A stretch of DNA of 63,755 bases, counting the filler, from Chrysochromulina tobinii (lineage: Eukaryota), in assembly GCA_001275005.1 (NCBI GenBank). It is 5 parts of 5 records of this genome, joined end to end, with 100 filler letters (N's around TTAATTAATTAA, not from the genome) between each part and the next. Parts side by side here need not be neighbours in the genome. Positions count along the whole stretch, not along the records: positions 57,855 to 63,755 come from JWZX01000213.1; 4 more parts are not named here. One strand, given 5' to 3'. The notes beneath the pieces were generated by a model. It made no database searches and had not been told where the DNA came from. It was given only the letters and a program-made list of their open reading frames with translations. The translations under genes and the position numbers were made by a program. Of the stretch, positions 1 through 63,755 are shown one piece after another (within the stretch, counting starts at the first letter, position 1; the number at the start of each line of letters is the position of its first letter).

Positions 1-163
1 CTCCTGCCGACGAGAGGACGAGAGGACGAACGCTCGCGGAGCGTGTCGAAGTTTTCCACGTGTCGAAGTTCCCTCGAACGCTTCATAGGGGTCGGCGTCA
101 TGGGTAAGAGACTTGTTCACCAAACATTACGAAACGACCAAATTACCACACTCGATCTCCGCA

Positions 164-1222
164 ATGTTTGTCCTTGTCGCTGCTTCCGCTCTATTCGGCT
201 TCGCGCCCGTGCCGTATTGGAAGCCCCCACAATGCCAAGGGGTGCGCCCGGTATCTCGTATTGCCGCCGCGCCCGTGTGCCTCGCGCGCCAGCCACAAAG
301 CATGCAGCAGCAGCTTGCAGCAATGGCACTCGCAGCGCTTCTGACAGCTTCTCCGTTGGAGGCGGCGCTGCAGCCAGCCTTTGCCGCCGATGCCGCCGTG
401 GCTGTGCTCAAGCCTGGAGATGCGGGAACGAAAATCGTCAAAGGCAAGGTCGTCAAGATCGAGCCAACGAAGGAGGCTCCAAAGCCGCCGCCGAAATCCA
501 AGGCCGAGACACCCAAGAAAGCCGAGACACCCAAGAAGGCAGAGCCCGCTCCTGCGGCCGCGCCGGAGGCTGCTCCCGAGGCCGCGTCAAAGCCGCCGTC
601 GCCGCCGCCGCCGCCGCCCAAGGAGGTGGTCAACGCTCTGGCGACCATCAAGGATCAGAGGGCCAAAAAGGCGGCGGCTGCGAAACCGACTACCTCGGAC
701 GGCACGCCCAAGGCTCCCGCATTCGATGCTGCGAAGGCGGCTCCGAAGAAAAAGGAGGCGACGCCGAAGAAGGTTGAGCCAAAGAAGGAGGCGCCGAAGA
801 AAGTTGAGGCGAAGAAGGAGGCGCCGAAGAAGGAGGCGCCGAAGAAGGTTGAGGCGAAGAAGGATGCGCCGAAGAAGGTTGAGGCGAAGAAGGAGGCGCC
901 GAAGAAGGTAGAGGCGCCGAAGAAAGTCGCGGTTCAAACTAAGGCAGAGCTTGAAAAGGCAGCGCAGCAGAAGGCGGCGGAGAAGGCGAAGGCGGCGGAG
1001 AAGGCAGCGAAGGCGAAGGCAGCGGAGAAGGCGAAGGCGGAAAAGGCAAAGGTCGCGGAGAAGGCGGCGCAGGAGAGGGCGATTGCGGAGGCGAGAGCGA
1101 AGGCCGCGAAAAAGAGCAGTGGCAAGGAGAAGGGCCTGTCCTTGGGTAACCTGCTGACAATCGGTGCTGTCGGTGGCGCGGCCTTCCTGATTGCGGAGAA
1201 GGATGACAAGAAGGAGCAGTAA
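164..1222 (+). CDS. Lys/Ala/Pro-rich repeat protein with predicted plastid/thylakoid-lumen targeting and C-terminal TM anchor
   Basis: ATG at 164 gives MFVLVAASALFGFAP (signal peptide), a transit-like stretch, then a second hydrophobic signal ending PAFA-A. KKEAPKK/KKVEA repeats and AEKAKA repeats follow, with C-terminal hydrophobic LSLGNLLTIGAVGGAAFLIA. Confidence 0.75.
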   Translation: MFVLVAASALFGFAPVPYWKPPQCQGVRPVSRIAAAPVCLARQPQSMQQQLAAMALAALLTASPLEAALQPAFAADAAVAVLKPGDAGTKIVKGKVVKIEPTKEAPKPPPKSKAETPKKAETPKKAEPAPAAAPEAAPEAASKPPSPPPPPPKEVVNALATIKDQRAKKAAAAKPTTSDGTPKAPAFDAAKAAPKKKEATPKKVEPKKEAPKKVEAKKEAPKKEAPKKVEAKKDAPKKVEAKKEAPKKVEAPKKVAVQTKAELEKAAQQKAAEKAKAAEKAAKAKAAEKAKAEKAKVAEKAAQERAIAEARAKAAKKSSGKEKGLSLGNLLTIGAVGGAAFLIAEKDDKKEQ

Positions 1223-2206
1223 GCCTCCCACCGAGGCCAAGTGGAGTACCAGGGGTTGGGCATTGACAGGCGCGCAAAATGGCGCGACTTGCCCACAGGC
1301 ACAGCTGGGGATGAGCTGCCAGGTGCGGAAAGCAGTGACATGCCGCCTTAGAAAGCGCCTCATCCCTCATGGCGTTGCGCGTGAATACAATGTCGCCCGT
1401 ACTAGCCTCGGTTCGCGAGAGTGATCGAACGCCAGCTGGGCCACTCTCTGGCCCCCCGCTCCGGGAGGTCCTTTGTGTGCGTTCGGGGTGCCGATATCCT
1501 GGCGTGACTGTTAAATCTGTATCCTTGACCACGGCCACAGACCGATCAGCCATCCCGCCGGACCCCACAACTCGTATATAGTCTATCGGTAAAGCTTTGT
1601 CCCACGCGCCGCGAGCGCGGCCGCGGGCGGCGGGCCCGGCGGCCCGCTACACGCGGCCCGGGAGACTGGGGGCGCTACACTAAACTTCGACTCGCCGGTC
1701 ACGCACCCATCACCCCCTCCCGCGCGGACGGCTTCGAGATATCGCGCCACCGCGTAAGAGTAAGTCGTTGTGCGACACGATTATCGAATTATGGGCCGCG
1801 CCGCGAGCGACACCGATCGGCTCGGCTCGCGCCGGTCACCGGCACGCCGCTCCGTCGCCGCGCGCGTCCCGCGCGCGGCGCGGAAAGGACGATAGACCCC
1901 TCGGGCGGCCACTCGCCTGCCGTGAAGCGGGCGCATCTGATGCGGCTGTGCCTGCCGCAGGACCTTCGGCACACCTCGACGGCACACCTCGCTCGCACGC
2001 CATGTGTGGCTGAGCCCGGGTACCTGATCGAGCTCTGCTCGCAACGATCGCGAACGTACCCACACACCGGCCACCCTCACGGCCACCCACAAACCGGCAG
2101 CGACAACCGCGTATGAGTATCTGAAAGTTGGAAAGGTGGAACGCGCCAAGGCGCCATCGGATAACCGCATGGAGAACCGAACGCCCAACACCTCAAAGGA
2201 ATCGTT

Positions 2207-3755
2207 TCAAAAGCCCTTCCATCCATTTTTCTTGGCCACTTCAAACCTGTGTTTCCAGTCCTTGCAGCTGCGAGAGGATCAGGGCACGCGCGAGAGTCAA
2301 TCGGCAAGTTCAAGGTAGGTTTCGGGAGGGTCGGGGCAGGTCAGCGAGCACGCGGCGTGCGACCTACTTGGCACTCGATGCGCACGGGTTGCCGTACAAA
2401 CATGAGCACGAGGCGGAGTCTTCGCCCAGGATGGCGCTGTCCTCGGCCATAGCATCCTCGAGGTCGCGCTGCGCAAGCAGCTCCCGGTACTGCATGCCAC
2501 CTTCCTTGAGCTCAGCGGCCGTTAGCTTCTTCAGCTCGGCCGTTACAAGCGCTGAGCCGCGTGTCATGCCCCCCACGGCGCGGCCAACAGGCAAGGAGGA
2601 GCCCTTCGGAGCCACATACGTCTTCGTCGGCTTGCCTGCGAGTTGCGGGTCCTCCTCCACGATCACGGTGTACACCGTGCCGAGCAATAGGCCCGAGAAG
2701 GTGCCGCACGCTGCGCGCTCGCCCTCGGCATCGACAAGGCTTAGCTTGCCGCCATCGGGCAATACGGCCTCGCCGCCGCCGATCGGCTGCAGCCGCACCG
2801 AGAAGTTGCCCTTGAAGGCATACGAGAAGGCCCATTTGTCGTCTACTGGTCGAAACTCTAAGCGGCCGTCGACGAGCCCATATTGGTCCTTGTAGTGATT
2901 GTAGCGCAGCTGCCCAGAGAGAGGGAGCACGGATACAATCAGGAACTCAGCGGTGGCATTCAATGGCAAACGGCGCACCTCTACTCTAGACACGTCCGCG
3001 GGCGCGGCACTCTTCTGGCTGGAGCTCGGCGCGCCTTTGCCTGTGTCTGTCGCGTCGGTGCTGGAGCCACCCGCCTCGGGCGTCGCGCGAACCGCTTGCC
3101 CCACCGACTCGAGGTAGGACTTCACACATTCAACAAACGGCTCAGCGTAGCGCTCAACGCGCGTCGGACCGAAGCCGGGCACATCGGCTGCCTTGAACGC
3201 CTCAATGGTCGTCGGCTGGAGCCGCGCGATGTGCTGCAAGGCGTCTGCGCTAGCAATCATCGTCGTCATGGATTTTTCTTGGTCAGCGATCGTCTTTCGT
3301 GCCGCCTTGAGCGCGTCCAGCAGCGCGGGGTCAATTGCTGCCGCGTGTGCTGTCGAGGCCAAGACTACTGCTGCCGCTTCTGATATGGCCGTGGGTGCAG
3401 ATGCAGCCAGGGGTGCTGCTACGCTCGTGGGCGATGTGTTTGATGTGTGTGTATGCAACGCACTTGGCGCAGAGTCTGCTAGAATGGGTGCAACGCCTGC
3501 TGACGGCGACGTCACACTGCTAAGCCTCACCGCATTCAACGCCGATCCTGCAACGCCGATCCTGCTGGTGCTTGCCTCCTTGGAGGTGCTGCTTTGCTGC
3601 GCACTCGTGCTTGCAAGTTGGGCGTCGCTTTGACTGGCTATCTTAGCCCTCAACTTGTCGGGGCTGGACACCTTGCTGCCTGACGCCGAACTGCCTGCGT
3701 CGCTGCTGCGGGCGGCACGTTCCTTTGCAGTGGCGAGCATCGTCTTTGGTGGCAT
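2207..3755 (-). CDS. HRDC-domain protein with C-terminal Cys-rich motif (2 exons: 3755-2368, 2267-2207)
   Basis: LLDALKAARKTIADQE...LQHIARLQPTT...VPGFGPTRVERYAEPFVECV resembles HRDC. A 100-nt intron GTAGGT...CTCGCAG (2367-2268) joins in frame to give SCSCLYGNPCASSANCKDWKHRFEVAKKNGWKGF*. Confidence 0.75.
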
Positions 3756-3963
3756 TGTTTACGCGCGGATCCAGCAGGTTTGTGAAGTCGTTCTTTAATT
3801 AAACTCGTAACGCCGCCGGGCCCTTATTCGCCCCACCCGGGCCTTTCAGAGAGTACCCTCGACGTTTCACACGTCTCGTGTGATTATCGCGGCTTGTTCA
3901 GGGGCCCAGTGGCCACGCGGACGCGGCTGTGTGCCGACACTGCAATTCTTCCTTCGAAGCGCA

Positions 3964-5190
3964 ATGTCTGACGCCGACGACACGGCGCCTGCATCCAATG
4001 GCGTTGCAGTCCGTGATGCTGACGGCAGCCGGAACGATCGCGAGCCGGACGCGGATCGCACTGATCGCTCCCGCTCGCGTTCGCGCTCGCCGCCGCATGG
4101 CGGACGCGGACACAGTGCAGCCAACGAGGATGACAATGGGGCACTGATGGGTGCGCCGCCGCCGCCCCTGAGCGGCGGACCCGAAGTGCGCCCGGGTGAC
4201 TGGACGTGCGGCAATTGTGGAGCCAATGTGTTTGCTTCCAAGACTGCATGCTTCCGCTGCCAGACGCCGCGTATGGGTGGCCCCCAGATGGGCATGTCTC
4301 AAATGGGCGGCAGCAGCGACGTGCGCCCGGGCGACTGGTCGTGCGGCAACTGCGGTGCCAATGTATTCGCCTCCAAGACGAGCTGCTTTCGCTGTCAGAC
4401 TCCCAGACACCATGGTGGTGGTGGTGGCGGCGGCGGCGGCTATGGCGGAGGCTACGGCGGCGGTGGCGGCGCTGGCTATGGCGGTGGCAACTTCGGCGGG
4501 GGAGGTAACTTCGGTGGAGGAGGCTACGGCGGCTACGGCGGTGGCATGATGGGAGGCCCGATGGGTGGAGGCATGCGTGGCCCGCCGATGGAAGGCGGCG
4601 GCGGTGGTGGCGGCGGCAACGTGCGTCCGGGCGACTGGACGTGCCACGGCTGCGGCGCCAACGTCTTCAGCTCGAAGACTGCCTGCTTCCGGTGCCAGAC
4701 GCCCAGGCCAATGGGAGGGCCGGGCGGCGGAGGTGGAGGGGGCTACGGGGGCGGTGGAGGGGGCTACGGCGGTGGCGGAGGCGGCTACGGGGGCGGGGGC
4801 GGCTACGGGGGTGGCGGTGGCATGGGCGGAGCCATGGGTGGTGGCATGGGAGGCGGCATGGGCGGCGATGGTGGCATGGGCGGCGGCATGGGCGGCGGTA
4901 TGGGGGGCGGCATGGGCGGCGGTGGTGGCATGGGCCGTCCTGCACCTTCCGTGCGCCCCGGCGACTGGTCATGCCCCAACTGCAGCGCAAATGTCTTCGC
5001 CTCCAAAATGGCCTGTTTCCGCTGCCAGACTCCCAAACCGGGCGGCGGCGGCGGCGGTGGTGGAGGCATGGGCGGCGGCATGGGCGGCGGCGGCATGGGT
5101 GGCTCTGGCGGATCGTTTGGCGGGTACAGCTGCGGTGGCGGCGGCGATGAGCGCGGCGGCTACGGACCCCGAGGGGGCGATCGCTACTAA
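3964..5190 (+). CDS. Gly-rich RNA-binding protein with four RanBP2-type zinc fingers
   Basis: Four copies of RPGDWxCxxCxANVFxSKxxCFRCQTP separated by GGGY/GGM low-complexity linkers; RS dipeptides at the N-terminus; ATG at 3964. Confidence 0.92.
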   Translation: MSDADDTAPASNGVAVRDADGSRNDREPDADRTDRSRSRSRSPPHGGRGHSAANEDDNGALMGAPPPPLSGGPEVRPGDWTCGNCGANVFASKTACFRCQTPRMGGPQMGMSQMGGSSDVRPGDWSCGNCGANVFASKTSCFRCQTPRHHGGGGGGGGGYGGGYGGGGGAGYGGGNFGGGGNFGGGGYGGYGGGMMGGPMGGGMRGPPMEGGGGGGGGNVRPGDWTCHGCGANVFSSKTACFRCQTPRPMGGPGGGGGGGYGGGGGGYGGGGGGYGGGGGYGGGGGMGGAMGGGMGGGMGGDGGMGGGMGGGMGGGMGGGGGMGRPAPSVRPGDWSCPNCSANVFASKMACFRCQTPKPGGGGGGGGGMGGGMGGGGMGGSGGSFGGYSCGGGGDERGGYGPRGGDRY

Positions 5191-6338
5191 CGTGGGCGAG
5201 TCGCCCCGCTTCTCACTCTGACTCATGTTCGGGTGCTGGCACACGCTCTGCCAAAGCAAAAGCGCAGGAGCTGGAGGCCGGGGGCTGGGGATTGGGAGGG
5301 CGGGCGGTCGCGCGAGGCAACGGTGCTGCCGCAGCGCCATGGAGATCGAGCAGGACCGTGCACGAGCTCCAGAATCTCGGCGGCGGGACGAAGCGGGCGC
5401 CGGGCTCCGCGTGCAAGGTTGCCAGCATGTCTCAGGGGCGAGGGAATATGTGTCGTAAATTATGTCGCGCGGCGGAGGCGGTTTCTGGCGCGGCTGTGTG
5501 GGAAGCGCCGGGGGGGGCGAATGTGCCGCGTGCGCATGTTGTTGGAGCATGTGTCATGCCGACGTGCCCTCATGGCAGATGGCTCATGTGGGCAAGTGAC
5601 CGTGCTGGCGCTCGCTCCCGCGCCATGTCACTTACGTACTCGCGAGCCGCCATCTGACCGCACAGAGTGGAGAGGGAATTTGGTCGGGTATGTCGGTTCG
5701 AGTTGCGCGAGGTCTCCGGGCGTGGCCGGCGCGCGAGCGAACCGGTCGCGAACCGGAACGTAAGAATGAATCTTTCTTTTTCCCCGGAGAGGAGGTACGC
5801 CGACGCTACGCCGACGCCCCTAACGGTCCGCGCCAAACGCGTCGCGACGGCGCGTCCTCGGCGCTCGTGCCTTCTCAGAACGGCTTCTCTAACGGCTTCT
5901 CGTCGCCCGAAACCAGCAACGCGCCAAACCGGCGGAAACCGCACCGCGGCGCGCTCGCAGCCTCGTACTTCGCCTCCTCGCGCGCCAGACGCGCCTCCCC
6001 GGCGCCACGAACAACACGCGGTACGGCGAGGGCTGCGCGTCCCCCCGCAGATTCTTCACGCACCATACACGCACCAACGGTTGCCAACATCTCCACCGCC
6101 ACGATCCATGGGCATGAACATGAAAGCCGCCGATGCGCAAACCATCCTCAACGCCGCGCATGCTCCGTGTCTCATTTGGGGTCGTGTAAGGTGTGTGTAT
6201 TCTGAGCGGGCAGTAACACTGGGTTGTCGCGTCAGTCGTGTTCACATTCACACCGCGAGGTTGAGCGACTTTTCACTTTCCCAATGTCTGTGGCTGTGCG
6301 GAAAAGCACACGAGCCTTCTCGCAGCTCTGGGTGCAGT

Positions 6339-8798
6339 ATGTCGGCTGCTGCTACTCCTGCGTTTAACGCTGCGCCGCTGACGTGGGCGCACACGGATCT
6401 GAAAGCGGACATTTCCGAGGAGGAGCTGCCCACGCTGGAGGCTTGCCGCGAGCTTTGCATATCTGGCGGTCGTGCTGCGCTGCTCCTTTACCTGCGCGAG
6501 GCTGGAGTCAAGAGCTTAGGAGTGCGGCGCAAGATCGCCGGTGCAGTGGAGAAAATCTCAGCCGTTGAGGTTGCAGCAGCGTCTGCGCCTGCACCTGCAC
6601 CCGCGGCCGTGCAGGCGCCCGCACCCGCACCTGCACCTGATGCAGCCAAGAAGGAGGCAGCTCTTGCACTTGCGTCGATGGACTCGGCCGACGAGTTCAG
6701 CGCCTTCCTTCCTCGTTGGGCCCTCGGCAGCGGCCAGTTTGGCGTTGTGTGGCTGCTGGTGCATCCAGACGGACGCAAGCTCGTCGACAAGCGCATCTCC
6801 CTCGCAGGCATGACAGAAGAGCAAAAGTCGAACACGCACAAAGAGATCGACCTGCTACGCAAGCTCGAGTTCAAGTACGTGATGCGCTACTACCACTCGT
6901 ACGAGGACTCGCCCAAGGATAAGAAGACGGGCGAGGAGGCGCCCACGCTGCACATTCTGATGGAGTATGGCGACGGCGGCGCCCTCGATGCCAAGATCTC
7001 CGAGCAGAAGTCGCGTCGAAAGAACTTCGAGTACACATTGGTCCGGCGGTGGATTGCGCAGCTCATTGAGGCGCTCGACCACATCCACAAGTTGCGTGTC
7101 ATCCACCGCGACCTCAAGACGGCAAACATCTTGTTGTGCGGCACCAAGCTCGTGGCCAAGCTGGCCGACTTCGGCATCTCGCGGCTCATGTCGTCGCATA
7201 CGAACTTCGCGTCCACCGCGGTCGGCACGCCTTACTACCTCGCACCGGAGCTCATCGCCGGCCAAGGGTACGATGGGCGTGCGGACATTTGGTCTCTCGG
7301 CGTGATCTGCTACGAGCTGTTAGCTCTCGACCGACCGTTCAAGGGTGAGAACATCGCGATGCTTGCGATGGCTATCTCGCGGAAATGTCACTCGCCCCTG
7401 CCCGTAGGCACGCCGCCTGACCTGTACAACCTCACGGATAAGATCCTCAAGGCCAAGGATATGATGTGCAGACCTACCGCTCAACAGCTGCTGCGCGAGG
7501 ACCCCGTGCGCGGGTGGATTGCTGAGTGGGCGGCCGCCGAGGGCCAGCCAACCACAGAGCTACCCGAAACGCCGCCGCCCACGCCAATGCCGAGCGCACA
7601 GGCTCCAGGCGACGCCTCATCGCTGAGTGCCGCTCTCACGGGCTTATTCAGCCCCATGGCAATGAGCCCTACCGTCCCGCCCGGGCTCAAGAAGGTGTTC
7701 TCGTGGCGAGTTGGCGACGCGAAAGAGTCGCAGTGGCACATTCTCGAGCAGCTAGTGAACCATGAGGTCGTGGGCCTGTGCGCGGGGCCGATGGCGGCGG
7801 CAGCACTCATGTCCGATGGCGACGTATTCACGTGGGCAATACAAAGTGGGCTCGAGTGGGCCAAGCATACGAAGCCGCGACGGCTTCAGGAGGACCCGAA
7901 ACTCCACGCGGTGCAGCTGGCCATGAGCGATGCGGACGGCGACCCGTTTCTGCTGCTTGTGACGCGGGATGGTGGCGTGTTCGAGTGGCTGGCCGACGAG
8001 CCTAAGCCTCGGCTCGTGCGCGGGCTACCCACGCCAGTGAGCGCCGTAGCCATCAGCTGCGGCGCGGAGCACTCGGTGCTCGTGAGCGAGGACGGGCGCG
8101 TCTTTGCCTGGGGCAGAAACGAGGAAGGGCAGCTGGGGCTGGGCACGGAATTCGCCGAGAGAGGCAGGGTCGATGCGCCGGTGCCAATGCTTCTCGATCA
8201 GGGCACGGCGGCCAGAGGCGCCAGCTGTGCCGTGAACACGACACTTGTGCTCACACAGAGCGGCCATGGGCTGAGCTGCGGCAGCAACGAGCATGGCCAG
8301 TTGGCACACGCCGAGGGTGACGCCGAGAGCGAGGCGATACTGAAACGAATCGGAATGCCAAGTGACGCGGATGGTTCCCTCGTACAGCTCGCGTGCGGCA
8401 ACAAGCACGCGGTTGCACTCACGAGCGACGGGCGAGTCATCAGCTGGGGCAGTGCCGAGGGTGGGCGGCTTGGACGAAAGCTCAAGCGTGGCTCAGGTTC
8501 CCACTCGCCGGCGTCACGTAAGCCGGCGTTCGTGTCTTTTTCAGAAGCCGACCAGAACGTGTGCAGCATCAGCGCAGGCGGCACCCACACAGTCGCGCTT
8601 ACCGATGCTGGCGCCATGTGGGTATGGGGGCAACTCGGCAGGTTGGACCCATATGAGACCCCGAAGCGCGTGCAAGGAAACACGCTCGGCAGTGCGCACT
8701 TTCTCTGCACTTGCGCCAGCTCTGGTACCAAGGACAGTGGCTTCCACACACTAGCTGTTGCAATCGCACCCGATCCCCCTGATGAAGGGGACTTTTAG
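6339..8798 (+). CDS. NIMA-related (NEK8/NEK9-like) Ser/Thr kinase with C-terminal RCC1 repeats
   Basis: Kinase motifs LGSGQFG, HRDLKTANI, LADFGISR, GTPYYLAPE, DIWSLG; RCC1 repeats (SCGAEHS...WGRNEEGQLG, ACGNKHA...WGSAEGGRLG). The start at 6339 is chosen by eye; upstream in-frame sequence looks non-coding. Confidence 0.9.
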   Translation: MSAAATPAFNAAPLTWAHTDLKADISEEELPTLEACRELCISGGRAALLLYLREAGVKSLGVRRKIAGAVEKISAVEVAAASAPAPAPAAVQAPAPAPAPDAAKKEAALALASMDSADEFSAFLPRWALGSGQFGVVWLLVHPDGRKLVDKRISLAGMTEEQKSNTHKEIDLLRKLEFKYVMRYYHSYEDSPKDKKTGEEAPTLHILMEYGDGGALDAKISEQKSRRKNFEYTLVRRWIAQLIEALDHIHKLRVIHRDLKTANILLCGTKLVAKLADFGISRLMSSHTNFASTAVGTPYYLAPELIAGQGYDGRADIWSLGVICYELLALDRPFKGENIAMLAMAISRKCHSPLPVGTPPDLYNLTDKILKAKDMMCRPTAQQLLREDPVRGWIAEWAAAEGQPTTELPETPPPTPMPSAQAPGDASSLSAALTGLFSPMAMSPTVPPGLKKVFSWRVGDAKESQWHILEQLVNHEVVGLCAGPMAAAALMSDGDVFTWAIQSGLEWAKHTKPRRLQEDPKLHAVQLAMSDADGDPFLLLVTRDGGVFEWLADEPKPRLVRGLPTPVSAVAISCGAEHSVLVSEDGRVFAWGRNEEGQLGLGTEFAERGRVDAPVPMLLDQGTAARGASCAVNTTLVLTQSGHGLSCGSNEHGQLAHAEGDAESEAILKRIGMPSDADGSLVQLACGNKHAVALTSDGRVISWGSAEGGRLGRKLKRGSGSHSPASRKPAFVSFSEADQNVCSISAGGTHTVALTDAGAMWVWGQLGRLDPYETPKRVQGNTLGSAHFLCTCASSGTKDSGFHTLAVAIAPDPPDEGDF

Positions 8799-9507
8799 GG
8801 ATTGGGATGAACCGCCATTTCCGAACCGCCATTGGCACGTTGCCGCGGCGGACGTGCCACTCAGTCGGCTGCTGCGCGCGCAGACGGACAGGATTGCGAT
8901 ACTGTACCGTACCGCGCACCTGCGGCTGCGCCTCCCCGCGCGTGCGCGCGGGCTGCGTCTGCGACAGCGCGCGGCGGGGTCGTCGCGCCGTGTCGACGGC
9001 CGTTGATGGGTTGTTTTCTCACCGTCCCGATGCGGACGGGCCGGCGCCGCCGCGCGCGGCGCGCGGTCAGCGGATTTCGATGCCGCCGTGGTCCTGATTA
9101 TTGTTTGAACATGTGCTAGCACCGCAACCGGCGGTGCGGCTTTAAAGCTTGGAATTCCAGACGCGTTACGTGAACACGATAATCCAGTTTGAATCCAGTT
9201 TTCAGAACATCCCGGGCGCGAGGGCCGGCGAGCGCGGAAGCCGCGTGCCCGGTGCGGTGTGCCCTCGACGAACGCGTGGCGCCGACGGCGCGCGAAAGTA
9301 CAGTATATCGCCCGCCCCGCGAAGCGAGCTGGAACCGGCGGCATCCGCCGCGGGGCGACACTGCGCTTTCTGCGGTCGGGTGGGAAGCGGGAACGCTGGG
9401 CTCGCTTCCGTATTGCGGTCTGCCGCATGCACCACAGATCTTTAGGAATCGCGAATCGGGTGCCCCTAGGATGCCCCCAAGCCCGCATCCGCCGTCGCTC
9501 ATCGAGA

Positions 9508-12500
9508 TCATCGTCCACCTGCGTTAGCGTAGTAGCGCTCCGTTGTAGGCCATGCGCCTCGCAGCACGGTCTTTCCTTCTCCCACGCCCACGGGCAGGGC
9601 GGCTGTGTGGTGGCCTGCTTGGGGGGACGTATCGATGGTCCGTTTCTCGGCCAGCACGACCTTATCCACACCGAGCTTGCTGACCAGCTGCTCGACCCTT
9701 GCGAGCCGCTGTCCTTCGTTACCCACGTCGAAAGGATTGCGCGGCGGGCTTCGCGATGACGCTTTTGGCATCCAGACGCTCGCCTGCTGCACGCCCGCGT
9801 GCGTTGAAGCATAGGCAGCCTGCTTGCTCTTGAGTATTGCCTCATGATTCTTGATTCTATTTCGCGTGGCCAGATCCTGCCCGGCGGGAATCGCCGGATC
9901 GTAGTGTGTGAGCGGGTCAAAACCCTCCGCCAATTCGCCCAAATGTCTGTGCTCCCAATGGATACGCCCGATCTCGATCGGGTTTGTCCACGTCTCTGGC
10001 CCAGTGTCCTGCATGAAGTTGTTCATGGCGTGCGGGTGCTGCCCACGATAGAAGTTGCTGTGCATTTTCCCACCCAGGGACGCACCCACGTGCTCCATGG
10101 GCAGCCTGGCCGCCGCCCTGGCAAGCGCGAGCTCGTCCGGGTTGCTCGCTGTGTGGGTTTGCCGAAGTTCGAAATGTTTCAAAACATCTGAAACTGAAAA
10201 CCGTTCACATCATCAAGCTCAAGCCTCCCCCACGGCCGATGCCACGCGCTCCACGTCCTAATGTTATTCGGCCCGCAGTTGGCGCGTCGCGATCCTGGGC
10301 TGAGTTGAGCACCAATATGCCGGTTCGCGTGTTGTCCATCGCCTCGTGCCGCTCGTTCGCCGTGAGCCGATCGAGGTACTGTGCCTTGATCTGATCGCGC
10401 GTGAGCGGCGGTGGCGACGGCGGTGACTCGGCGGTACTTACGGGCGATGCGGAACCCGCCTGGGCAGCGGGCGGCGCCGGTGCCGATGCGGGCGCTGCGG
10501 TCGGTGCGGCGAGCGCAGCGATCTGCAGCTCCTGCTTGGCAGCGGCGACAACTTCCTCCAACTGCGCCGCACTGAGGCGAGGCCCCGCCTGCGCCTCTCT
10601 GAGGACCTCTAGCGCCGCCACGGCCTCAAGACCGGGGGTCGCGAGCCGCAGGGCCCGTGTGGCCACCTCGAGCGCGCGCGGCAGACGGCTCGCCTCCTCG
10701 GCCGCCTCGGCTTCGGCCACTGCCTGCTGCTGCGCCTCGAGCGCCGCACGCCGCTGCAAGCGCCGCTCGCTCGCCTCGCGGGCCCCGCGCCGATGCTCGG
10801 CCGCCGCCGCCTCGGTCGCAAGTCGCAACTCGCTTGGCGGCTTCTCACCGCGCCGCTGCGCTAGGGTCGCATCGAAGGCGGCAGAGAAGCGAGCCCGGCC
10901 GTCGTGCGCGGCGCTCGCCTTCGCGACCTTGGCCTCATACTCATGGAGCACCACGCACGCGCGCTCGCGCCCGTCGGAAGGTGTGGCCAGCCACTGTGGA
11001 GCTTGCCGGCGGGCACCCCTGCCACCGCAACCCCTCCCATGGCCAGACCGCCGTGTGGAATCAGGCGATTGGGCGGCGGCGCCATTCATCTCGGCGAGCG
11101 CACCCGTCGGCTTCTGGGCGGGCGAGGCGACCGAGCGAAGCCGCCGGCCAAGCAGCTCGAGACAGCGCGCAATCTCGCGCGACAGCTCAGCTGACGAACC
11201 AGCCGCGTCGGCAGCGCCCAGCGAGGCACCAGGGGGCGAGGGTGGATGGGCAGCGGAGTCGCTGGCGGTCTCATCATCGCGTTCGCTATCCCCGTCGCCA
11301 ACCGTCGGAGGTAAGCCGCCCTCGCCAGCCCCCTCGCCAGCCCCGTCGCCAGCACCATCGCCCGCCGCCTCGCCCGAGGCTCGGCGCAGCTCGCGGATGG
11401 TCTCTCGTAACCGAACTGTCGCCTGCTGCCTCGGTCCGAGCGTAGGTGGGGGCAGCTCAGCGAGCGTGCACACGGCGGCGAGCATCTGGCGTGTCTGGCT
11501 GATGGCCGCGAGCCGCCCCGCCTCCGCCGCATCCGCGCGCCGCCGCTGCTCGTCCAGCTGCCGCTCGAGCGCGCGCAGCGTCGAGCGCGCGCCACTGCCG
11601 CCCGCCGCGAGCTGCGCCACCAAACCGTGGCGCTCGAGTTGCGCGCCCAGCGAGGCCGCCGATGCTTCGGCGGCCTGCGCGCGCTCGAGCAACACCTCCC
11701 GCTCGTGCGCATGCTCGGCTGCCGCCCGCAATGCCGCCTCCTCCGCCTCGAGGCGCGCCATGCGTTCACGCTCCGCTTCCGATGCCATCGCCGACACGCT
11801 CGAACTGGGTGCCACCCGCACGGCTGGCGGCTCCCACGGTACGTCAAAGTCCATGCAGCGACGGCCGTACGGATCATCGGCCGGCGGCACGAGTGGCTCG
11901 AGCTGATCGGGCCGCGACGGCGGCTCGCCGCTAGCGCTGCTGCTGCTCGCGGTCTCCGTGAACGAGCCAGGCAGCCACGAGCTTCCAAGACAGCCGCCGC
12001 ACTTGTCGCCGCCTCCAGCCACCGTCTCGCCGCGCGCGCGGCGCAGCGCGGCCTCGGCCGCAGCGGTGCGCGCCGCGCGGTTGGCAGCACGCTTGCGCTC
12101 CACCTCGAGCGCGGCCTTGAGCTCGGCAATCTCCTTTTCGTACCGCTGCTGCTCGCGGGTGCGCGTCACGTTGAGGTTCGTCACTTGACCGGCCGTCTCC
12201 TCACGCACCTGGCCCGACTCGCGCATGATCGAGGTGAGCCGTTCGAGCTCAGTCGTGCGCCGCTGCAACTCCGAACGCAGCTCCTGCTGTGACGCAAGCA
12301 GCGCCTGCCGCTCCCTCGCGCCGCTGCTCAGACGCTTCTCGAGGTTCGCGCACTCGGCCTGCGCGGCGTTCGCCGCCTTCTTCTCGACGTCGACGCGGTC
12401 GCGCAGGACAGTGACAGTGCGCTGCAGACCGGCGACCGAGATGCATGTCGCATCAGACGAGCCCGGCGCGCCCTGCAGTAAGCGTAGCTGCGATGCGACC

Positions 12501-12646
12501 TGCTGCGCGGAGGAGCTCGACTCGCGCAGCTGCCGCCGCAGCTGCCCATTGAGCGCGACCTGCTCATCCAGCTTGAGCTGCAGCCGCTCCGCGCGCTCCT
12601 CCGCTCGCTCCGCGGCGGCGGCCGCTTCTCGGTACAGGTCACTCAT
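9508..12646 (-). CDS. Coiled-coil protein of unknown function, probably two exons (12646 to ~10255 and 10187 to 9508)
   Basis: 813-aa ORF with coiled-coil segments, then a 224-aa ORF preceded by an acceptor-like TTTCAGTTTCAG at ~10188. The exact donor is uncertain. Confidence 0.55.
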
Positions 12647-13174
12647 TTACTCTGAGTGCCGCACCCAGCTGTCCTGGCCAACCGCCATGACTGGAGTCGC
12701 AGGAATACACATCGGCCCGGCCGTGAATAATGGAGTTTACCCGCTCTACAACACACGCGTAGCTCGCATACTCATCCGCGCATGCAACTTCAAGAATATA
12801 CACCGCGTACGCAACTCTCGCGTGTCGCGACATGCTTGCGCGCCGCGCGGCGCGTGCGTGTGTGCGGGTGTGCGCGCGCGCCTTTCTCTCTCTCACTCCG
12901 AGTCTCTGTGATCTCTTCGTCTCTTTCAGAGCGACGTCTCAGAGAGTATCTCTCCGCGCCGTTAGAGTATCTCGGCTCACTCTCTCTTGAAGTCTCTGTT
13001 TCCAATCCGCCGCCGCCATTCAGACTCTCTCGTAGCCTTTCTCCTCAACATGAACCATGCCGCAGTGGCGCTGCGCGACCACAGTCGCAACGCACCATGC
13101 GCATGTCGTATTTCGCCATGGAACGGCCTGCTCAGCCTCTCTTGCCTGGCCTGCCACGACACCACGCACGCACC

Positions 13175-14038
13175 TCAATCGAGGAATAGGACTGTGACGA
13201 GGAGGCTCATGGCCTTGGCCTCCTCGATCGTCTCCCGCAGCGTTTTTGAGTCGTGGAAGGCGAAGACGATGAGCTGGTCACCCTTGGAGAGGAGCTCCGA
13301 GTTGCAGATGCGCGAGGCCGCGTCGAGCGGCAACAGGTCATGCCCGAGCTCGATGACGTTCTGCACCTGCCCGAGAAGCTCGCGGATCTCGCGCGGTTGT
13401 CGCGCGATCGTCTGCGGCAGGATGACGGTGAGCAGCTCGCCGTTCTGAGCGCGGAGCGCGCCTCGAATGGCCGCAGCGTGCGTGCCGGTCGCGCCCGAAG
13501 TGAAGATATGGTTCTCCGAGAGCACGAGCGCATACGAGAGCAGCTCGATGATCTGCTGATGCAGGAACGAGCAGTGGCGCGTGCCGAGGATGACGATCTT
13601 CTTCGGCGTGCCCTGCTGGATCGACTCGAGCTGCTTGAGGATCGTGCTCACCGAGAAGTCGCTGTCCTCAAGCACTGCCGTGCTGCCGCCGCGGTCAAAG
13701 GAGGGCCTGCTGCTCAACGCACCATCGTCGCGCGTGTCCCCCTGCATGATGCTCAGCGCGGGCGGCTCATCGACCGCGCGCCCAGGGTCGACGACGCACA
13801 TGCTCACGCTTGCAGGCCGACCTCGCGCGCCGCGCACCATCTCGCTGAACGTCACATCGGCCAAGGAGGGGGCGGAGGAGGTCCGCAGCCACGTGGGCAG
13901 CTGCTGCTGAGGGTGCGGCGATGGCGAGCACGGGCGCCGCGAAGCCATCCCGGGCGCCCACTGCGCCGCCCATGAAGCGTGCGCCACGCTGAAGCCGCAG
14001 CCCGCTTGCGCGATCACAACAATCAACAAAACCCTCAT
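13175..14038 (-). CDS. Plastid-targeted cyanobacterial-type DprA/SLOG-like protein (DNA recombination-mediator A-like)
   Basis: Signal peptide MRVLLIVVIAQAGCG-F plus transit peptide. The C-terminal domain IQQGTPKKIVILGTRH...SYALVLSENHIFTSGATGT...LTVILPQ...FAFHDS...LVTVLFLD matches a conserved cyanobacterial/plant family as I recall it. Confidence 0.8.
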   Translation of the reverse strand: MRVLLIVVIAQAGCGFSVAHASWAAQWAPGMASRRPCSPSPHPQQQLPTWLRTSSAPSLADVTFSEMVRGARGRPASVSMCVVDPGRAVDEPPALSIMQGDTRDDGALSSRPSFDRGGSTAVLEDSDFSVSTILKQLESIQQGTPKKIVILGTRHCSFLHQQIIELLSYALVLSENHIFTSGATGTHAAAIRGALRAQNGELLTVILPQTIARQPREIRELLGQVQNVIELGHDLLPLDAASRICNSELLSKGDQLIVFAFHDSKTLRETIEEAKAMSLLVTVLFLD

Positions 14039-14177
14039 GTGGGCTCGCGCCGCACGCAATCAACGGTGTTTGTGAATATGAAACAACTGATCCGGAGACG
14101 CGTACGCCTCTGTCTTAAGTTTCAAGCTTAGTTTCATGTGATTTCTCAGTGTAGTTCCCGGCGAAGAGAAGAGAGCG

Positions 14178-17100
14178 ATGGCGATGGCGGGGACAACCGC
14201 GCCCCAATATCCGCCGCTGCCTTCGCCGACAGGCACTTCAGCCAGCGAGTGGGAGGTCCACCCGCCCTCGCTGCTCCAACAAGTGACGCGCCAATGCGAA
14301 GAGCGCTTACCAGCGGCACAGCGCACGCCGCTGTTGCTAGTGCGCCTGTCTTTGCTGCTTCAGGACGCTGTCGAGGCTGCCTGCATGTGTGCTCGCGCGC
14401 ACATCGACGCACCGCAGCTCGGCAAGCACCTTCTCTCGTCGGAGACATACCAGGCCTTTCAGGCAGCCCTCAAGGACGAGTCGGGAGCAGACAAGCCCTC
14501 AGGCGTACACGCTCAGGCGTATGCAGCAGCAGTGCTCAGTGTTGTTGGCGAGGTGCGTGCTGTGCACTGCACGACGACGGAGCCCCCATCCTTCGACAGG
14601 ACTGACGTGCGCGCCCGCGCTCACACCCGATGCTGATGGCAGGTACACGCGTCCAGCCTTGGTGCCGTATTGCAGCACCTGTGCTCCACCGTGATCGATG
14701 CGATCAGCCAGATGCCGCCGGCGCCGCGCCCAGCTTGGACCTCGCACGCAGCAGCCGAGGCATCCAGCGCAGAGGCTGGCGCGAGCGCAAGCCAGCCGTC
14801 GCCGCCATCAGCGACGACGGTCGCGGCCGTCGCGGCCGCAAGTGGCCGGCCATCGGCCGGCGACGCGGCCGCAGCAGCCATCGCAATAGATTCAGCCGAG
14901 TTGCTGAGCATTGATCGCGCTCTAGTAACGTTGCCAGAGCTGCGACAGACGTGCAACGCCATCGAACTGCTGCGCAGCGCCGCGCGCGAAGGGCCACCCA
15001 TTCACGAGTGGAAGCTGAGCGGTTTTGCGTCTCAGGGCCCTGCCAAGGTCGCCTCGCCACCGTTTGAGCTCTACGGCCGCCGCTGGTCGCTGCTGCTGCA
15101 TCCGCGCGGCTGCGGCGCCAACGCGCAGGGCACTCACATCTCTGCGTACCTGCGGCTCGAGCACGGGCCCGCGTGCGACGCGCGCGTGCGACTCGCGGTG
15201 CGCAATCAGCACTCGCCCACGCTCTCGACCTTCAACAAGCCGTGGCAGTGGCGCTTCGACTCCAACGGCAAGAACCGTGGAGTCTCTTCGCTGCTGCCGC
15301 TCTCATCGGCCAATGTGGACGCGGGCTTCGTCGTGGACGATACACTCGTGCTGCAGCTCTGGCTGCGGCCGCTCGGTGTCGCTGAGTCGCGCTGCCTGCC
15401 GCCGGGCGCCGAGGACGGACTGCCCGCGGGCGACACGCTCCAGCCCGCGGCACGCCGCCATTTCCACGCCAAATTGTTGCACCACGTGTGGCTCTCCAAC
15501 AGCCAGGCCCTTGCTCCCGCGGGCAGCCCTGCTCCAGCCGCATCAGGCTGTGCCAAACTTTCGAGCGGTGCCGCAGGGGGCAGCGCGGTGCCCGCCTCTG
15601 CAGCGAGTGGCAGTGCCGCCGCCGCGCACTCGGGTGCGGAGGAGGTGATCCGAGTGCTCGAGCAGCTCGCCCCGAGCTGGTGCTCCGAAGACCCCAGCTG
15701 GGCGACAGAGCGCCATCGGCTGCAGCTGCTCGCGCTCAACGCGGCGGCGGCGGATGGGCACAAGGAGACGCTAGTCGCGCTGCTTGACAGCGGCTGGATG
15801 CACCCGGTGCAGCTCTACCTGACCAACCTACCCGCCGCGTACGCGCGCTACGCGGGGCCGTACGAGCAGGTGGCCTCACCGCGCCGCTTTTCGTACGGCA
15901 GGCCTGTCTACCGCTCAGGCCATTGCTACCTGTTTTACGCCGAGGAACGCGTCGGCGAGCGTGATGGCGGCGTTGCGCAGTGGGTGGTCGGGCGCGAGGA
16001 GGATCTCGGCTGCACCAACGGCTGGATGTTCGTCGACGACGACGCCGTCTCACCCGAGCTCATTATTGGCGAGTGGCAGATTTGGGAGGGGGATGACCAG
16101 CAGCAGCACAAGGCCAGCAGCAGTGCCAGCAGCGCCAGCAGCGGTGTCAACGGCGCCGACGGTCACGATAGTGCCTGGCGCGCGTGCCCAGCGGTGCGCG
16201 TGGTGCCGGCGGCGCCTTTTTTGGTCGTGGGCCATTCGCTCACGCCCTTGCATTACGCCGCGTGGGGAGGGCAGCTCGAGTGCACGAGCATCGCTCTCAA
16301 ACCATGCAAGCCGTTTGCGCCCAACCCGGTGCCCCCGAAGCTCGATCGGCGCGGCGCTGCCGCGCGCAGCTCAGTGTTGCCGCCGCCCGCGCTGCCTTCC
16401 CTGCCGAGTCCATGCAGTGCGGAGGGCGGCGCCGAGGCCGACTCGCCTCTGCTTCTTGCGGCGCGCGGCACAGCTGGCGCGGCACCCGTAGTGCAGCTGC
16501 TTGCGGCAGAGGGCTTCTGCGACTACCGTGCGCTTGGCGCGGCAGCGACACACACGGTGCGCATCGGGCTGCTCGAGGCGGCGCTGCTGCGCCATCCATC
16601 TTTCATGTCGCTCGTGCAGGACCCCTTTGCGCAGCTCGCGCGTGCCGTCGAGCGCTTTCCCAAGCCGCTCGGCGCGGCGCTCTCCAACCTGCTCGGCTGG
16701 TTCTCTTGCTCGCTCTACCGCGACGGGAGCACCGTTGGCCCTTTTGGCTCACTCTCGGCGCCCTGCCAGGAGGCGGTCCTCTGGCGCGTGGCCGAGGCGG
16801 TGCTCATTCCGCCTGGCTCCACTGGGAGCACGGCGCCGCTGCACCTGTGTGCGCTCAATGAGTCGTGCCTGTGGGAGTGGCTCGCGCAGTGGGACCTGAT
16901 GATGCGCATGTCCGACAAGCTCGAGTCGCTGTTATGCGAGGGCATGGACGACGCCGACGGCGAGGCGGCCGAGGGCGTGTACCGCAACCTCGCGCTACGG
17001 TACGCGGCGCAGCTCGAGGAGTGCTGCCAGCTGCTCTACGGAGACGAGGTGGCCGCCGAGCTCGGTATCCAGTCGGATGGCGTCTCGGTCGAGCGCTGGT

Positions 17101-20100
17101 CGTGCGGTGGGCAGTTCTTGGTGGACGTCATCGGCCGGTGGGTCTTCGGACCCTCGTTTTGGATCAAGGAGCACCTGTGGCGGCTGCCCGATGGGCCGTC
17201 GCGCTGGGAGGCGTACCGCGGGTACCACAACCAGCTGCGCGGCACTGAGCTCTTGTTGCCTGCCTCGTACATGAGCGTGGATCCTTGGCTTCTCTCCCTC
17301 GGATGCTTCCGAGGCTCCAGCGCCGCCTCGGGTCGCGAGTCGACGATGATCCGCTACTGTCTCGAGCTGATGCAGTCGCACGCCCGTCATCTCGAGGGGG
17401 CGGAGCCGGATGAGTCGTCCAAGTCAGGCAAGAGCCGCGCCGAGATGTCGCTGCTCGAGGCATGGAAGGCAAAGTGCCCGTACATCAACGCGCTCGACCT
17501 CAAGCGTGGCAAGAACCGTCCCCTCTACTCGTACATGAGCTCGGTGATCACCGAGGGCATCCATGCCGAGCCGTCCACATCGACTGCGAGCTTGCCGACT
17601 GCGCACGAGCGCGAGGCGGTCGCGTCCGCGGACACGGCCGAGATGGTCAAATGGTGGCGCACGCTTTCGGTGCCGCAGCGGCAGCGCCTGCTCGGCTTCC
17701 CGGTCATCGACCTCGAGCGGCTTGTGTGGCTGACGCCCATCTGGGAGGTACTGCTGCACAAGCTACCCGAGCTCATCGCGGGAGAGGCCTCGGCCTCGCA
17801 GCGCGTCGCTTGCGTCAACGGGCAGGTGCAGCTCGGGCCAGCGCTCGTGTCCGCGCCCGAGGCGGCGATCCAGGCGATGCAGCAGGCTCGTTCGCGCGAG
17901 CTGGAGTGGACGACCGAAGCGGGCGAAGGCATCGAGGCGGCCAAGCAACGGATGCTCGAACAGCTCGCGCTCTCGATGCTCCAGCAGCGCATGCTCGACT
18001 GCCACAAGCGCGACTCTCAAGAGGAGGACGCCGAGCGGATGGCTCAGCTTCTCATCGCCGAGGAGGAGGAGTCCAAGGCGCGGCTCGCCACGAAGGCCAA
18101 GCGCAACGCCAAGAAGAAGAAGAAGAAGAAGGGCAAAAAAGGCGACGACGACGAGGACGACGACGACGCCGAGGGCGAAGGCGACGATGGAGCGGAGGAA
18201 CCGGCTGCTGCCACTGCCTCTGGTGGCGCGGCCACTATGGCTGTTAGCGCTGCCGCCGAGTCCGCCGCAGCGGAGAAGGCCAAGGCAGCAGCGGCTGAGA
18301 AGAAGAAGGCGGAGGCCGAGGCGGAGGCCGAGGCAAAGATGAAGGCTGAGGCGGCCGCGCGGGCGGCGGAGCAGGCGGCGGAGCGCGCGAAGCTGGCGGC
18401 GCAGGAGGCGGCGGCGGAGCAGAAGGCGGCGGCGGAGCGACTGGCTGCTGCAAAGGCCGAGAAGGCAGCGAAGCAAGCCGCGCAAGCAGCTGCAAAGAGC
18501 GCCGCCGCGAGTACCGGTGGCGCAAAAGCCGGTACCGCCGCCTCAACGCTCACTGCGAGCACGTCGCCGCCGCCAGCGGCGGCCAAGAAAGGCAGTGCCG
18601 ATGTCTCGAACGAGCCGTGGCAGGCTGTGGGTAAAGCGGCCAAGGGCTCTTCCAAATCGGGCAAGGCGTCCAGCCTCACGGCCAGCGTCACGGCCAGCGG
18701 CACCGCCGCAGTTGGCGCGGGCGCCAGGGCTGGCGGCAACGGCACGGGGAGCAGCTCGCCGGCGGCCACTGCGCCTGTGCACATCGACCCAGCGATGGTG
18801 TCTCTGCTCAAGGAGATGACCGGCGCGGCGCCCAAAAAGTGTGAGGATGCGCTGAGGCTGCACAATGGCAATGCCGACTCGGCGGCGCTCTGGCTGTTGA
18901 GCGAGGCACCACCGCCGCCGGGCGGCGTCCCTCCTACCCCAGAGAGCGCGCCTGCTCGGGCGGAGGCCGTGTCACCGGCCGCGCCTAATCTGCCGGTGGC
19001 CGAGGCGCGCGCCGCGTCGGGCGCTGGTGCTGCGCGCCGTGACGGTGGCCGCGGCGGCTCCCCCGACCTGCGCATCGACGGAATCTCAGTCACGGCCTCC
19101 TCGTTCGGCTCGGCCACTTTCGGCGGCGCGGTGAGGCCCACCGATGGGCTCCTGCTCGACCTTCGAGCTGTCGACGGCGCAACGGGCGGCGCCAAGCCTA
19201 CCGGTAGCATTCCACAGAGCAGCAGTGGCACGCTGCCGTCTGTCGCTGTGAATGTTCACACGCTGCCGTCTGTCACCTCCTCGGGAGGTTTGTCGCCCTC
19301 GGCCGCGCCCCCCACGAGCGCCTTTCCCGCCGGCGCCCCATCGGCGCTGGCGGCATGGCCGCCGACGCGCGTGGCGAACTTGGCGCTCGTGGCGGAGAGC
19401 GGCGGGTTTGATGGGGCCGAACTCATGGGGGTTGTGCGCGACACGCCGCCAGGCAAGCCGTACGGCTTCATCTCGGTGTGGCACCACAACGTGACCGTCT
19501 TCTACCACTACAACGACGTAGTGCCGTCGGCCAAGGAGCTCGTCAAGCGGCACACGGCCGTCGCCTTCTCGGTGGCCTCGTGGTCGCAGGGCTTCAAGGC
19601 GGAGAAGGTGCGTCCACTCACGCCCCTGGAGCAGCGTGTGGGCGCCAAGGACGGGCGGCTCGGCATGCTTCGCGCCAACGTCAAGAAGTGGTCGGCTTCG
19701 ACGGGTGAGGGGCTGCTCCAGCTGTGCGCGCAACCGTGCTCACTGCCCTTCACGGCCACGGGCGCCCTCGCCGCGCGCCTCGCCGTCGGCTCGGCCCTCG
19801 TCTGCAAGATCGACGGCAAGGGCAAGGACCTCGTCGCCTGCATGCTCCAGCTGGCTGGCCCTGTGGGCGCCGACCCTGGCTCGCCGAGCAAGGCGGAGAC
19901 GGCGCAGGCCGCACAGGGGCTTCCACAGGGGCTTCCCTCTCCCTCGTCGGTGCCGTCTCCTAAGCAGGCCTCCCTCCCTCCCTCCCCCACGCGCGGCGCG
20001 CCAGCGCCTGCGAGCCCTGCGAACCTCTCCGCGGCCGGTGGGCGCACCCTCTCGACGGAACTCTCGTCCAGCGACGATGCGGGCGCGCCTATGCCACAGC

Positions 20101-21122
20101 CCGCGCTGTCGCCCTCAATCGGCACGCTGCCAGCGTCTGTGATGGGGCACGAGGCGGTGGGCGCGGCCTTCGAGAAGCTTGAAGAGCTCTCGCGTGCCAC
20201 GGCCGAGCTGTCCGCACGCGAGATGGCATCAACCTTTGGGCGCGCCCAAGCCGTGCAGGCCGCGCAGGCCGCCGCTTCTGCCAGTGCCGCCGATGACGAG
20301 GACGACGCTGCCGCTGGTGCGGTGCCGTCGCTCGCGTGGCCCATCTTGCCGCCGGCGCTGCAGGACGCGCTGCCCGCCTCGCCTGCCTTGCCCCCAGGCA
20401 TGTTGCAGCCCGTGGGCGGTCCCGCCCCGCTGCATGGCGGCAGCAGTGGCGCCCTGGGTGCCGGCGGTGGCGCGGGCGACGCGCTGTCTCAGCCGCTCTT
20501 CCCAAGCATCGGCAGCCTCGGCGGCAGCGGCCTCTGTGGCGGTGGCCTGGGTAAGGGTGCGCTCGGCAGCGGCGCGCTCGGTGCTGGCGGTCGGATGGGC
20601 GTCGCAGGCGATTGCGGAGGCTGGGGCACGTCTTCGTCCTTTGGAGCAGGTCCCTTCGGGGCTGGAGCGCCACCAAACGTGCCGCTCAACGCGACGCAGC
20701 TGCCCGCCGTCTCGGCGCGCTCGCTCTCGTCGCCCGTTCCGATGGTACCCTCCTTCTTCCCACAGGCGCCTAGCTGGGGTGCGGGCGGCGGGGGCGGCGG
20801 CAGCGGCTGGGGAGGCAGCGGCGCGGACGGCTGGGGCATGCCGCCGCGAGGCGCCCACCCCTCGAACGGAGTGCCCTTCGTACAGCAAGCTGCCATGTTG
20901 GCGCAGCAGGCCGCGCTGGCACAGCGCGCCGCAGCGCACGCGGCCGCTGGCGCTGGGGGGATGTCCAGTCAGCTCGGGCAACACCCGACGCTCCCGCCGC
21001 CGCCCCAGCTGCCGCATCCGAGCGGCACGGATGCGAGCTGGGCAGCCAGCCGCGGGCCTCCGCTCGTCGCTGAGGCCAACCGCGGCAAGTCACTTGGCAA
21101 TGGTGGCTACTCACTATTCTGA
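14178..21122 (+). CDS. Large multidomain protein: MATH, ankyrin-like, coiled coil, UBA-like, cold-shock/OB-like (exons 14178-14552, 14643-21122)
   Basis: Phase-0 intron GTGCGT...GGCAG (14553-14642) joins the two ORFs. MATH (HEWKLSGF...SPPFELYGRRWSLLLHPRG...GFVVDDTL); TPLHYAAWGG; VSLLKEMTGAAPKKCEDALRLHNGNADSAALWL; KPYGFI...VFYHYNDV. Confidence 0.8.
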
Positions 21123-21431
21123 AGTGGGGCCCGTGGCGACGGCACTTTTGGGCGATGCCACTACGATGCCACGACTCTAACTCACTGAGAGTTCTATCGA
21201 TATCATTCGTTTGACGCCCGATCGTGTACGTGTAAAACGGAGTATGAACGACCCCGGGGCGGAACAAGTATCAAGCAGTACCAGTAAGCCGGACACGAGC
21301 GCAGCGGTCCGCGCGGTATCCGTTGCATCGCCTTTCGGTTTCGCGCCGGACGTGGGCGGCGGTGCACGGCATGAAAACGCTCTCAGAGGCGAGCTTCTCT
21401 TTTCCTAATATTTTCCGGCGCGTGTCGCTCG

Positions 21432-22790
21432 TTACAACATGCCCCGTTGCCTCGCTCCCTGACGATCCTCATATTGCGGCTCCCTCGGCACGCACGGCAT
21501 CGGCGACGGCCCCGCGTCAACAACATCAACACCGGCTGCACCTGTGGTACTGGCGCCTGAGGAGCACAGCAACCGCGCCGCACATTGCGATGCGCGCATC
21601 GCCGGCTGACCAGCCGGCCGCTCCCAGCACACTCGCCACGAGCCACAACGGTGTGCCCCAGGCGCGCGCCTCTCCACGAGCGCCGCCAGGCGCCCAAGCT
21701 CGGACGCGGCCGCAGAGCCCTGGACCGGCCTATCACGGCACGGCCAAACGTCATCATCGGGACATTCGTCGGCATGGAACGACTCTTGCTCGAAGAGCCA
21801 TTCCTTGGTGAGGCCATAGCACTTGGGCCTATGGCGCCCTTTGGTGTTGCCCACCGCGGAGGCGTCTCCTATGTGCCAGAAGAGTGTGTGACGAAAGGCC
21901 ATCATATGCCGTCGCCCAAAGTAGCGCCGACCGCCAGCGTACTTTCCGCGTAGCCAGCGATACGAGAGATGATCGACGGGCGCATCGGGCTGCTTGTTCT
22001 CCGTCTCCGCGGCAGGGTCGCGCAGGAAGGACGCGAGTGCGGGCACGTCGGCAGCAGGCAGCAGCAGCCCATTGAGACCATACGAGAACCTCAGCGCGCT
22101 AAAGGCTGGCTGGTAGACGCTCGCTTTTCGGACGAGGTAGCGAATGGCTTCGAGACCACCCTCGCATAGTAGCCAATCATCTTCAAGAAGCACGTAGTAG
22201 CGATTCGCGTAGGGCGCGAGCGCGGTCAGCGTGCGCACGACGTCGCGCGTCTGCCGGAGGCGAAGCTTTCCCGAATGACTCGGATCGACGCTGGAGCTGC
22301 TTGCGGTCTCGACATCGCCACGCACGAAAATGACATCCTTGCGAGTGGCGAGGGCCCGTCGGGCCTTGTCGAACGGCGTTAGTGTATGGCTATCATGACG
22401 AGCGTGCACCTCATACACTGCTATGCACACACGAAGGTCAACCGCAGCACCCGCGTCAATCTGGCACAGCAGCGAGGTCAGTGTGAGATTGAGATAATCG
22501 GCCCCGCCCGGCCGCACGACCGTCGGAATGCCAAACAGCAACTCGCAGACGCCCGGCTCTGGCGCGGCACTCCGAGCCAAGTGCGCCGGCGGTAGCACAG
22601 GTGGTGACAACTCTCCAATCTCTGCAGGCAGCGGTGCAGTGATACGAGATGTCTGCTTCCCTTCAACCAGCGCCTCGAGGTTATTAGTGGTGCGACGCGT
22701 GTGCCGGTGTGCTGCGTACTGCGTCTTTTTCACTTGGACTGCGACCAGCCAGAGAGCCGCCATGGCGACCACGCACCATCGCGCCGTCAT
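21432..22790 (-). CDS. MGAT4/GT54-like N-acetylglucosaminyltransferase (type II membrane)
   Basis: N-terminal anchor; LLFGIPTVVRPGGADYLNLTLTSL, YYVLLEDD (DxD-like), LFWHIG motifs. Confidence 0.75.
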   Translation of the reverse strand: MTARWCVVAMAALWLVAVQVKKTQYAAHRHTRRTTNNLEALVEGKQTSRITAPLPAEIGELSPPVLPPAHLARSAAPEPGVCELLFGIPTVVRPGGADYLNLTLTSLLCQIDAGAAVDLRVCIAVYEVHARHDSHTLTPFDKARRALATRKDVIFVRGDVETASSSSVDPSHSGKLRLRQTRDVVRTLTALAPYANRYYVLLEDDWLLCEGGLEAIRYLVRKASVYQPAFSALRFSYGLNGLLLPAADVPALASFLRDPAAETENKQPDAPVDHLSYRWLRGKYAGGRRYFGRRHMMAFRHTLFWHIGDASAVGNTKGRHRPKCYGLTKEWLFEQESFHADECPDDDVWPCRDRPVQGSAAASELGRLAALVERRAPGAHRCGSWRVCWERPAGQPAMRASQCAARLLCSSGASTTGAAGVDVVDAGPSPMPCVPREPQYEDRQGARQRGML

Positions 22791-23064
22791 TTCATGTTAA
22801 TACTCACACACACGTAAGGAGACAACATTTTCATCGGATGTTGTGAATGCAAAAGTAGTCAAGTCAAATCAATTTAGCTCTGGAATTGTCATACGAGCGC
22901 GCGCGCCGAGAGGCCACTCGCCACTCGCTACTACCACACTCCGGCGGTCCGATCCCCACCCTTTTAAAACAGTGTACTACTCTTCTACACGCAAGCACAC
23001 ACCGCAGGTCGCCAAACCGCGTACTCTCTCGTTCGAGTTCAAAGGCGCTAAAGGGCCCGGAAGC

Positions 23065-23956
23065 TCAAACGGTGACTCGAACTGGTTTCGAAGCTGCGTC
23101 CACGATTAACTTGGTTGGACCCTGTGTCGGCGGCGATGGCGGCGTGCCCGCCGTCACCTTCTCCAGGACGCAAATTATGCGGAGGCAGCCACATTGGAAG
23201 AGTAGGTTCCAGCAACACAGAGGGAGGCCGACTCCCAGCCCAACCGCAAGAGCGATCATCGCGAGGCCGATGCCGGCGCTCGAGGCTGCAACCGAGGGTG
23301 CAGTCAGTGCGAGTGCGGCCGAGGGAGCAGTCAGCACGGTGAGGCTGCCGCCCGTGCTCTCGATGGACAAGGGCGACGTGAGCTGGGCCGTTATCCTCGA
23401 CTGTAGCGTCGCCGCGTTCATGCCGGTGATCGATGCCGTGAGTAGCGCAGCAAACTGCGCCTCGACATTCGGGAAGATGAACTCGATGTTGACGCTCGCC
23501 GCGGTGATAAGCACAGTGGAGCCGGGGGGGGCGCCAGCAACGAAGCCGAATGCACGCGCGGCCGCCTGCAGCAGCGCGTTGCGCTCAGTGGGGGAGAAGT
23601 CATCGGGCGTGCCTGCAGCCGTGAAGGTGACGGTGACCTGGGCAAGCACCAGACCGGGCGAAGGTGGCGGTGGTTGAAGCCGCGGTAGTGGCGGCGGCCA
23701 TGCGGGCGAGGGCGGGGGCGGCGAGGGTGAAGGCGGCGGCGGCGATGGTGAGGGCGGCGGCGGTGATGGTGGCGGTGGAGCGAGAGGTGGCGGCGGTGAT
23801 GGCGGCGGTGGCGATGGCGGTGGTGGCGTCGGTGGAGGCGGCGAAGGCGACGGCGGCGGAGGTGCTGGCGGCGGCGGCGACGGTGGCGGAGGCGACGGCG
23901 GTGGTGGCGGAGAGGGAGGTGGCGGAACTGGAGGCGGTGGCGACGGTGATGGTGGC
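23065..23956 (-). CDS. Pro-rich (PPSPPP) surface protein with C-terminal TM helix, 5'-partial
   Basis: Pro-rich frame runs in from the contig end, then a VTVTFTAAG domain and the TM segment GIGLAMIALAVGLGVGLPLCC. Confidence 0.6.
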
Positions 23957-24056
23957 NNNNNNNNNNNNNNNNNNNNNNNNNNNNNNNNNNNNNNNNNNNN
24001 TTAATTAATTAANNNNNNNNNNNNNNNNNNNNNNNNNNNNNNNNNNNNNNNNNNNN
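23957..24056. other. Artificial contig-joining spacer
   Basis: N-run, TTAATTAATTAA (stops in all frames), N-run. Confidence 0.99.
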
Positions 24057-24184
24057 CATCCCCTCGCAGTGAGGAAGAGCTCAGTGAGCTACCCGAGTGT
24101 GTGTTGTGTGAACGCCTGGTACGGCGCGCGGAGCGCGGCGTGAGTACTAGAAATCGCACGGAAATTCCTCACTGTCCAGGCTCA

Positions 24185-24978
24185 ATGGGTGTGCTTACAA
24201 CTGCGCTCGCATCACCCGCGTCCACTTCGGTGATAGTCGGAGCTTCGCGCGGCATTGGTCTTGCGCTGGTCTCGGCGCTATTACACCGTGGGCGCGGCCG
24301 AGTTGTCGCGACAGGCCGCAAGGCCTCTGAAAGCGAGGCTCTCGCCGCGCTGCGGGAGCAGTGGCCAGATCGCCTTCACTATTCGCAAGTCGATGTGACG
24401 GACGCAGAATCCATTCGTGAGATGGCCGGCAACGTCAAGCGCATCTGCACGACGAGTGCCGGAGATGGCTAACGGGTGTGGACTTACTCATGAATGTGGC
24501 TGGCGTGCTGCACGACCCGGAGACGGGCATGATGCCCGAGCGCAGCCTGCAATCTGTCGATTCGCAACACATGGCACGCGTACTACAAATCAATGCCATC
24601 GGCCCAGTGCTCGTCACGCAGGCACTGCAGGACCTGCTCGCACGTGGTGCGGTCATAGGCAACCTCTCCGCTCGAGTGGGCTCGATAGGCGACAACCGGC
24701 TCGGCGGTTGGTGGTCGTACCGCATGTCCAAGGCGGCGCTGAATCAGGCGACGCGCAATATGGCCAACGAGTTGAGGCGCCGTGAGGTCATCGCCGTCTC
24801 GCTTCATCCGGGCACGACCGACACGGGGCTGAGCGAGCCCTTCCAAAAGAACGTACGACCTGAGAAACTCTTCACCGCCGAGTTCACCGCAGGGGCGCTG
24901 CTCGACGTCCTCGAAGGACTTTCCCTCGAGGACTCCGGTGGCTTCTTTGCATACGATGGATCACCGATTGAGTTTTGA
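24185..24978 (+). CDS. C-factor/CsgA-like short-chain dehydrogenase, split by a stop and frameshift at ~24470 (possible pseudogene or assembly error)
   Basis: VIVGASRGIG in frame A; DLLMNVAG, SARVGSIGDNRLGGWWSYRMSK (YxxxK) and LHPGTTDT in frame B. Confidence 0.8.
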
Positions 24979-25162
24979 GAGGGCCTGATAAGCGAAAGTA
25001 AACGTGTAGCGAAGAAAAAGCGGAATAAGTGACACGCATTGCACACGAATCTCACCGATCTCTCACGTCACCATGCTCGCTCCGTTCTTGCCCACGACGT
25101 CCCATCATGCCCATCTTCGATCGCTTCACTCGCACATATTGACCACTTTTACAGGTGCGTGT

Positions 25163-28100
25163 CTACCGGGAGAGCAACAACTTCACTGCCGCATCGGCGC
25201 CGCTGCCTGACATGCTCGTAAGTCGGCTGCCTCTCGTTCCAGGCCGCGCATGGAAGTGGGCTTGAGTCGTCATCCCTGGCCAGGCACTATTGCCGAGCAC
25301 TGGCAATGCATGGCCCGGCAGGGCTGCCCCTTGCCGTTGCCTTCGAATTGGCACGTAATCAGAGTCTACCGGCAAGGGCGCCAGCTGGTTCGGTGGCGGG
25401 AACTCCTCCGAGGCGGGAGCCCCTCCATCGCCGCCAGATTCTCCTTCTGTCACGTGCATCTTGCTCTTGCGGCGCTTCTTCTTCAAACGGAATCGTGGCG
25501 AAGAAAGCGCCGCCTCGAGTTCCATGGCCTGCAGCAAACGCTCAACATCGCGCCGCGCCCACTGTGGCCCTGATTGCTTGGCGAGCGTAACTTCCATCAC
25601 AGAGGTTGCTGTCCGCGGCGGCGGGGGGGGCTCGGTTATCGGCCTAGGACCAAGCTCGGTTTTTGGTCTTGATGGCGAGGTCGATCGTCTCGGTGCTCGC
25701 GCAGAGGCGGGGGGCGGGGGTTCAAGGGGTGCCCAAGGCCACGCCGAGTCTCCTTTCTCAGGCCCGCGAGAAGAGAGGGCTGGCCGTCGATCCATCGGGT
25801 TGATCGACGATGTACCAGACACAGTCGCCCAGAGGCCGGGCAGCTTCGCTGCGTTTTGCTCGTGCGAGTACGCCGTCGATACCCTCGCCGAAGTCGAAAG
25901 GCGAGCAGTGCCCATCCTCGAGGTCGCATGCTCATCCTCACCTGAGCTGTGGCGCTCGAGCTGGTAGCCTCCTAGCCACGGCCTCCCAATGTGGTCTTCA
26001 AAGAAAGCAGGGTTCGATTCTTCGGCATCGGAGCTCTTCGGCGGGGGCTGCCAGGGGTGAGGCGGGGGGCCCTTATGGGGCGATCTGGATCGTGAGGACC
26101 GCACGCCGTGCTCGGTTCGAGGCCGAGCGTTCGGCGGGTGCGTGGGTGGGTGAGGTTGAAAATGCAGAGTCTGCTGGTGCTGTAAATTCGGCCACGCTTC
26201 GAGTTGCTGAGCCAGCCGTGCTTCGAAAGGTTTGATGGTACGCTGCTTCGAGCTGCTTCTGAAGGTGGAGTTGGGTCGGTGGCCAAAGTCCCCCTGAGCT
26301 CCCCATCCTGCTTCATATTCGGGCATGTGCTCGTTGTCCGAGGGATAGAACGCTTCTTCTTGCTCGTCAAAGAATCGCACCTCGTTCGTGGGTGAAGGTG
26401 AACGTGGTGCTTCCGCTATCTGCACCTTGAGTTTGACCACTGGTCCAGACACTTCGGCACGGGCGTCGCGCTTGGCTTCCAAGGCAGCTTTGACATCTTC
26501 ACCGTCAAGCATCTTATCCACCAGCTGTCGGTCACTCTTGCCTCTGGCAGATGCCTGAAGACGTGTCGCCGCTTTCGCCTTCTTGCCGTCGAGTTCCTTT
26601 TCTTCTTCAATGGCTCGCCGCAACGCAGCTTTTGCCACAGCCATGGCCTTGGCCTGCGATGCAGACGCCTCTTCTGCCACGCGGCTCGCGTCTGCTAGCG
26701 CCTTTTCCGCCGAGGTCGTGAGCTCTTTCATCCCAGCAGCCACATTTTCCGTCAAATGAACATTCTTTTGAGCGTCGGTTTGCAGCGTGAGCACGAGCTC
26801 AGCAGCCTCTTGGTCGAGCGGTTCCTCGCCCTCAATTGGCATACGCTCCGTGTTAGGCACATTCTCAGTCGCCTTCTCAACAGCAGCACTCGCCTCGCTC
26901 GCAGCATCGATGACCTGGGATGCACTCTCAGCAGCCTCTGCCTTCTTTGCATGTGCTATCTGTGCGGCTTCAGCGGCCTTGGACGCAGCGTCTCCAGCTC
27001 GCTTAGCTGCCTCCATGCAAGCCGCTACGTTCTTTGCCTCGGCGGACGCATATGCGTCGTCGTGGGCCAGTACAGCCTCGGCCGTTGCTGCTGCAGCATC
27101 CGTACTCGCTTGCACCGCTGCCGCTGAGGCCTCCACCGTGAGAGCCGCAGCTGCGAGCGCCTTCTCGTTGGCGGCCAGTGCCTCAGATGCAGCCTCGGAC
27201 ACGGCAGATGCTGCAGCTGCGACCTGCCCGACCGCCTTCTCAGCCTTGGCCACTCGTTCAGCTAAGATCCTCGCCTCCTCGGCTGCTTTCTCCCGCTCAC
27301 GGCCAATCTCCTCAGCTCTTTTTCTCAGACGAGCCTGAAGGGCCATTGCTTGTCCGTGCTTCTTTAGGCGCTCACGCGCAGCAGTTGAGCGGGTGGCCTT
27401 GACAACATCTTTGGCACTCGCAGCTGCAGTCGTGGCTGCCGATTGCGAGTCTGCCGCCGATGCTGCGGCCGCCTGCACCTCTGTAAATACCCGTGCTGCC
27501 CCCTCCGCTGCTTCAGATGCTGCAGCAGTCGCCGAGGTCACGGAATCCAGGCCAGCATCACCCGTCATATCTCGCGACGCCCTTTCGAGATACTCGAGGA
27601 CCTTTTCACGCTCAGCCTGGGCGGTTTCAGCTGCCAATTTGGCCACTTCCATCCCCTTGCTGATTTTCTCCATTGCTTTCGATAATTTCTCCACGGCAGC
27701 AGCGCATGCTGCGACAGCTTTCTCTGCGCGCTTGCCCTCGGCGGTGCACGCTTCCACGTCCTTCGCCTTTTGAGCTGCTTGTGCTTTCTCAAGCGCATCG
27801 CGCGCCGAAAATTCGGCATCTTGGACTTCTTTCGTCGCCTTCATGGCAGCCTCCCCTCCCTTGCCTGCATTTGACCCCCCCGACGAAGCCTTGGACGCAG
27901 CGTTCTGTGTTGCTGCCGCCGCCACTTCGATCACTGACTTGCTCGCTGATGCCATGGCTTTTTCCACCTTCGCCATTGCCCCGGCTGCCTCCTCTGCCGC
28001 TTTTGAGGTCGCACCTTCTGCTGTCACTGTCTCCTCCAGGCTGGCTTCCGCTGCGGCCTGCGTCGCAATCGCCATAGTCTCGAACTCCTTGTCTTCTGGC

Positions 28101-31100
28101 AGCTTCTGAAACCGTGCCAGTGCCGCGTGCTCGGTCGCCCGCTGAAGCGCCCCTTGAGCGGCGGCCAAGCCTTCCTTGGCCTCTTGAGCTGCGTTGCGTG
28201 CCAGCTTGGTCAGCTTTGCAACTGACTCGGCAGACGCAGCACACTCAGCGGCCGCTTGAGCGGCCACCTCGAAAGCCTCCTCAGGAGTCGGAACCTTAGT
28301 TGGCACTGGTTCCTTGCTGCCCTTTTTCGCTGGCTGACCCTTGGCCGGCGCCTTCTTGGCCGGTGCCTTCTCAACCTTCGGCACGGTTTTTTGTCTTGTA
28401 AGTTCACCCTTTTTACCCTTTGGAGCGTCTGCTGCAATCTGGGCGGCACGTATTATTTCGAGCGCCTGCACAGCAGTTGCCTTGGCGGTGGCCGCCTTCT
28501 TTGCCGCCTCCACAACCTTGTCCACGAGACTGGGTAGCGAAGGTAGCGGAGGCAACTCCTCCCCAGTTGGTGACTCAGGTGCTGTCTGTGCAACTGTCTG
28601 TGAAAGTGACTCAGCTGCTGCAACTGCCTTTCTCAGCGCAGCCTGAGCCTCAGCTGCCGAGGTTGCAACCACTGACTGCGCACGTTCGGCGGCGAGTTGC
28701 GCGCGCATCATGTTTATCAGCTTTCGGTCCGCCATTCCACGCCCTTGAGCCTCCAAGCGAGTAGCCGCGTACTGCCTCTCCGTTTCCACTGCAATGTCGA
28801 GAGAAGCCTCCGCCTTGGCCATTGCCTTGTTCTGCGCTGCGGTCGCCACTTCCATAGCCTGATCTGAGTCGGCGACGGCTTCATGCATGGAGCCCGTCAC
28901 CTCGCTCACGCCAGCAGCGGCCGCTCTGGCCACCTCTGCATGGTTCTGAGCCTCGGTTTGCGTCTCGAGGGCGATCTTGCCAGCCTCGCCGTCAGGCATA
29001 GGGTCGCGAGAAGCCTTTTTCTCGTGCACATTTGCCTTCTCAAGGGCGGCGTTCACCACGTTCAATGCCGCGAGGGCCTCTGCTGCACTCTCGTGAGTCT
29101 CGGCTCTCTTCGCGGTCACCTCCTGAGCCGCATCTGCAGCCCTGGACGCAGCCTCCATGGCTCGCTTGGCCGCCGCCATGCACGAAACTGGGTCTTTTGC
29201 AGCAGAGGCGGACATCACATCTTCGTGGGCCTGCGTTGCATCGGCCGCTGCGGCTGCTCCGTCCTGACTGGCCTGAGTCGCAGCCATGGAAGCATCTACC
29301 GTGCGTCCTGCCGCGGTGAGCGCCGTCTCGGATGCAGCCGTGGCCTCGGATGCAGCCTCAGCCACGACTGCTGCAGCCTCGGCCGATGCCTCGGCGCGCT
29401 CCTTCTCGAGCTCCTGCGCTTCTTTCTTCATACCTTCCATCAGGACGGTAAGCTTGCCCGCCCGCTTCAGGCCTGCCCGTGCTTTGGCGGCACGAGCAGC
29501 TGCCTCCGCTCGTTGGCGCCCGAGCTCTTCGGCTTTCAGTTTCAGGCCAGCTTGCATCACCTGAATCTTTGCGTGCTTCTTCAGGCGCTCACGAGCCGCT
29601 TTGGAGCGGGTTGCCTTGACGGTCTCCATTGTACTATCTCCTGCGTTCTTCGCTGCTGTCTCCGAAGCGGTGGCTGCGGCTAGGGATGCACTTCCCTCCT
29701 TAAACAAATTATGTGCCGAGGCCAGTGCTTCAGTTGCTACCGTAGTTGCCGAAACAGCTGCTGCCACGCAGGCTTGAGCCGCTGCTTGCAGCTCAGCCGC
29801 ATGCTGACCGAACTCGCCTTTTGGGTCTTTGTCAACCCGGGCAACAATCTGATTGGCCTTATCGTGCGCAGCATGGGCAGCGGCTAGCGCGTCTTTGGTC
29901 CCCTCGACGCCGCCCTTGCCGATCTTGTGCACAGCGATGGTCACGACCTCGACCGACTTCGTACTTGCCTCGACCGCCTTCTCCGCGCGTATCCCTTCGG
30001 CAGTGCAGTCTGAGACGTTTTTGGCCTGCTGGAAGGCCTTAGCTTTGCTCAGGGCTTCGAGAGCCAATGCTTCGGCCTTCGCCGCCTCTTTGGCTGCTTC
30101 TGCTGCTGCAGTTGCTGTGGCAGCGGCAGCAAATCCTGCGGTTTTGGCGTTCTTCTCCGCAAGTTGCGCCTCTGCCGTGATGGCATCGATCGCCGCCTTC
30201 ATCGCTTCGGCCGCAGCCTTCTCTGCGGCCGACTTTTCTGCCGCCTTCACGTCGGCCTCGGCCTTAACCGACGCCGCCCTGGCATTCGTGGCTGCAGTGA
30301 TAGCCTTCAGCTCGGCTGCCTGGGCTTCGTCTTCTGCGCGCTCCGCCTCTGCCAACGCAGGAGTCGCCACGCTCTTCAGCTCGCTCACCTCAGCAGCAGC
30401 CTTGTCCGTCTTCTTAGCATTCCTTTGGGCCTCTGCTCTGGACTTGATCGCGTTTTCCCCATGAGGCTCCTCGCTAGGCATGGGATCACGAGATGTCAGG
30501 AGAACGTGCTCATTCGCCATCTCAAGGGCGACGGTCGACTCGCGATTAGCCTCCAAGACTTTTGTTGCACTCGAAGTAGCCTCTGCCTTCTTAGCAAGAG
30601 TCAACAGCGCAGCGGTGGCAGCTTTGGAGGCGGCCGCTTCTGCTCGATCAGCCGCTGCCATGCAGGACGGCACATCCACAGCCGCCGCGGCGGCTGCGGC
30701 GGCGGCGGCCGCTGCCGTCGTCGCCATCGCCGTCGCCGTCGCTGTCGCAGCTGCCGTCACCTTGGCTGCCCTCAAAGCATCGTCATAGGCCTCGGCCGCC
30801 TCATCCGACGCTGCTGTCACATCCCTAGCCGCCTTTACTGCCGCCTTGGAGGCCTCCACTGTCGTCACCGACGCCGGATGTGCCTTTTCGAGGGCTGCTA
30901 GCGCCTCCGACGCAGCATCAGCCACAACTTGTGCAGCTGCCGCGATCTCCGCGGCTGCCCTCGCGTCGCCTTTTAGCTTTTGCATAGCGAGCCGAGCCTC
31001 CTCAGCTGCTCTGAGCTGCTCTTTTTCTTTCTCTAATGCCAGGTCAGCTGCAGCCTTCTCCGCAGCGGCCAGGTCAGCTGCAGCTTGCTCTTGCATCCTT

Positions 31101-34100
31101 TTGTCGGCCAGCGCTTTCTCGTACGCCGCCCTCTCTTCTGCTGACTTCTCCAACATATCCGCCTTCTCGGCTGCTGCCTTCGCCTCGATGGCCGCCTTCT
31201 CGGCGGCTGACTTCTCCTCGATGGCCGCCTTCTCGGCTGCTGACTTCTCCTCCAGTGCCTTCTTCTCGGCTGCTGCCTTCTCCTGGAGTGCCGCCTTCTC
31301 GGCCGCCGCCTTCTCCTCGATTGCCGCCTTCTCTTCTGCTGCCTTCTTCTCCATTGCCGCCTTCTCAGCTGCTGCCTTCTCCTCCAGTGCCTTCTTCTCG
31401 GCTGCTGACTTCTCCTGGAGTGCTGCCATTTCGGCTGCTGCCTTCTCCTGGAGCGCTGCCATCTCGGCTGCTGCCTTCTGCTCCGCTGCTGCTTTCTCAG
31501 CTGCTGCCTCCGCCAACCGCTTCTCGAACGCCGCCATCTCGGCTGCTGCCTTCTCCTCCATCGCGGCCTTCTCGGCTGCTGCCTTCTCTTGGATTGCCGC
31601 CTTCTCGGCGGCTGCGTCCGCCAACGCTTTTTCGAACGCTGCCCTCTCGGCCGCTGCCTTCTCCTCCATCGCCGCCCTCTCGGCTGCTGCCTGCGCCAAC
31701 ATTTCTGCCTTTTCGGCTGCTGCCTTCTCCTCGATGGCCGCCTTCTCGGCCGCTGCCCTCTCCTCGATGGCCTCCTTCTCAGCCGCCGCCTTCTCCTCGA
31801 TGGCCGCCTTCTCAGCCGCCGCCTTCTCCTCGACGGCCGCCTTCTCCGCTGCTGCCTTTTCCTCCATCGCCGCCTTCTCGGCAGCGGCCTTCTCCTCAAA
31901 CGCGACCCTCTCGGCTGCTGCCTCCTCCCTCATTGCCTCCTCCAGAGCTCTCCTCTCGGCTGCAGCCTTGGCAGTGTTTGCCCAAGACTTGCCGGCCAAC
32001 GCGGCCGTCTTCTCGGCCGCTTTGTCGGCCAACGCCTTTTCGAACGCTGCCCTCTCGGCCACTGCCTTCTCTTCCGCAGCCGCCATCACGGCTGCTAACT
32101 TCTTCTCCATGACCGCCTTCTCGGCCGCTGCCTTCTCCTCGATCGCCGCCTTCTCGGCCGCTCTTTTCTCCTCGATCGCCGCCTTTTCGGCAGCTGATCT
32201 AATCACCAGAGTCGCCTTAAGGGCTGCTGCCTTCTCGGCCGCCGCCTTCTCGGCCGCGGCAGCTTTCTCCTCCAGCGCCGCCCTCTCAGCTGCAGCCACT
32301 TTCTCGGATTCGGCCCTAGCAGCCGCCTCTTGCTGCACCCGCTGGTCGGCTGCCAGCATTGCCGCCGCAACCGCCGCGTCGCGTTCTTTCGCTGCCTTCT
32401 CAACTTCCGCAGCTGCAGCATCGCGCTCCTTTGCTGCCTGTTCTGCCGCGGCGATTGCAGCGTCGCGCTCCTCCTTTGCCTTCGCCTCCATAGCCGCCCT
32501 CTCGGCTGCTGCCTTCTCCTCGACGGCTGCCTTCTCCGCGGCCGTCTTAGCCTCCATCTCCGCCTTCTCGGCAGCTGCCTTCTGCTCTACTGCTGCCTTC
32601 TCGGCCTCTGTCTTCGACTCCAGTGCCGCCTTCTCGGCCTCTGTCTTCGACTCCAGTGCCGCCCTCTCGGCTGCTGCCTTCTCTTCCGCCACCTTCTCGG
32701 CCGCCGCCTTCTCGGCCGCCGCCTTCTCGGCCGCCGCCTCCTCGGCTAACGCCTTCTCGGCTGTCGCCTTCTCGGCTGTCGCCTTCTCGGCCGCCAACTT
32801 CTCGGCCGCCAACTTCTCGGCCGCCAACTTTTCGGCCGCCTCCCCGTCAGCTGCGGCACTGACGGCCGCCGCCTGCTCGGCCGCCGCCCGCGCTGCCGCC
32901 GCCTTTGCCTCGGCGGCTGCCTTCTCAGCGGCGGCACGCATGGCTTCCAACTCGCGACGAAGCGCCGCCGCCTCCTCCGCCGCTGCCGCCGCCGCCGCCT
33001 CCGCGGCAGCTTTCGCAGCGGCCATCTCAGCCGTCGCCTCCGCCAGCTGCAGCTCCATGGCCGCCTTTTCAGCTTCTGGGCCACCGGGTTCTCCGGTGGC
33101 GGCCGCCTTCTCGGCCGCCTTCTCGGCCGCCGCCTTCGCCTTCGAGGCTGCCTCCATCTCGGCCTCCGCCTTCGCCTCGGCCGCCGCCTTCTCGACCTTC
33201 GCCTTCGCCTCGGCTGCCGCCTTCTCGGCCGCAGCCTTCGCCTTGGCCTCCGCCATCTCGGCCGCCGCCTTCGCCTCGGCCGCAGCGGCGGCACGCACGG
33301 CCTCCAACTCGCGACGAAGCGCCGCCGCCTCCTCTGCCGCTGCCGCTGCCGCCTTTTCCGCGGCCGCCTTCTCAGCAACCGCCGCCGCCACGGGTGACAC
33401 AAACAGCTGCTCGTCATCGGCAAAGGCGCCCGCGCCCGTCGATGATGCTTCAGTCAGCGTTGGGTTGAGGCTGAGCAGGTTCGCAAGTGTCGAGGTGGCA
33501 TATTGTTGGACCTGCTCGTCGTCATACGCCATCAGGTTCTCGAGAGCAGTCAAATAGCTTTGGTCGAGAAAGGTGGGGGTCCAACTTGGCTCGCCGGAAA
33601 GGTTAAAGCAAAGGCCGGCGGCGTAGGTGACAATCATTCGGTCGTCTTCTAGGAGGCATTGCAGAAGTGAATGCCCCACCTGGCACGCGAGTAGCTTCCG
33701 CTTGGTTGCGACAAAGTTGGTATCGAGAGAGTCGGAGCACAAATTAGCCAGGCAGCATAGTGCGTACAGCTTGAGCTCGTCGGCGTCTTCCATAAGCAGA
33801 GACGCCAGCTGCTTGATACCTCCGGTGTCACGCAACGCCTTAGCGACTGCACTTCCCTCACTCATGCTGCATTGATTGAGGGTTTCAGCGAGTCTGACCA
33901 CCGCAGCCTTGCGAATTGCATACTGGTTTGGGGCCTTTAGGTTCTCGATCAGTGACAGTACCCACTCCACCATGGCATCGATGGCTGACCCTGCTGGGGG
34001 CAGAGGTAGCACAGGGCGAGCGACGACCCCTGCGGGCGCGCCAGGTAACCCCGGGGCTGCGACGGGACCGCCGCCAAACAGTTGCGTAATCTGCGCATTT

Positions 34101-34237
34101 TGCTCCGTAAGCTGCTTCTGAAGGAGCAAGAGCTTTTCGTCGAGCTCATCTTGTATCTGATTGGTTGCGCCTTTTGCGTTCTTCGCCGCCCTCACGAAAC
34201 CCCACCGCCTGCGTTTTGACGGGGATTTGTCGGCCAT
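25163..34237 (-). CDS. Giant 3024-aa protein: N-terminal ARM-like repeats, long E/K/A helical repeats, duplicated Ala-rich modules, two IQ-like motifs, Pro-rich tail
   Basis: Uninterrupted ORF. ARM-like GGIKQLASLL...YALCCLANL; (EEKAAAEKAA)n repeats; AATRLEAQGRG and AATRLQASARG. Confidence 0.85.
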   Translation of the reverse strand: MADKSPSKRRRWGFVRAAKNAKGATNQIQDELDEKLLLLQKQLTEQNAQITQLFGGGPVAAPGLPGAPAGVVARPVLPLPPAGSAIDAMVEWVLSLIENLKAPNQYAIRKAAVVRLAETLNQCSMSEGSAVAKALRDTGGIKQLASLLMEDADELKLYALCCLANLCSDSLDTNFVATKRKLLACQVGHSLLQCLLEDDRMIVTYAAGLCFNLSGEPSWTPTFLDQSYLTALENLMAYDDEQVQQYATSTLANLLSLNPTLTEASSTGAGAFADDEQLFVSPVAAAVAEKAAAEKAAAAAAEEAAALRRELEAVRAAAAAEAKAAAEMAEAKAKAAAEKAAAEAKAKVEKAAAEAKAEAEMEAASKAKAAAEKAAEKAAATGEPGGPEAEKAAMELQLAEATAEMAAAKAAAEAAAAAAAEEAAALRRELEAMRAAAEKAAAEAKAAAARAAAEQAAAVSAAADGEAAEKLAAEKLAAEKLAAEKATAEKATAEKALAEEAAAEKAAAEKAAAEKVAEEKAAAERAALESKTEAEKAALESKTEAEKAAVEQKAAAEKAEMEAKTAAEKAAVEEKAAAERAAMEAKAKEERDAAIAAAEQAAKERDAAAAEVEKAAKERDAAVAAAMLAADQRVQQEAAARAESEKVAAAERAALEEKAAAAEKAAAEKAAALKATLVIRSAAEKAAIEEKRAAEKAAIEEKAAAEKAVMEKKLAAVMAAAEEKAVAERAAFEKALADKAAEKTAALAGKSWANTAKAAAERRALEEAMREEAAAERVAFEEKAAAEKAAMEEKAAAEKAAVEEKAAAEKAAIEEKAAAEKEAIEERAAAEKAAIEEKAAAEKAEMLAQAAAERAAMEEKAAAERAAFEKALADAAAEKAAIQEKAAAEKAAMEEKAAAEMAAFEKRLAEAAAEKAAAEQKAAAEMAALQEKAAAEMAALQEKSAAEKKALEEKAAAEKAAMEKKAAEEKAAIEEKAAAEKAALQEKAAAEKKALEEKSAAEKAAIEEKSAAEKAAIEAKAAAEKADMLEKSAEERAAYEKALADKRMQEQAAADLAAAEKAAADLALEKEKEQLRAAEEARLAMQKLKGDARAAAEIAAAAQVVADAASEALAALEKAHPASVTTVEASKAAVKAARDVTAASDEAAEAYDDALRAAKVTAAATATATAMATTAAAAAAAAAAAAVDVPSCMAAADRAEAAASKAATAALLTLAKKAEATSSATKVLEANRESTVALEMANEHVLLTSRDPMPSEEPHGENAIKSRAEAQRNAKKTDKAAAEVSELKSVATPALAEAERAEDEAQAAELKAITAATNARAASVKAEADVKAAEKSAAEKAAAEAMKAAIDAITAEAQLAEKNAKTAGFAAAATATAAAEAAKEAAKAEALALEALSKAKAFQQAKNVSDCTAEGIRAEKAVEASTKSVEVVTIAVHKIGKGGVEGTKDALAAAHAAHDKANQIVARVDKDPKGEFGQHAAELQAAAQACVAAAVSATTVATEALASAHNLFKEGSASLAAATASETAAKNAGDSTMETVKATRSKAARERLKKHAKIQVMQAGLKLKAEELGRQRAEAAARAAKARAGLKRAGKLTVLMEGMKKEAQELEKERAEASAEAAAVVAEAASEATAASETALTAAGRTVDASMAATQASQDGAAAAADATQAHEDVMSASAAKDPVSCMAAAKRAMEAASRAADAAQEVTAKRAETHESAAEALAALNVVNAALEKANVHEKKASRDPMPDGEAGKIALETQTEAQNHAEVARAAAAGVSEVTGSMHEAVADSDQAMEVATAAQNKAMAKAEASLDIAVETERQYAATRLEAQGRGMADRKLINMMRAQLAAERAQSVVATSAAEAQAALRKAVAAAESLSQTVAQTAPESPTGEELPPLPSLPSLVDKVVEAAKKAATAKATAVQALEIIRAAQIAADAPKGKKGELTRQKTVPKVEKAPAKKAPAKGQPAKKGSKEPVPTKVPTPEEAFEVAAQAAAECAASAESVAKLTKLARNAAQEAKEGLAAAQGALQRATEHAALARFQKLPEDKEFETMAIATQAAAEASLEETVTAEGATSKAAEEAAGAMAKVEKAMASASKSVIEVAAAATQNAASKASSGGSNAGKGGEAAMKATKEVQDAEFSARDALEKAQAAQKAKDVEACTAEGKRAEKAVAACAAAVEKLSKAMEKISKGMEVAKLAAETAQAEREKVLEYLERASRDMTGDAGLDSVTSATAAASEAAEGAARVFTEVQAAAASAADSQSAATTAAASAKDVVKATRSTAARERLKKHGQAMALQARLRKRAEEIGREREKAAEEARILAERVAKAEKAVGQVAAAASAVSEAASEALAANEKALAAAALTVEASAAAVQASTDAAAATAEAVLAHDDAYASAEAKNVAACMEAAKRAGDAASKAAEAAQIAHAKKAEAAESASQVIDAASEASAAVEKATENVPNTERMPIEGEEPLDQEAAELVLTLQTDAQKNVHLTENVAAGMKELTTSAEKALADASRVAEEASASQAKAMAVAKAALRRAIEEEKELDGKKAKAATRLQASARGKSDRQLVDKMLDGEDVKAALEAKRDARAEVSGPVVKLKVQIAEAPRSPSPTNEVRFFDEQEEAFYPSDNEHMPEYEAGWGAQGDFGHRPNSTFRSSSKQRTIKPFEARLAQQLEAWPNLQHQQTLHFQPHPPTHPPNARPRTEHGVRSSRSRSPHKGPPPHPWQPPPKSSDAEESNPAFFEDHIGRPWLGGYQLERHSSGEDEHATSRMGTARLSTSARVSTAYSHEQNAAKLPGLWATVSGTSSINPMDRRPALSSRGPEKGDSAWPWAPLEPPPPASARAPRRSTSPSRPKTELGPRPITEPPPPPRTATSVMEVTLAKQSGPQWARRDVERLLQAMELEAALSSPRFRLKKKRRKSKMHVTEGESGGDGGAPASEEFPPPNQLAPLPVDSDYVPIRRQRQGAALPGHALPVLGNSAWPGMTTQAHFHARPGTRGSRLTSMSGSGADAAVKLLLSR

Positions 34238-34869
34238 TGTCCTCGCGGGCGACTACGCTCACTTCGGAGAAGGGCTGCAAGACAAGTCACCGGACCTGCG
34301 CGCGCCCCGCAGATTCTTCAGCGATGTGCGGTCGGCGGCGAAAGGCCGGAAGCACGGTGCAGAGTCTGTTGAGCAAGACGCGAGGTCGATGGTTTCTCTT
34401 CAAGAGAAAAACAGAGTTCTTGATGAGGAACGCAATCGACGTCAACTGCAAGTCTACAAGTAAAACCCCTAAAAACGAGGCCACTCAAAGCCATCGTCGA
34501 GACATTTCCCTGTGCGCCTTCTAGGTCGAGTATTTAAGGTGTAAGGTCTGAAACCGCAACGCTCACACGCTAAACCGTACTGTACACACAGTCACCGACA
34601 CCGTTGGTGGACCTGGATGGTGCCGTTGGCGTATACCCGTGTGAAAAATGGCCATCATCGCTCATTGGATAGCTTCTCGACTTGACATTTTTGACGCTCG
34701 CGCTCGCCGTCGACTCCGACTGAGATGGTGGCGCGTCAGCTTGGCTGGTTCGTCGCTGCGGGCGCGGTGCGCTCAGACCCGATGAGGCGGGGGATGAGGA
34801 CAGCAAAGTTGCAGCGGTGGGGGTTGCGCGTTAGGAGCGAGAGCTCCCAACGCTCAGAGCCCGGAGAGG

Positions 34870-37623
34870 TCACGGAGGAGAAGGCGGCGGTGAAGCGATG
34901 CGCGCCCGTCCTCGCAGCAGGGCGTCCTCGTCCTCGACGAAGAAGCACACGACGTACAGCGTGTCGACCGCGGCCGCGAAGACGCGGCGGAACATTTGGG
35001 TGATGCAGAAGCTAAGGGCGAGGCTGACGAGCGCCACATTGAGCGCCGATGGCGGGCCGCTCGAATCCCAATCCGGAAGTGTCGAGACATATCCCTTGAA
35101 CGAGTCCAAGCCAGAGTCGATGGCGGCATCCACGGCGGCAGAGGCGTCTCCGACGAGCTCGGGCGAGGCGAGACCAAATGTCCAATTGGCCAAATGGGCG
35201 AGCGTCGTGGCAGGCGCCTCTGGGAGATCGACGTCGGCGAGCAGCAGCGTGTCGCGCCATTCGCGGAGCACGGCGAAGTAGGCGAGCAGTGCGCAGCCGA
35301 GGGGGATGAGGAGCGAGAGCAGGAGTGACAGGACGGCGAGCGCCGCCTCATTCGTCATCAGTTGCAGCGGGTGAGCCGAGAGCAACCGGTACGTGCGCAC
35401 GGCTGCGGCGCAGAAGGGCACGCCGTCGGAGGCCACGTACACGTACGCAAACTTGGTGAGGTAGCGCAGGCAACGGTCCAAGCACCAGAGGCAGCAGCCG
35501 CAGCAGCAGACCAGGTACCGACTGAGCGGCGTCGCGGAGTGCGGCGCGACCGCTTGGCGCTGCACGTACAGCAAGACGGCGCGCAGCCATGAAAAGGCAC
35601 CGAGCACAGCGGCGCCGAGAGCGACCGAGCCTAGGTGGTGGCTGACCATCCGCCAGAGTGCGTGGAGCATGCCGCCGCCCTCTGCGCGTTGCTCGTACCA
35701 GACGGCGATCGTGCCCGCGATGACGCAGTACACGAGGCCATCTATGAAGAAGAGAAGCCAGAGGCAGCAGAGGAGCTGGTACGCGATCGTCGCACCCGCA
35801 ACCGACGTGGGAGTGAGCGACGGCAGCTCGATCGCGGCGGCCGCGGCGTCGAAGGAGGCGGGATCGAAGTCCATGAGAGGTGTCGGCCTCGCCGCGATCT
35901 GATGAGGGGAGTACTCAGGGTTCATCAGTGGCCATCAGTGGCCATCAGTGGCCATCAGTGGCCATCAGTGGCCATCAGTGGTCATCAGTGGTCATCAGTG
36001 GTCATACAACAGTTCGACTGCATCAGCGTTTACCTCGTTGATCTTGGCGATCGCCACCTGCGTCGCGCTGGCCGCCAGATGCGCCGCCTGGGAGGAGAGC
36101 TCAATCGAGCGGCGTGCGAACGCCTCGGAGAGCGTGTCGATCTGCGCCGCGATGGTCTCCGGATCTGGCGTGAGGATATACGCGGTCACGAGCCCTAAAT
36201 AGGCAAGTACACCGAGCGAGAGGGTGGTCGCGACGAAGGGCAGGGCGAGTAGCGCCGGGTTCTCGTGCACCGCCTTCGAGGCCGTGCGGCAAATCTCGAG
36301 GGACGTTTCCACTTTGGGCCACAGCATGCACACGGCGAGCAGCACTCCGAGGGAGAAGAGCCCGGCCGCGCCGGCGCCGAGCAGCCAGTGCGCCTGAGCG
36401 GTCAGGGCGGCCTTCTCGAAGACGCTCGAGCTGGCGAGTGCGCTCGCGGCCGAGTGCGCGCCCGCGGGCAGATCGAGCGAGATGCCGCCGAGGCTCAGCC
36501 CATGGAAGCGGCTGAGGGCCTGCTGAGTCAGCGAGGGCACCTCGATCATGCCAGATTTGGCGAGCGCGATCGCGTTCATCAGAGCGAGGGCGACAAAGAG
36601 GAGCAGCACGGTGGTGTAGAAGAGCATTCGGATGCAGCCGCGGAGCAAGCACATGGTCAGAATGTTCACGAGCAGCGTCGTCAGCACGCCACACACGACG
36701 ATCTCGAAACCTCCGAGATACACATCGGTCGCGACGCCCAGCAGCCCACCGAAAAGGGCCGAGATGAACTGGAGCTCAAGCTCCGACCCCTCGGCAGTGA
36801 CGGTGCGCGTCATGTCGAGGGTGATGAACTTGAGGCACTGCGACTCGTCCACCATCGGCGACGGCGGTGGCGGCGGCGACGGCGGCGGCGGCGGCGGCGG
36901 TGGCGGCGGCGGTGGTCTCTCCTCGGGAGCCTCCTCAGATTCCTCCTGTAGACGACGGTCATCGTGGACGTACGCGCCGGTGGCCCTTGTGACGAGCCAG
37001 TAGTGCTCGGACGCAAAGGCGTCAGTATAGCACGGCTGGTTGGCGGTGACGCAGTCTGGGAACGCACACAGGGTCACCGCGCTCGCCACGGCGCTCGCGA
37101 TTGGAAGGCAGCGGCCCGCCACCGCCACAGTGTCCACGCTCACTCGCCACTCGTTGTCACTCTCGCGAGTCCACGGTCGAGAGTCAGCGCCGGCACGTTC
37201 CCAGCGGCACTTGGCGCTACCCTCAGCGCAAGCATAGTCTTGCACGGTCTCGCCCTGGGACGGGCACTCTGCGACGCACACGCCGTACAGAGGGATGGCC
37301 CACGGTGCCGCCGAGAGCATGCTGCGGTAGCGCTGAAGGTCCTTGGCGAGACGCGGGTAAAAGACGAAGGACTTGTCTGCGAGGCTGCCGAAGCCGCACA
37401 GGGCACCCGTGTAGTCTTGTCCGCGGACGAGGCGCCGCATGTCACCGACCTGGAAGGCAGCTGTAGCGATGATGCCGGCAGGGATGAGGAAGAGAATAAA
37501 GACGAGACAGCAAAGGCAGTCCGTGCAGCCGCGCTTGGGTGGAGAGCCGTCGGAGGAGCGCTTGCCGGGCTGGAGCAGCTCTCGCTCTTCCTCGGGCGGA
37601 AAGCATCCGCAGCAGGTCACCAT
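34870..37623 (-). CDS. Choline transporter-like protein (CTL/SLC44 family); exons 37623-36034, 35898-34870
   Basis: RGCTDCLC...GQDYTGALCG, CVAECP, HHLGSVALGA, LRYLTKFAYVYVA...FCAAA, DTLYVVCF. A phase-0 intron GTAAAC...CATCAG (36033-35899) joins the two ORFs. Confidence 0.88.
35921..36005. repeat. Intronic 10-bp tandem repeat (GCCATCAGTG/GTCATCAGTG, ~8 copies)
   Basis: Directly visible; lies inside the predicted CTL intron. Confidence 0.95.
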
Positions 37624-38024
37624 ACTGGATGACGGGTAGGTTTGGTGGGGTTTTGGCCGAGCTCAGCCGCGAGCAGTGAACGCCGGATCGCAAACAGAGC
37701 CCGCAACATAGCGCCGACTGGAAATGACTGCCTGTCACATCAAGCAGGGCCCGCTTGTGACTTTCAATACAAGAAACCATCGAGCACGTCGTGTGTCGGT
37801 TTGACAAAAATGCACGCGGCTTACCGGGTCCATTGCGACAGTGGCCCTCGTGCTTGGGGGTCCGGAGAGTGTGCGCGCGTTGTGTTGAACAGCAGCAGCA
37901 GCCGGGTACTGTTTTTTGGAGTTGGCGACGGGACTTCGAAAGGCAGGAGCCGAGTAGACCCCACGGCCTGACGTAGCATACTCAAATCATGAAACAAACT
38001 CTCCGCTCTAGTGCACCTGCATTC

Positions 38025-38124
38025 NNNNNNNNNNNNNNNNNNNNNNNNNNNNNNNNNNNNNNNNNNNNTTAATTAATTAANNNNNNNNNNNNNNNNNNNN
38101 NNNNNNNNNNNNNNNNNNNNNNNN
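38025..38124. other. Artificial contig-joining spacer
   Basis: N-run, TTAATTAATTAA, N-run. Confidence 0.99.
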
Positions 38125-38426
38125 CCGCAGCTTCGACAGTGCATGTGACAGCTGAGTGGGCCGTTGAGATGGCATCTTCGACAGTAACAGCTGAATGGGC
38201 CGTTGAAATGGCGACCCCGGAGCCCAAACTCGCGGTCGCAACTGAAGGTGGTGCCGATTCCAAGCTTGAGCATGCTTCTGGTGGAGACACCAGCGCGAGC
38301 ATGACCAGCACGGGTGGCCATGTTTCCCGCCTCGAGACCGAGCACATATAGGCTGCCGCCGACAAGACAAGCAGACAAGGAGGCGGGTGGCTGCTCTATC
38401 GCCCTCACCGCCGAGACCTGTCCGCT

Positions 38427-38598
38427 GACCGCTGTGGCTAGGCGGTCTGGAGAGAGTACTTGTGCAGTGAGTATGGGCCGCTGTGGCTAGTGGTGGTCCG
38501 TTGTGAGAGAGTATCGGTGGAGTGAGCGCAGACCGCTGTGGCTAGGCGGTCTGGAGAGAGTACTTGTGCAATGAGTATGGGCCGCTGTGGCTAGTGGT
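38427..38598. repeat. 68-bp direct repeat (38427-38494 and 38531-38598, one mismatch)
   Basis: GACCGCTGTGGCTAGGCGGTCTGGAGAGAGTACTTGTGCARTGAGTATGGGCCGCTGTGGCTAGTGGT occurs twice. Confidence 0.9.
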
Positions 38599-39883
38599 TG
38601 AGAGAGAGAGGGTGGGTTTTGCGGACGCAACCTCTCTTCACCTGGAGACCAACGAGGGACGTTCCAGTGCTCTGGAAGCGGCCTTGCTCTCCGGCCTCGC
38701 GATTTTCCAGCGGTTCTTCGCCAACCCCGGGATCTTGGCGACCAAGCACGCTGTCTTCGCCTCGCTCACGCTGTGCCTGTGTGAATTACCGGCTTACTTG
38801 GGTAGGGCCCAGGCCGTGGAACCGGGCACCGACGAGATCCCGGAGCTCCGTGAGAATTGGTTGTTCGATGCCGCTCAATGCGATCTGCTCTTCCAGGGTC
38901 GCATCTCGAAGATCGCCTGGTTCGGCCCGCTCGGCTCGCTGGGGCTGATGAACCTCGAGGCTGCCGAGCCCTTCGCCGAATGCCCGGCTGACCAGTTATA
39001 CGTCGTAGAGGCGGTGCTCGAGCAGATCATCCCATTCGTGAAAGCCACGATGATCGCGGCGGGTTGGGCGGCAGAGTCGAAGGGTGGCTTCACCTTGGTT
39101 GCCCTCTTCGAAAAGCAGCTAGCGCACGTCAAATGGATTCGCAAGCAGGGCGAGCTCGAGATTGGCGCTCTCCTGCCGCACGCGCAGCAAAACTTCGTCG
39201 AGGCGCTGCTGGCGTGCGATGCGACGCATGCGCGCATGCTGGCACACCCCGAACCCGCCGAGGCCAAGCTCGGCTGGCACCTGGCTTTTGACGGGCCCTA
39301 CGACAGGGCGATCAAGGAAAAGAAGACCGGCGTGACGCCCTTCATCAATATACGGCGCGCCTTCCCGGGCCTCTTGCCCCCGTCCGCGCCTCGCTCGGTC
39401 GCCGGCGTGGTCCTCCCCGAGCCCGTCGTTGCCGCCAAGGTCAAGGTCGGCAAGGGTAAAGGTAAGGGCGGTGGAGGAGGAGGCGGAGGCGGAAAAGGTG
39501 GCAAGGGCGAAGGGAAGGGCGAAGACGATGATGATGACAAGGTCGCCTTGAAGCCGGGCTCCCTGAAAGGGGTTGTCTCGTGGCCGGACCCGACCCACAT
39601 GCGGTTGGGCCATACGCTCTACGACACTGCCGCGATCGCAAGCCACTACTCCCTCGACGCGGACCATTGCTTCCCCGTTCTCTTGTCGATGAAACAGGGT
39701 AACGACAAGCATGCTCTGTGTGCGCACTGGGGAAAGCCCGGGCACACGTCGGGGACGTCGGAGAAGCACGCGCGCCCCAAGAACTTCGACCTCCGGTACG
39801 TCGATAAGCATCTGGCGACGCGTATGGATAAGACCGAGCAGGATGACACGAAGGGGGGCAAGAAGCGGAAGAAGCCTGGGTGA
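38564..39883 (+). CDS. Gag-like ORF1 of the YR retrotransposon (true start uncertain)
   Basis: Lies upstream of RT; basic Gly/Lys linker; C/H knuckle-like CFP...LCAHWGKPGH; basic C-terminus. The TTG start falls within the 68-bp repeat. Confidence 0.65.
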   Translation: MCNEYGPLWLVVERERVGFADATSLHLETNEGRSSALEAALLSGLAIFQRFFANPGILATKHAVFASLTLCLCELPAYLGRAQAVEPGTDEIPELRENWLFDAAQCDLLFQGRISKIAWFGPLGSLGLMNLEAAEPFAECPADQLYVVEAVLEQIIPFVKATMIAAGWAAESKGGFTLVALFEKQLAHVKWIRKQGELEIGALLPHAQQNFVEALLACDATHARMLAHPEPAEAKLGWHLAFDGPYDRAIKEKKTGVTPFINIRRAFPGLLPPSAPRSVAGVVLPEPVVAAKVKVGKGKGKGGGGGGGGGKGGKGEGKGEDDDDDKVALKPGSLKGVVSWPDPTHMRLGHTLYDTAAIASHYSLDADHCFPVLLSMKQGNDKHALCAHWGKPGHTSGTSEKHARPKNFDLRYVDKHLATRMDKTEQDDTKGGKKRKKPG

Positions 39884-39949
39884 GATGGCGCCAGCTGCGT
39901 CGGCGACGGACGTCTGGATCTCGGCCGAGGATCTGGATGTCTGTCGCAG

Positions 39950-42900
39950 GTGCAGCTGGTCGACGACGGCGCGGTTTTATCTCTCTGGTGTACCTTCATG
40001 GTATGGCTCGGCGTCTGGATCCGGATGAAGGCTCATGAAGGGGCCACGACACGTCGAGCTCTCCCTCCTTTGGAAGGCTCAATCTGCTATAACGAGCCGT
40101 CGGCTAGGCTGGCCGACGGCGCTGCGATCCGCGTGGATCGTGCACTGACTGTGACCTTGACATCGATGACATCGATGACTGTGATGCGACGGGCGCCGCC
40201 GGCTGCGATCCGCGTGGATCCAGCTGGCGGTGGCACCCGGGTGACGTCGATGACTGTGCAGCTGCGAGGGGCGCCGCCGGCTGCGATCCGCGTGGAGGCA
40301 GCTGGCGGCGACACCCGGGCTGCGATCCGCGTGGATCGCGCACTCGCAGCGCAGTCGCCGGTTCCCCTTCGGTCTGTGAGCGCTGCGCTCGCCGGCTCGA
40401 GCTCGCTGCTCGCCGGCTCACCATCTCGGCCCCGTGACTCGCGCATGACGCGCACCCGCGGAGGTGGTGAACCCGAAGAGGATGGTGTGTCCAGGCCTGC
40501 CCTGCACTCGAGCGTCCGCGTGGACCGGCGACTTCTGTCGTCGCCTGCGCTCTCGGCGACGCGTGCCCGAGAAGCGCAGGGCTCGGCGAGCGTCCTGCCT
40601 CTGTCGCCTTCTCATACTCTGTCGCGCCATGGATACATGGGCACGGAAGAGGGGCGTAGCGAGGCAGCGTCTCGGCCTCTTTCCACTCACGACGTTACCA
40701 CTGATTCTGCCCCTGCTGACACAGCGTTCGCGCGCTCCTGGTGCCGTTCTACCGAGGCGAGGGCGTGCTTCGACAGTTTCGCTTGGCCTCTGCGCTCACG
40801 CGCGGAAGTGTGCCGCCTGCTTGCCTCGCGCGTGCTGACACCCACGTGGCTGCTCCTGGGAGAGTTCAGTGGCGCCTTCTCTCGCGTCTGCGAGACGCAG
40901 CGGGGTGTGGTCGTCCTCTCGGTCGACTTGCGCGAGCCCGAGCGAGAAGGGCTCCACTTCTGCGGCTCTTTCCACGAGATTTTCGACCTCGCTGCGTGGG
41001 ACTTCGTGGCGGCATGGCCAAGCTGCACCCACACGGCCTACAGCAACGGTGACCTGCGCGTGGCCAAGGCGCTCGACGGGCGGGCGTTCTGGGGGCACGT
41101 GGGCGTGCTCTATGTGCTCCTCGCCGGCGAGGCGAAGGGACGCCTGGTCGAGCAGCCCGACTCAGATTTCCACCGCCTTTTCGCGACGCCGCGGGTACGC
41201 GTGCGGACCGAGCATTATGGGGATGCCCATGCCAAAACCATAAACCTCTATCTCGTCGGCGTCAGCCTGCCCGGACTCGCTGCTGAACATCGCACGGTGC
41301 CGCTCGCCGATCACGTGCGCCGCCCGGCTCACTGGGAATTTGCCGACGCCGAGGCGCGCGACCGCTTTCGCAGCTCTTGGGAGCATTTCCCTCTGTTCAT
41401 GAACGCCCTCGTGTTCTGCCTCTCGCTGTGCGAGGCGCCGCCTCCACCGACGCCGTTCGAGGAGGGCTTGGAGGCTCTGGCGTGTGCCTGGCACGATGCG
41501 GGCTGGCCGGTGCCGGCGGGCTACGACGCCTGCAGAGATGGCCTCCCCACCGACGCGGCCGCCCGAGAGTATCAAGCCGTGCGTGGACCGGGTGACAATC
41601 GTCGTCCCCCCAGAGTGATCCCGTTCGCCAGGAGGAGCGACCTAGCTTCGGACGGGCACACGCTGATCGCTCTGCCGCCGAGGGCCGAGGCTGGCGTCGC
41701 GGATCTGCGCCGACTCGCGTCGGCGCAGGTGGTCACGCTCGCCGAGCTTACGGCGAGCGGGGTGGCTCTCTTCTTTGTGACCTATCTACTGCAGCCCCTC
41801 GTGTTCGCGCATGTCAACGGCTTCCAGGTGCTGGGGGCGGAGCTCCCTATCACCAGCGGTCGCGCGACGCCTATGCGCCTGCTAGAGCAGTGGGCCGAGC
41901 TGGCGTTTTCGGCAGATGCCACTGCCACCACCTTCATGATTGGCCGCTACAGTCAGGACGGGCCTCGGCTGGGAGTGTGCTTGCTGCCCTTCGCGCCCGC
42001 TGCTTCGATGATCGTGCGCAATGTCGCCCAGCGGCGCCGGCGCCTTGGCCTGGGAGCGACCTTTCTTTGGTGCACCCTCGCCAGTTTGGCCGGGACTCTA
42101 CTGGCTGACCCAGTGGCGCGTGCCTTTGCCAGTGTCGAGGCAGCGGCTGGGCCGGTCACGCACATGCCTGATCTGATGCATGAGGGCGAGCTGCTCCACC
42201 CAGTCTTCCGAGTGGGCGCCACCCCGAGCGCGAGCATGGTCGGGATGCGCCCGATCTCGTACGACCCGGGGTCAGTGGGTCACGCGCTCCGCCGAGATGC
42301 CGCCCACCAGCTGCTACTTCGCCGCGAGCTCGAGGTCGGCGCGGGAGCCGACGACCCGCTGCTCAAAGGGTGGGCCGAGCGCATTCGGCCGCCGCCGCAG
42401 GAGCTGCTTGACTTGGTGCGAGTGCAACTGCCAGACATGCTCGCGCCTGATCTGCTTAGCCTGCCGTACACCCCGATCTACGTGCCGCCCGAGACGCCGT
42501 ACTTACCGCGCATGCCCGCCCAGCTGCCAGCGGTGACGCCCTTCTGTGTACGCTCTGCGATGGAGCTGCTTGAAGACGCGGCGCGCCACAGTGTCCACTC
42601 GTGGCTCTCGCGCGCGCTCGATCAGCTCCGCTGCATCGAGGAACACCCGCGAGAGCACACTGGCTGCGAGCTCCTGCGACCGCCGCCGCTTGTGCTTGGT
42701 CAGGAAGCCATGCTACCGTGGGCACGAGGGCGAGTGTGGGACCTCACGTTCGAGCGAGCCAGCTGCGCCGTGCCGCTAGACATGACGCTGCCGCTGGATT
42801 CGAACTTCGACCTGTCCCGCCTGCGCGAGCGGCTTCACGGCTACCCCGACCAGAATCTGATCTCGAACCTTTTGGAGGGTATCCGCTTCGAGGCCGACGT

Positions 42901-45136
42901 CGAGCTCCAGACGGTATTGGTGCCCCACCTCATCTCGTTGCCCATGGGCTTCGCTTCGGTACGGAATGAACTGTACCGTCTCCAGACGCTGGGATGGTAC
43001 AGGTTCTTCGACGGGCTGCCGTTCTGGCCGATCTACATCAACGGCCAGGGAGCGACGTCGCGCAAGATGGAGGACCGCTACCGGCGGACCACGGAGTGCG
43101 GAGGGCCGCGGCGCCCGACATTTGACGGCAGCGGGCTGCGCGCGCTCTCGCTCAACGAGGCCTCGAGGGTCCGGCACATGCCGATCTGGTACCAGCTTCG
43201 ATTCGACCCGCCGTGGCAGAAATACCTTCAAGAACGGGCGCTCGACGTACCTCTCGAGTGGGGTATGCCTTCGCAACGTCCGCCGGAGCTCAAGCCGACG
43301 CTCAAAGGGGTCATGCGAGACCTCTCTATCCTGCTGGCGGCGGCGCGCCACCTCGACGAGCCCCTTTACGTCTTCGGCGACGACGCCAAGGACTATTTTA
43401 ACCAGCTCGCGATAGCTTCGGAGGACTGGTGGAAACTGGGCGTCGTCTTCCTTCACGCAGAGGAAGTCGGAGCGCCGCGCTCGGCGCATGAGCGGCTCTT
43501 CTTCGTCTCCGAGCGGCGCCTGGGCTTCGGCGCACGCCCGTCGTCGAACATTGCGCAGCGGTTCAGCGAAGCGCTCCTGCACTTCCTGCGGCAAGACATG
43601 GACGCCGCCGAGGCGGGTGTACCTGTCGACGTGCGACCATCCGCCGCGTACTGGCGCGCCGCTCGCGCCTCGATCCACCGACAGGAGCCAGCAGAGCACC
43701 TAGCCCAATCTCGCCTCTACATCGCGCACATGTACACCGATGACCCCATCTTTGCAGTCGTCGGGGTGCAGCGAGCGATACGGCTGCTCAAAGCCTGGAT
43801 GCGCCTGGTCACCGAGCTGCGTATGATCATGGCCATCGAGGAGAAGCGACATTTAGGCACGTGGGTGCCCTGGCTGGGCGTTCTCCTGCTCGCCGGTTTG
43901 GGCATGGTGCTCATACCCAAAGCCAAACTACTACGCACCGTGGAGCGGGTCGACGAGCTGCTCACGAACGGCATGCCCTTCCAGGACTATCGCTCGCTCG
44001 TCGGCCTGCTTGAGCACCTGCGGTGCATCTACGGTGCTCAGCGATCGGCCATGTACGGCCTCTATGCCCCGCACGGCTCCCTCCGTGTGCGCCTCGAAGG
44101 ACCAGCCGCGCTTATCCGCCCGAACGGGTTCCAAACCGAGCAGCTCCAGCGGCACCGCAAGCTGCTCATGAGTACGGGAGGCGCGCCGGTGACGGCGGCC
44201 CTGCGACGTGGCGACGGTGCGGCGGCTCCGCCCTTTGCGGTCAAATTCGTGGTATCTGCCGACGCGGCCACCGACAGCGCACCGCCAGGCATCGGCGGTT
44301 TCTGCCACGGGCTCTATTGGTATGCCCCGATCCAGGAAGAGTGGCTACTGTACCTGCACATCACTGTGCTCGAGCTGCTCGCCACGGGGCTGGGCGCCAT
44401 CATCCTAGCGCCGTACCTACGGCACGCCCAACGCATCCGCTTGCAAAGTGACGCGCTAGCGACCCCTTTTGTGCTATCTCGCCATGGAGCGCACAGCGCA
44501 ATGCTCATGCTGGCTCACCACCGGCTGCTGCAGGACGACCGCTATGCCGCCGTAGCGGCGAACGCCGACATCCAGCACCTCGACGGCGACAGTAACGCCT
44601 TCAGCGACAGCGTGTCGCGAGGGCTCTGGCAACGCTTTCTTCTGCTCTGCCGCGCCGCGAACATACAGCCAGTGCGAGTGCAAGTGCCGCAGCATGCCCT
44701 GGAGCTCCTGCGCGGGGTGGCGGATGAGGCGCGCCTCGCCGGCGTGCAAATACGACGATCGCAGTACGTGCGCCCGAGCCCAGTATTGCCACCGGCGATG
44801 CTCATGCTCGGCCGCCGCTCGACAGCCTGCGAAGAAGCCGATGCCGTAGCGAAGATCAGCCCTCGCCTGGCGGCGGCGCTGCGCGCGGCGGTAGTGGCAC
44901 AGCCCGAGCGCACAACGCACGGTACGCCGGCGGCGCGAGCCATCTCTGCGCGGCTGGCCAGCCGTCTCCGCGGGGAAGTGGCGGCAGAGCCGCCCAAGCA
45001 ATCGACGCCGAACATGCCATCGATGGCCGCGCCCAAAGCCGCCCAGGTGCGCCCCGCGTGCACCGACCGAACGGGTCGTCGCCCCTCGCCCGCTAGCCGC
45101 AAGGCAAGGGAAGCTCTCGCTCACCACCATAGGTAA
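39950..45136 (+). CDS. Pol: cytosine-methyltransferase-like domain + reverse transcriptase + RNase H
   Basis: RT: FGDDAKDYFNQL (~43379), LGFGARPSSNIAQRFS, MYTDD (43733-43744). RNase H: VSADAATD, ITVLELLA, LQSDA, SNAFSDSVSR. MTase-like domain at 40847-41410. Confidence 0.9.
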   Translation: MQLVDDGAVLSLWCTFMVWLGVWIRMKAHEGATTRRALPPLEGSICYNEPSARLADGAAIRVDRALTVTLTSMTSMTVMRRAPPAAIRVDPAGGGTRVTSMTVQLRGAPPAAIRVEAAGGDTRAAIRVDRALAAQSPVPLRSVSAALAGSSSLLAGSPSRPRDSRMTRTRGGGEPEEDGVSRPALHSSVRVDRRLLSSPALSATRAREAQGSASVLPLSPSHTLSRHGYMGTEEGRSEAASRPLSTHDVTTDSAPADTAFARSWCRSTEARACFDSFAWPLRSRAEVCRLLASRVLTPTWLLLGEFSGAFSRVCETQRGVVVLSVDLREPEREGLHFCGSFHEIFDLAAWDFVAAWPSCTHTAYSNGDLRVAKALDGRAFWGHVGVLYVLLAGEAKGRLVEQPDSDFHRLFATPRVRVRTEHYGDAHAKTINLYLVGVSLPGLAAEHRTVPLADHVRRPAHWEFADAEARDRFRSSWEHFPLFMNALVFCLSLCEAPPPPTPFEEGLEALACAWHDAGWPVPAGYDACRDGLPTDAAAREYQAVRGPGDNRRPPRVIPFARRSDLASDGHTLIALPPRAEAGVADLRRLASAQVVTLAELTASGVALFFVTYLLQPLVFAHVNGFQVLGAELPITSGRATPMRLLEQWAELAFSADATATTFMIGRYSQDGPRLGVCLLPFAPAASMIVRNVAQRRRRLGLGATFLWCTLASLAGTLLADPVARAFASVEAAAGPVTHMPDLMHEGELLHPVFRVGATPSASMVGMRPISYDPGSVGHALRRDAAHQLLLRRELEVGAGADDPLLKGWAERIRPPPQELLDLVRVQLPDMLAPDLLSLPYTPIYVPPETPYLPRMPAQLPAVTPFCVRSAMELLEDAARHSVHSWLSRALDQLRCIEEHPREHTGCELLRPPPLVLGQEAMLPWARGRVWDLTFERASCAVPLDMTLPLDSNFDLSRLRERLHGYPDQNLISNLLEGIRFEADVELQTVLVPHLISLPMGFASVRNELYRLQTLGWYRFFDGLPFWPIYINGQGATSRKMEDRYRRTTECGGPRRPTFDGSGLRALSLNEASRVRHMPIWYQLRFDPPWQKYLQERALDVPLEWGMPSQRPPELKPTLKGVMRDLSILLAAARHLDEPLYVFGDDAKDYFNQLAIASEDWWKLGVVFLHAEEVGAPRSAHERLFFVSERRLGFGARPSSNIAQRFSEALLHFLRQDMDAAEAGVPVDVRPSAAYWRAARASIHRQEPAEHLAQSRLYIAHMYTDDPIFAVVGVQRAIRLLKAWMRLVTELRMIMAIEEKRHLGTWVPWLGVLLLAGLGMVLIPKAKLLRTVERVDELLTNGMPFQDYRSLVGLLEHLRCIYGAQRSAMYGLYAPHGSLRVRLEGPAALIRPNGFQTEQLQRHRKLLMSTGGAPVTAALRRGDGAAAPPFAVKFVVSADAATDSAPPGIGGFCHGLYWYAPIQEEWLLYLHITVLELLATGLGAIILAPYLRHAQRIRLQSDALATPFVLSRHGAHSAMLMLAHHRLLQDDRYAAVAANADIQHLDGDSNAFSDSVSRGLWQRFLLLCRAANIQPVRVQVPQHALELLRGVADEARLAGVQIRRSQYVRPSPVLPPAMLMLGRRSTACEEADAVAKISPRLAAALRAAVVAQPERTTHGTPAARAISARLASRLRGEVAAEPPKQSTPNMPSMAAPKAAQVRPACTDRTGRRPSPASRKAREALAHHHR

Positions 45137-45275
45137 GCTGCGCCTCCTTGCTCTCCCCCGACCGGTCACCGCGGCGCCTTCGCCGGCTCGCGACGCGCTA
45201 AGAGCCGCCGCGGGCACGCAAGCGCACAGGCGTGCCGCTCTTTTCGCCAAGGCCGGCTTTGGTGCCAACCACAAC

Positions 45276-46802
45276 GTGGACCAGCTCGCAGAACTTCTCA
45301 AGCATGCAAGTGACCTGCCAGACTTCGGAGTCTCGCACGGCACCAGACGGAAAAACGAAGCGGCGTGGGCGCACTGGGAACAGTTTTCAGAACTAGTCGG
45401 CTTCGACCCGCTGCTCTCCGCAGAGCAAGCGCGCAACTACCCCAGTGAAGTTGGCACTTTGCTTGCCACCTTCTTGCTCTATATCTATCCCAAGATGAAG
45501 GGCAAGCGCGGCCGGCAATGGGCCTCTCCGCGCAGCGCGTTCGCCTATGTCTTGTCGATCATCCGAATCTTCCGAGAGTGGAAGATCATTCTGCCGCCCG
45601 CAAAAGTCGTGCAAGGCGAGCTGCACGGTCTGCTACGCGCTTTCGTCGGTGTGTACGGAGCGCACGCCCTGATGCCCCAGAGACGCGAACCCTTCCGCTT
45701 CTCCATGGTGCAAGACCTGCTCAGGCACCCGAAGGACCGGCTTGGCGCACGCAGCTACGATCCAGCCAGTACCATCGGGTGGGCCTTTCGAGGCATGCTT
45801 GCGCTCGGCTGGCGCACCGGCCATCGATTGGCCGAATTCGTCGCCCACCCGTCGGGCGAAGTGTGCTACGTAACGCGCCACGACGTGACGTACCTGATCG
45901 CAGGTGTGCCCGTCGCAGACCCGACGCCGGCGCAGCTCGCCCTGCTGCGTCCCGGCGACACGATCCTCATAGCGCCACCGCGTTCAAAGACGGACCAGTT
46001 TGGAGAAATCCACTCCCCCTTCCCATCGGCGATCGCCTACTCCGCCGATACCAACAGCGCCGGCTACATCATCCAGCAAATCGAACTCCTGCGACCTGTG
46101 CACGGACGCAGCCGAGAGAGCACGCCGCTGTTTGCCGATGAGTCGGGCCTGCCCTACACGCACAGCGTCATGGACACGCTCCTGCACGCCGCCCTCGTGC
46201 GCCTGTACGGCGAGCAGGTAGCCTCATGCTACTCGTGGCATTCGCTTCGCTCTGGCCTCGCCACGGCGCTCAAGGCGGCAGGTTGCGCCGACGACGTCAT
46301 ACAGATGATATGCCGCTGGGCAAACCCGGAGTCGCTCAAGGTTTATGCCCGCCACGGCACATCGCTGCACATAAACTGGGTAGACCGCGCCGAAAAAGCC
46401 GTGATCGACGCGATCCTATCCTCCAGTGTGCCAAAGGTGTGCAACAGCGAAGGCAACATCGCCCTGCAGCACCACTTCGGAGGCACCGTCCCAACGCGGG
46501 CCAGACACGTTCTCGACAACGCAGACCGGGATGCAGGCGATGCAACCGCCCCACCGCCGGCGCCCCCCGATGCGTCCCCGCTCACCCACACCAACGCCAC
46601 AGGGCGTCGCGTGCGAGTGCCCGCGGCATGCTGGCCGACCTACCCCTGCACCGAACACGCAGGGCTCGGTTGGACGGCGCACATCATCTCGGTGCACCAA
46701 CCAACCAGCGCCGCAACCCTACGCTTCGCCGAAGCAACGGATGACCGCGGCCTCCCTTTCGCAGATGTCCAGCTCCACCTAGGAACCCTCGTACCTTTCT
46801 AA
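45276..46802 (+). CDS. Tyrosine recombinase ORF3 (frame open from 44895)
   Basis: Catalytic R (TGHRLAE), K (RSKTDQ), HxxR (HSLR, 46239), RW and Y (LKVY, 46344). Confidence 0.92.
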   Translation: MDQLAELLKHASDLPDFGVSHGTRRKNEAAWAHWEQFSELVGFDPLLSAEQARNYPSEVGTLLATFLLYIYPKMKGKRGRQWASPRSAFAYVLSIIRIFREWKIILPPAKVVQGELHGLLRAFVGVYGAHALMPQRREPFRFSMVQDLLRHPKDRLGARSYDPASTIGWAFRGMLALGWRTGHRLAEFVAHPSGEVCYVTRHDVTYLIAGVPVADPTPAQLALLRPGDTILIAPPRSKTDQFGEIHSPFPSAIAYSADTNSAGYIIQQIELLRPVHGRSRESTPLFADESGLPYTHSVMDTLLHAALVRLYGEQVASCYSWHSLRSGLATALKAAGCADDVIQMICRWANPESLKVYARHGTSLHINWVDRAEKAVIDAILSSSVPKVCNSEGNIALQHHFGGTVPTRARHVLDNADRDAGDATAPPPAPPDASPLTHTNATGRRVRVPAACWPTYPCTEHAGLGWTAHIISVHQPTSAATLRFAEATDDRGLPFADVQLHLGTLVPF

Positions 46803-46990
46803 CTCCATATCCACGTCACAGACCAGCCGTCGTCGACGAACGGCAGCCTTCATGAAACGCCTCGAGCGTGGATAACTCGGCTGCCAGCAAAACAATAACC
46901 CACCCTCCCACCCTATATGGGATTCTACACCAGTGACCGCACGACGCCGCCCAACCGCCAATACCACCGCCCCTCGGCACACCACACTAT

Positions 46991-47460
46991 GGGACTCAGA
47001 GCCAGCCCCTGGCCGGCTCTCGGGGCTGTTTATTCATAACCATCCCTTTAAGTGTGATGCACAGAGAAGACGGTGAGTTCTAGCGCCTCGGCGCTAGATT
47101 GGTTGTCTTCCAGGGCAAACAACGCAACTTTGGGCGGAGGCGCGGCGGCTCGACTAGCCGACCGCGCCGGCGGGCGGGTATGCATGCATGCATGATACAT
47201 ATCATAACCCTCAGGTAACAGTCTGTACTATTCCTGTGGGAAAAGCGCAAGTGTGAGGGGACCTCGTCGCTAGGCCTTGTCGCTTTCGTGCCACGCGCCT
47301 GTGTGAGATCGCCCCGAGCGGCTCTCTCACCGCGTGTTTGTCGTGCCCCACCCTCCCGGACCCGTACTGTCTAGAATAGGGGACTCAGAGCCAGCCCCTG
47401 GCCGGCTCTCGGGGCTGTTTATTCATAACCATCCCTTTAAGTGTGATGCACAGAGAAGAC
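46991..47460 (+). repeat. Split direct repeats: B1 46991-47071, A2 47072-47379, B2 47380-47460
   Basis: Identical 81-bp sequence GGGACTCAGAGCC...CACAGAGAAGAC occurs twice, 308 bp apart. Confidence 0.92.
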
Positions 47461-47532
47461 CTCTTCACATGTTCGGGCGCGGAAAGATTCGTCAGGCAAA
47501 AGTCTGGAACGAGAGCGACCCTTCCAAAGGTG

Positions 47533-47832
47533 ATGCGCAGCGTTCTTGCGTTCCTCCTCGCGAGCTCGGCGAGTGCGCTGCAGCTATCCTCGCCCAAAGC
47601 CCTTCTGCACAAGTACAAGAAAGAGTTCTGAGGCGGGTGAGGGTACAAGAAGTAGGCGACAGCTCTCGAGGAATACGTGGCCGGGCGATTTGGTTTCAGC
47701 GTGGCATTCTCATGCCTCAAAGCGCCCACGACGACTGGCTGCTTTGAGGTGTCGGTCGCCCTTCCCGGAGTTTCGTCGTGGCCGCCCCCGCCAGTGGCGG
47801 AGAAGAATTATCTGTTGACGGTTGTCCATTGA
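47533..47832 (+). pseudogene. SelW/Rdx-family selenoprotein-like frame with UxxU motif, likely degenerate
   Basis: MRSVLAFLLASSASA-LQ...EF(TGA)GG(TGA)GYKK(TAG)ATALEEYVAGRFG...TTTGCFEVSV aligns by eye to SelW YCGAUGY...TGFFEVMV. Confidence 0.7.
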
Positions 47833-47856
47833 GTTCACCCTGGCTGCAGGGGCCCC

Positions 47857-47971
47857 AAAACACGAAAACACAAAACACAGCCCACAGGCGAGCAAGGCCA
47901 AAACACAAAAACACAAAACACACGCCCTGCGGGCGAGGCTAAAACACGAAAACACAAAGCACCAAAACACA
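47857..47971. repeat. Three blocks of AAAACAC(G/A)-type repeats
   Basis: AAAACACGAAAACACAAAACAC-like block occurs three times with short GC-rich spacers. Confidence 0.85.
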
Positions 47972-47986
47972 GGGGGGATCAAGGGC

Positions 47987-48213
47987 TCATTTGGTTTTCG
48001 ACCACCTTTTTGGTGTAAAATGGCGACTTCGCGGCCGTCCCGCGCGGCCGAGCGCGTACATGCGGGGGCGCGAGACTTTCAGGGATGCTAAATCAACCCA
48101 CCGTCCGGGTCCGGTACCGCTTCTCCGAGCTCAACGCGTGCGCGCGCTGGCGCTGAAGAGCTTCATCTTGAGAGCACCAAGCTCTTTTCAGCAGATGGTC
48201 GAAAACCAAATGA
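47987..48213. mobile_element. MITE-like element (227 bp) with 18-bp terminal inverted repeats
   Basis: TCATTTGGTTTTCGACCA (47987-48004) and TGGTCGAAAACCAAATGA (48196-48213) are perfect inverted repeats, flanked by AGGGC/AGGGT (possible TSD). Confidence 0.7.
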
Positions 48214-48474
48214 AGGGTATGTTGGTGCTTCACTGCCGCTCCTGCGCATGCGCCCTGCTAGCCATGAGCATCTTGTAACGTAACTGTAACACCGGACGGC
48301 ATGCAATTCTTCGTCGGGCGGGCGTTGGCCGTTTTGTAACGAAACTGTAACACTTGTTACTGCGTCTCGATCAGCTTCCGGCAAAGTCTCATCCGTCGCT
48401 GTATTGCGTCTTGCCCTCTTGCCTGCGTCGCTGAAGGACCACCCATACTGTAACATTTTGCGACTCTTGTCGAT

Positions 48475-49108
48475 ATGCGCCCCACGACCCTTCTCCGTGC
48501 GGGGCTGCTGCTTGCAGTGGCCTCTGGACAGCTGCCCCCCCCGCCGGCGTCGCCCCCCCGGCCGCCATCGCTGCCGCCTAATTGCCGCTGCAACAACGAG
48601 TGTTTGGGAGCTCCCCAGTACGCCGAGGACGGCACCTGCGACGACGGCGGTGTGGGCAGCACATATTCTGACTGCGAGCTAGGCACGGACTGCGAGGATT
48701 GTGACTTCCAAGTACGCTGCTTGGTGCCGCCGAGTCCGCCGCCGCAGCCACCCAAGCTGCCACCAGATCCCCCGCCGAGGTCGCCGTCGCCATGCCCCCC
48801 GCCATGCCCCCCACCTCCACGTGCGCTGTCGCCACCGCCACCTCCGCCATCCCCATCGCCGCCTCCGCCGTCTCCGCCTCCGCCGTCGCCATCGCCGCCT
48901 CCACCGTCGCCATCGACGCCTGCGCTGTCGACCCCACAACGGCCGCCACCGCCGCCTGCAACAACGCCGCAGCTTCCGGCGCATTGCACGTGCAACGACC
49001 TGTGCGTTGGCAATCCCACCTTCGCCTCTGATGGCTTTTGCGACGACGGCGGTCCCGGAGCAAGCTTTGCTGAATGCGATCCCGGCACGGATTGCCAGGA
49101 CTGCGGGG
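48475..49108 (+). CDS. Secreted Pro-rich protein with two Cys-rich CDDGG repeats, 3'-partial
   Basis: Signal peptide MRPTTLLRAGLLLAVASG; two copies of CxCNxxC...DGxCDDGGxG...CxxGTDCxDC; runs into the contig end. Confidence 0.85.
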
Positions 49109-49208
49109 NNNNNNNNNNNNNNNNNNNNNNNNNNNNNNNNNNNNNNNNNNNNTTAATTAATTAANNNNNNNNNNNNNNNNNNNNNNNNNNNNNNNNNNNN
49201 NNNNNNNN
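49109..49208. other. Artificial contig-joining spacer
   Basis: N-run, TTAATTAATTAA, N-run. Confidence 0.99.
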
Positions 49209-49468
49209 GAGGGTGGCGGCGAGGGCGACGGCGGCGGCGGAGACGGCGGCGGCGTCGACGGAAGCGGCGGCGGCAGCGGCGGCGGTGAGGATGGCAGCGG
49301 CGGCGAGGGCGGCGGCGGCGAGGGCGGCGGCGAGGGCGACGGCGACGGCGGTGACGGCGGAGGTGGCGACGGAAGCGGCGGTGGCGGCGACGGGGGCGGC
49401 GGCGACGGTGGAGGCGTGCTGCAGTGGCTTGTTGCCACAAGGCCAAGGACGATGTGCACGAGCTTCAT
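49209..49468 (-). CDS. Secreted Pro-rich (PPSPPP) protein, 3'-partial
   Basis: MKLVHIVLGLVATSHCS signal-like sequence followed by PPPSPPPP up to the contig end. Confidence 0.65.
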
Positions 49469-50024
49469 CTTTAGAAGCTAGTATCCCTGAGACGCGTAAA
49501 TTTTTGGTTGCAAGCGTTGCACCGCTTAATGTTCTGTTTCGGGGTCTAACCAGCCAAAACACATTTTTGGAGAGTGTTCATCGTGGATATTTTGGGGGAA
49601 AGAGCCATGTTCACACCGAAGGGTCCCTAACCCCAACGAGAGGACCGACCTTCTGGACCTTGGCTCCTTTCTTGGCTGCAATGCCAAATAGCGTAGGCCA
49701 GCCGGGGCAGAGGGCGGTGGGGCGCCGCGTTTTTTCATCTGAAGGAACCTATTCTGTAATAGCCGATCCGTTTTGAACATACGCCTATAGCCTATACCGT
49801 CGTCAATGTAACATGGAAACATCTCTTGTAGACACAGCTTTAAGGTAGTCCGCTCATGGTGTACATGGGGCGAAACCCCTTGGGCGAAACCTGATCTCTA
49901 AAACCACTGAAGGGATTTGAACGAAACTCAAGCCAGAGGTGTCCCACGCACTCCCATTGAGTTCTAGCATACTCTAGTTCATAAACCAGACAAAACCCTA
50001 ATTTCGCCTAAAAAAGCAAGCGCG

Positions 50025-50209
50025 GGAAGTGCCCCCTGAGACTCAAACCAGCTTATTTTCACTGTTTGGCCCCACCGTACTTGTCCATTCTTTCCCCACC
50101 CTCCCCCGCCCCGGGGGCGGAAGTGCCCCCTGAGACTCGAACCAGCTTATTTTCACTGTTTGGCTTCACCGTTGTCCATTCTTTCCCCACCCTCCCCCGC
50201 CCCGGGGGC
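50025..50209. repeat. ~94-bp tandem duplication (two copies)
   Basis: GGAAGTGCCCCCTGAGACTCRAACCAGCTTATTTTCACTGTTTGGC...CCCCGGGGGC repeated with a few differences. Confidence 0.9.
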
Positions 50210-50502
50210 CTTGGGACTCATTGATTTATGTAGGGCTGATTTCCAAAATTACCCTAATGAGTGCGAGCGGACTACCTTAATCAATGTCTAGATTCTTTTA
50301 CTTTTTCTTCGACAATCGTTAGGAGGGTTTGGGGAGTACCTGTAGGGATCCGAAGCTACAAGCTTCCACACCGCGTCCGACCCGAATCCAGCACGCAGCA
50401 GCCTCCACGCACCGGCACCACGGGCCGCACACTGCCCCGGACTGGCCGCACACCTGACGCTGATCGCTGACCACACCCGCGGCGGTCAGTGTCGCGCATC
50501 CA

Positions 50503-50901
50503 TCACCTAACGACCTCACGCTGGTAGAAGGCACCTTGGAAGGTGGTCGTACTGCCCAGGCAATGGTGATATGCAGTCGTCGAGCGGCTCGGAGATCGCG
50601 CGAGCTGAGGCGCCGCGCAGGCTGGCGCGGGGATGGCGGATGGAGTTGTCGCGACAGCGCGCGCTGCCGGCTGTGTGAGCTGCGGCGCGGTGCCAAGGGG
50701 TGATTGCCACTGCGGAGGCGACGCATGGCGGGCGTCGTGGCGGGCGATCCGATCGAGGGCAGCACGCAAGGGCGACGTTGGCATCGAGGCGCTGGCGCTC
50801 GCCTCTGTCCGAAACGGTCGAGTGAGCGAGGGCAGCCCCGGAGACGTCGTCGGCCGCTGCGGCAAGGGTTCCAGCTGCTGCTGCTGCTGCCGCTGCCGAC
50901 G

Positions 50902-50936
<35 letters not shown>

Positions 50937-51040
50937 TGGCCTGCTTGGCCTGCTTGGCCTGCGCAAGGTGCAGCTGCGCTGTGTGTGCGGCATATTGCTG
51001 GCGTGCGGTCTGCTGCTGCTGCTGCGACTGCTGCGGCTGC

Positions 51041-51074
<34 letters not shown>

Positions 51075-51789
51075 CGCCGCGCTGGTGCTGGTCGTGGTGG
51101 TGGTGGTGGTGCTGTGGCTGCTGCTCGTGCTGCTCCGCTGTCCTGGAGTACTCGATGGCATGGCGCTCCGCCGCACTCAGCCGCCTCGTCGGGCTGCCAC
51201 TGCGAGGGCAAGAGAGCTCGGCACTCTGCGATGCAGGCCGGCTGGGGCTCAGCACGGACCACGGCGCCGCGCCGGTGGTTCGCATGGACTGCTGCATGTG
51301 CTGCCAGAGCATGCGCTGTCGGGAGCCAACGCGCGCAGTCGTCGACGGCCGTCGTCGTCGGTGAGCCCGGGCGATCGCCTGCAGCTCTTCGTGCTGCTGC
51401 CGCCACTTGCTTGCTGGTCGCGGCCGCTCCCACGCCCTCGAGCGTGGGGTGCGTGGTGTAGGAGATGAAGCCTTGCGGCTGCGTCGACCAGCGAGGCACA
51501 CGCGCTCATGCACCGCGAGCCGGTCCGGCGCAAAGGTGCGGCCGCATTTGCAGCAAGGTTTCAGCGTTTGAGCGTGCGCTAGGGCTTCGGCCTCGTCGAG
51601 CAGCACTGGAGCGGAAGGCGACGACGGCGAGGAAGGGTTGCTTGCAGTCGGCGAGCTGGGCTCAACGAGGCCACAGGCATCGAGGGCGATGCACGTTCGG
51701 TCGCGGCAGCGTCGAATGTGGATGGGGAGCGATGCCGACCCGAAGAGCTGACTGCAAAAGGGACAGTTGCGGTAGGAGGGAGGGGCCAT
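50503..51789 (-). CDS. C2HC zinc-finger protein (ZC2HC1/FAM164-like) with polyH/polyQ tracts
   Basis: CPFCSQLF...HIRRC and CCKCGRTFAPDRLAVHERVC, followed by KWRQQHEEL; CAG/CAT microsatellites. Confidence 0.75.
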
Positions 51790-52289
51790 TGTGCAGCGAG
51801 CGAGGAAGCAGTGCGTCGTTTGGGGAAACAGCTGGGCACGGATCCTGGGAGCTCGTGTGGTCGTAGGTGGTGGTCGAAATGCCTCTTACCAAGGCGAGTC
51901 CGAGGAGCCTGTACGACGGTGCTCGGGCTTGTGGAGCGGGTCGCTTTCGTCGATCTCGGTTTCGGGGAAAAAGTAACCGCCGGCGCCGAAAACTTGGCGA
52001 CTTTTCGATACTCGTAGAGATATTTTGCGCGCGCAGCGCGCAACAATATTGCGCCGCGCAGCGGCGCCAACCGGCGCCGCAGGTGCCGCCTGGCGGCGCG
52101 CAGCGCCGCCGTAGGCGGCAAGCTCAGTCCTCACTCCTCAGACGCGTCGATTAAGGCCCCCCCTGAGCCCGTTATTTTGCATAACCAGGCCTGAAAGCAA
52201 GATGCTCGGCCTGCACACCGTGATGGATGCTGCACCACTCGCAATCTTCAAGGTACTCAACATGTACCAGTGGCCACCGCTGCCGCACA

Positions 52290-53272
52290 TCACGCGCACT
52301 CGCGTGATTTTCTGATATGAGTGCCGAGCATGAATAGGATCTCGGTTCGGCACACGGGACACCTGTAGTTCTTCGGGTCCGCCGTCCAACGCACCAGGAC
52401 CTCACGCCCACACCAGTGCATGCACGGATGGATGCTGGACCACTGGCGGGAACGGATTCCGGCGCGGAAGTCGCTCTTGTCGGCCATCTCCAGGGTAATG
52501 GGGCACATTGCTGGCGATGGGGGCACGACCTTTTTATCGATCATACTCCTGACGAGAATGAACAGCAAACAGCCAGCGACGTGCACCTCGCTGGCGGGGA
52601 TGGCCATGATGTGGCAATCCCTGAGCACGGTCGAGAGTTTGCATACAGTAAGGTGAGAGCATCGTGACCGTCCGGGCGCGTTCGTGAAAAACGAGTCGGC
52701 GAGGGAGGAGCGACGCACCATGCCCAGCAAGCGGACCAGTTGACGTTGGCCGCCGTGATGGGCTGGCCCGTTGCTGACGAGCATGGTGACCCTGCATGGA
52801 CCCACAGCTCCTGCGCCAACGCGCGCAGACGTCGCAGCCCTCGCGGGGTGAGAAGCTCGGCAATCCAACGCATCACGTCCGCCCTGCGCTCAGGGGGCAC
52901 GGCTCGACCCGCCTGCTCAGCCCGTCTCTCGTACTCTGGGCGTCGGTCAGGGTCGGCGAGGTATAGCCATGCCGCATCGACCGACGGGTCTCTCCCAGGT
53001 GGCACACCAACCTTCTCCCCCAGCATCCTGCTGGCGCTCCTTTCGCCAACATACCGCAGCATGCGTCGGTGCTCGTACAGCTCCTGGCTTGCGATCATGG
53101 CGGCACCGGCGGCCAAGTCGGACGGCGAGGGCCGCAAGCGCGCTAGCCAGGACTCGATCGTCTCTTCGACGACATTGGCGTCTGGCCACTCATCAAACGA
53201 CACCACCGTCGCTTCGCTGCCGCCGCCCTCCTCCACGAGCACATCCTCGGCGCTGCGGGGGGCAGCGTCCAT
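52290..53272 (-). CDS. Putative RING-finger protein, with a frameshift or intron near ~52750
   Basis: MDAAPRSAEDV... frame, then a second frame ending CPITLE...HPCMHWC...CPVCRTEI. Confidence 0.45.
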
Positions 53273-53551
53273 GATGTGTGCAATCGCGTCCTTGGATTGC
53301 GCCGCAGTGTGGACGTTCTTGCGCACCGACCTGTCGGCACGAGCGCTCGCGCCCAAACGATTCGCGGCGAGACAAAAGGAAAACTGTTCCCCAGCGAAGA
53401 AATGTTTCGGCTCGAATCTTCGTATCCGGATACAGGTGTGCCGGCTAAAGAGCAACAAAAAGTCATCGAGTCCACGCGAGGGACCTGGAACGAACTTTTT
53501 TCGCGCCGGTACGATTCCGCGTTTAAAACAAACGAGGAAGCCGCGTTCGCA

Positions 53552-56500
53552 ATGCCGACTGGGCGCGTGGGCCTGCCACAGGGCCTCCTTGGAGAGCCCC
53601 GTGCAAGACGGGTCGCGACGGACCCAGATAACAGCCCAGGCGAGCACGAGGACGACGACGACGACGACTGCGACGATTGTTGGGCTTCAAATTGCCCTGC
53701 CGACAAAGCCGCGCGGAAGCAGCAGCGGCCGACAATCTCACCCGCGCGCATCGATGCGCGCAAGCGTCAGCAGCTTCGGCCATATCCAGAAAACGCGCCT
53801 CTGCCTATAAAGGATGCAAGACTCGTGCGTGCGCGGTTCTGTCCCGACGCCCCCGACGAAGACTTCGTCACCGCGCCTCCTTCCTGCGCCGGTGCATCCT
53901 CCACCGCCGCTGCCGCCGTCGTCGCATCCAGCAAGCGCCAGCGTCTCACGGCGCCCACTGTCGCTGCTTCCACGCCATCGACCACCCTCGCCGCTCTCGC
54001 CGCGTCATCCACCGGCCTCGCCGCGCCCGCCGCCATCGCCGCGCCTTCCGCCGCGATCGCCACCATCGACATCGCCGCGATCGCTAGTGTCGCTGGTGCT
54101 GCCGATTCCGCTGGTGTTGCTGGTCGTTGCCGGTGCCGCTGATGCCGCCGCCGCCCCCGCCGATGCCGCCGATGATGCCGCCGACGACCGTGCACTCGTT
54201 TGGCGCTTGTCGCCAAAACCCCTCGCGGCCATCCGCAAAGTCGGGCTGAACGGCGAGCGGCGCGCCGCCGCGGCGCTCCTTGACGCACTCGTCATGAACT
54301 TTCAGAAGTGCGTCGGCCCGATCAAACTGAATGGCGCCCGCTCGTCGTGCGGCTGCCTGAAGGCAGAGGATGCTCCGCCGTGCCACGTGACGCTCTATGC
54401 TTCCTTTCAGGAGATCCTCGAGCCAGCGGCCTTCAAGTGGGCGTTCCCGTCCACCACCGGCGGCGTGGCTGGCGGCGCGACGCACGTCGCAGCGCTCCTG
54501 ACCGCGGCTGAAGAAGTCGTGACGGAGAAGAGCGTCAAGCTCAGCAAGGAGCGGAAGACGTACCCCCGCTTCTTGCTGCTGGGCTGGCAGCGACGGTCGA
54601 CCCCTCTGCCATCGCCCCAGCCGCTTGCCCCGCTGCCGTTGTCCATATTTGCCTCTCCATGTGCTGCCGCCACCGCCGCACACGTTGACGACGACGACGA
54701 CGACAGCGCGAGCGACCGCCGCGCACGTGAGGCGGCAGAGGCGGCAAGGCGCAGCGTGTGGTCAGAGGCGCGCGAGCAGAGGCTTCGGGCGGCGCTCCGC
54801 ACGGTGCCGTCGCATCGCGCCGGACGTCGTGTGCCTGAGGACCAGTGGCACTCCATCGCCCTCGCCCTCGCGGCCGCCGAGCCGCCGACCTCGTGCTGGG
54901 CGCCCACTGGCCTTGCCGTCGTAGAGCACTATAAGCGAAGCCTGCTGCCGCGCCTGCTGTCAAAGCTGCCCGCGCCGCCCGCCGCCGCTGCTGGGCCCCG
55001 CCCGAGCATCTGGTCAGCTCAGGGCGACGGGGAGCTCCAAGCCGCCGTGCACTTACTCCACGAGGTGCACGGTCTCGGCCGCGCGAGCATCGAGTTCTGG
55101 CGGCTCGTCGAGGAGCGCTGCCCGTCGGCGCCGGCTCTGGTCGGTACGCATTTCGCCGACAATTCGTACGCGCGCCGCCACGCGCCGGCCTTCTCCACAC
55201 CACGCGGCGCCTACGTGGGGCGGGTGCCGTGGGTGCCGCCTGCTGACGTCTCGACGGCGCTGCCGGCCGTTTCGGCTGCCGTCGACGCGGTCGCTGCGCT
55301 CGGCACGCGCGCCGAGCGCACGTGCGCGCTGTACGGGATGCCCGAGCGAGCCGCTGCCACCGGCGGTGCGGTCGCGGCCGCTGCTGCGGCTGTCGCGTGG
55401 GCTGCAGCGGACGCCGGGTGCGAGCGCGAGGCGATGGCGGTCTGGATTGGCTGCGTGAAGCTGCCGCGCGATCGCGGTGTGCTGCAGCGGGCGCGTGCGG
55501 CCGTCACGGCGCGGCGGCTCGACGCGCCCGAGGGCGCCGCCCTCGTGCTTCTCGGGCTCGGCGGCTGTGTGGGCAGTGGCCGCACCTCCGCCGCCGATCC
55601 CCTGCTCGCCGCGCTCGTCGCCGCCTTCGGCGTGCCCGCGTCGAGCATCTGGGCGTGGCGCCGCGCCCACAGCCTCGGGCAGAGCGCGGCGCTGGCCCGG
55701 CTCGCCGCCGACTCGGACGCGTGCGGGCCCGCCGCGCTCGCGCGCGAACTGGGCCTCGGCACCGCCGGCCTCGCACGCCTCGCCGCCCTCCTCGTCCAGC
55801 ACAGCACGCTCGAGCACGCACGGCATATTCTGGGCGATGCAGGCGCGGCGGACGAGGCCGCGATCGCGATCGCGGCGCTGCTTGGCGCCGCGGAGGAGGT
55901 CGGTGCGCAGGAGGGTGCGGAGGGGGAGGGAGCGGAGGAGGAGGTGGAGGAGGAGGAGGAGGAGGAGGCGGGGCTGCCGGCCGTGGTTGACGAGCAGCTT
56001 GCCACCGACTTGTTTGGCAGCCTGCTCCATTGGCTGGCCGGGGCGCGTGTCGCGGACGCTGTGGCCGAGCTCACCGAGTGGGGGCGGCGTGCGCTTCCGG
56101 CGCCTGCGGCCATACGCCGCTGCTTGGCGCCAAAGGGCGGGCACGTGCCCAGCGCGATGGACGCCTTGGCGCGGCAGATGCGCGACGACGTGCACGAGGC
56201 GCACGAGGCGCGGCTCGTGCGCACGGCCAGCGTCCTCGAGCTGCGCAGCGCGCTCGAGAACGAGCGCAAGCCGCTGCGCGCGTCCGTCGCCAACGTGCTC
56301 CGTCAGCTGAGGCTGCTGACGGAGCACGCTGACGATGCCAATGGAGGGCTTCATGGCGCGCTCACACGCACCAGCCAGCTCTTCGATCTGGCCGCGTCTC
56401 CTGCTCGCGGGGTGGGCGCGGTGGTGAGAGCCGAGGCGCTCCGTCTGGCACAGCGCTGCTTCACGGCGTCGGCGGCAGCGCTGGCTGCGGCACCCACAGC

Positions 56501-57500
56501 CGAGGCGGTGGCGACGGCTGGCTACCTTGGCAACATCCTCGAGCGGCTGCGCGTGGGCGGCCGCGGCGAGCCGCTGCGCAAGCAGGCGCGCGACGTGCTG
56601 TTCCGCCTCCTATCGGCGCTCGCGACGGCCGAGCTGGCAACGTTGTCGTCGCCCCGGCCCGCTAGTGGCGAGGCCCTCGCCCTGAGCCGCATGCCGCTCG
56701 TCGACGCGGCCGCCGCCGCCGCCCTCGCCCGTCTCGGCGCCAACGTGCCGCGCTTTGGCTACTTTGTGGAGGAGGACGAGGCGCTGCACGCGCTCGGCCG
56801 CCAGCGGCGCGAGCTCAAGCCGCAGCAGCTCGAGGCGCTCGCGGCCTGGCGTCGCGGCGCCGATTTTATCGGCCAGCTGCCCTGCGGCTTTGGCAAGACG
56901 CTGCTCTTTCAGCTGCCTGCGCTGCTGGCGCCGGGCGGCGGCGTGGCCATCTCGCCGCTGAGCGCGCTCATGCGCACGCAGGTGGAGGCCCTCCCCCCGG
57001 GCGCGGCCGCGGCCGCCGCCAAGCACGGCCTCGCGCACGCGTGGCTGCTGTACGCGGCGGGCGCGGTACAGCTCCTGTACACGGCGCCCGAGAGCGCCGC
57101 CAAGCATGCGGCGCTGCTGTGCTGGGCGTGCGCCAAGCGGGGCTGCGCGTGCGTCGCCGTCGACGAAGCGCACTGTGCGCTGCCCGAGCCCGTGGGCAAC
57201 CTGCTCTTCCGGCCCGACTATGGCGAGCTGCGCACCGTGCTGGCACGCCTCCGCGGCGCCGCACCGCTGATGCCGCTGATGGCGCTCACAGCCACCGCGA
57301 CGCGCGAGGAGAGGACGCGCGAGCTGCCCGAGGCGCTCGGGCTGCGCCCCGACCACGCAATCGTGCACGCGAGCGTCGTGCGCCGCGACCTCGTCATGCG
57401 CACGCTCGTCGCCCCCAAGCTCGAGCAGATTGCCGCGCTCCTGCGCATCGACCCGACCAGAGCGGCCGTGCGGGCGGCGTGGCGCTGCCTCGCGGAGACA
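53552..57500 (+). pseudogene. Large degenerate ORF ending in a RecQ-like DEAH helicase ATPase domain (frameshift ~54120; no helicase C-domain seen)
   Basis: LKPQQLEAL, LPCGFGKTLLFQLPAL, ISPLSALM, LLYTAPE, VAVDEAHC, FRPDY and MALTATAT at ~56810-57400, then GGDG low complexity. Confidence 0.65.
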
Positions 57501-57754
57501 AGGGGCTGGCGGCTGCTCGGCGGCGGCGGCGAGCTCGGCGATGGCGGCGAGCTCGGCGGCGGCGATGGCGATGGCGATGGCGATGGCGATGGCGAGCTCG
57601 GCGGCGGCGATGGCGTTGGCGACGGCGATGGCGATGGCGATGGCAACATCGGTGGCGACGGCGGCGGCATCGGCGGCATCGGCGGCATCGGCGGCGACGG
57701 CCGCCGCGGCCGCCTCGGCGACAGCGATGGCGATGGCGAAAGCAGTCTCCGCCG

Positions 57755-57854
57755 NNNNNNNNNNNNNNNNNNNNNNNNNNNNNNNNNNNNNNNNNNNNTT
57801 AATTAATTAANNNNNNNNNNNNNNNNNNNNNNNNNNNNNNNNNNNNNNNNNNNN
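57755..57854. other. Artificial contig-joining spacer
   Basis: N-run, TTAATTAATTAA, N-run. Confidence 0.99.
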
Positions 57855-58501
57855 GAGGGCGGCGGCGGCGAGGGTGTGATGATGGTAGCGGAGGTGATGG
57901 TGACGGTGGGCAATGCGGCGGCGAGGGCGGCGGTGGTGGCGGCCTTGTATAACGTACTGTCGGCAGACGCGCCCGTTGGCGCGCCTCCCGAAGGAAACGC
58001 AAAAGAAGTCACTCGTCGTCGCCGTCGCGTGACGACGACGGTGTCGAGGAACGACAGTGTCAAGGAACGACGATATCATGGCGACCGGCAGCTTGCCCGC
58101 CGCGTTATCGCTGCCTGCCGCCATCAGCGGCGATTGTGCGCGCTGGACGCCGCCTTGTGCCACTGCGCTCCTTGACCTTCGCTGTACACTTGGCGCGCTC
58201 GTTGCGCCGCGCCTCCGTCATCGCCTTGCTCTTCTTCTTCTTCTTCTGAATCGGCCGCCTTGCGCCACGCGTCTTGCAGGCGCTTTGAGGCCACTTGCTG
58301 TACGCGCGCTCTATGCGTGCGAACGAGTAGACCTCGGGACCAACGGATGCGCAGAGGCAGTGGAGCGGTTGCCATTCGATCGCCGCATGCTGATGCCCGT
58401 CGAGCCGTCTTCGATCACGAATGCTGCTGCTGCTGCTGTGAATCATAAACATTGGCTGTGAAACACGAGCACGGCGGCGCCTCCGCCAACTTGGCGCCCT
58501 T

Positions 58502-58996
58502 AAAATCGTCTCACAAACGCAATTCGAAGATACGGTGCCCAAAATCGTCTCACAAACGAAAGTTAAACATCGAACGAAATCGCCTCAAACAAACGAAAGT
58601 CGAACGACCGGCGCCTAAAATCGTCTCACAAACGCAAGTCGAACATCGAACAGTATCGTCTCGCGAGAACGAAAGTCGAAGGACCGGCGACCAAAATCGT
58701 CTCACGAACGCAAGTCGAACTTACACAGCGCCCAAAATCGTCTCACAAACGAAAGTTAAACATCGTAATCAGGCGGAGTCCAACATCCGGCACCCAAAAT
58801 AGTCTCCGACATGAGAAGTAAAAGAAGTCAATCGTCTCACAAACGCAACTCGAACGACCGGGGACCGAAATCGTCTCACAAACGCAACTTACATCGTCTC
58901 ACAAACGCAACCGAAGAACTATCGTCTCACAACCGAAACCATGAGTTCCATCGTCTCACAAATAAAAGTCCATGAACAAATCGTCTCACAAACGAA
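58502..58996 (+). repeat. Array of ~14 copies of (AAA)ATCGTCTCACAAACG with variable spacers
   Basis: Copies near 58502, 58541, 58577, 58617, 58655, 58693, 58734, 58796, 58830, 58868, 58893, 58921, 58950 and 58978; some are degenerate. Confidence 0.9.
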
Positions 58997-59622
58997 GTAT
59001 TCTCTTTTGGTAAACTTGGTCGCGTGAAAGGAATGCGGTCATGAACAACGGTAAAAAGACACCGCGGGGAGCCAGGACACACACGGGACACACGGGCGCA
59101 CACGGGCACACCGGTACACTTGCGGCCTGGAGGCGAAACCCGGACCCTTATAAGCTTAAAGCCAAAAGCTAGCAGAAGCACGTGTGGAGGGCGTCTAGCG
59201 GCCTTAGCTTAGCGCATGTTTGGAATTGGATTGGTTCTCAGTGGACACGTCGGGTTGTTCGGTCCAGAGAGCAGAGTGTTTTCGATGCACAACGTACGAT
59301 GATCAAGAAATTACCTCTGTAACGGTCACGCCGGCGAGCGCGAGCGCGCACGGCCCACACACTCCCCGGCACAATCATGCGACGCGTGTCCTCGCCTAAC
59401 CTCATGTATCGGCCCCGTACGCTCCCCCGCGCGATCCCCATTTTCCGGAGATAAACCTCTGCCCTGACCCTCGGAGCTCAGACATGCCCTCGAACGTAGC
59501 ACCTCATTCGAGCACCTCCTCACGACCGGACCAGATCTCCACATTCACACTCACATGGTCGTCCCCGAACGTCTCTCGTCTGAGGGCTTCTTGCGCCTTC
59601 CTCAGAGTACGCATGCATCATT

Positions 59623-60534
59623 CTAGGCATGGTGCTGGCTGCTGCCGGCCTGGAAAGTGAGCAGGGCAGCGCGCGCAGAGCCGATCAACCCCTCGATCAA
59701 CCCCACGTTGGCCACTCGCAGATCTTTGTCGTGGCACTTCTCAGTCTGCCCAGAGCCAAGTGTTTCAATCTCCACCGTATAAAGTGCCATCTCTGCATCG
59801 TACTCCTTCACATAGGCGAGAGTCTCCGCTCCGTTGCTGCGCTTCATGAACACGCTGCTGCCGATGGCGTAGCGCAGCGCAAGGGCGGGGACGGGATGGG
59901 GGCCCGCCGATGCAACCGCCCTTTCCATGAATGGGACATGTTTATTGATCTCTTCCAAGATCTCATCCAGAGCTTCGGGCACCGTGAGCAACGTGCCGGC
60001 ATCTGGGATGTCATTGATCTTGCCGAGGTGCTCCTGCACTTTGGCGATCATCACCTCGGAATCCTGGTCCGTGAGCTTCTTCCACTGGTCTTGCTTGTCG
60101 GGCAGATTCTCCTCAAGGACGATGGGTATCACGGGAATCTTCTTATCGATGGCACAGCTGAGCTCCTTCAAACAGGGCTCGGACTCGTAAAAGGCCTTAG
60201 TCTTCAGGACGATCAGCACCTTGGCCTTTGCATGTCGCCCCTTGAGACGCAGCATGAACACTTCCCAGTCGACGCCGGCGGGGACGTGCAGCCCACTGAA
60301 GCATTGCAGGCCGCACTGATGGAGGACCTCAAGAAACCCCGCCGCATAAAACATGCCTGGCCCGGCGCTCCATCCAACATGGGCGGTCCATACGGCTCTC
60401 GTTATCCATACTGATGAGTCCCGACGTCGACCCGTTGCGTGTGACACCACCACTTTGGGATAGTATTCGTCTGGGCGGGAAGAGTGTTCCGTGTCTGATT
60501 TCTGATTGCCCCGCGGACTGGTTTGAATGCTCAC
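59623..60534 (-). CDS. Second TIR-like domain plus small beta-barrel-like domain (probably the 3' part of the upstream receptor gene)
   Basis: Near-copy of the upstream TIR (VVVSHA...AKVLIVLKTKAFYESEPCLKELSCA...IPVIPIV). It is in the same frame as the upstream ORF and has no ATG before the domain. Confidence 0.75.
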   Translation of the reverse strand: MSIQTSPRGNQKSDTEHSSRPDEYYPKVVVSHATGRRRDSSVWITRAVWTAHVGWSAGPGMFYAAGFLEVLHQCGLQCFSGLHVPAGVDWEVFMLRLKGRHAKAKVLIVLKTKAFYESEPCLKELSCAIDKKIPVIPIVLEENLPDKQDQWKKLTDQDSEVMIAKVQEHLGKINDIPDAGTLLTVPEALDEILEEINKHVPFMERAVASAGPHPVPALALRYAIGSSVFMKRSNGAETLAYVKEYDAEMALYTVEIETLGSGQTEKCHDKDLRVANVGLIEGLIGSARAALLTFQAGSSQHHA

Positions 60535-60540
60535 GCAGGC

Positions 60541-63500
60541 TCACGCGTCCAGCTCGGCCTCAAACTCGGCAAAGAAGTTGGCGATATCTGCCTCCTGCAG
60601 CATCGAGCCGACAAGGTCCTCACCCAGATGCGGCATCACGACTGGGGCCCCTATGCCAGGCTCGCTCCGAGAATTCCAGCCCTCCGGCAGGGTCGCCGAT
60701 CTATAGGTTGGAGCGATGGAGGTCGCCAAGGTATGGGTTGATGCGCAGTGGGTCGCCGAGGTATCGGTGGGTGCGCAGTAGGTCGCCGAGATCAAGGTTG
60801 GCGCCGCGGTTGCGCCCGCCTGTCCAATAGCATCAGCTCGACGCAGCTGCGCCGAGGGGCGCGATGCGCGCACACTGCCCTTTATGCGCTGGAGCTCGTC
60901 TACGATAGAAGGGAACGTAGGCCGTTGAACAGGATCGGTCTGAAGGCACCGGGTGGCAAGCGCGAGGATGCCAGGTGGGCAGCCGGCCGCATTGCGCAGC
61001 TGGTCGAGCGGGGTGGCTTGACCTCTGACAATGATCGCCATGAGCGCATGCGCAGTGTCCTTCGGAGGCAGTTGCACATGGCTGTACGGTATGGACCGCG
61101 TCCCCATATGTGTGAGCAGGCATCCGAAGCTCCACACGTCGGTGGGCTTGGCTTTTGCGCCCGAGGTGAGTGCAATCGCCTCGGGAGCCATGTAGGGCGG
61201 CGTGCCCGCGGGCCCCTCGGCCTGCCCGGCATACTTGGTGAGTGCGGTGCCAAAGTCAGCCACCTTGGCGACCCAGTGCTCCGTGAGTAACACGTTGCCA
61301 GGCTTCAGGTCGCGATGGACCACGTCCATCGCATGTAGGTACGTCATGCCCTTGGCCACATCGAAGGCGATGAGGACGAGGGATGCCTCCCACGTGGCGA
61401 GCTGATCGCGCTGCCGGTGGTGATGCAGCACATCGAGCAACGACGAAGGCATGAGCTCCATCAGAATGCCCGTCTTCCCGTTGTTGCCGTCGTGTGCAAT
61501 GCCCATGGTGAGGAGCACATTGGGGTGGTGCAGGCGCATCGTGAGCTCAAACTCGTTGAGGAGCTCTTGTAGCGCCGCCGGCGTGGTCGCTGCCCGTAGG
61601 CTCTTGATGGCGCATGGGGTCGAGTTCCACACGGTGGCGGCACGCACCTCGCCAAAGCTGCCCGCTCCGAGACTCTCTTTGAGTGCCAGGTCTTTCCAGC
61701 TCACCACCACGTGCATCGAGCTTCCTACGATGCTCGACATCTCAGTGCCGCTTCCCTTCGGTGGTGGTGAGCGCGGTGGCTTTGAGCGCAATGGCTGTGA
61801 GCGCTTCGAGGAGATCGGGATCATGCGGCTCCAACCGCCCCGTTTCGCGGCAAAGTTTTGTGTGGCCAACGTCGTGAGCTCCTGGGCCTTAGTTGTGACA
61901 TGCTTATTGATCTCCTCGAGGATCTCGTCCAGAGTAATGGGCACGGTGCGCAACGTGCCGGGGCTTGGGATGTCATTGATCTTGCCGAGGTGCTCCTGCA
62001 CTTTGGCGATCATCACCTCGGAATCCTGGTCCGTGAGCTTCGACCACTGCTGTTTGGGGCCGGGCAGATTCTCCTCGAGGACAATGGGTATCACGGGAAT
62101 CTTCTGATCGATGGCACAGCTGAGCTCCTTCAGACAAGGCGCGGACTCGTAGAACGACTTGGTCTTGAGGACGATCAGCACCTTGGCCTTTGCATGTCGC
62201 CCCTTGAGACGCAGCATGAACACCTTCCAGTCGGTCCCTGGGGGGACGTGCAGCCCGCTGAAGCATTGCACGCCGCACTGATCGAGGAAACTGATGAAAC
62301 CCGCCGCATAATACATGCCTGGCCCGGCGCCTTGGCAATCCTGCTCACGGCGACCCGTCGCATACGAGATCACCGCTTCAGGATAGTATCGGTCGAAAGC
62401 CGTGCCCCTTGGCACGAGCGAGCGTACATAGCTCTTCCTTTTCTGCGCCATCTCCTCTGTGATGATGGGTGGCACCATGAAGGCCTCAGCACAGAACTTG
62501 GTCAACATGTCGTCCCTCTCAGTCTCTGCTTTCTGAGCTTTGGCCCTCCTGGCCGCTTTCGTTACCTGTCCGCCCTTGGCTCGGCGCATGAAGGCCAGGG
62601 CAAGGATAACTGCGATGATCACACCGACGACGACGCCGACGATGATGCCGATGGAGCCGCTCGTCTCGACTGCTCCGGCCGACATTGGTGACATGGGTGG
62701 AGGAGGCGACGGTGATGGCGGTGGCGGTGGTGGGACGTCTGCGATGGTGGGTGGCGTCACCGCGAGCACGGCAATGGAGACGCCGGTGATGTTCGCGAGC
62801 ATGGCGGTTGCGCTGCTCGGGCTGCTCGTCGCGCTGGCCATTGTCGACTGCACCGAGGCCGCCGTCGCCGTGGTCGTCTGGATGCTCACGACGACGATGA
62901 CGCTGCCTGGCGAAATGGTCAACTCCACCTCCGATAGGCCGACGCCGGCGCGAGCCGCGACTGCTCTCTGCATCTGGGCCTGCACGCTCAGGGTGAACGA
63001 GGAGACGTCGCCGTCGAGCTCGAGGGTGAAACCGACGACGCTCATCGCCGGCGGCGATGGCGGCGGCGAGGGCAGGGGCGAGGGCGGCGGCGGTGGTGAG
63101 GGCGAGGGTGGCGGCGGCGAGGGCGGCGGCGGCGGCGGGAGCGAGGTCGGAGGCGAGGGCGGCGGGGGCGAGGGCGGAGGCGGTGGTGAGGGCGAGGGCG
63201 GAGGCGGCGAGGGCGGAGGTGGTGGTGAGGGCGAGGGCGGAGGCGGCGATGGCGGCGGCGGTGGTGAGGGTGAGGGCGGAGACGGTGAGGGAGGCAGCGG
63301 CGACCCGTTCATGACAAACAGCTGCGTGGCCGACAGGTACTCAAAGTGTTCATCAAGCGCGGGGTTCGCTAGCGTTGAGAGGCAGGTCTTATAGAGACCG
63401 GTGGTGGAAAGCTGGACCGAGATGGCGCCGTTGCTGATCGTGCCGCCCAACTGCGTGGCACGCGCGAAAGCTGCGCCTGCGCAGGTCCGGGAGCCGGCAG

Positions 63501-63755
63501 GAAGGAAGACGAGGTGGTTACCGTTGCTGGTGATCCCGCTCACTGTGATGGTGGTCATTGTGCTGTGCACGATCATGTGGGGCGTCAGGGTCACGCTCGG
63601 AGGGGCGGGTGGGGGCGAGGGCGGCGGGGGGGAGGGCGGGGGGGCGACGGGTGGCGGCGGCGGAGGGAGGGGGTGGCGAGTGGGAGGCGACGAAGGAGGA
63701 GGAGGCGAGGGCGGCGGTGAGTGGGGGAGCGGAGACGGTGGCGGTGGCGAGGGTG
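60541..63755 (-). CDS. Receptor-like protein: Pro-rich ectodomain, TM, TIR-like domain, TKL kinase (5'-partial)
   Basis: Frame is open to the window end. TM GIIVGVVVGVIIAVILALAF; TIR AVISYA...FYESAPCLKEL...IPVIPIV; kinase LGAGSFGEV, CAIK, HRDLKPGN, VADFG, GTPPYMAPE, DVWSFG. Confidence 0.88.
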   Translation of the reverse strand, partial: PSPPPPSPLPHSPPPSPPPPSSPPTRHPLPPPPPPVAPPPSPPPPSPPPAPPSVTLTPHMIVHSTMTTITVSGITSNGNHLVFLPAGSRTCAGAAFARATQLGGTISNGAISVQLSTTGLYKTCLSTLANPALDEHFEYLSATQLFVMNGSPLPPSPSPPSPSPPPPPSPPPPSPSPPPPPSPPPPSPSPPPPPSPPPPSPPTSLPPPPPPSPPPPSPSPPPPPSPLPSPPPSPPAMSVVGFTLELDGDVSSFTLSVQAQMQRAVAARAGVGLSEVELTISPGSVIVVVSIQTTTATAASVQSTMASATSSPSSATAMLANITGVSIAVLAVTPPTIADVPPPPPPSPSPPPPMSPMSAGAVETSGSIGIIVGVVVGVIIAVILALAFMRRAKGGQVTKAARRAKAQKAETERDDMLTKFCAEAFMVPPIITEEMAQKRKSYVRSLVPRGTAFDRYYPEAVISYATGRREQDCQGAGPGMYYAAGFISFLDQCGVQCFSGLHVPPGTDWKVFMLRLKGRHAKAKVLIVLKTKSFYESAPCLKELSCAIDQKIPVIPIVLEENLPGPKQQWSKLTDQDSEVMIAKVQEHLGKINDIPSPGTLRTVPITLDEILEEINKHVTTKAQELTTLATQNFAAKRGGWSRMIPISSKRSQPLRSKPPRSPPPKGSGTEMSSIVGSSMHVVVSWKDLALKESLGAGSFGEVRAATVWNSTPCAIKSLRAATTPAALQELLNEFELTMRLHHPNVLLTMGIAHDGNNGKTGILMELMPSSLLDVLHHHRQRDQLATWEASLVLIAFDVAKGMTYLHAMDVVHRDLKPGNVLLTEHWVAKVADFGTALTKYAGQAEGPAGTPPYMAPEAIALTSGAKAKPTDVWSFGCLLTHMGTRSIPYSHVQLPPKDTAHALMAIIVRGQATPLDQLRNAAGCPPGILALATRCLQTDPVQRPTFPSIVDELQRIKGSVRASRPSAQLRRADAIGQAGATAAPTLISATYCAPTDTSATHCASTHTLATSIAPTYRSATLPEGWNSRSEPGIGAPVVMPHLGEDLVGSMLQEADIANFFAEFEAELDA

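Follow-up and report, generated by a model that had tools for sequence, protein, structure and literature searches.

Retrotransposons bearing DNA methyltransferases (DNMTs) have been described among DIRS, LINE and Gypsy elements (PMC5890265). One of them, SymbioDIRS-Dnmt3 of dinoflagellates, is a tyrosine recombinase (YR) element with A-coding-B-A-B repeats, a divergent reverse transcriptase (RT), a separate YR ORF and, in the Pol ORF, a C5 methyltransferase (MTase), which is a eukaryotic DNMT3 found with PF00145, is under purifying selection and coexists with MTase-less relatives (PMC5890265). DAM-carrying DIRS and LTR elements and the EpiLTRs go back to a single capture of a prokaryotic-type methylase, followed by shuffling; the DAM enzymes are adenine MTases, and the cytosine MTase of the EpiLTRs is sister to DNMT4 (bioRxiv 10.64898/2026.05.21.726589). 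In the available portions of this literature, the cytosine methylases reported from retrotransposons are DNMT3-type, DNMT4-sister, or belong to an orphan lineage of Symbiodinium, and the screens of two surveys relied on PF00145 (PMC5890265, PMC12344493). Ngaro and PAT/TOC1-type elements have the layout A1-ORFs-B1A2B2, with gag, RT-RNase H and YR and with no target duplication; according to the accessible parts of the sources, Ngaro lacks an MT domain and encodes YR in an ORF of its own, and PAT has a DIRS-type MT after RNase H (PMC3266345, PMC8547959).

The element described here resembles SymbioDIRS-Dnmt3 in its recombinase, repeats, divergent RT, MTase apparently under selection in the Pol ORF and coexisting MTase-less relatives. 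It differs in carrying a ~190-aa enzyme of a phage family, missed by PF00145 and followed by a Nudix-like fold, and in having YR in the same ORF. With the phage C5-MTases of family phrog_757 (Burkholderia Bcep1 gp12, Prochlorococcus P-SSP7 gp12, Pseudomonas Pf inoviruses, Arthrobacter phages) it shares motif order, length, fold and the invariant Cys, Glu and Lys; those enzymes are stand-alone, of ~180-230 aa, with the motif ENP, whereas the element form is fused and has EQP, RxRxRSSW and a 60-aa extension. Retrotransposon DNMTs of DNMT3- or DNMT4-like type being already known, what is new is the phage-type donor. In the literature covered, to which supplements, subscription journals and Repbase do not belong, no phage-type C5-MTase in a retroelement was found, and the accessible parts of PMC4738411, PMC3627910 and PMC6338049 contain nothing on this MTase family.

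Identity of the methyltransferase domain

The window analysed is a stretch of 63,755 nt from the Chrysochromulina tobinii assembly GCA_001275005.1, made of five parts joined end to end, and the element lies in the part derived from JWZX01000211.1. A phage-type C5 cytosine MTase had been predicted at 40847..41410 (plus strand), corresponding to aa 322-509 of a 1750-codon ORF at 39884-45136. All the motifs quoted in that prediction are found in the pol frame: GEFSG (40859), SVDLR (40919), WPSCT with the Cys codon at 41024, VEQPD (41147, Glu at 41150), KTINL (41234) and RDRFRSSW (41357). The replacement described as PC to SC has to be corrected, since the motif is PSC, derived from PPC with both Pro and Cys kept; the replacement of ENP by EQP recurs in all 27 element domains collected below.

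The domain matched the phrog_757 DNA methyltransferase profile of PHROGs with E 1e-8 over 174 residues. A tblastn search against phages returned 26 records, the best being Pseudomonas Pf inovirus genes annotated as DNA cytosine methyltransferase (E 2e-6), and the ESM Atlas related it at 0.96 to viral clusters, one third of whose members carry PF00145. Profile-profile comparison of element and phage MTases gave a probability of 99.7 (E 3e-26). Pfam searches with the pol, MTase, Nudix region and gag of the window returned no match, and PDB sequence searches with the domain and with the element profile returned no relevant one.

A model of the domain, predicted by AlphaFold from an alignment of 27 element and 17 phage rows, reached pLDDT 95. 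When it was compared to 48,161 chains, the best 18 were all C5 DNA or tRNA MTases (Z 8.9-11.8, 180-195 residues aligned), headed by DNMT3B (Z 11.8, rmsd 3.7, 187 aligned), with DNMT3A/B at Z 11.7-11.8 and M.HhaI at 10.4, while non-C5 Rossmann MTases scored at most 7.4. The Rossmann fold and the motif order I-VIII, TRD, IX-X of the C5 superfamily are all recognizable. Sequence and model comparisons thus confirm the predicted domain as a C5-MTase of the phage family phrog_757. Only ~45 residues lie between motifs VIII and X, where the target-recognition domain (TRD) would sit, and specificity is therefore likely to be short or relaxed. Relaxed specificity is described for m5C MTases of Paracoccus prophages, which need not belong to the phrog_757 family (PMC3925955, PMC6536676).

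Architecture and host of the element

All features are on the plus strand. The gag sequence (38642..39883) comprises the C-terminal ~410 codons and was delimited by homology to three related elements (L031-L033), being 39-42% identical to the C-terminal half of their gag ORFs (775-957 codons). Homology is clear from ~38640, near ORF residue 33-35, and full gags measure ~870-960 codons; a full gag gave no usable match in the ESM Atlas. The gag 5' end and the left repeat A1 are missing.

The pol polyprotein (39884..46802) has the order MTase, extension, Nudix-like fold, RT, RNase H, YR in one ORF. In the window this ORF is interrupted by an additional C within 45052-45055, a base missing from two further assemblies of the locus (L029, L030), which contain a single ORF of 2305 codons; Logan contigs of runs X1 and X8 covering 43138-46175 contain one gap and measure 3037 bases where the window has 3038, and pol and YR are fused in the relative P0003. 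The extra C is most likely an assembly error, and possibly a strain variant.

The ~60-aa extension (41447..41626) aligns across elements and is absent from the phage enzymes; it is well modelled, and few structural matches span it. The following domain (41750..42160) is likely a Nudix fold, with middling support: its model has pLDDT 79, the best structural match has Z 9.0 (rmsd 3.7, 116 aligned), the top 50 are mostly Nudix folds, and Foldseek matches are weak (best E 3e-3). It has no Nudix catalytic box, and an alignment of 20 rows shows neither conserved acidic columns nor a conserved Glu cluster, so that the domain is predicted to be non-catalytic. The divergent RT core (42830..43900) conserves the motifs DxKDYF (DAKDYF, 43382), LGFG (43520) and YTDD (43733); relatives match PF00078 weakly, and the window copy has no Pfam match. 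An RNase H-like domain (44255..44620) was assigned by eye, from acidic residues in SADAATD, VLELLA, LQSDAL and NAFSDSVSR and the RNase H motif pattern; the region has no profile match. The YR (45300..46450), with HSLR at 46239 and the catalytic Tyr in KVYARH at 46338, matches PF00589 (E 2e-5) and phrog_1 (E 8e-6).

The element is hence a YR retrotransposon, as predicted, in which gag, RT and YR are present and RNase H is recognized by motif only. The proposed fusion of the MTase to the N-terminus of RT holds in that the domain lies upstream in the same ORF; it is not a direct one, since the Nudix-fold domain and ~330 further residues intervene. Between RNase H and YR the window has ~200 low-complexity residues, and a Dam-like MT after RNase H gave no Pfam match in 14 pol ORFs, a search that a divergent one could escape.

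At its right end the element has repeats B1 (46988..47071, 84 nt) and B2 (47377..47460), 99% identical, enclosing repeat A2 (47072..47376), which was assigned by comparison with complete relatives and has no second copy within the window. Five complete relatives (L063, L065, L066, L070, L049) have the structure A1-ORFs-B1-A2-B2; L066 and L070 have A1 and A2 repeats of 100% identity, and no target duplication is present in L063 and L070. The layout, assigned by the repeats met in these complete relatives, is the split-direct-repeat one of Ngaro/PAT-type elements. A DIRS1-like assignment in the strict sense (inverted terminal repeats and an internal complementary region) was rejected, the repeats being direct and split.

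Compared to these relatives the window copy, which keeps B1-A2-B2 only, lacks its 5' end and is probably unable to move on its own. Its 5' junction is bridged by Logan contigs at body depth (~120 in X1, 38 in X8) and is present in L029 and L030, which carry the element with both flanks; these data fit a single locus. In the contigs the terminal region is ~20 times deeper than the body, and related element ends are therefore common. Neither the circular permutation of contigs L033, L038 and L047 nor the tandem pair L055/L056 was counted as evidence of circles, as repeat collapse looks the same. Contigs from RNA runs cover parts of the MTase (X13, 40945-41261; X18, 40896-41086), which is not proof of transcription.

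A haptophyte host is likely for the window's element. For its relatives the predicted haptophyte host is borne out by three Prymnesium sp. MAG proteins, two containing the MTase and one its extension. The window's DNA is matched in mixed-culture metagenomes and freshwater metatranscriptomes. Two other relatives have bacterial labels, presumed to be binning errors.

Conservation and loss within the family

A metagenome scan confirmed 53 loci among 277 pattern matches. RT is found in 36 of them and YR in 27, and most of the other 17 end soon past the MTase. Grouping at 90% yielded 30 groups, three of which, partial or broken, were dropped, leaving 27 non-redundant element domains. The motif-II Asp, the Cys, Glu-Gln, the motif-VIII Lys and the motif-X Arg-Ser are invariant in all 27, the motif-I Glu is kept in 25 and the motif-III Asp in 26 (it is replaced by Ser in the window copy and by Ala in P0004). 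A profile search of 1.84 billion representatives found 143 clusters (50% identity) at E<=1e-30. Among the 150 representatives listed, Cys is present in 139/140 and Glu in 139/139 covered rows, counts which lean high because rows were chosen by profile. The Cys and the SAM-binding motifs are therefore conserved across the family, with no family-wide loss. The RT profile is matched by 26 of the 28 listed representatives having at least 500 residues after the MTase; one further such protein has, by eye, a different DIRS-like RT. PF00145 detected none of the 27 element rows at E<=0.1 and one of 17 phage rows (0.014), and the phrog_757 profile, at E<=1e-3, detected 20/27 and 17/17, respectively.

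The MTase dN/dS was 0.07-0.13 in 10 of 27 pairs, those with dS 0.1-1, and that of RT 0.04-0.07 where available; the 10 pairs are non-independent and come from two subfamilies only, with the window's lineage outside. One near-identical pair of low divergence gave 0.76 for the MTase. In these subfamilies the ratios, of about 0.1, show the MTase domain to be evolving as expected under purifying selection.

The distribution of the domain was traced on a tree of RT sequences, collected by a profile search limited to proteins of 698-2000 aa (82 proteins); 18 of 88 rows, near-duplicates or without upstream sequence, were left out, and 70 used. The MTase is spread through a clade of 59 rows. In the window's subclade of 17, it is absent from 13, present in two and undeterminable in two, the MTase-less share being inflated by the 2000-aa upper length, which favours shorter proteins. 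The nearest sister (94% RT identity) lacks exactly the MTase and its extension, and deletion breakpoints differ among the window's relatives, which argues for repeated deletion. Absence from other copies, named in the original prediction as evidence against it, is thus found in part, in these 13 rows; absence from such close relatives shows the domain to be dispensable, not unreal. The MTase and RT trees of 33 elements have 13/30 splits in common (Mantel rho 0.46, 0/999 permutations as high), suggesting mostly joint descent, with deep branches unresolved or shuffled.

Location and cargo also vary. In one subfamily (L057, L059, L062-L066, P0010) the MTase forms the end of the gag ORF instead of the beginning of pol, and in P0140 it lies downstream of RT. 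Three deeper relatives have a PF00145-type DNMT in the MTase slot, and NADAR, OTU-like (by eye), DUF4326 and deoxynucleoside kinase domains are found in others.

In the window's own lineage the MTase might be cargo that is decaying and being lost, although it is functional in other branches of the family. The loss from most of the subclade by different breakpoints, the replacement of the motif-III Asp in both keepers, and a dN/dS of 0.28 against L031 (RT 0.21, with dS near saturation) would agree with this; against it, the window ORF is intact and retains Cys and Glu, identity to P0004 is similar for the MTase (75%) and RT (80%), and the length limit of the RT search favoured MTase-less proteins. 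We regard such decay as rather unlikely, if well worth considering.

Possible function and origin

Intact chemistry, selection and tethering to RT and YR point to methylation of cDNA in cis. On balance we think it probable that the element MTase, whose enzymatic activity we infer from its conservation, methylates cytosines on the element's own new double-stranded cDNA before insertion by the recombinase. Action in cis is proposed on account of this tethering in Pol. Since haptophyte genomes carry broad gene-body 5mC of DNMT5 type (PMC12344493), a naked copy methylated in advance would resemble methylated host DNA; alternatively, the new copy could be shielded from nucleases or deaminases. Any benefit would be conditional, because sister elements spread without the MTase. 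SymbioDIRS-Dnmt3, for which cDNA methylation has been proposed, performs de novo CG methylation in yeast (PMC5890265). In DIRS-1 most of the cDNA is linear and single-stranded (PMC7192593), so that a double-stranded substrate may be brief.

CpG is not depleted in the element (o/e 1.15; host 1.10-1.16), nor are CpG transitions in excess between copies (112/807 vs 208/1433, p 0.71). In five pairs, transitions at C before C were in slight excess, with 101/564 vs 219/1676 on the plus strand (p 0.005) and 42/196 vs 147/933 on the minus strand (p 0.06); this is a lead only, because CC is equally under-represented in host DNA and there is no MTase-less or host control. No experimentally tested member of the phrog_757 family was found in the literature covered, the function being known by annotation.

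An active methylase might have a target other than cDNA: the RNA of the element once packaged, or host DNA, whether at the site of insertion or elsewhere. The gag-terminal position in one subfamily and the position after RT in P0140 would suit such targets, and SymbioLINE-Dnmt gave no DNA methylation in yeast, RNA having been suggested (PMC5890265); however, the nearest relatives are stand-alone genes of DNA phages, the best folds are DNA MTases, and in most elements the domain is tethered to RT and YR, which makes this unlikely. It is improbable that the domain is a DNA-binding or base-flipping module, steering integration or reading host methylation with catalysis secondary. The uniform EQP, the added extension and the adjacent non-catalytic Nudix fold could be taken in its favour, but the Cys, Glu and SAM-site residues are invariant or nearly so over deep divergence. 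Catalytic and SAM-site residues decay in eukaryotic pseudo-DNMTs. The flanks of four complete copies have no obvious common target.

As to the source of the presumed cDNA methylase, stand-alone relatives, mostly of 180-230 aa, are widespread in phages. They were found at 53 IMG/VR loci and in 128 named phage records at E<=1e-30, including cyanophages, Pelagibacter, Flavobacterium and Pf phages; phage-family neighbours are present at 10/10 viral loci checked, with terminase at four. Profiles of RT, YR, the Nudix-like and OTU-like domains and the extension had no match on the 53 viral loci. Searches reaching close relatives only, with the element-specific pattern RDRxRSSW in viral contigs (33 stretches) and exact window peptides in prokaryote genomes (136 stretches), gave no confirmed case.

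Trees of element and phage MTases were rooted on rV5-like and T1-like enzymes, with eukaryotic DNMT sequences outside the set. In two careful trees the element domains form one clade (100/100), joined to the phrog_757 phage enzymes at 100/100 against these outgroups, which shows, for the sequences sampled, one origin of all element copies. Elements were nested among phages in a quick tree; phage monophyly was not rejected by the AU test (p 0.56), so that elements are either nested in or sister to the sampled phage family. Identity between elements and phages is 25-40% overall and 36-40% for early-branching elements; P0195, a protein with MTase, Nudix-like fold and RT, matches a phage enzyme with 36% identity over 200 aa (E 4e-39). 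The breadth of the family in phages and the phage outgroups suggest transfer from phage to element, and we infer that the domain was captured once, in the distant past, with a phage or prophage as its source. This capture would be independent, as predicted, of the Dam-like DIRS domain and of the DNMT3-type captures. As donor, a DNMT3-like gene of eukaryotes or a virus of the giant or polinton-like kind is very unlikely: DNMT3A/B give the best PDB folds, the trees leave nested or sister placement, and the RT clade also holds PF00145-type DNMTs, but identity to DNMT3 by structure is 11-16%, M.HhaI scores high too, viral neighbours are of phage type, and the best viral model is a 249-aa Caudovirales protein (E 2e-11), against 1e-5 to 6e-5 for eukaryotic viruses. 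An unsampled eukaryotic virus may have been a go-between.

More tentatively, an old, very diverse and hitherto undescribed haptophyte YR clade may have captured a minimal phage methylase once and kept it as a de novo, low-specificity cDNA writer, within an anti-host cargo kit (NADAR, OTU-like, Nudix-like, deoxynucleoside kinase).

Because PF00145 misses the element family entirely, counts of eukaryotic 5mC writers are incomplete. The question of why methylases are carried by retroelements can be approached through a natural experiment, in which near-identical sisters with and without the MTase, MTases fused to gag or to pol, and a second DNMT, of PF00145 type, occupying the same slot can be compared. 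As an enzyme, a C5-MTase of ~190 aa that all but lacks a target-recognition domain is itself of interest. Should the reading of a single capture and a de novo cDNA writer be true, the enzyme would be one of the smallest natural C5-MTases and the first phage-derived 5mC writer at work in a eukaryotic retroelement, and its marks could give rise to heritable or non-CG methylation in genomes whose methylation is otherwise maintained by DNMT5.

Borders and gag-pol junction of the window's element

The truncated YR retrotransposon of the window is flanked by one copy on each side of the 8-mer CTCTTCAC, at positions 38634-38641 and 47461-47468, and in one diverged Logan contig position 38638 is joined to 47495. 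The 5' truncation of a YR element, combined with a repeat resembling a target duplication, suggests that this copy derives from a partial cDNA captured at a DNA break, rather than from integration by the recombinase. Its terminal repeats (46788-47453) are covered at about 20 times the depth of the element body in two DNA runs, and probably represent many related or non-autonomous ends. At three of the nine gag-pol junctions inspected, those of the window (39881-39886) and of the metagenome loci L033 and L041, pol follows the gag stop directly and in frame; stop-codon readthrough is possible at these three junctions. Elsewhere in the window, a paralogous ORF pair on the minus strand (59626-62688) has, by eye, a TIR-like look.

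Domains preceding the reverse transcriptase

A probable Nudix-fold domain (41750-42160, alignment A5), conserved and devoid of the catalytic box, is located N-terminal to the RT in most of the clade, including elements lacking the phage-type cytosine methyltransferase (MTase). In loci L057, L059 and L062-L066 the gag end is fused to the MTase, which is preceded by an OTU-like domain; the OTU-like segment is inverted in L067 and L070-L072. In a divergent subgroup of elements (proteins P0203, P0205, P0211 and P0214), motif I is altered and motif IV reads MPCE, with the catalytic-motif Cys retained. The phage MTase family is also carried by small ssDNA phages, a Pf phage (L082) and a member of the Microviridae (L086), which have circular double-stranded intermediates.

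Additional cargo and a second methylase

Polyproteins of these retrotransposons also carry, as cargo, NADAR (P0036, P0057, P0084, P0140, L078; E-values down to 6e-44), deoxynucleoside kinase (L039, P0090; E 2e-22), DUF4326 (P0035, P0043, L074) and a putative OTU-like Cys-His domain, recognised by eye (P0008-P0010). A title-level literature search found no title on NADAR in retrotransposons. In P0069, P0080 and P0081, the slot of the MTase ahead of the RT is occupied by a PF00145-type DNMT, which is a second, separate methylase capture within the RT clade of the window's element.

What the first reader, a model, noticed from the sequence alone, without database searches (positions are those of the whole stretch)
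60541..63755. Single-pass receptor with TIR and kinase in one cytoplasmic tail: candidate algal innate-immune receptor
Seen: an ectodomain of Pro-rich stalks and beta-rich modules, a TM helix, a TIR-like domain (~62390-61900) keeping the Glu of the S-x-x-C-x-x-E-L motif, and an intact TKL kinase. Established: animal TLRs (TM-TIR) recruit separate IRAK kinases, plant RLKs lack TIR, and the equivalent Glu is catalytic in SARM1, plant and bacterial TIR NADases. Inference: a fused TLR/RLK-like receptor coupling ligand-induced clustering to NAD+ cleavage and phosphorylation, perhaps in antiviral or antibacterial cell death. I know of no description of this architecture in haptophytes.
Basis: partly seen in the sequence, partly recalled or inferred. 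Interest (0 to 1): 0.82.

Follow-up and report, generated by a model that had tools for sequence, protein, structure and literature searches.

The report
Algal receptor joins TIR and kinase
A freshwater alga has a cell-surface receptor whose inner tail carries both a TIR domain (an immune module predicted to cut the cofactor NAD+) and an intact protein kinase; it is one of a family of mix-and-match receptors and likely serves in defence, much like the untested 'Kinase TLRs' of choanoflagellates but built in reverse order.

Summary
The 5'-open frame 60541-63753 (-) encodes Pro-rich stalks, a SEA-like module, one TM helix, a TIR fold (Z 15.5 to SARM1 TIR) with Glu543, and an intact Raf-like kinase. 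Four other assemblies carry the TM-TIR-kinase join at 99-100% identity, so it is not an artefact. RNA contigs support transcription. Named relatives point to Chrysochromulina. A near-identical contig extends the ectodomain with a lectin-like module and an ALK/LTK glycine-rich domain.

(1) The TIR is a removable cassette of about 220 aa in a young receptor-kinase family that also has TM-kinase, TM-TIR-SH3-like and TM-TIR-kinase-TIR-SH3-like members. (2) A decayed second TIR lies just past the stop codon. (3) The TIR has Pro where cyclising TIRs have Trp, which predicts plain NAD+ hydrolysis at most.

The concept is not new. TM-kinase-TIR 'Kinase TLRs' are described in choanoflagellates, and virus-induced ectodomain-TM-TIR genes in Gephyrocapsa huxleyi. 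I found no paper on the TIR-before-kinase order or on any haptophyte TIR-kinase receptor. NADase activity and an immune role are untested. Verdict: new variant of a known kind, interest 0.55.

The parts
60541..63753 (-). Receptor ORF, 1070 aa, 5'-open. Near-identical L004 adds at least 535 aa upstream, with a galactose-binding/F5-8-like lectin module and an ALK/LTK glycine-rich domain; still no start codon
   Evidence: PF12810 E 1e-28; PF22633 E 0.0016 in L004 and 2e-7 in paralogue L023
63595..63755 (-). Pro/Ser-rich stalk (low complexity)
   Evidence: sequence; tandem repeats
63304..63594 (-). Module of about 97 aa between the stalks; no Pfam family; unnamed eukaryotic look-alikes, weak TIG/IPT lead
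   Evidence: no family; score 0.95 to unnamed clusters, 0.88 to a cluster 41% TIG; low recognition value, so weak
63046..63303 (-). Second Pro/Ser-rich stalk
62734..63045 (-). Membrane-proximal SEA-like ferredoxin-fold module; P-G-S-V-I-V in the beta2-beta3 turn (62893-62910) resembles the MUC1 self-cleavage motif
   Evidence: model pLDDT 87; top matches EpCAM, Trop2, dystroglycan, SorCS2, phogrin, IA-2 at Z 7-8.6, middling; Ser in 75 of 75 rows, preceded by Gly in 27 and Ala in 48; some proteins are counted twice
62590..62652 (-). Single transmembrane helix, aa 368-388
   Evidence: hydropathy up to 3.3, coordinates
61843..62508 (-). TIR cassette of about 220 aa, absent from TM-kinase paralogues that keep both flanks
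   Evidence: L018 and L024 read from the ...AERDE flank almost directly into the ...SKRSQ flank; RNA joint 61755-62617 in two runs
61900..62385 (-). TIR domain; Glu543 at 62125-62127; Pro539 in place of the WxxxE Trp; clade-specific conserved loop after the first strand
60883..61704 (-). Intact Raf/CTR1-like (TKL) kinase with Ser/Thr-type motifs
   Evidence: best single-domain PDB sequence hit CTR1, E 3.6e-35, then RAF kinases
60691..60801 (-). 30-bp tandem repeat (3.7 copies) encoding a Thr/Ser/Tyr-rich tail; paralogues switch C-terminal modules just after it
60472..60670 (-). Segment that carries the stop codon, shared with paralogue L023-L025 (82% over 393 columns); it replaces the in-frame linker that joins kinase tail to second TIR in L006, L007 and P0004
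59935..60471 (-). Second TIR, same frame, after the stop; keeps the Glu but has lost the near-invariant Asp by a 12-bp deletion; the first Met lies inside the domain; likely a stranded remnant
   Evidence: TIR_2 E 1.7e-5; alignment; Asp in 103 of 104
59641..59886 (-). Small SH3/Tudor-like module ending the remnant frame (stop at 59623)
   Evidence: weak PF22923 hit, E 0.0012; the SH3/Tudor label is my reading, not a tool result; recurs as a C-terminal module in paralogues

Best explanation
This is a single-pass surface receptor kinase of a Chrysochromulina-type alga with an inserted TIR cassette, and it likely acts in defence: binding of a multivalent foreign surface would cluster the receptors, so that the TIR domains would assemble and cut NAD+ while the adjacent kinases would phosphorylate each other. 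Shown: architecture, TIR fold, conserved Glu, intact kinase, purifying selection, real join, transcription of this gene or near-identical copies, and a modular family. Inferred: the ligand (glycans or surface proteins, from the lectin-like and glycine-rich modules), activation by clustering, NADase activity and a defence role. The predicted product is nicotinamide plus linear ADP-ribose rather than cyclic isomers, because the WxxxE Trp is Pro. The Thr/Ser/Tyr repeat tail is a candidate phosphorylation site. The SEA-like module may self-cleave at Gly-Ser so that the ectodomain can be shed or pulled off. The fusion likely arose recently, when a TIR cassette entered a SEA-TM-kinase family, and has since been shuffled among paralogues by recombination.
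For: TIR fold, with enzymatic TIRs (SARM1, SPARTA, plant NLRs) at the top of the list, though scaffold TIRs such as MyD88 score within about 1.5 Z. Glu in 101 of 104 domains. dN/dS from the window's TIR to 9 paralogous TIRs 0.20-0.54, and from its kinase to 19 paralogous kinases 0.24-0.61; the pairs share branches and are not independent. The same TIR clade is fused in other proteins to GBP and IIGP GTPases, PARP, WGR, COR, LRR, ankyrin, TPR, SAM and C-type lectin domains. Ectodomains differ among paralogues: LamG (L016), F5/8-like (L023), LRR (P0180). Some copies are broken, such as the stop in the kinase of L005a/L031 and the frameshift in L023/L025; this pattern is typical of immune receptor families (general knowledge). 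TIR-bearing kinases are not one clade: 6 against 14 rows, AU p 1.4e-6, 5 label changes. A recombination test gave 15 of 2000 permutations as low as observed. Of 103 kinase-bearing proteins held, 9 carry this TIR, all in the close family. In G. huxleyi, TM-TIR genes rise early in virus infection, and algal viruses, including a Chrysochromulina virus, encode TIRs (PMC12489294).
Against: No activity, ligand or infection data exist for this protein. An aromatic residue is present at the WxxxE Trp position in only 2 of 104 domains, and its loss lowers NADase activity in SARM1. The G. huxleyi virus-induced TIRs listed in Table S9 lack this clade's motifs, so their behaviour need not carry over. Many close paralogues lack the TIR, so the family works without it. 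No RNA contig bridges the TM and the TIR fully, and the RNA is environmental, from alleles or paralogues. No signal peptide was seen, because the 5' end is missing. Chrysochromulina is a particle-feeding alga (recalled), so surface receptors could serve feeding or adhesion.
Confidence: 0.45

Rival explanations
1. The TIR is a non-enzymatic clustering or docking module, as in animal TLRs and MyD88. It helps the kinase dimerise or recruits cytosolic TIR proteins of the same clade, and the kinase is the only output.
For: The WxxxE Trp is missing. Scaffold TIRs match nearly as well: MyD88 Z 14.1, Hydra TRR-2 Z 14.3. Cytosolic ankyrin-TIR, LRR-TIR and MIB/HERC2-TIR proteins with about 60% identical TIRs exist, one labelled Chrysochromulina.
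Against: The Glu and a pocket-like set of residues (Tyr464, Arg469, Asp472, Trp509, Cys540) are conserved across domains down to about 31% identity, which fits catalysis better than a variable docking surface.
Confidence: 0.22
2. The receptor is enzymatically as described but serves prey capture, adhesion, mating or mechanosensing rather than defence. A self-cleaving SEA-like module on a stiff stalk would act as a force sensor.
For: SEA-like fold with an invariant Ser in the cleavage turn. SEA domains self-cleave and need force to separate (PMC10556640, PMC9564314). Lectin-like tips suit particle binding. Polyadenylated environmental RNA holds these sequences with no infection known.
Against: 48 of 75 rows have Ala, not Gly, before the Ser, and the fold scores are middling. 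The TIR clade's other partners are mostly conflict or immunity domains.
Confidence: 0.2
3. The window copy is a by-product of recombination in an expanding family, truncated and drifting towards a pseudogene.
For: Its 3' end is a patch shared with another paralogue, and it strands a decaying TIR. Other copies are broken.
Against: At least 1605 codons are open in L004, all catalytic motifs are intact, and dN/dS is below 1. TM-TIR-kinase recurs in four further sequence groups with TIRs 80-96% identical.
Confidence: 0.08
4. The real product is longer: splicing or read-through joins the kinase tail to the second TIR and the SH3-like module.
For: The second TIR is in the same frame, and a GT...AG pair that would keep the frame can be read in the sequence. 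Fused paralogues exist (L006, L007, P0004), and an RNA loose end at 60671 reads into the fused linker.
Against: RNA contigs from two runs of one study cross the stop unspliced (60296-60643 and 60339-60714), and no joint with splice-type ends is listed. The second TIR has lost its conserved Asp. Contigs drop rare forms, so a minor isoform is not excluded.
Confidence: 0.05

Closest known systems
Choanoflagellate 'Kinase TLRs' and 'Kinase TIRs' (Richter et al. 2018, PMC6040629; passages read)
   Same: TM, kinase and TIR in one chain; proposed there to bypass recruited kinases; uncharacterised.
   Different: The order there is LRR-TM-kinase-TIR, reported as unique to choanoflagellates in that data set. 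Here it is TM-TIR-kinase, with a lectin-like, glycine-rich and SEA-like ectodomain and no LRR, in a haptophyte. The origin is likely independent (inferred from the cassette structure; not tested with a joint tree).
Gephyrocapsa huxleyi TM-TIR proteins such as cogent1101_i1 (Shaler et al. 2025, PMC12489294; sections 20 and 24 and the Table S9 rows with TIR_2 read)
   Same: Haptophyte; ectodomain-TM-TIR with the conserved Glu; receptor-like role proposed; induced during virus infection.
   Different: No kinase in the 12 Table S9 rows seen; a different TIR clade (0 hits for four clade motifs in the supplement).
SARM1, plant NLR and SPARTA TIR NADases
   Same: Fold (Z about 14-15.5) and a Glu in the helix after the third strand.
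   Different: These are not single-pass receptors, and they are activated by other sensor domains (general knowledge). SARM1 and flax L6 have the WxxxE Trp; this clade has Pro and a long conserved loop after the first strand.
Plant receptor-like kinases and the Raf-like kinase CTR1; ALK/LTK receptor kinases
   Same: Ectodomain-TM-TKL kinase layout; kinase closest to CTR1/RAF among solved structures; ALK/LTK-type glycine-rich domain outside.
   Different: They have no TIR. The kinase here has Ser/Thr-type motifs, not ALK's Tyr type. The best glycine-rich matches were mostly large non-receptor proteins, those with names bacterial.
MUC1-type membrane mucins
   Same: Extended stalk, SEA-like module next to the TM, G-S-V motif.
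   Different: A Pro-rich rather than mucin-repeat stalk, and an enzymatic tail; cleavage is untested.

Membership tests
TIR domain superfamily | Flavodoxin-like TIR fold | tested here: met
   Atlas score 0.94 to TIR_2 clusters
TIR domain superfamily | Pfam TIR_2 above the curated cut-off | tested here: not met
   23.7 bits against 28; many relatives pass
Enzymatic TIR NADases | Conserved Glu in the helix after the third strand | tested here: met
   Glu543 lies in helix 89-100 of the model, after strand 76-81; 101 of 104. A residue-level superposition on SARM1 E642 was not printed by any tool.
Enzymatic TIR NADases | NAD+ cleavage upon self-association | not testable with these tools
cADPR-cyclising TIRs | Aromatic residue four positions before the Glu (WxxxE) | tested here: not met
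   Pro539; aromatic in 2 of 104; criterion from bioRxiv 10.1101/2022.05.07.491051
Choanoflagellate Kinase TLR | TM, kinase and TIR in one chain | tested here: met
Choanoflagellate Kinase TLR | Order TM-kinase-TIR | tested here: not met
   TIR precedes the kinase; paralogues L006/L007 have a TIR on both sides
Choanoflagellate Kinase TLR / animal TLR | LRR ectodomain | tested here: inconclusive
   no LRR in the ectodomain held in L004, but its N-terminus is missing
TKL (Raf-like) Ser/Thr kinase | Catalytic motifs intact; closest to Raf/CTR1 | tested here: met
Type I single-pass receptor | One TM helix with basic residues on the C-terminal side | tested here: met
   (hydropathy only)
Type I single-pass receptor | N-terminal signal peptide | not testable with these tools
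   the gene is 5'-open in the window and in L001-L004; no genome is held
Self-cleaving SEA domain | Ferredoxin-like SEA fold next to the membrane | tested here: inconclusive
   beta-alpha-beta-beta-alpha-beta topology; best Z 8.6, with mostly surface-receptor hits at the top. That these hits are SEA-fold domains is partly recalled.
Self-cleaving SEA domain | G-S-V motif in the beta2-beta3 turn | tested here: met
   cleavage itself is untested

The most novel reading that the evidence does not exclude
Chrysochromulina has independently evolved a combinatorial immune-receptor family. Interchangeable ectodomains (lectin, LamG, glycine-rich, LRR) sit on a self-cleaving SEA stalk, and interchangeable outputs (kinase, TIR NADase, both, or tandem TIR) are swapped by recombination near short repeats. 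The window gene would be a receptor that couples pattern recognition directly to both NAD+ destruction and phosphorylation, using a TIR clade with a non-canonical active site (Pro for Trp, conserved long loop) that may make a new nucleotide signal.
Probability: 0.25. Interest if true: 0.82.

Novelty: new variant of a known kind. Interest (0 to 1): 0.55.

Why it matters
How microalgae sense viruses and bacteria is largely unknown. The 2025 G. huxleyi study says TIR-based antiviral systems had not been described in microalgae. This gene gives a concrete, testable candidate. Its natural paralogues with and without the TIR or the kinase act as built-in controls for what each output adds. If it is an immune receptor, the TLR-plus-IRAK shortcut proposed for choanoflagellates arose at least twice, in opposite order. 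The TIR clade (342 cluster representatives at E 0.001 or better) has no solved relative by sequence, and its active site is unusual.

Tried and rejected
Assembly artefact: rejected.

Bacterial, archaeal or viral origin of this TIR: no close relative in viral contigs, GenBank phages or prokaryote genomes. These searches reach close relatives only. Structure-level matches to TIRs of algal viruses were weak.

Residue-level alignment to solved TIRs by sequence failed: no TIR hit with the domain, the profile or two relatives.

Intron inside the TM-TIR-kinase stretch: none needed, and none of the RNA joints has splice-type ends. RNA cover is thin at 62450-62571; this is not taken as evidence.

N-terminus and signal peptide: not recovered. 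The ectodomain search gave only distant glycine-rich proteins, and no genome is held for this window.

TIR self-association with NAD could not be modelled, because the complex predictor was unavailable. A wide structural search and an Atlas search for the SEA-like module did not run. Cluster member names could not be looked up, so the taxonomic range of the TIR clade is open.

Earlier scan findings: none by sequence or by words.

Literature searches that found no TM-TIR-kinase or haptophyte TIR-kinase paper: (listings seen; open-access library only). PMC10463195, on protist transmembrane kinases, has no mention of TIR or haptophytes in its main text. PMC2939053, PMC9503650 and a Myrtaceae preprint gave nothing on this architecture in the passages read. 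I vaguely recall receptor-kinase-TIR fusions in bryophytes but could not confirm this. Supplements of Richter et al. were not read.
Full report
Observation. The minus-strand frame 63753-60541 is open for 1070 codons and runs off the window. It holds one TM helix (aa 368-388), a TIR_2 match below Pfam's cut-off (E 7e-5) and a kinase (E 4.7e-44). An AF2 model of the TIR region from a 56-sequence alignment has pLDDT 95. All listed Foldseek PDB hits are TIR-bearing entries, and VIA gives Z 15.5 to SARM1 TIR over 129 residues. The kinase has all catalytic motifs and is closest to CTR1 and RAF among solved structures.

Is the join real? A scan of metagenome contigs returned 58 loci. L001-L003 are identical to the window over the 2160 bases from TM to stop, and L004 is 99.0% identical. 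L001-L003 may be the same strain, so they are independent assemblies rather than independent organisms. RNA contigs of 4 runs from 3 studies lie over most of the gene at 90% likeness or more. In the control, the nine bins of 57860-59317 downstream were empty in 9 of 9 for X14, 8 of 9 for X15 and 5 of 9 for X11, while DNA run X1 covered 9 of 9. RNA contigs bridge the TIR end to the linker and the linker to the kinase start with 0-2 differences; none fully bridges TM to TIR. These are environmental reads of alleles or close paralogues.

Lineage and ectodomain. The named relatives closest to the kinase are Chrysochromulina tobinii proteins at 89-90% identity over 68% of the domain, a haptophyte. 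One TIR relative at 60% is also labelled Chrysochromulina. L004 extends the frame to at least 1605 aa. It adds a galactose-binding/F5-8-like module (weak here, E 0.0016; 2e-7 in paralogue L023) and an ALK/LTK glycine-rich domain (E 1e-28). The module next to the membrane folds as a ferredoxin-like domain whose best matches are surface-receptor domains (EpCAM, Trop2, dystroglycan, SorCS2, IA-2; Z 7-8.6, middling). It has P-G-S-V-I-V in the turn between strands 2 and 3, like the MUC1 self-cleavage motif (PMC9564314 passages), and the Ser is invariant in 75 rows. No signal peptide could be seen.

A modular family. The 58 loci fall into 29 groups at 97% identity. Mapping modules onto them shows: TM-TIR-kinase (the window group, L005, L020-22, L027-28; L008 partial); TM-TIR-kinase-TIR-SH3-like (L006-07, also P0004); TM-kinase (L010-13, L018-19, L023-25); TM-kinase-SH3-like (L014, L016, L017, L026); and TM-TIR-SH3-like without kinase (L043, L047-49). 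The remaining loci are too short or lack a TIR upstream. In L018 and L024 the sequences flanking the TIR on both sides are nearly adjacent, so the TIR is a clean cassette of about 220 aa. On a kinase tree of 20 rows (18 labelled by architecture; L015 and L042 unlabelled because their contigs start too close), the TIR label needs 5 changes, and monophyly of the 6 TIR-bearing rows is rejected (AU p 1.4e-6). A neighbour-incompatibility test indicates recombination (15 of 2000 permutations), so the tree cannot order the events. Of 103 kinase proteins held, 9 carry this TIR (one is the window's own), all in the close family; none of the kinases under 50% identity does. Of 165 TIR-clade proteins, only those 9 have a kinase. 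An insertion of the TIR into a SEA-TM-kinase lineage, followed by shuffling, is the simplest inference.

The stranded second TIR. Right after the stop, in the same frame, lies a second TIR (88% DNA identity to the first over 439 columns) and an SH3/Tudor-like module. In L006, L007 and P0004 these are fused to the kinase tail. In the window a segment of about 200 bases, shared with L023-L025, replaces the linker and brings the stop. The window's second TIR has lost a near-invariant Asp, and RNA contigs from one study cross the stop unspliced. It is most likely a remnant.

The TIR active site. Among 104 full-length domains of this clade, Glu543 is kept in 101, Arg469 and Asp472 in 103 each, and Trp570 and Pro596 in all. 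The residue four before the Glu is Pro in 72 and aromatic in 2. Cyclising TIRs need an aromatic residue there, and SARM1 W638A has lower activity (bioRxiv 10.1101/2022.05.07.491051 passages). So linear NAD+ hydrolysis, or unusual chemistry, is predicted rather than cADPR isomers. dN/dS is below 1 for both domains in all pairs tested. The clade is fused elsewhere to GBP, IIGP, PARP, WGR, COR, LRR, ankyrin and TPR domains; 66 of the proteins from the 150 best representative hits were scanned, plus those.

Mechanism. I commit to a defence receptor activated by clustering, with NAD+ hydrolysis by the TIR and trans-phosphorylation by the kinase (0.45 for the whole chain). Rivals are a scaffold-only TIR (0.22), a feeding, adhesion or force-sensing role (0.2), a decaying recombinant (0.08) and a longer spliced product (0.05). 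Architecture, fold, motifs, selection, join and family structure are shown. Ligand, clustering, catalysis, SEA cleavage and immunity are inferred.

Comparison with what is known. Richter et al. 2018 (PMC6040629, passages) named LRR-TM-kinase-TIR 'Kinase TLRs', reported them as unique to choanoflagellates in their data set, and left them uncharacterised. Shaler et al. 2025 (PMC12489294; two sections, passages and Table S9 rows) describe virus-induced ectodomain-TM-TIR genes in G. huxleyi, without a kinase in the rows seen and from another TIR clade. Eight searches found no TM-TIR-kinase paper and no haptophyte TIR-kinase paper; subscription journals are mostly not covered. The protein would work like a Kinase TLR but is not a member of that family, because the domain order differs and no LRR was seen.

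Verdict. The finding is real and intact, and a new variant of a known kind. Interest 0.55: a specialist in TIR biology or algal immunity would want it, above all for the mix-and-match family and the non-canonical TIR site, but the idea has precedent and the function is untested.

Noticed in passing
window 38546-46802 (+): Three consecutive long ORFs (445, 1750 and 635 aa; the last two overlap), the last with a tyrosine-recombinase hit (PF00589, E 2e-5). It looks like a DIRS-type retrotransposon; the middle ORF had no Pfam hit, so the reverse-transcriptase reading is by eye.
   Followed up: partly
window 58502-58996: AT-richer tandem array with a recurring core of about 16 bases at periods of 29-76 bases, downstream of the receptor; no RNA cover in the runs laid.
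   Followed up: partly
window 53811-57752 (+): Long ORF ending in a DEAD/DEAH helicase domain (E 3e-12), RecQ-like by eye, cut by an assembly gap.
   Followed up: partly
window 5658-8798 (+): Kinase plus RCC1 repeats, NEK8/9-like by recall; ordinary.
   Followed up: partly
window 25163-34252 (-): 3029-aa ORF with long Ala/Glu/Lys-rich coiled-coil-type repeats.
   Followed up: no
window 23065-24000 (-): Another Pro-rich stalk plus a SEA-like module and hydrophobic segment, read by eye next to an assembly gap; possibly a related surface protein.
   Followed up: no
P0073, P0084, P0143, P0072, P0085, P0108: The same TIR clade is fused to GBP, IIGP GTPase plus RING, PARP, WGR, COR plus FYVE, and LRR domains: a set of candidate protist immunity proteins of unknown taxon.
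   Followed up: partly
L033:2-11140 and P0180: Very long paralogue (over 3700 aa) with several hydrophobic segments and the same kinase; the segment spacing matches a C. tobinii LRR-bearing protein.
   Followed up: partly
window 23957-24056, 38025-38124, 49109-49208, 57755-57854: Four assembly gaps of the same form: two runs of 44 N around a 12-base spacer.
   Followed up: no
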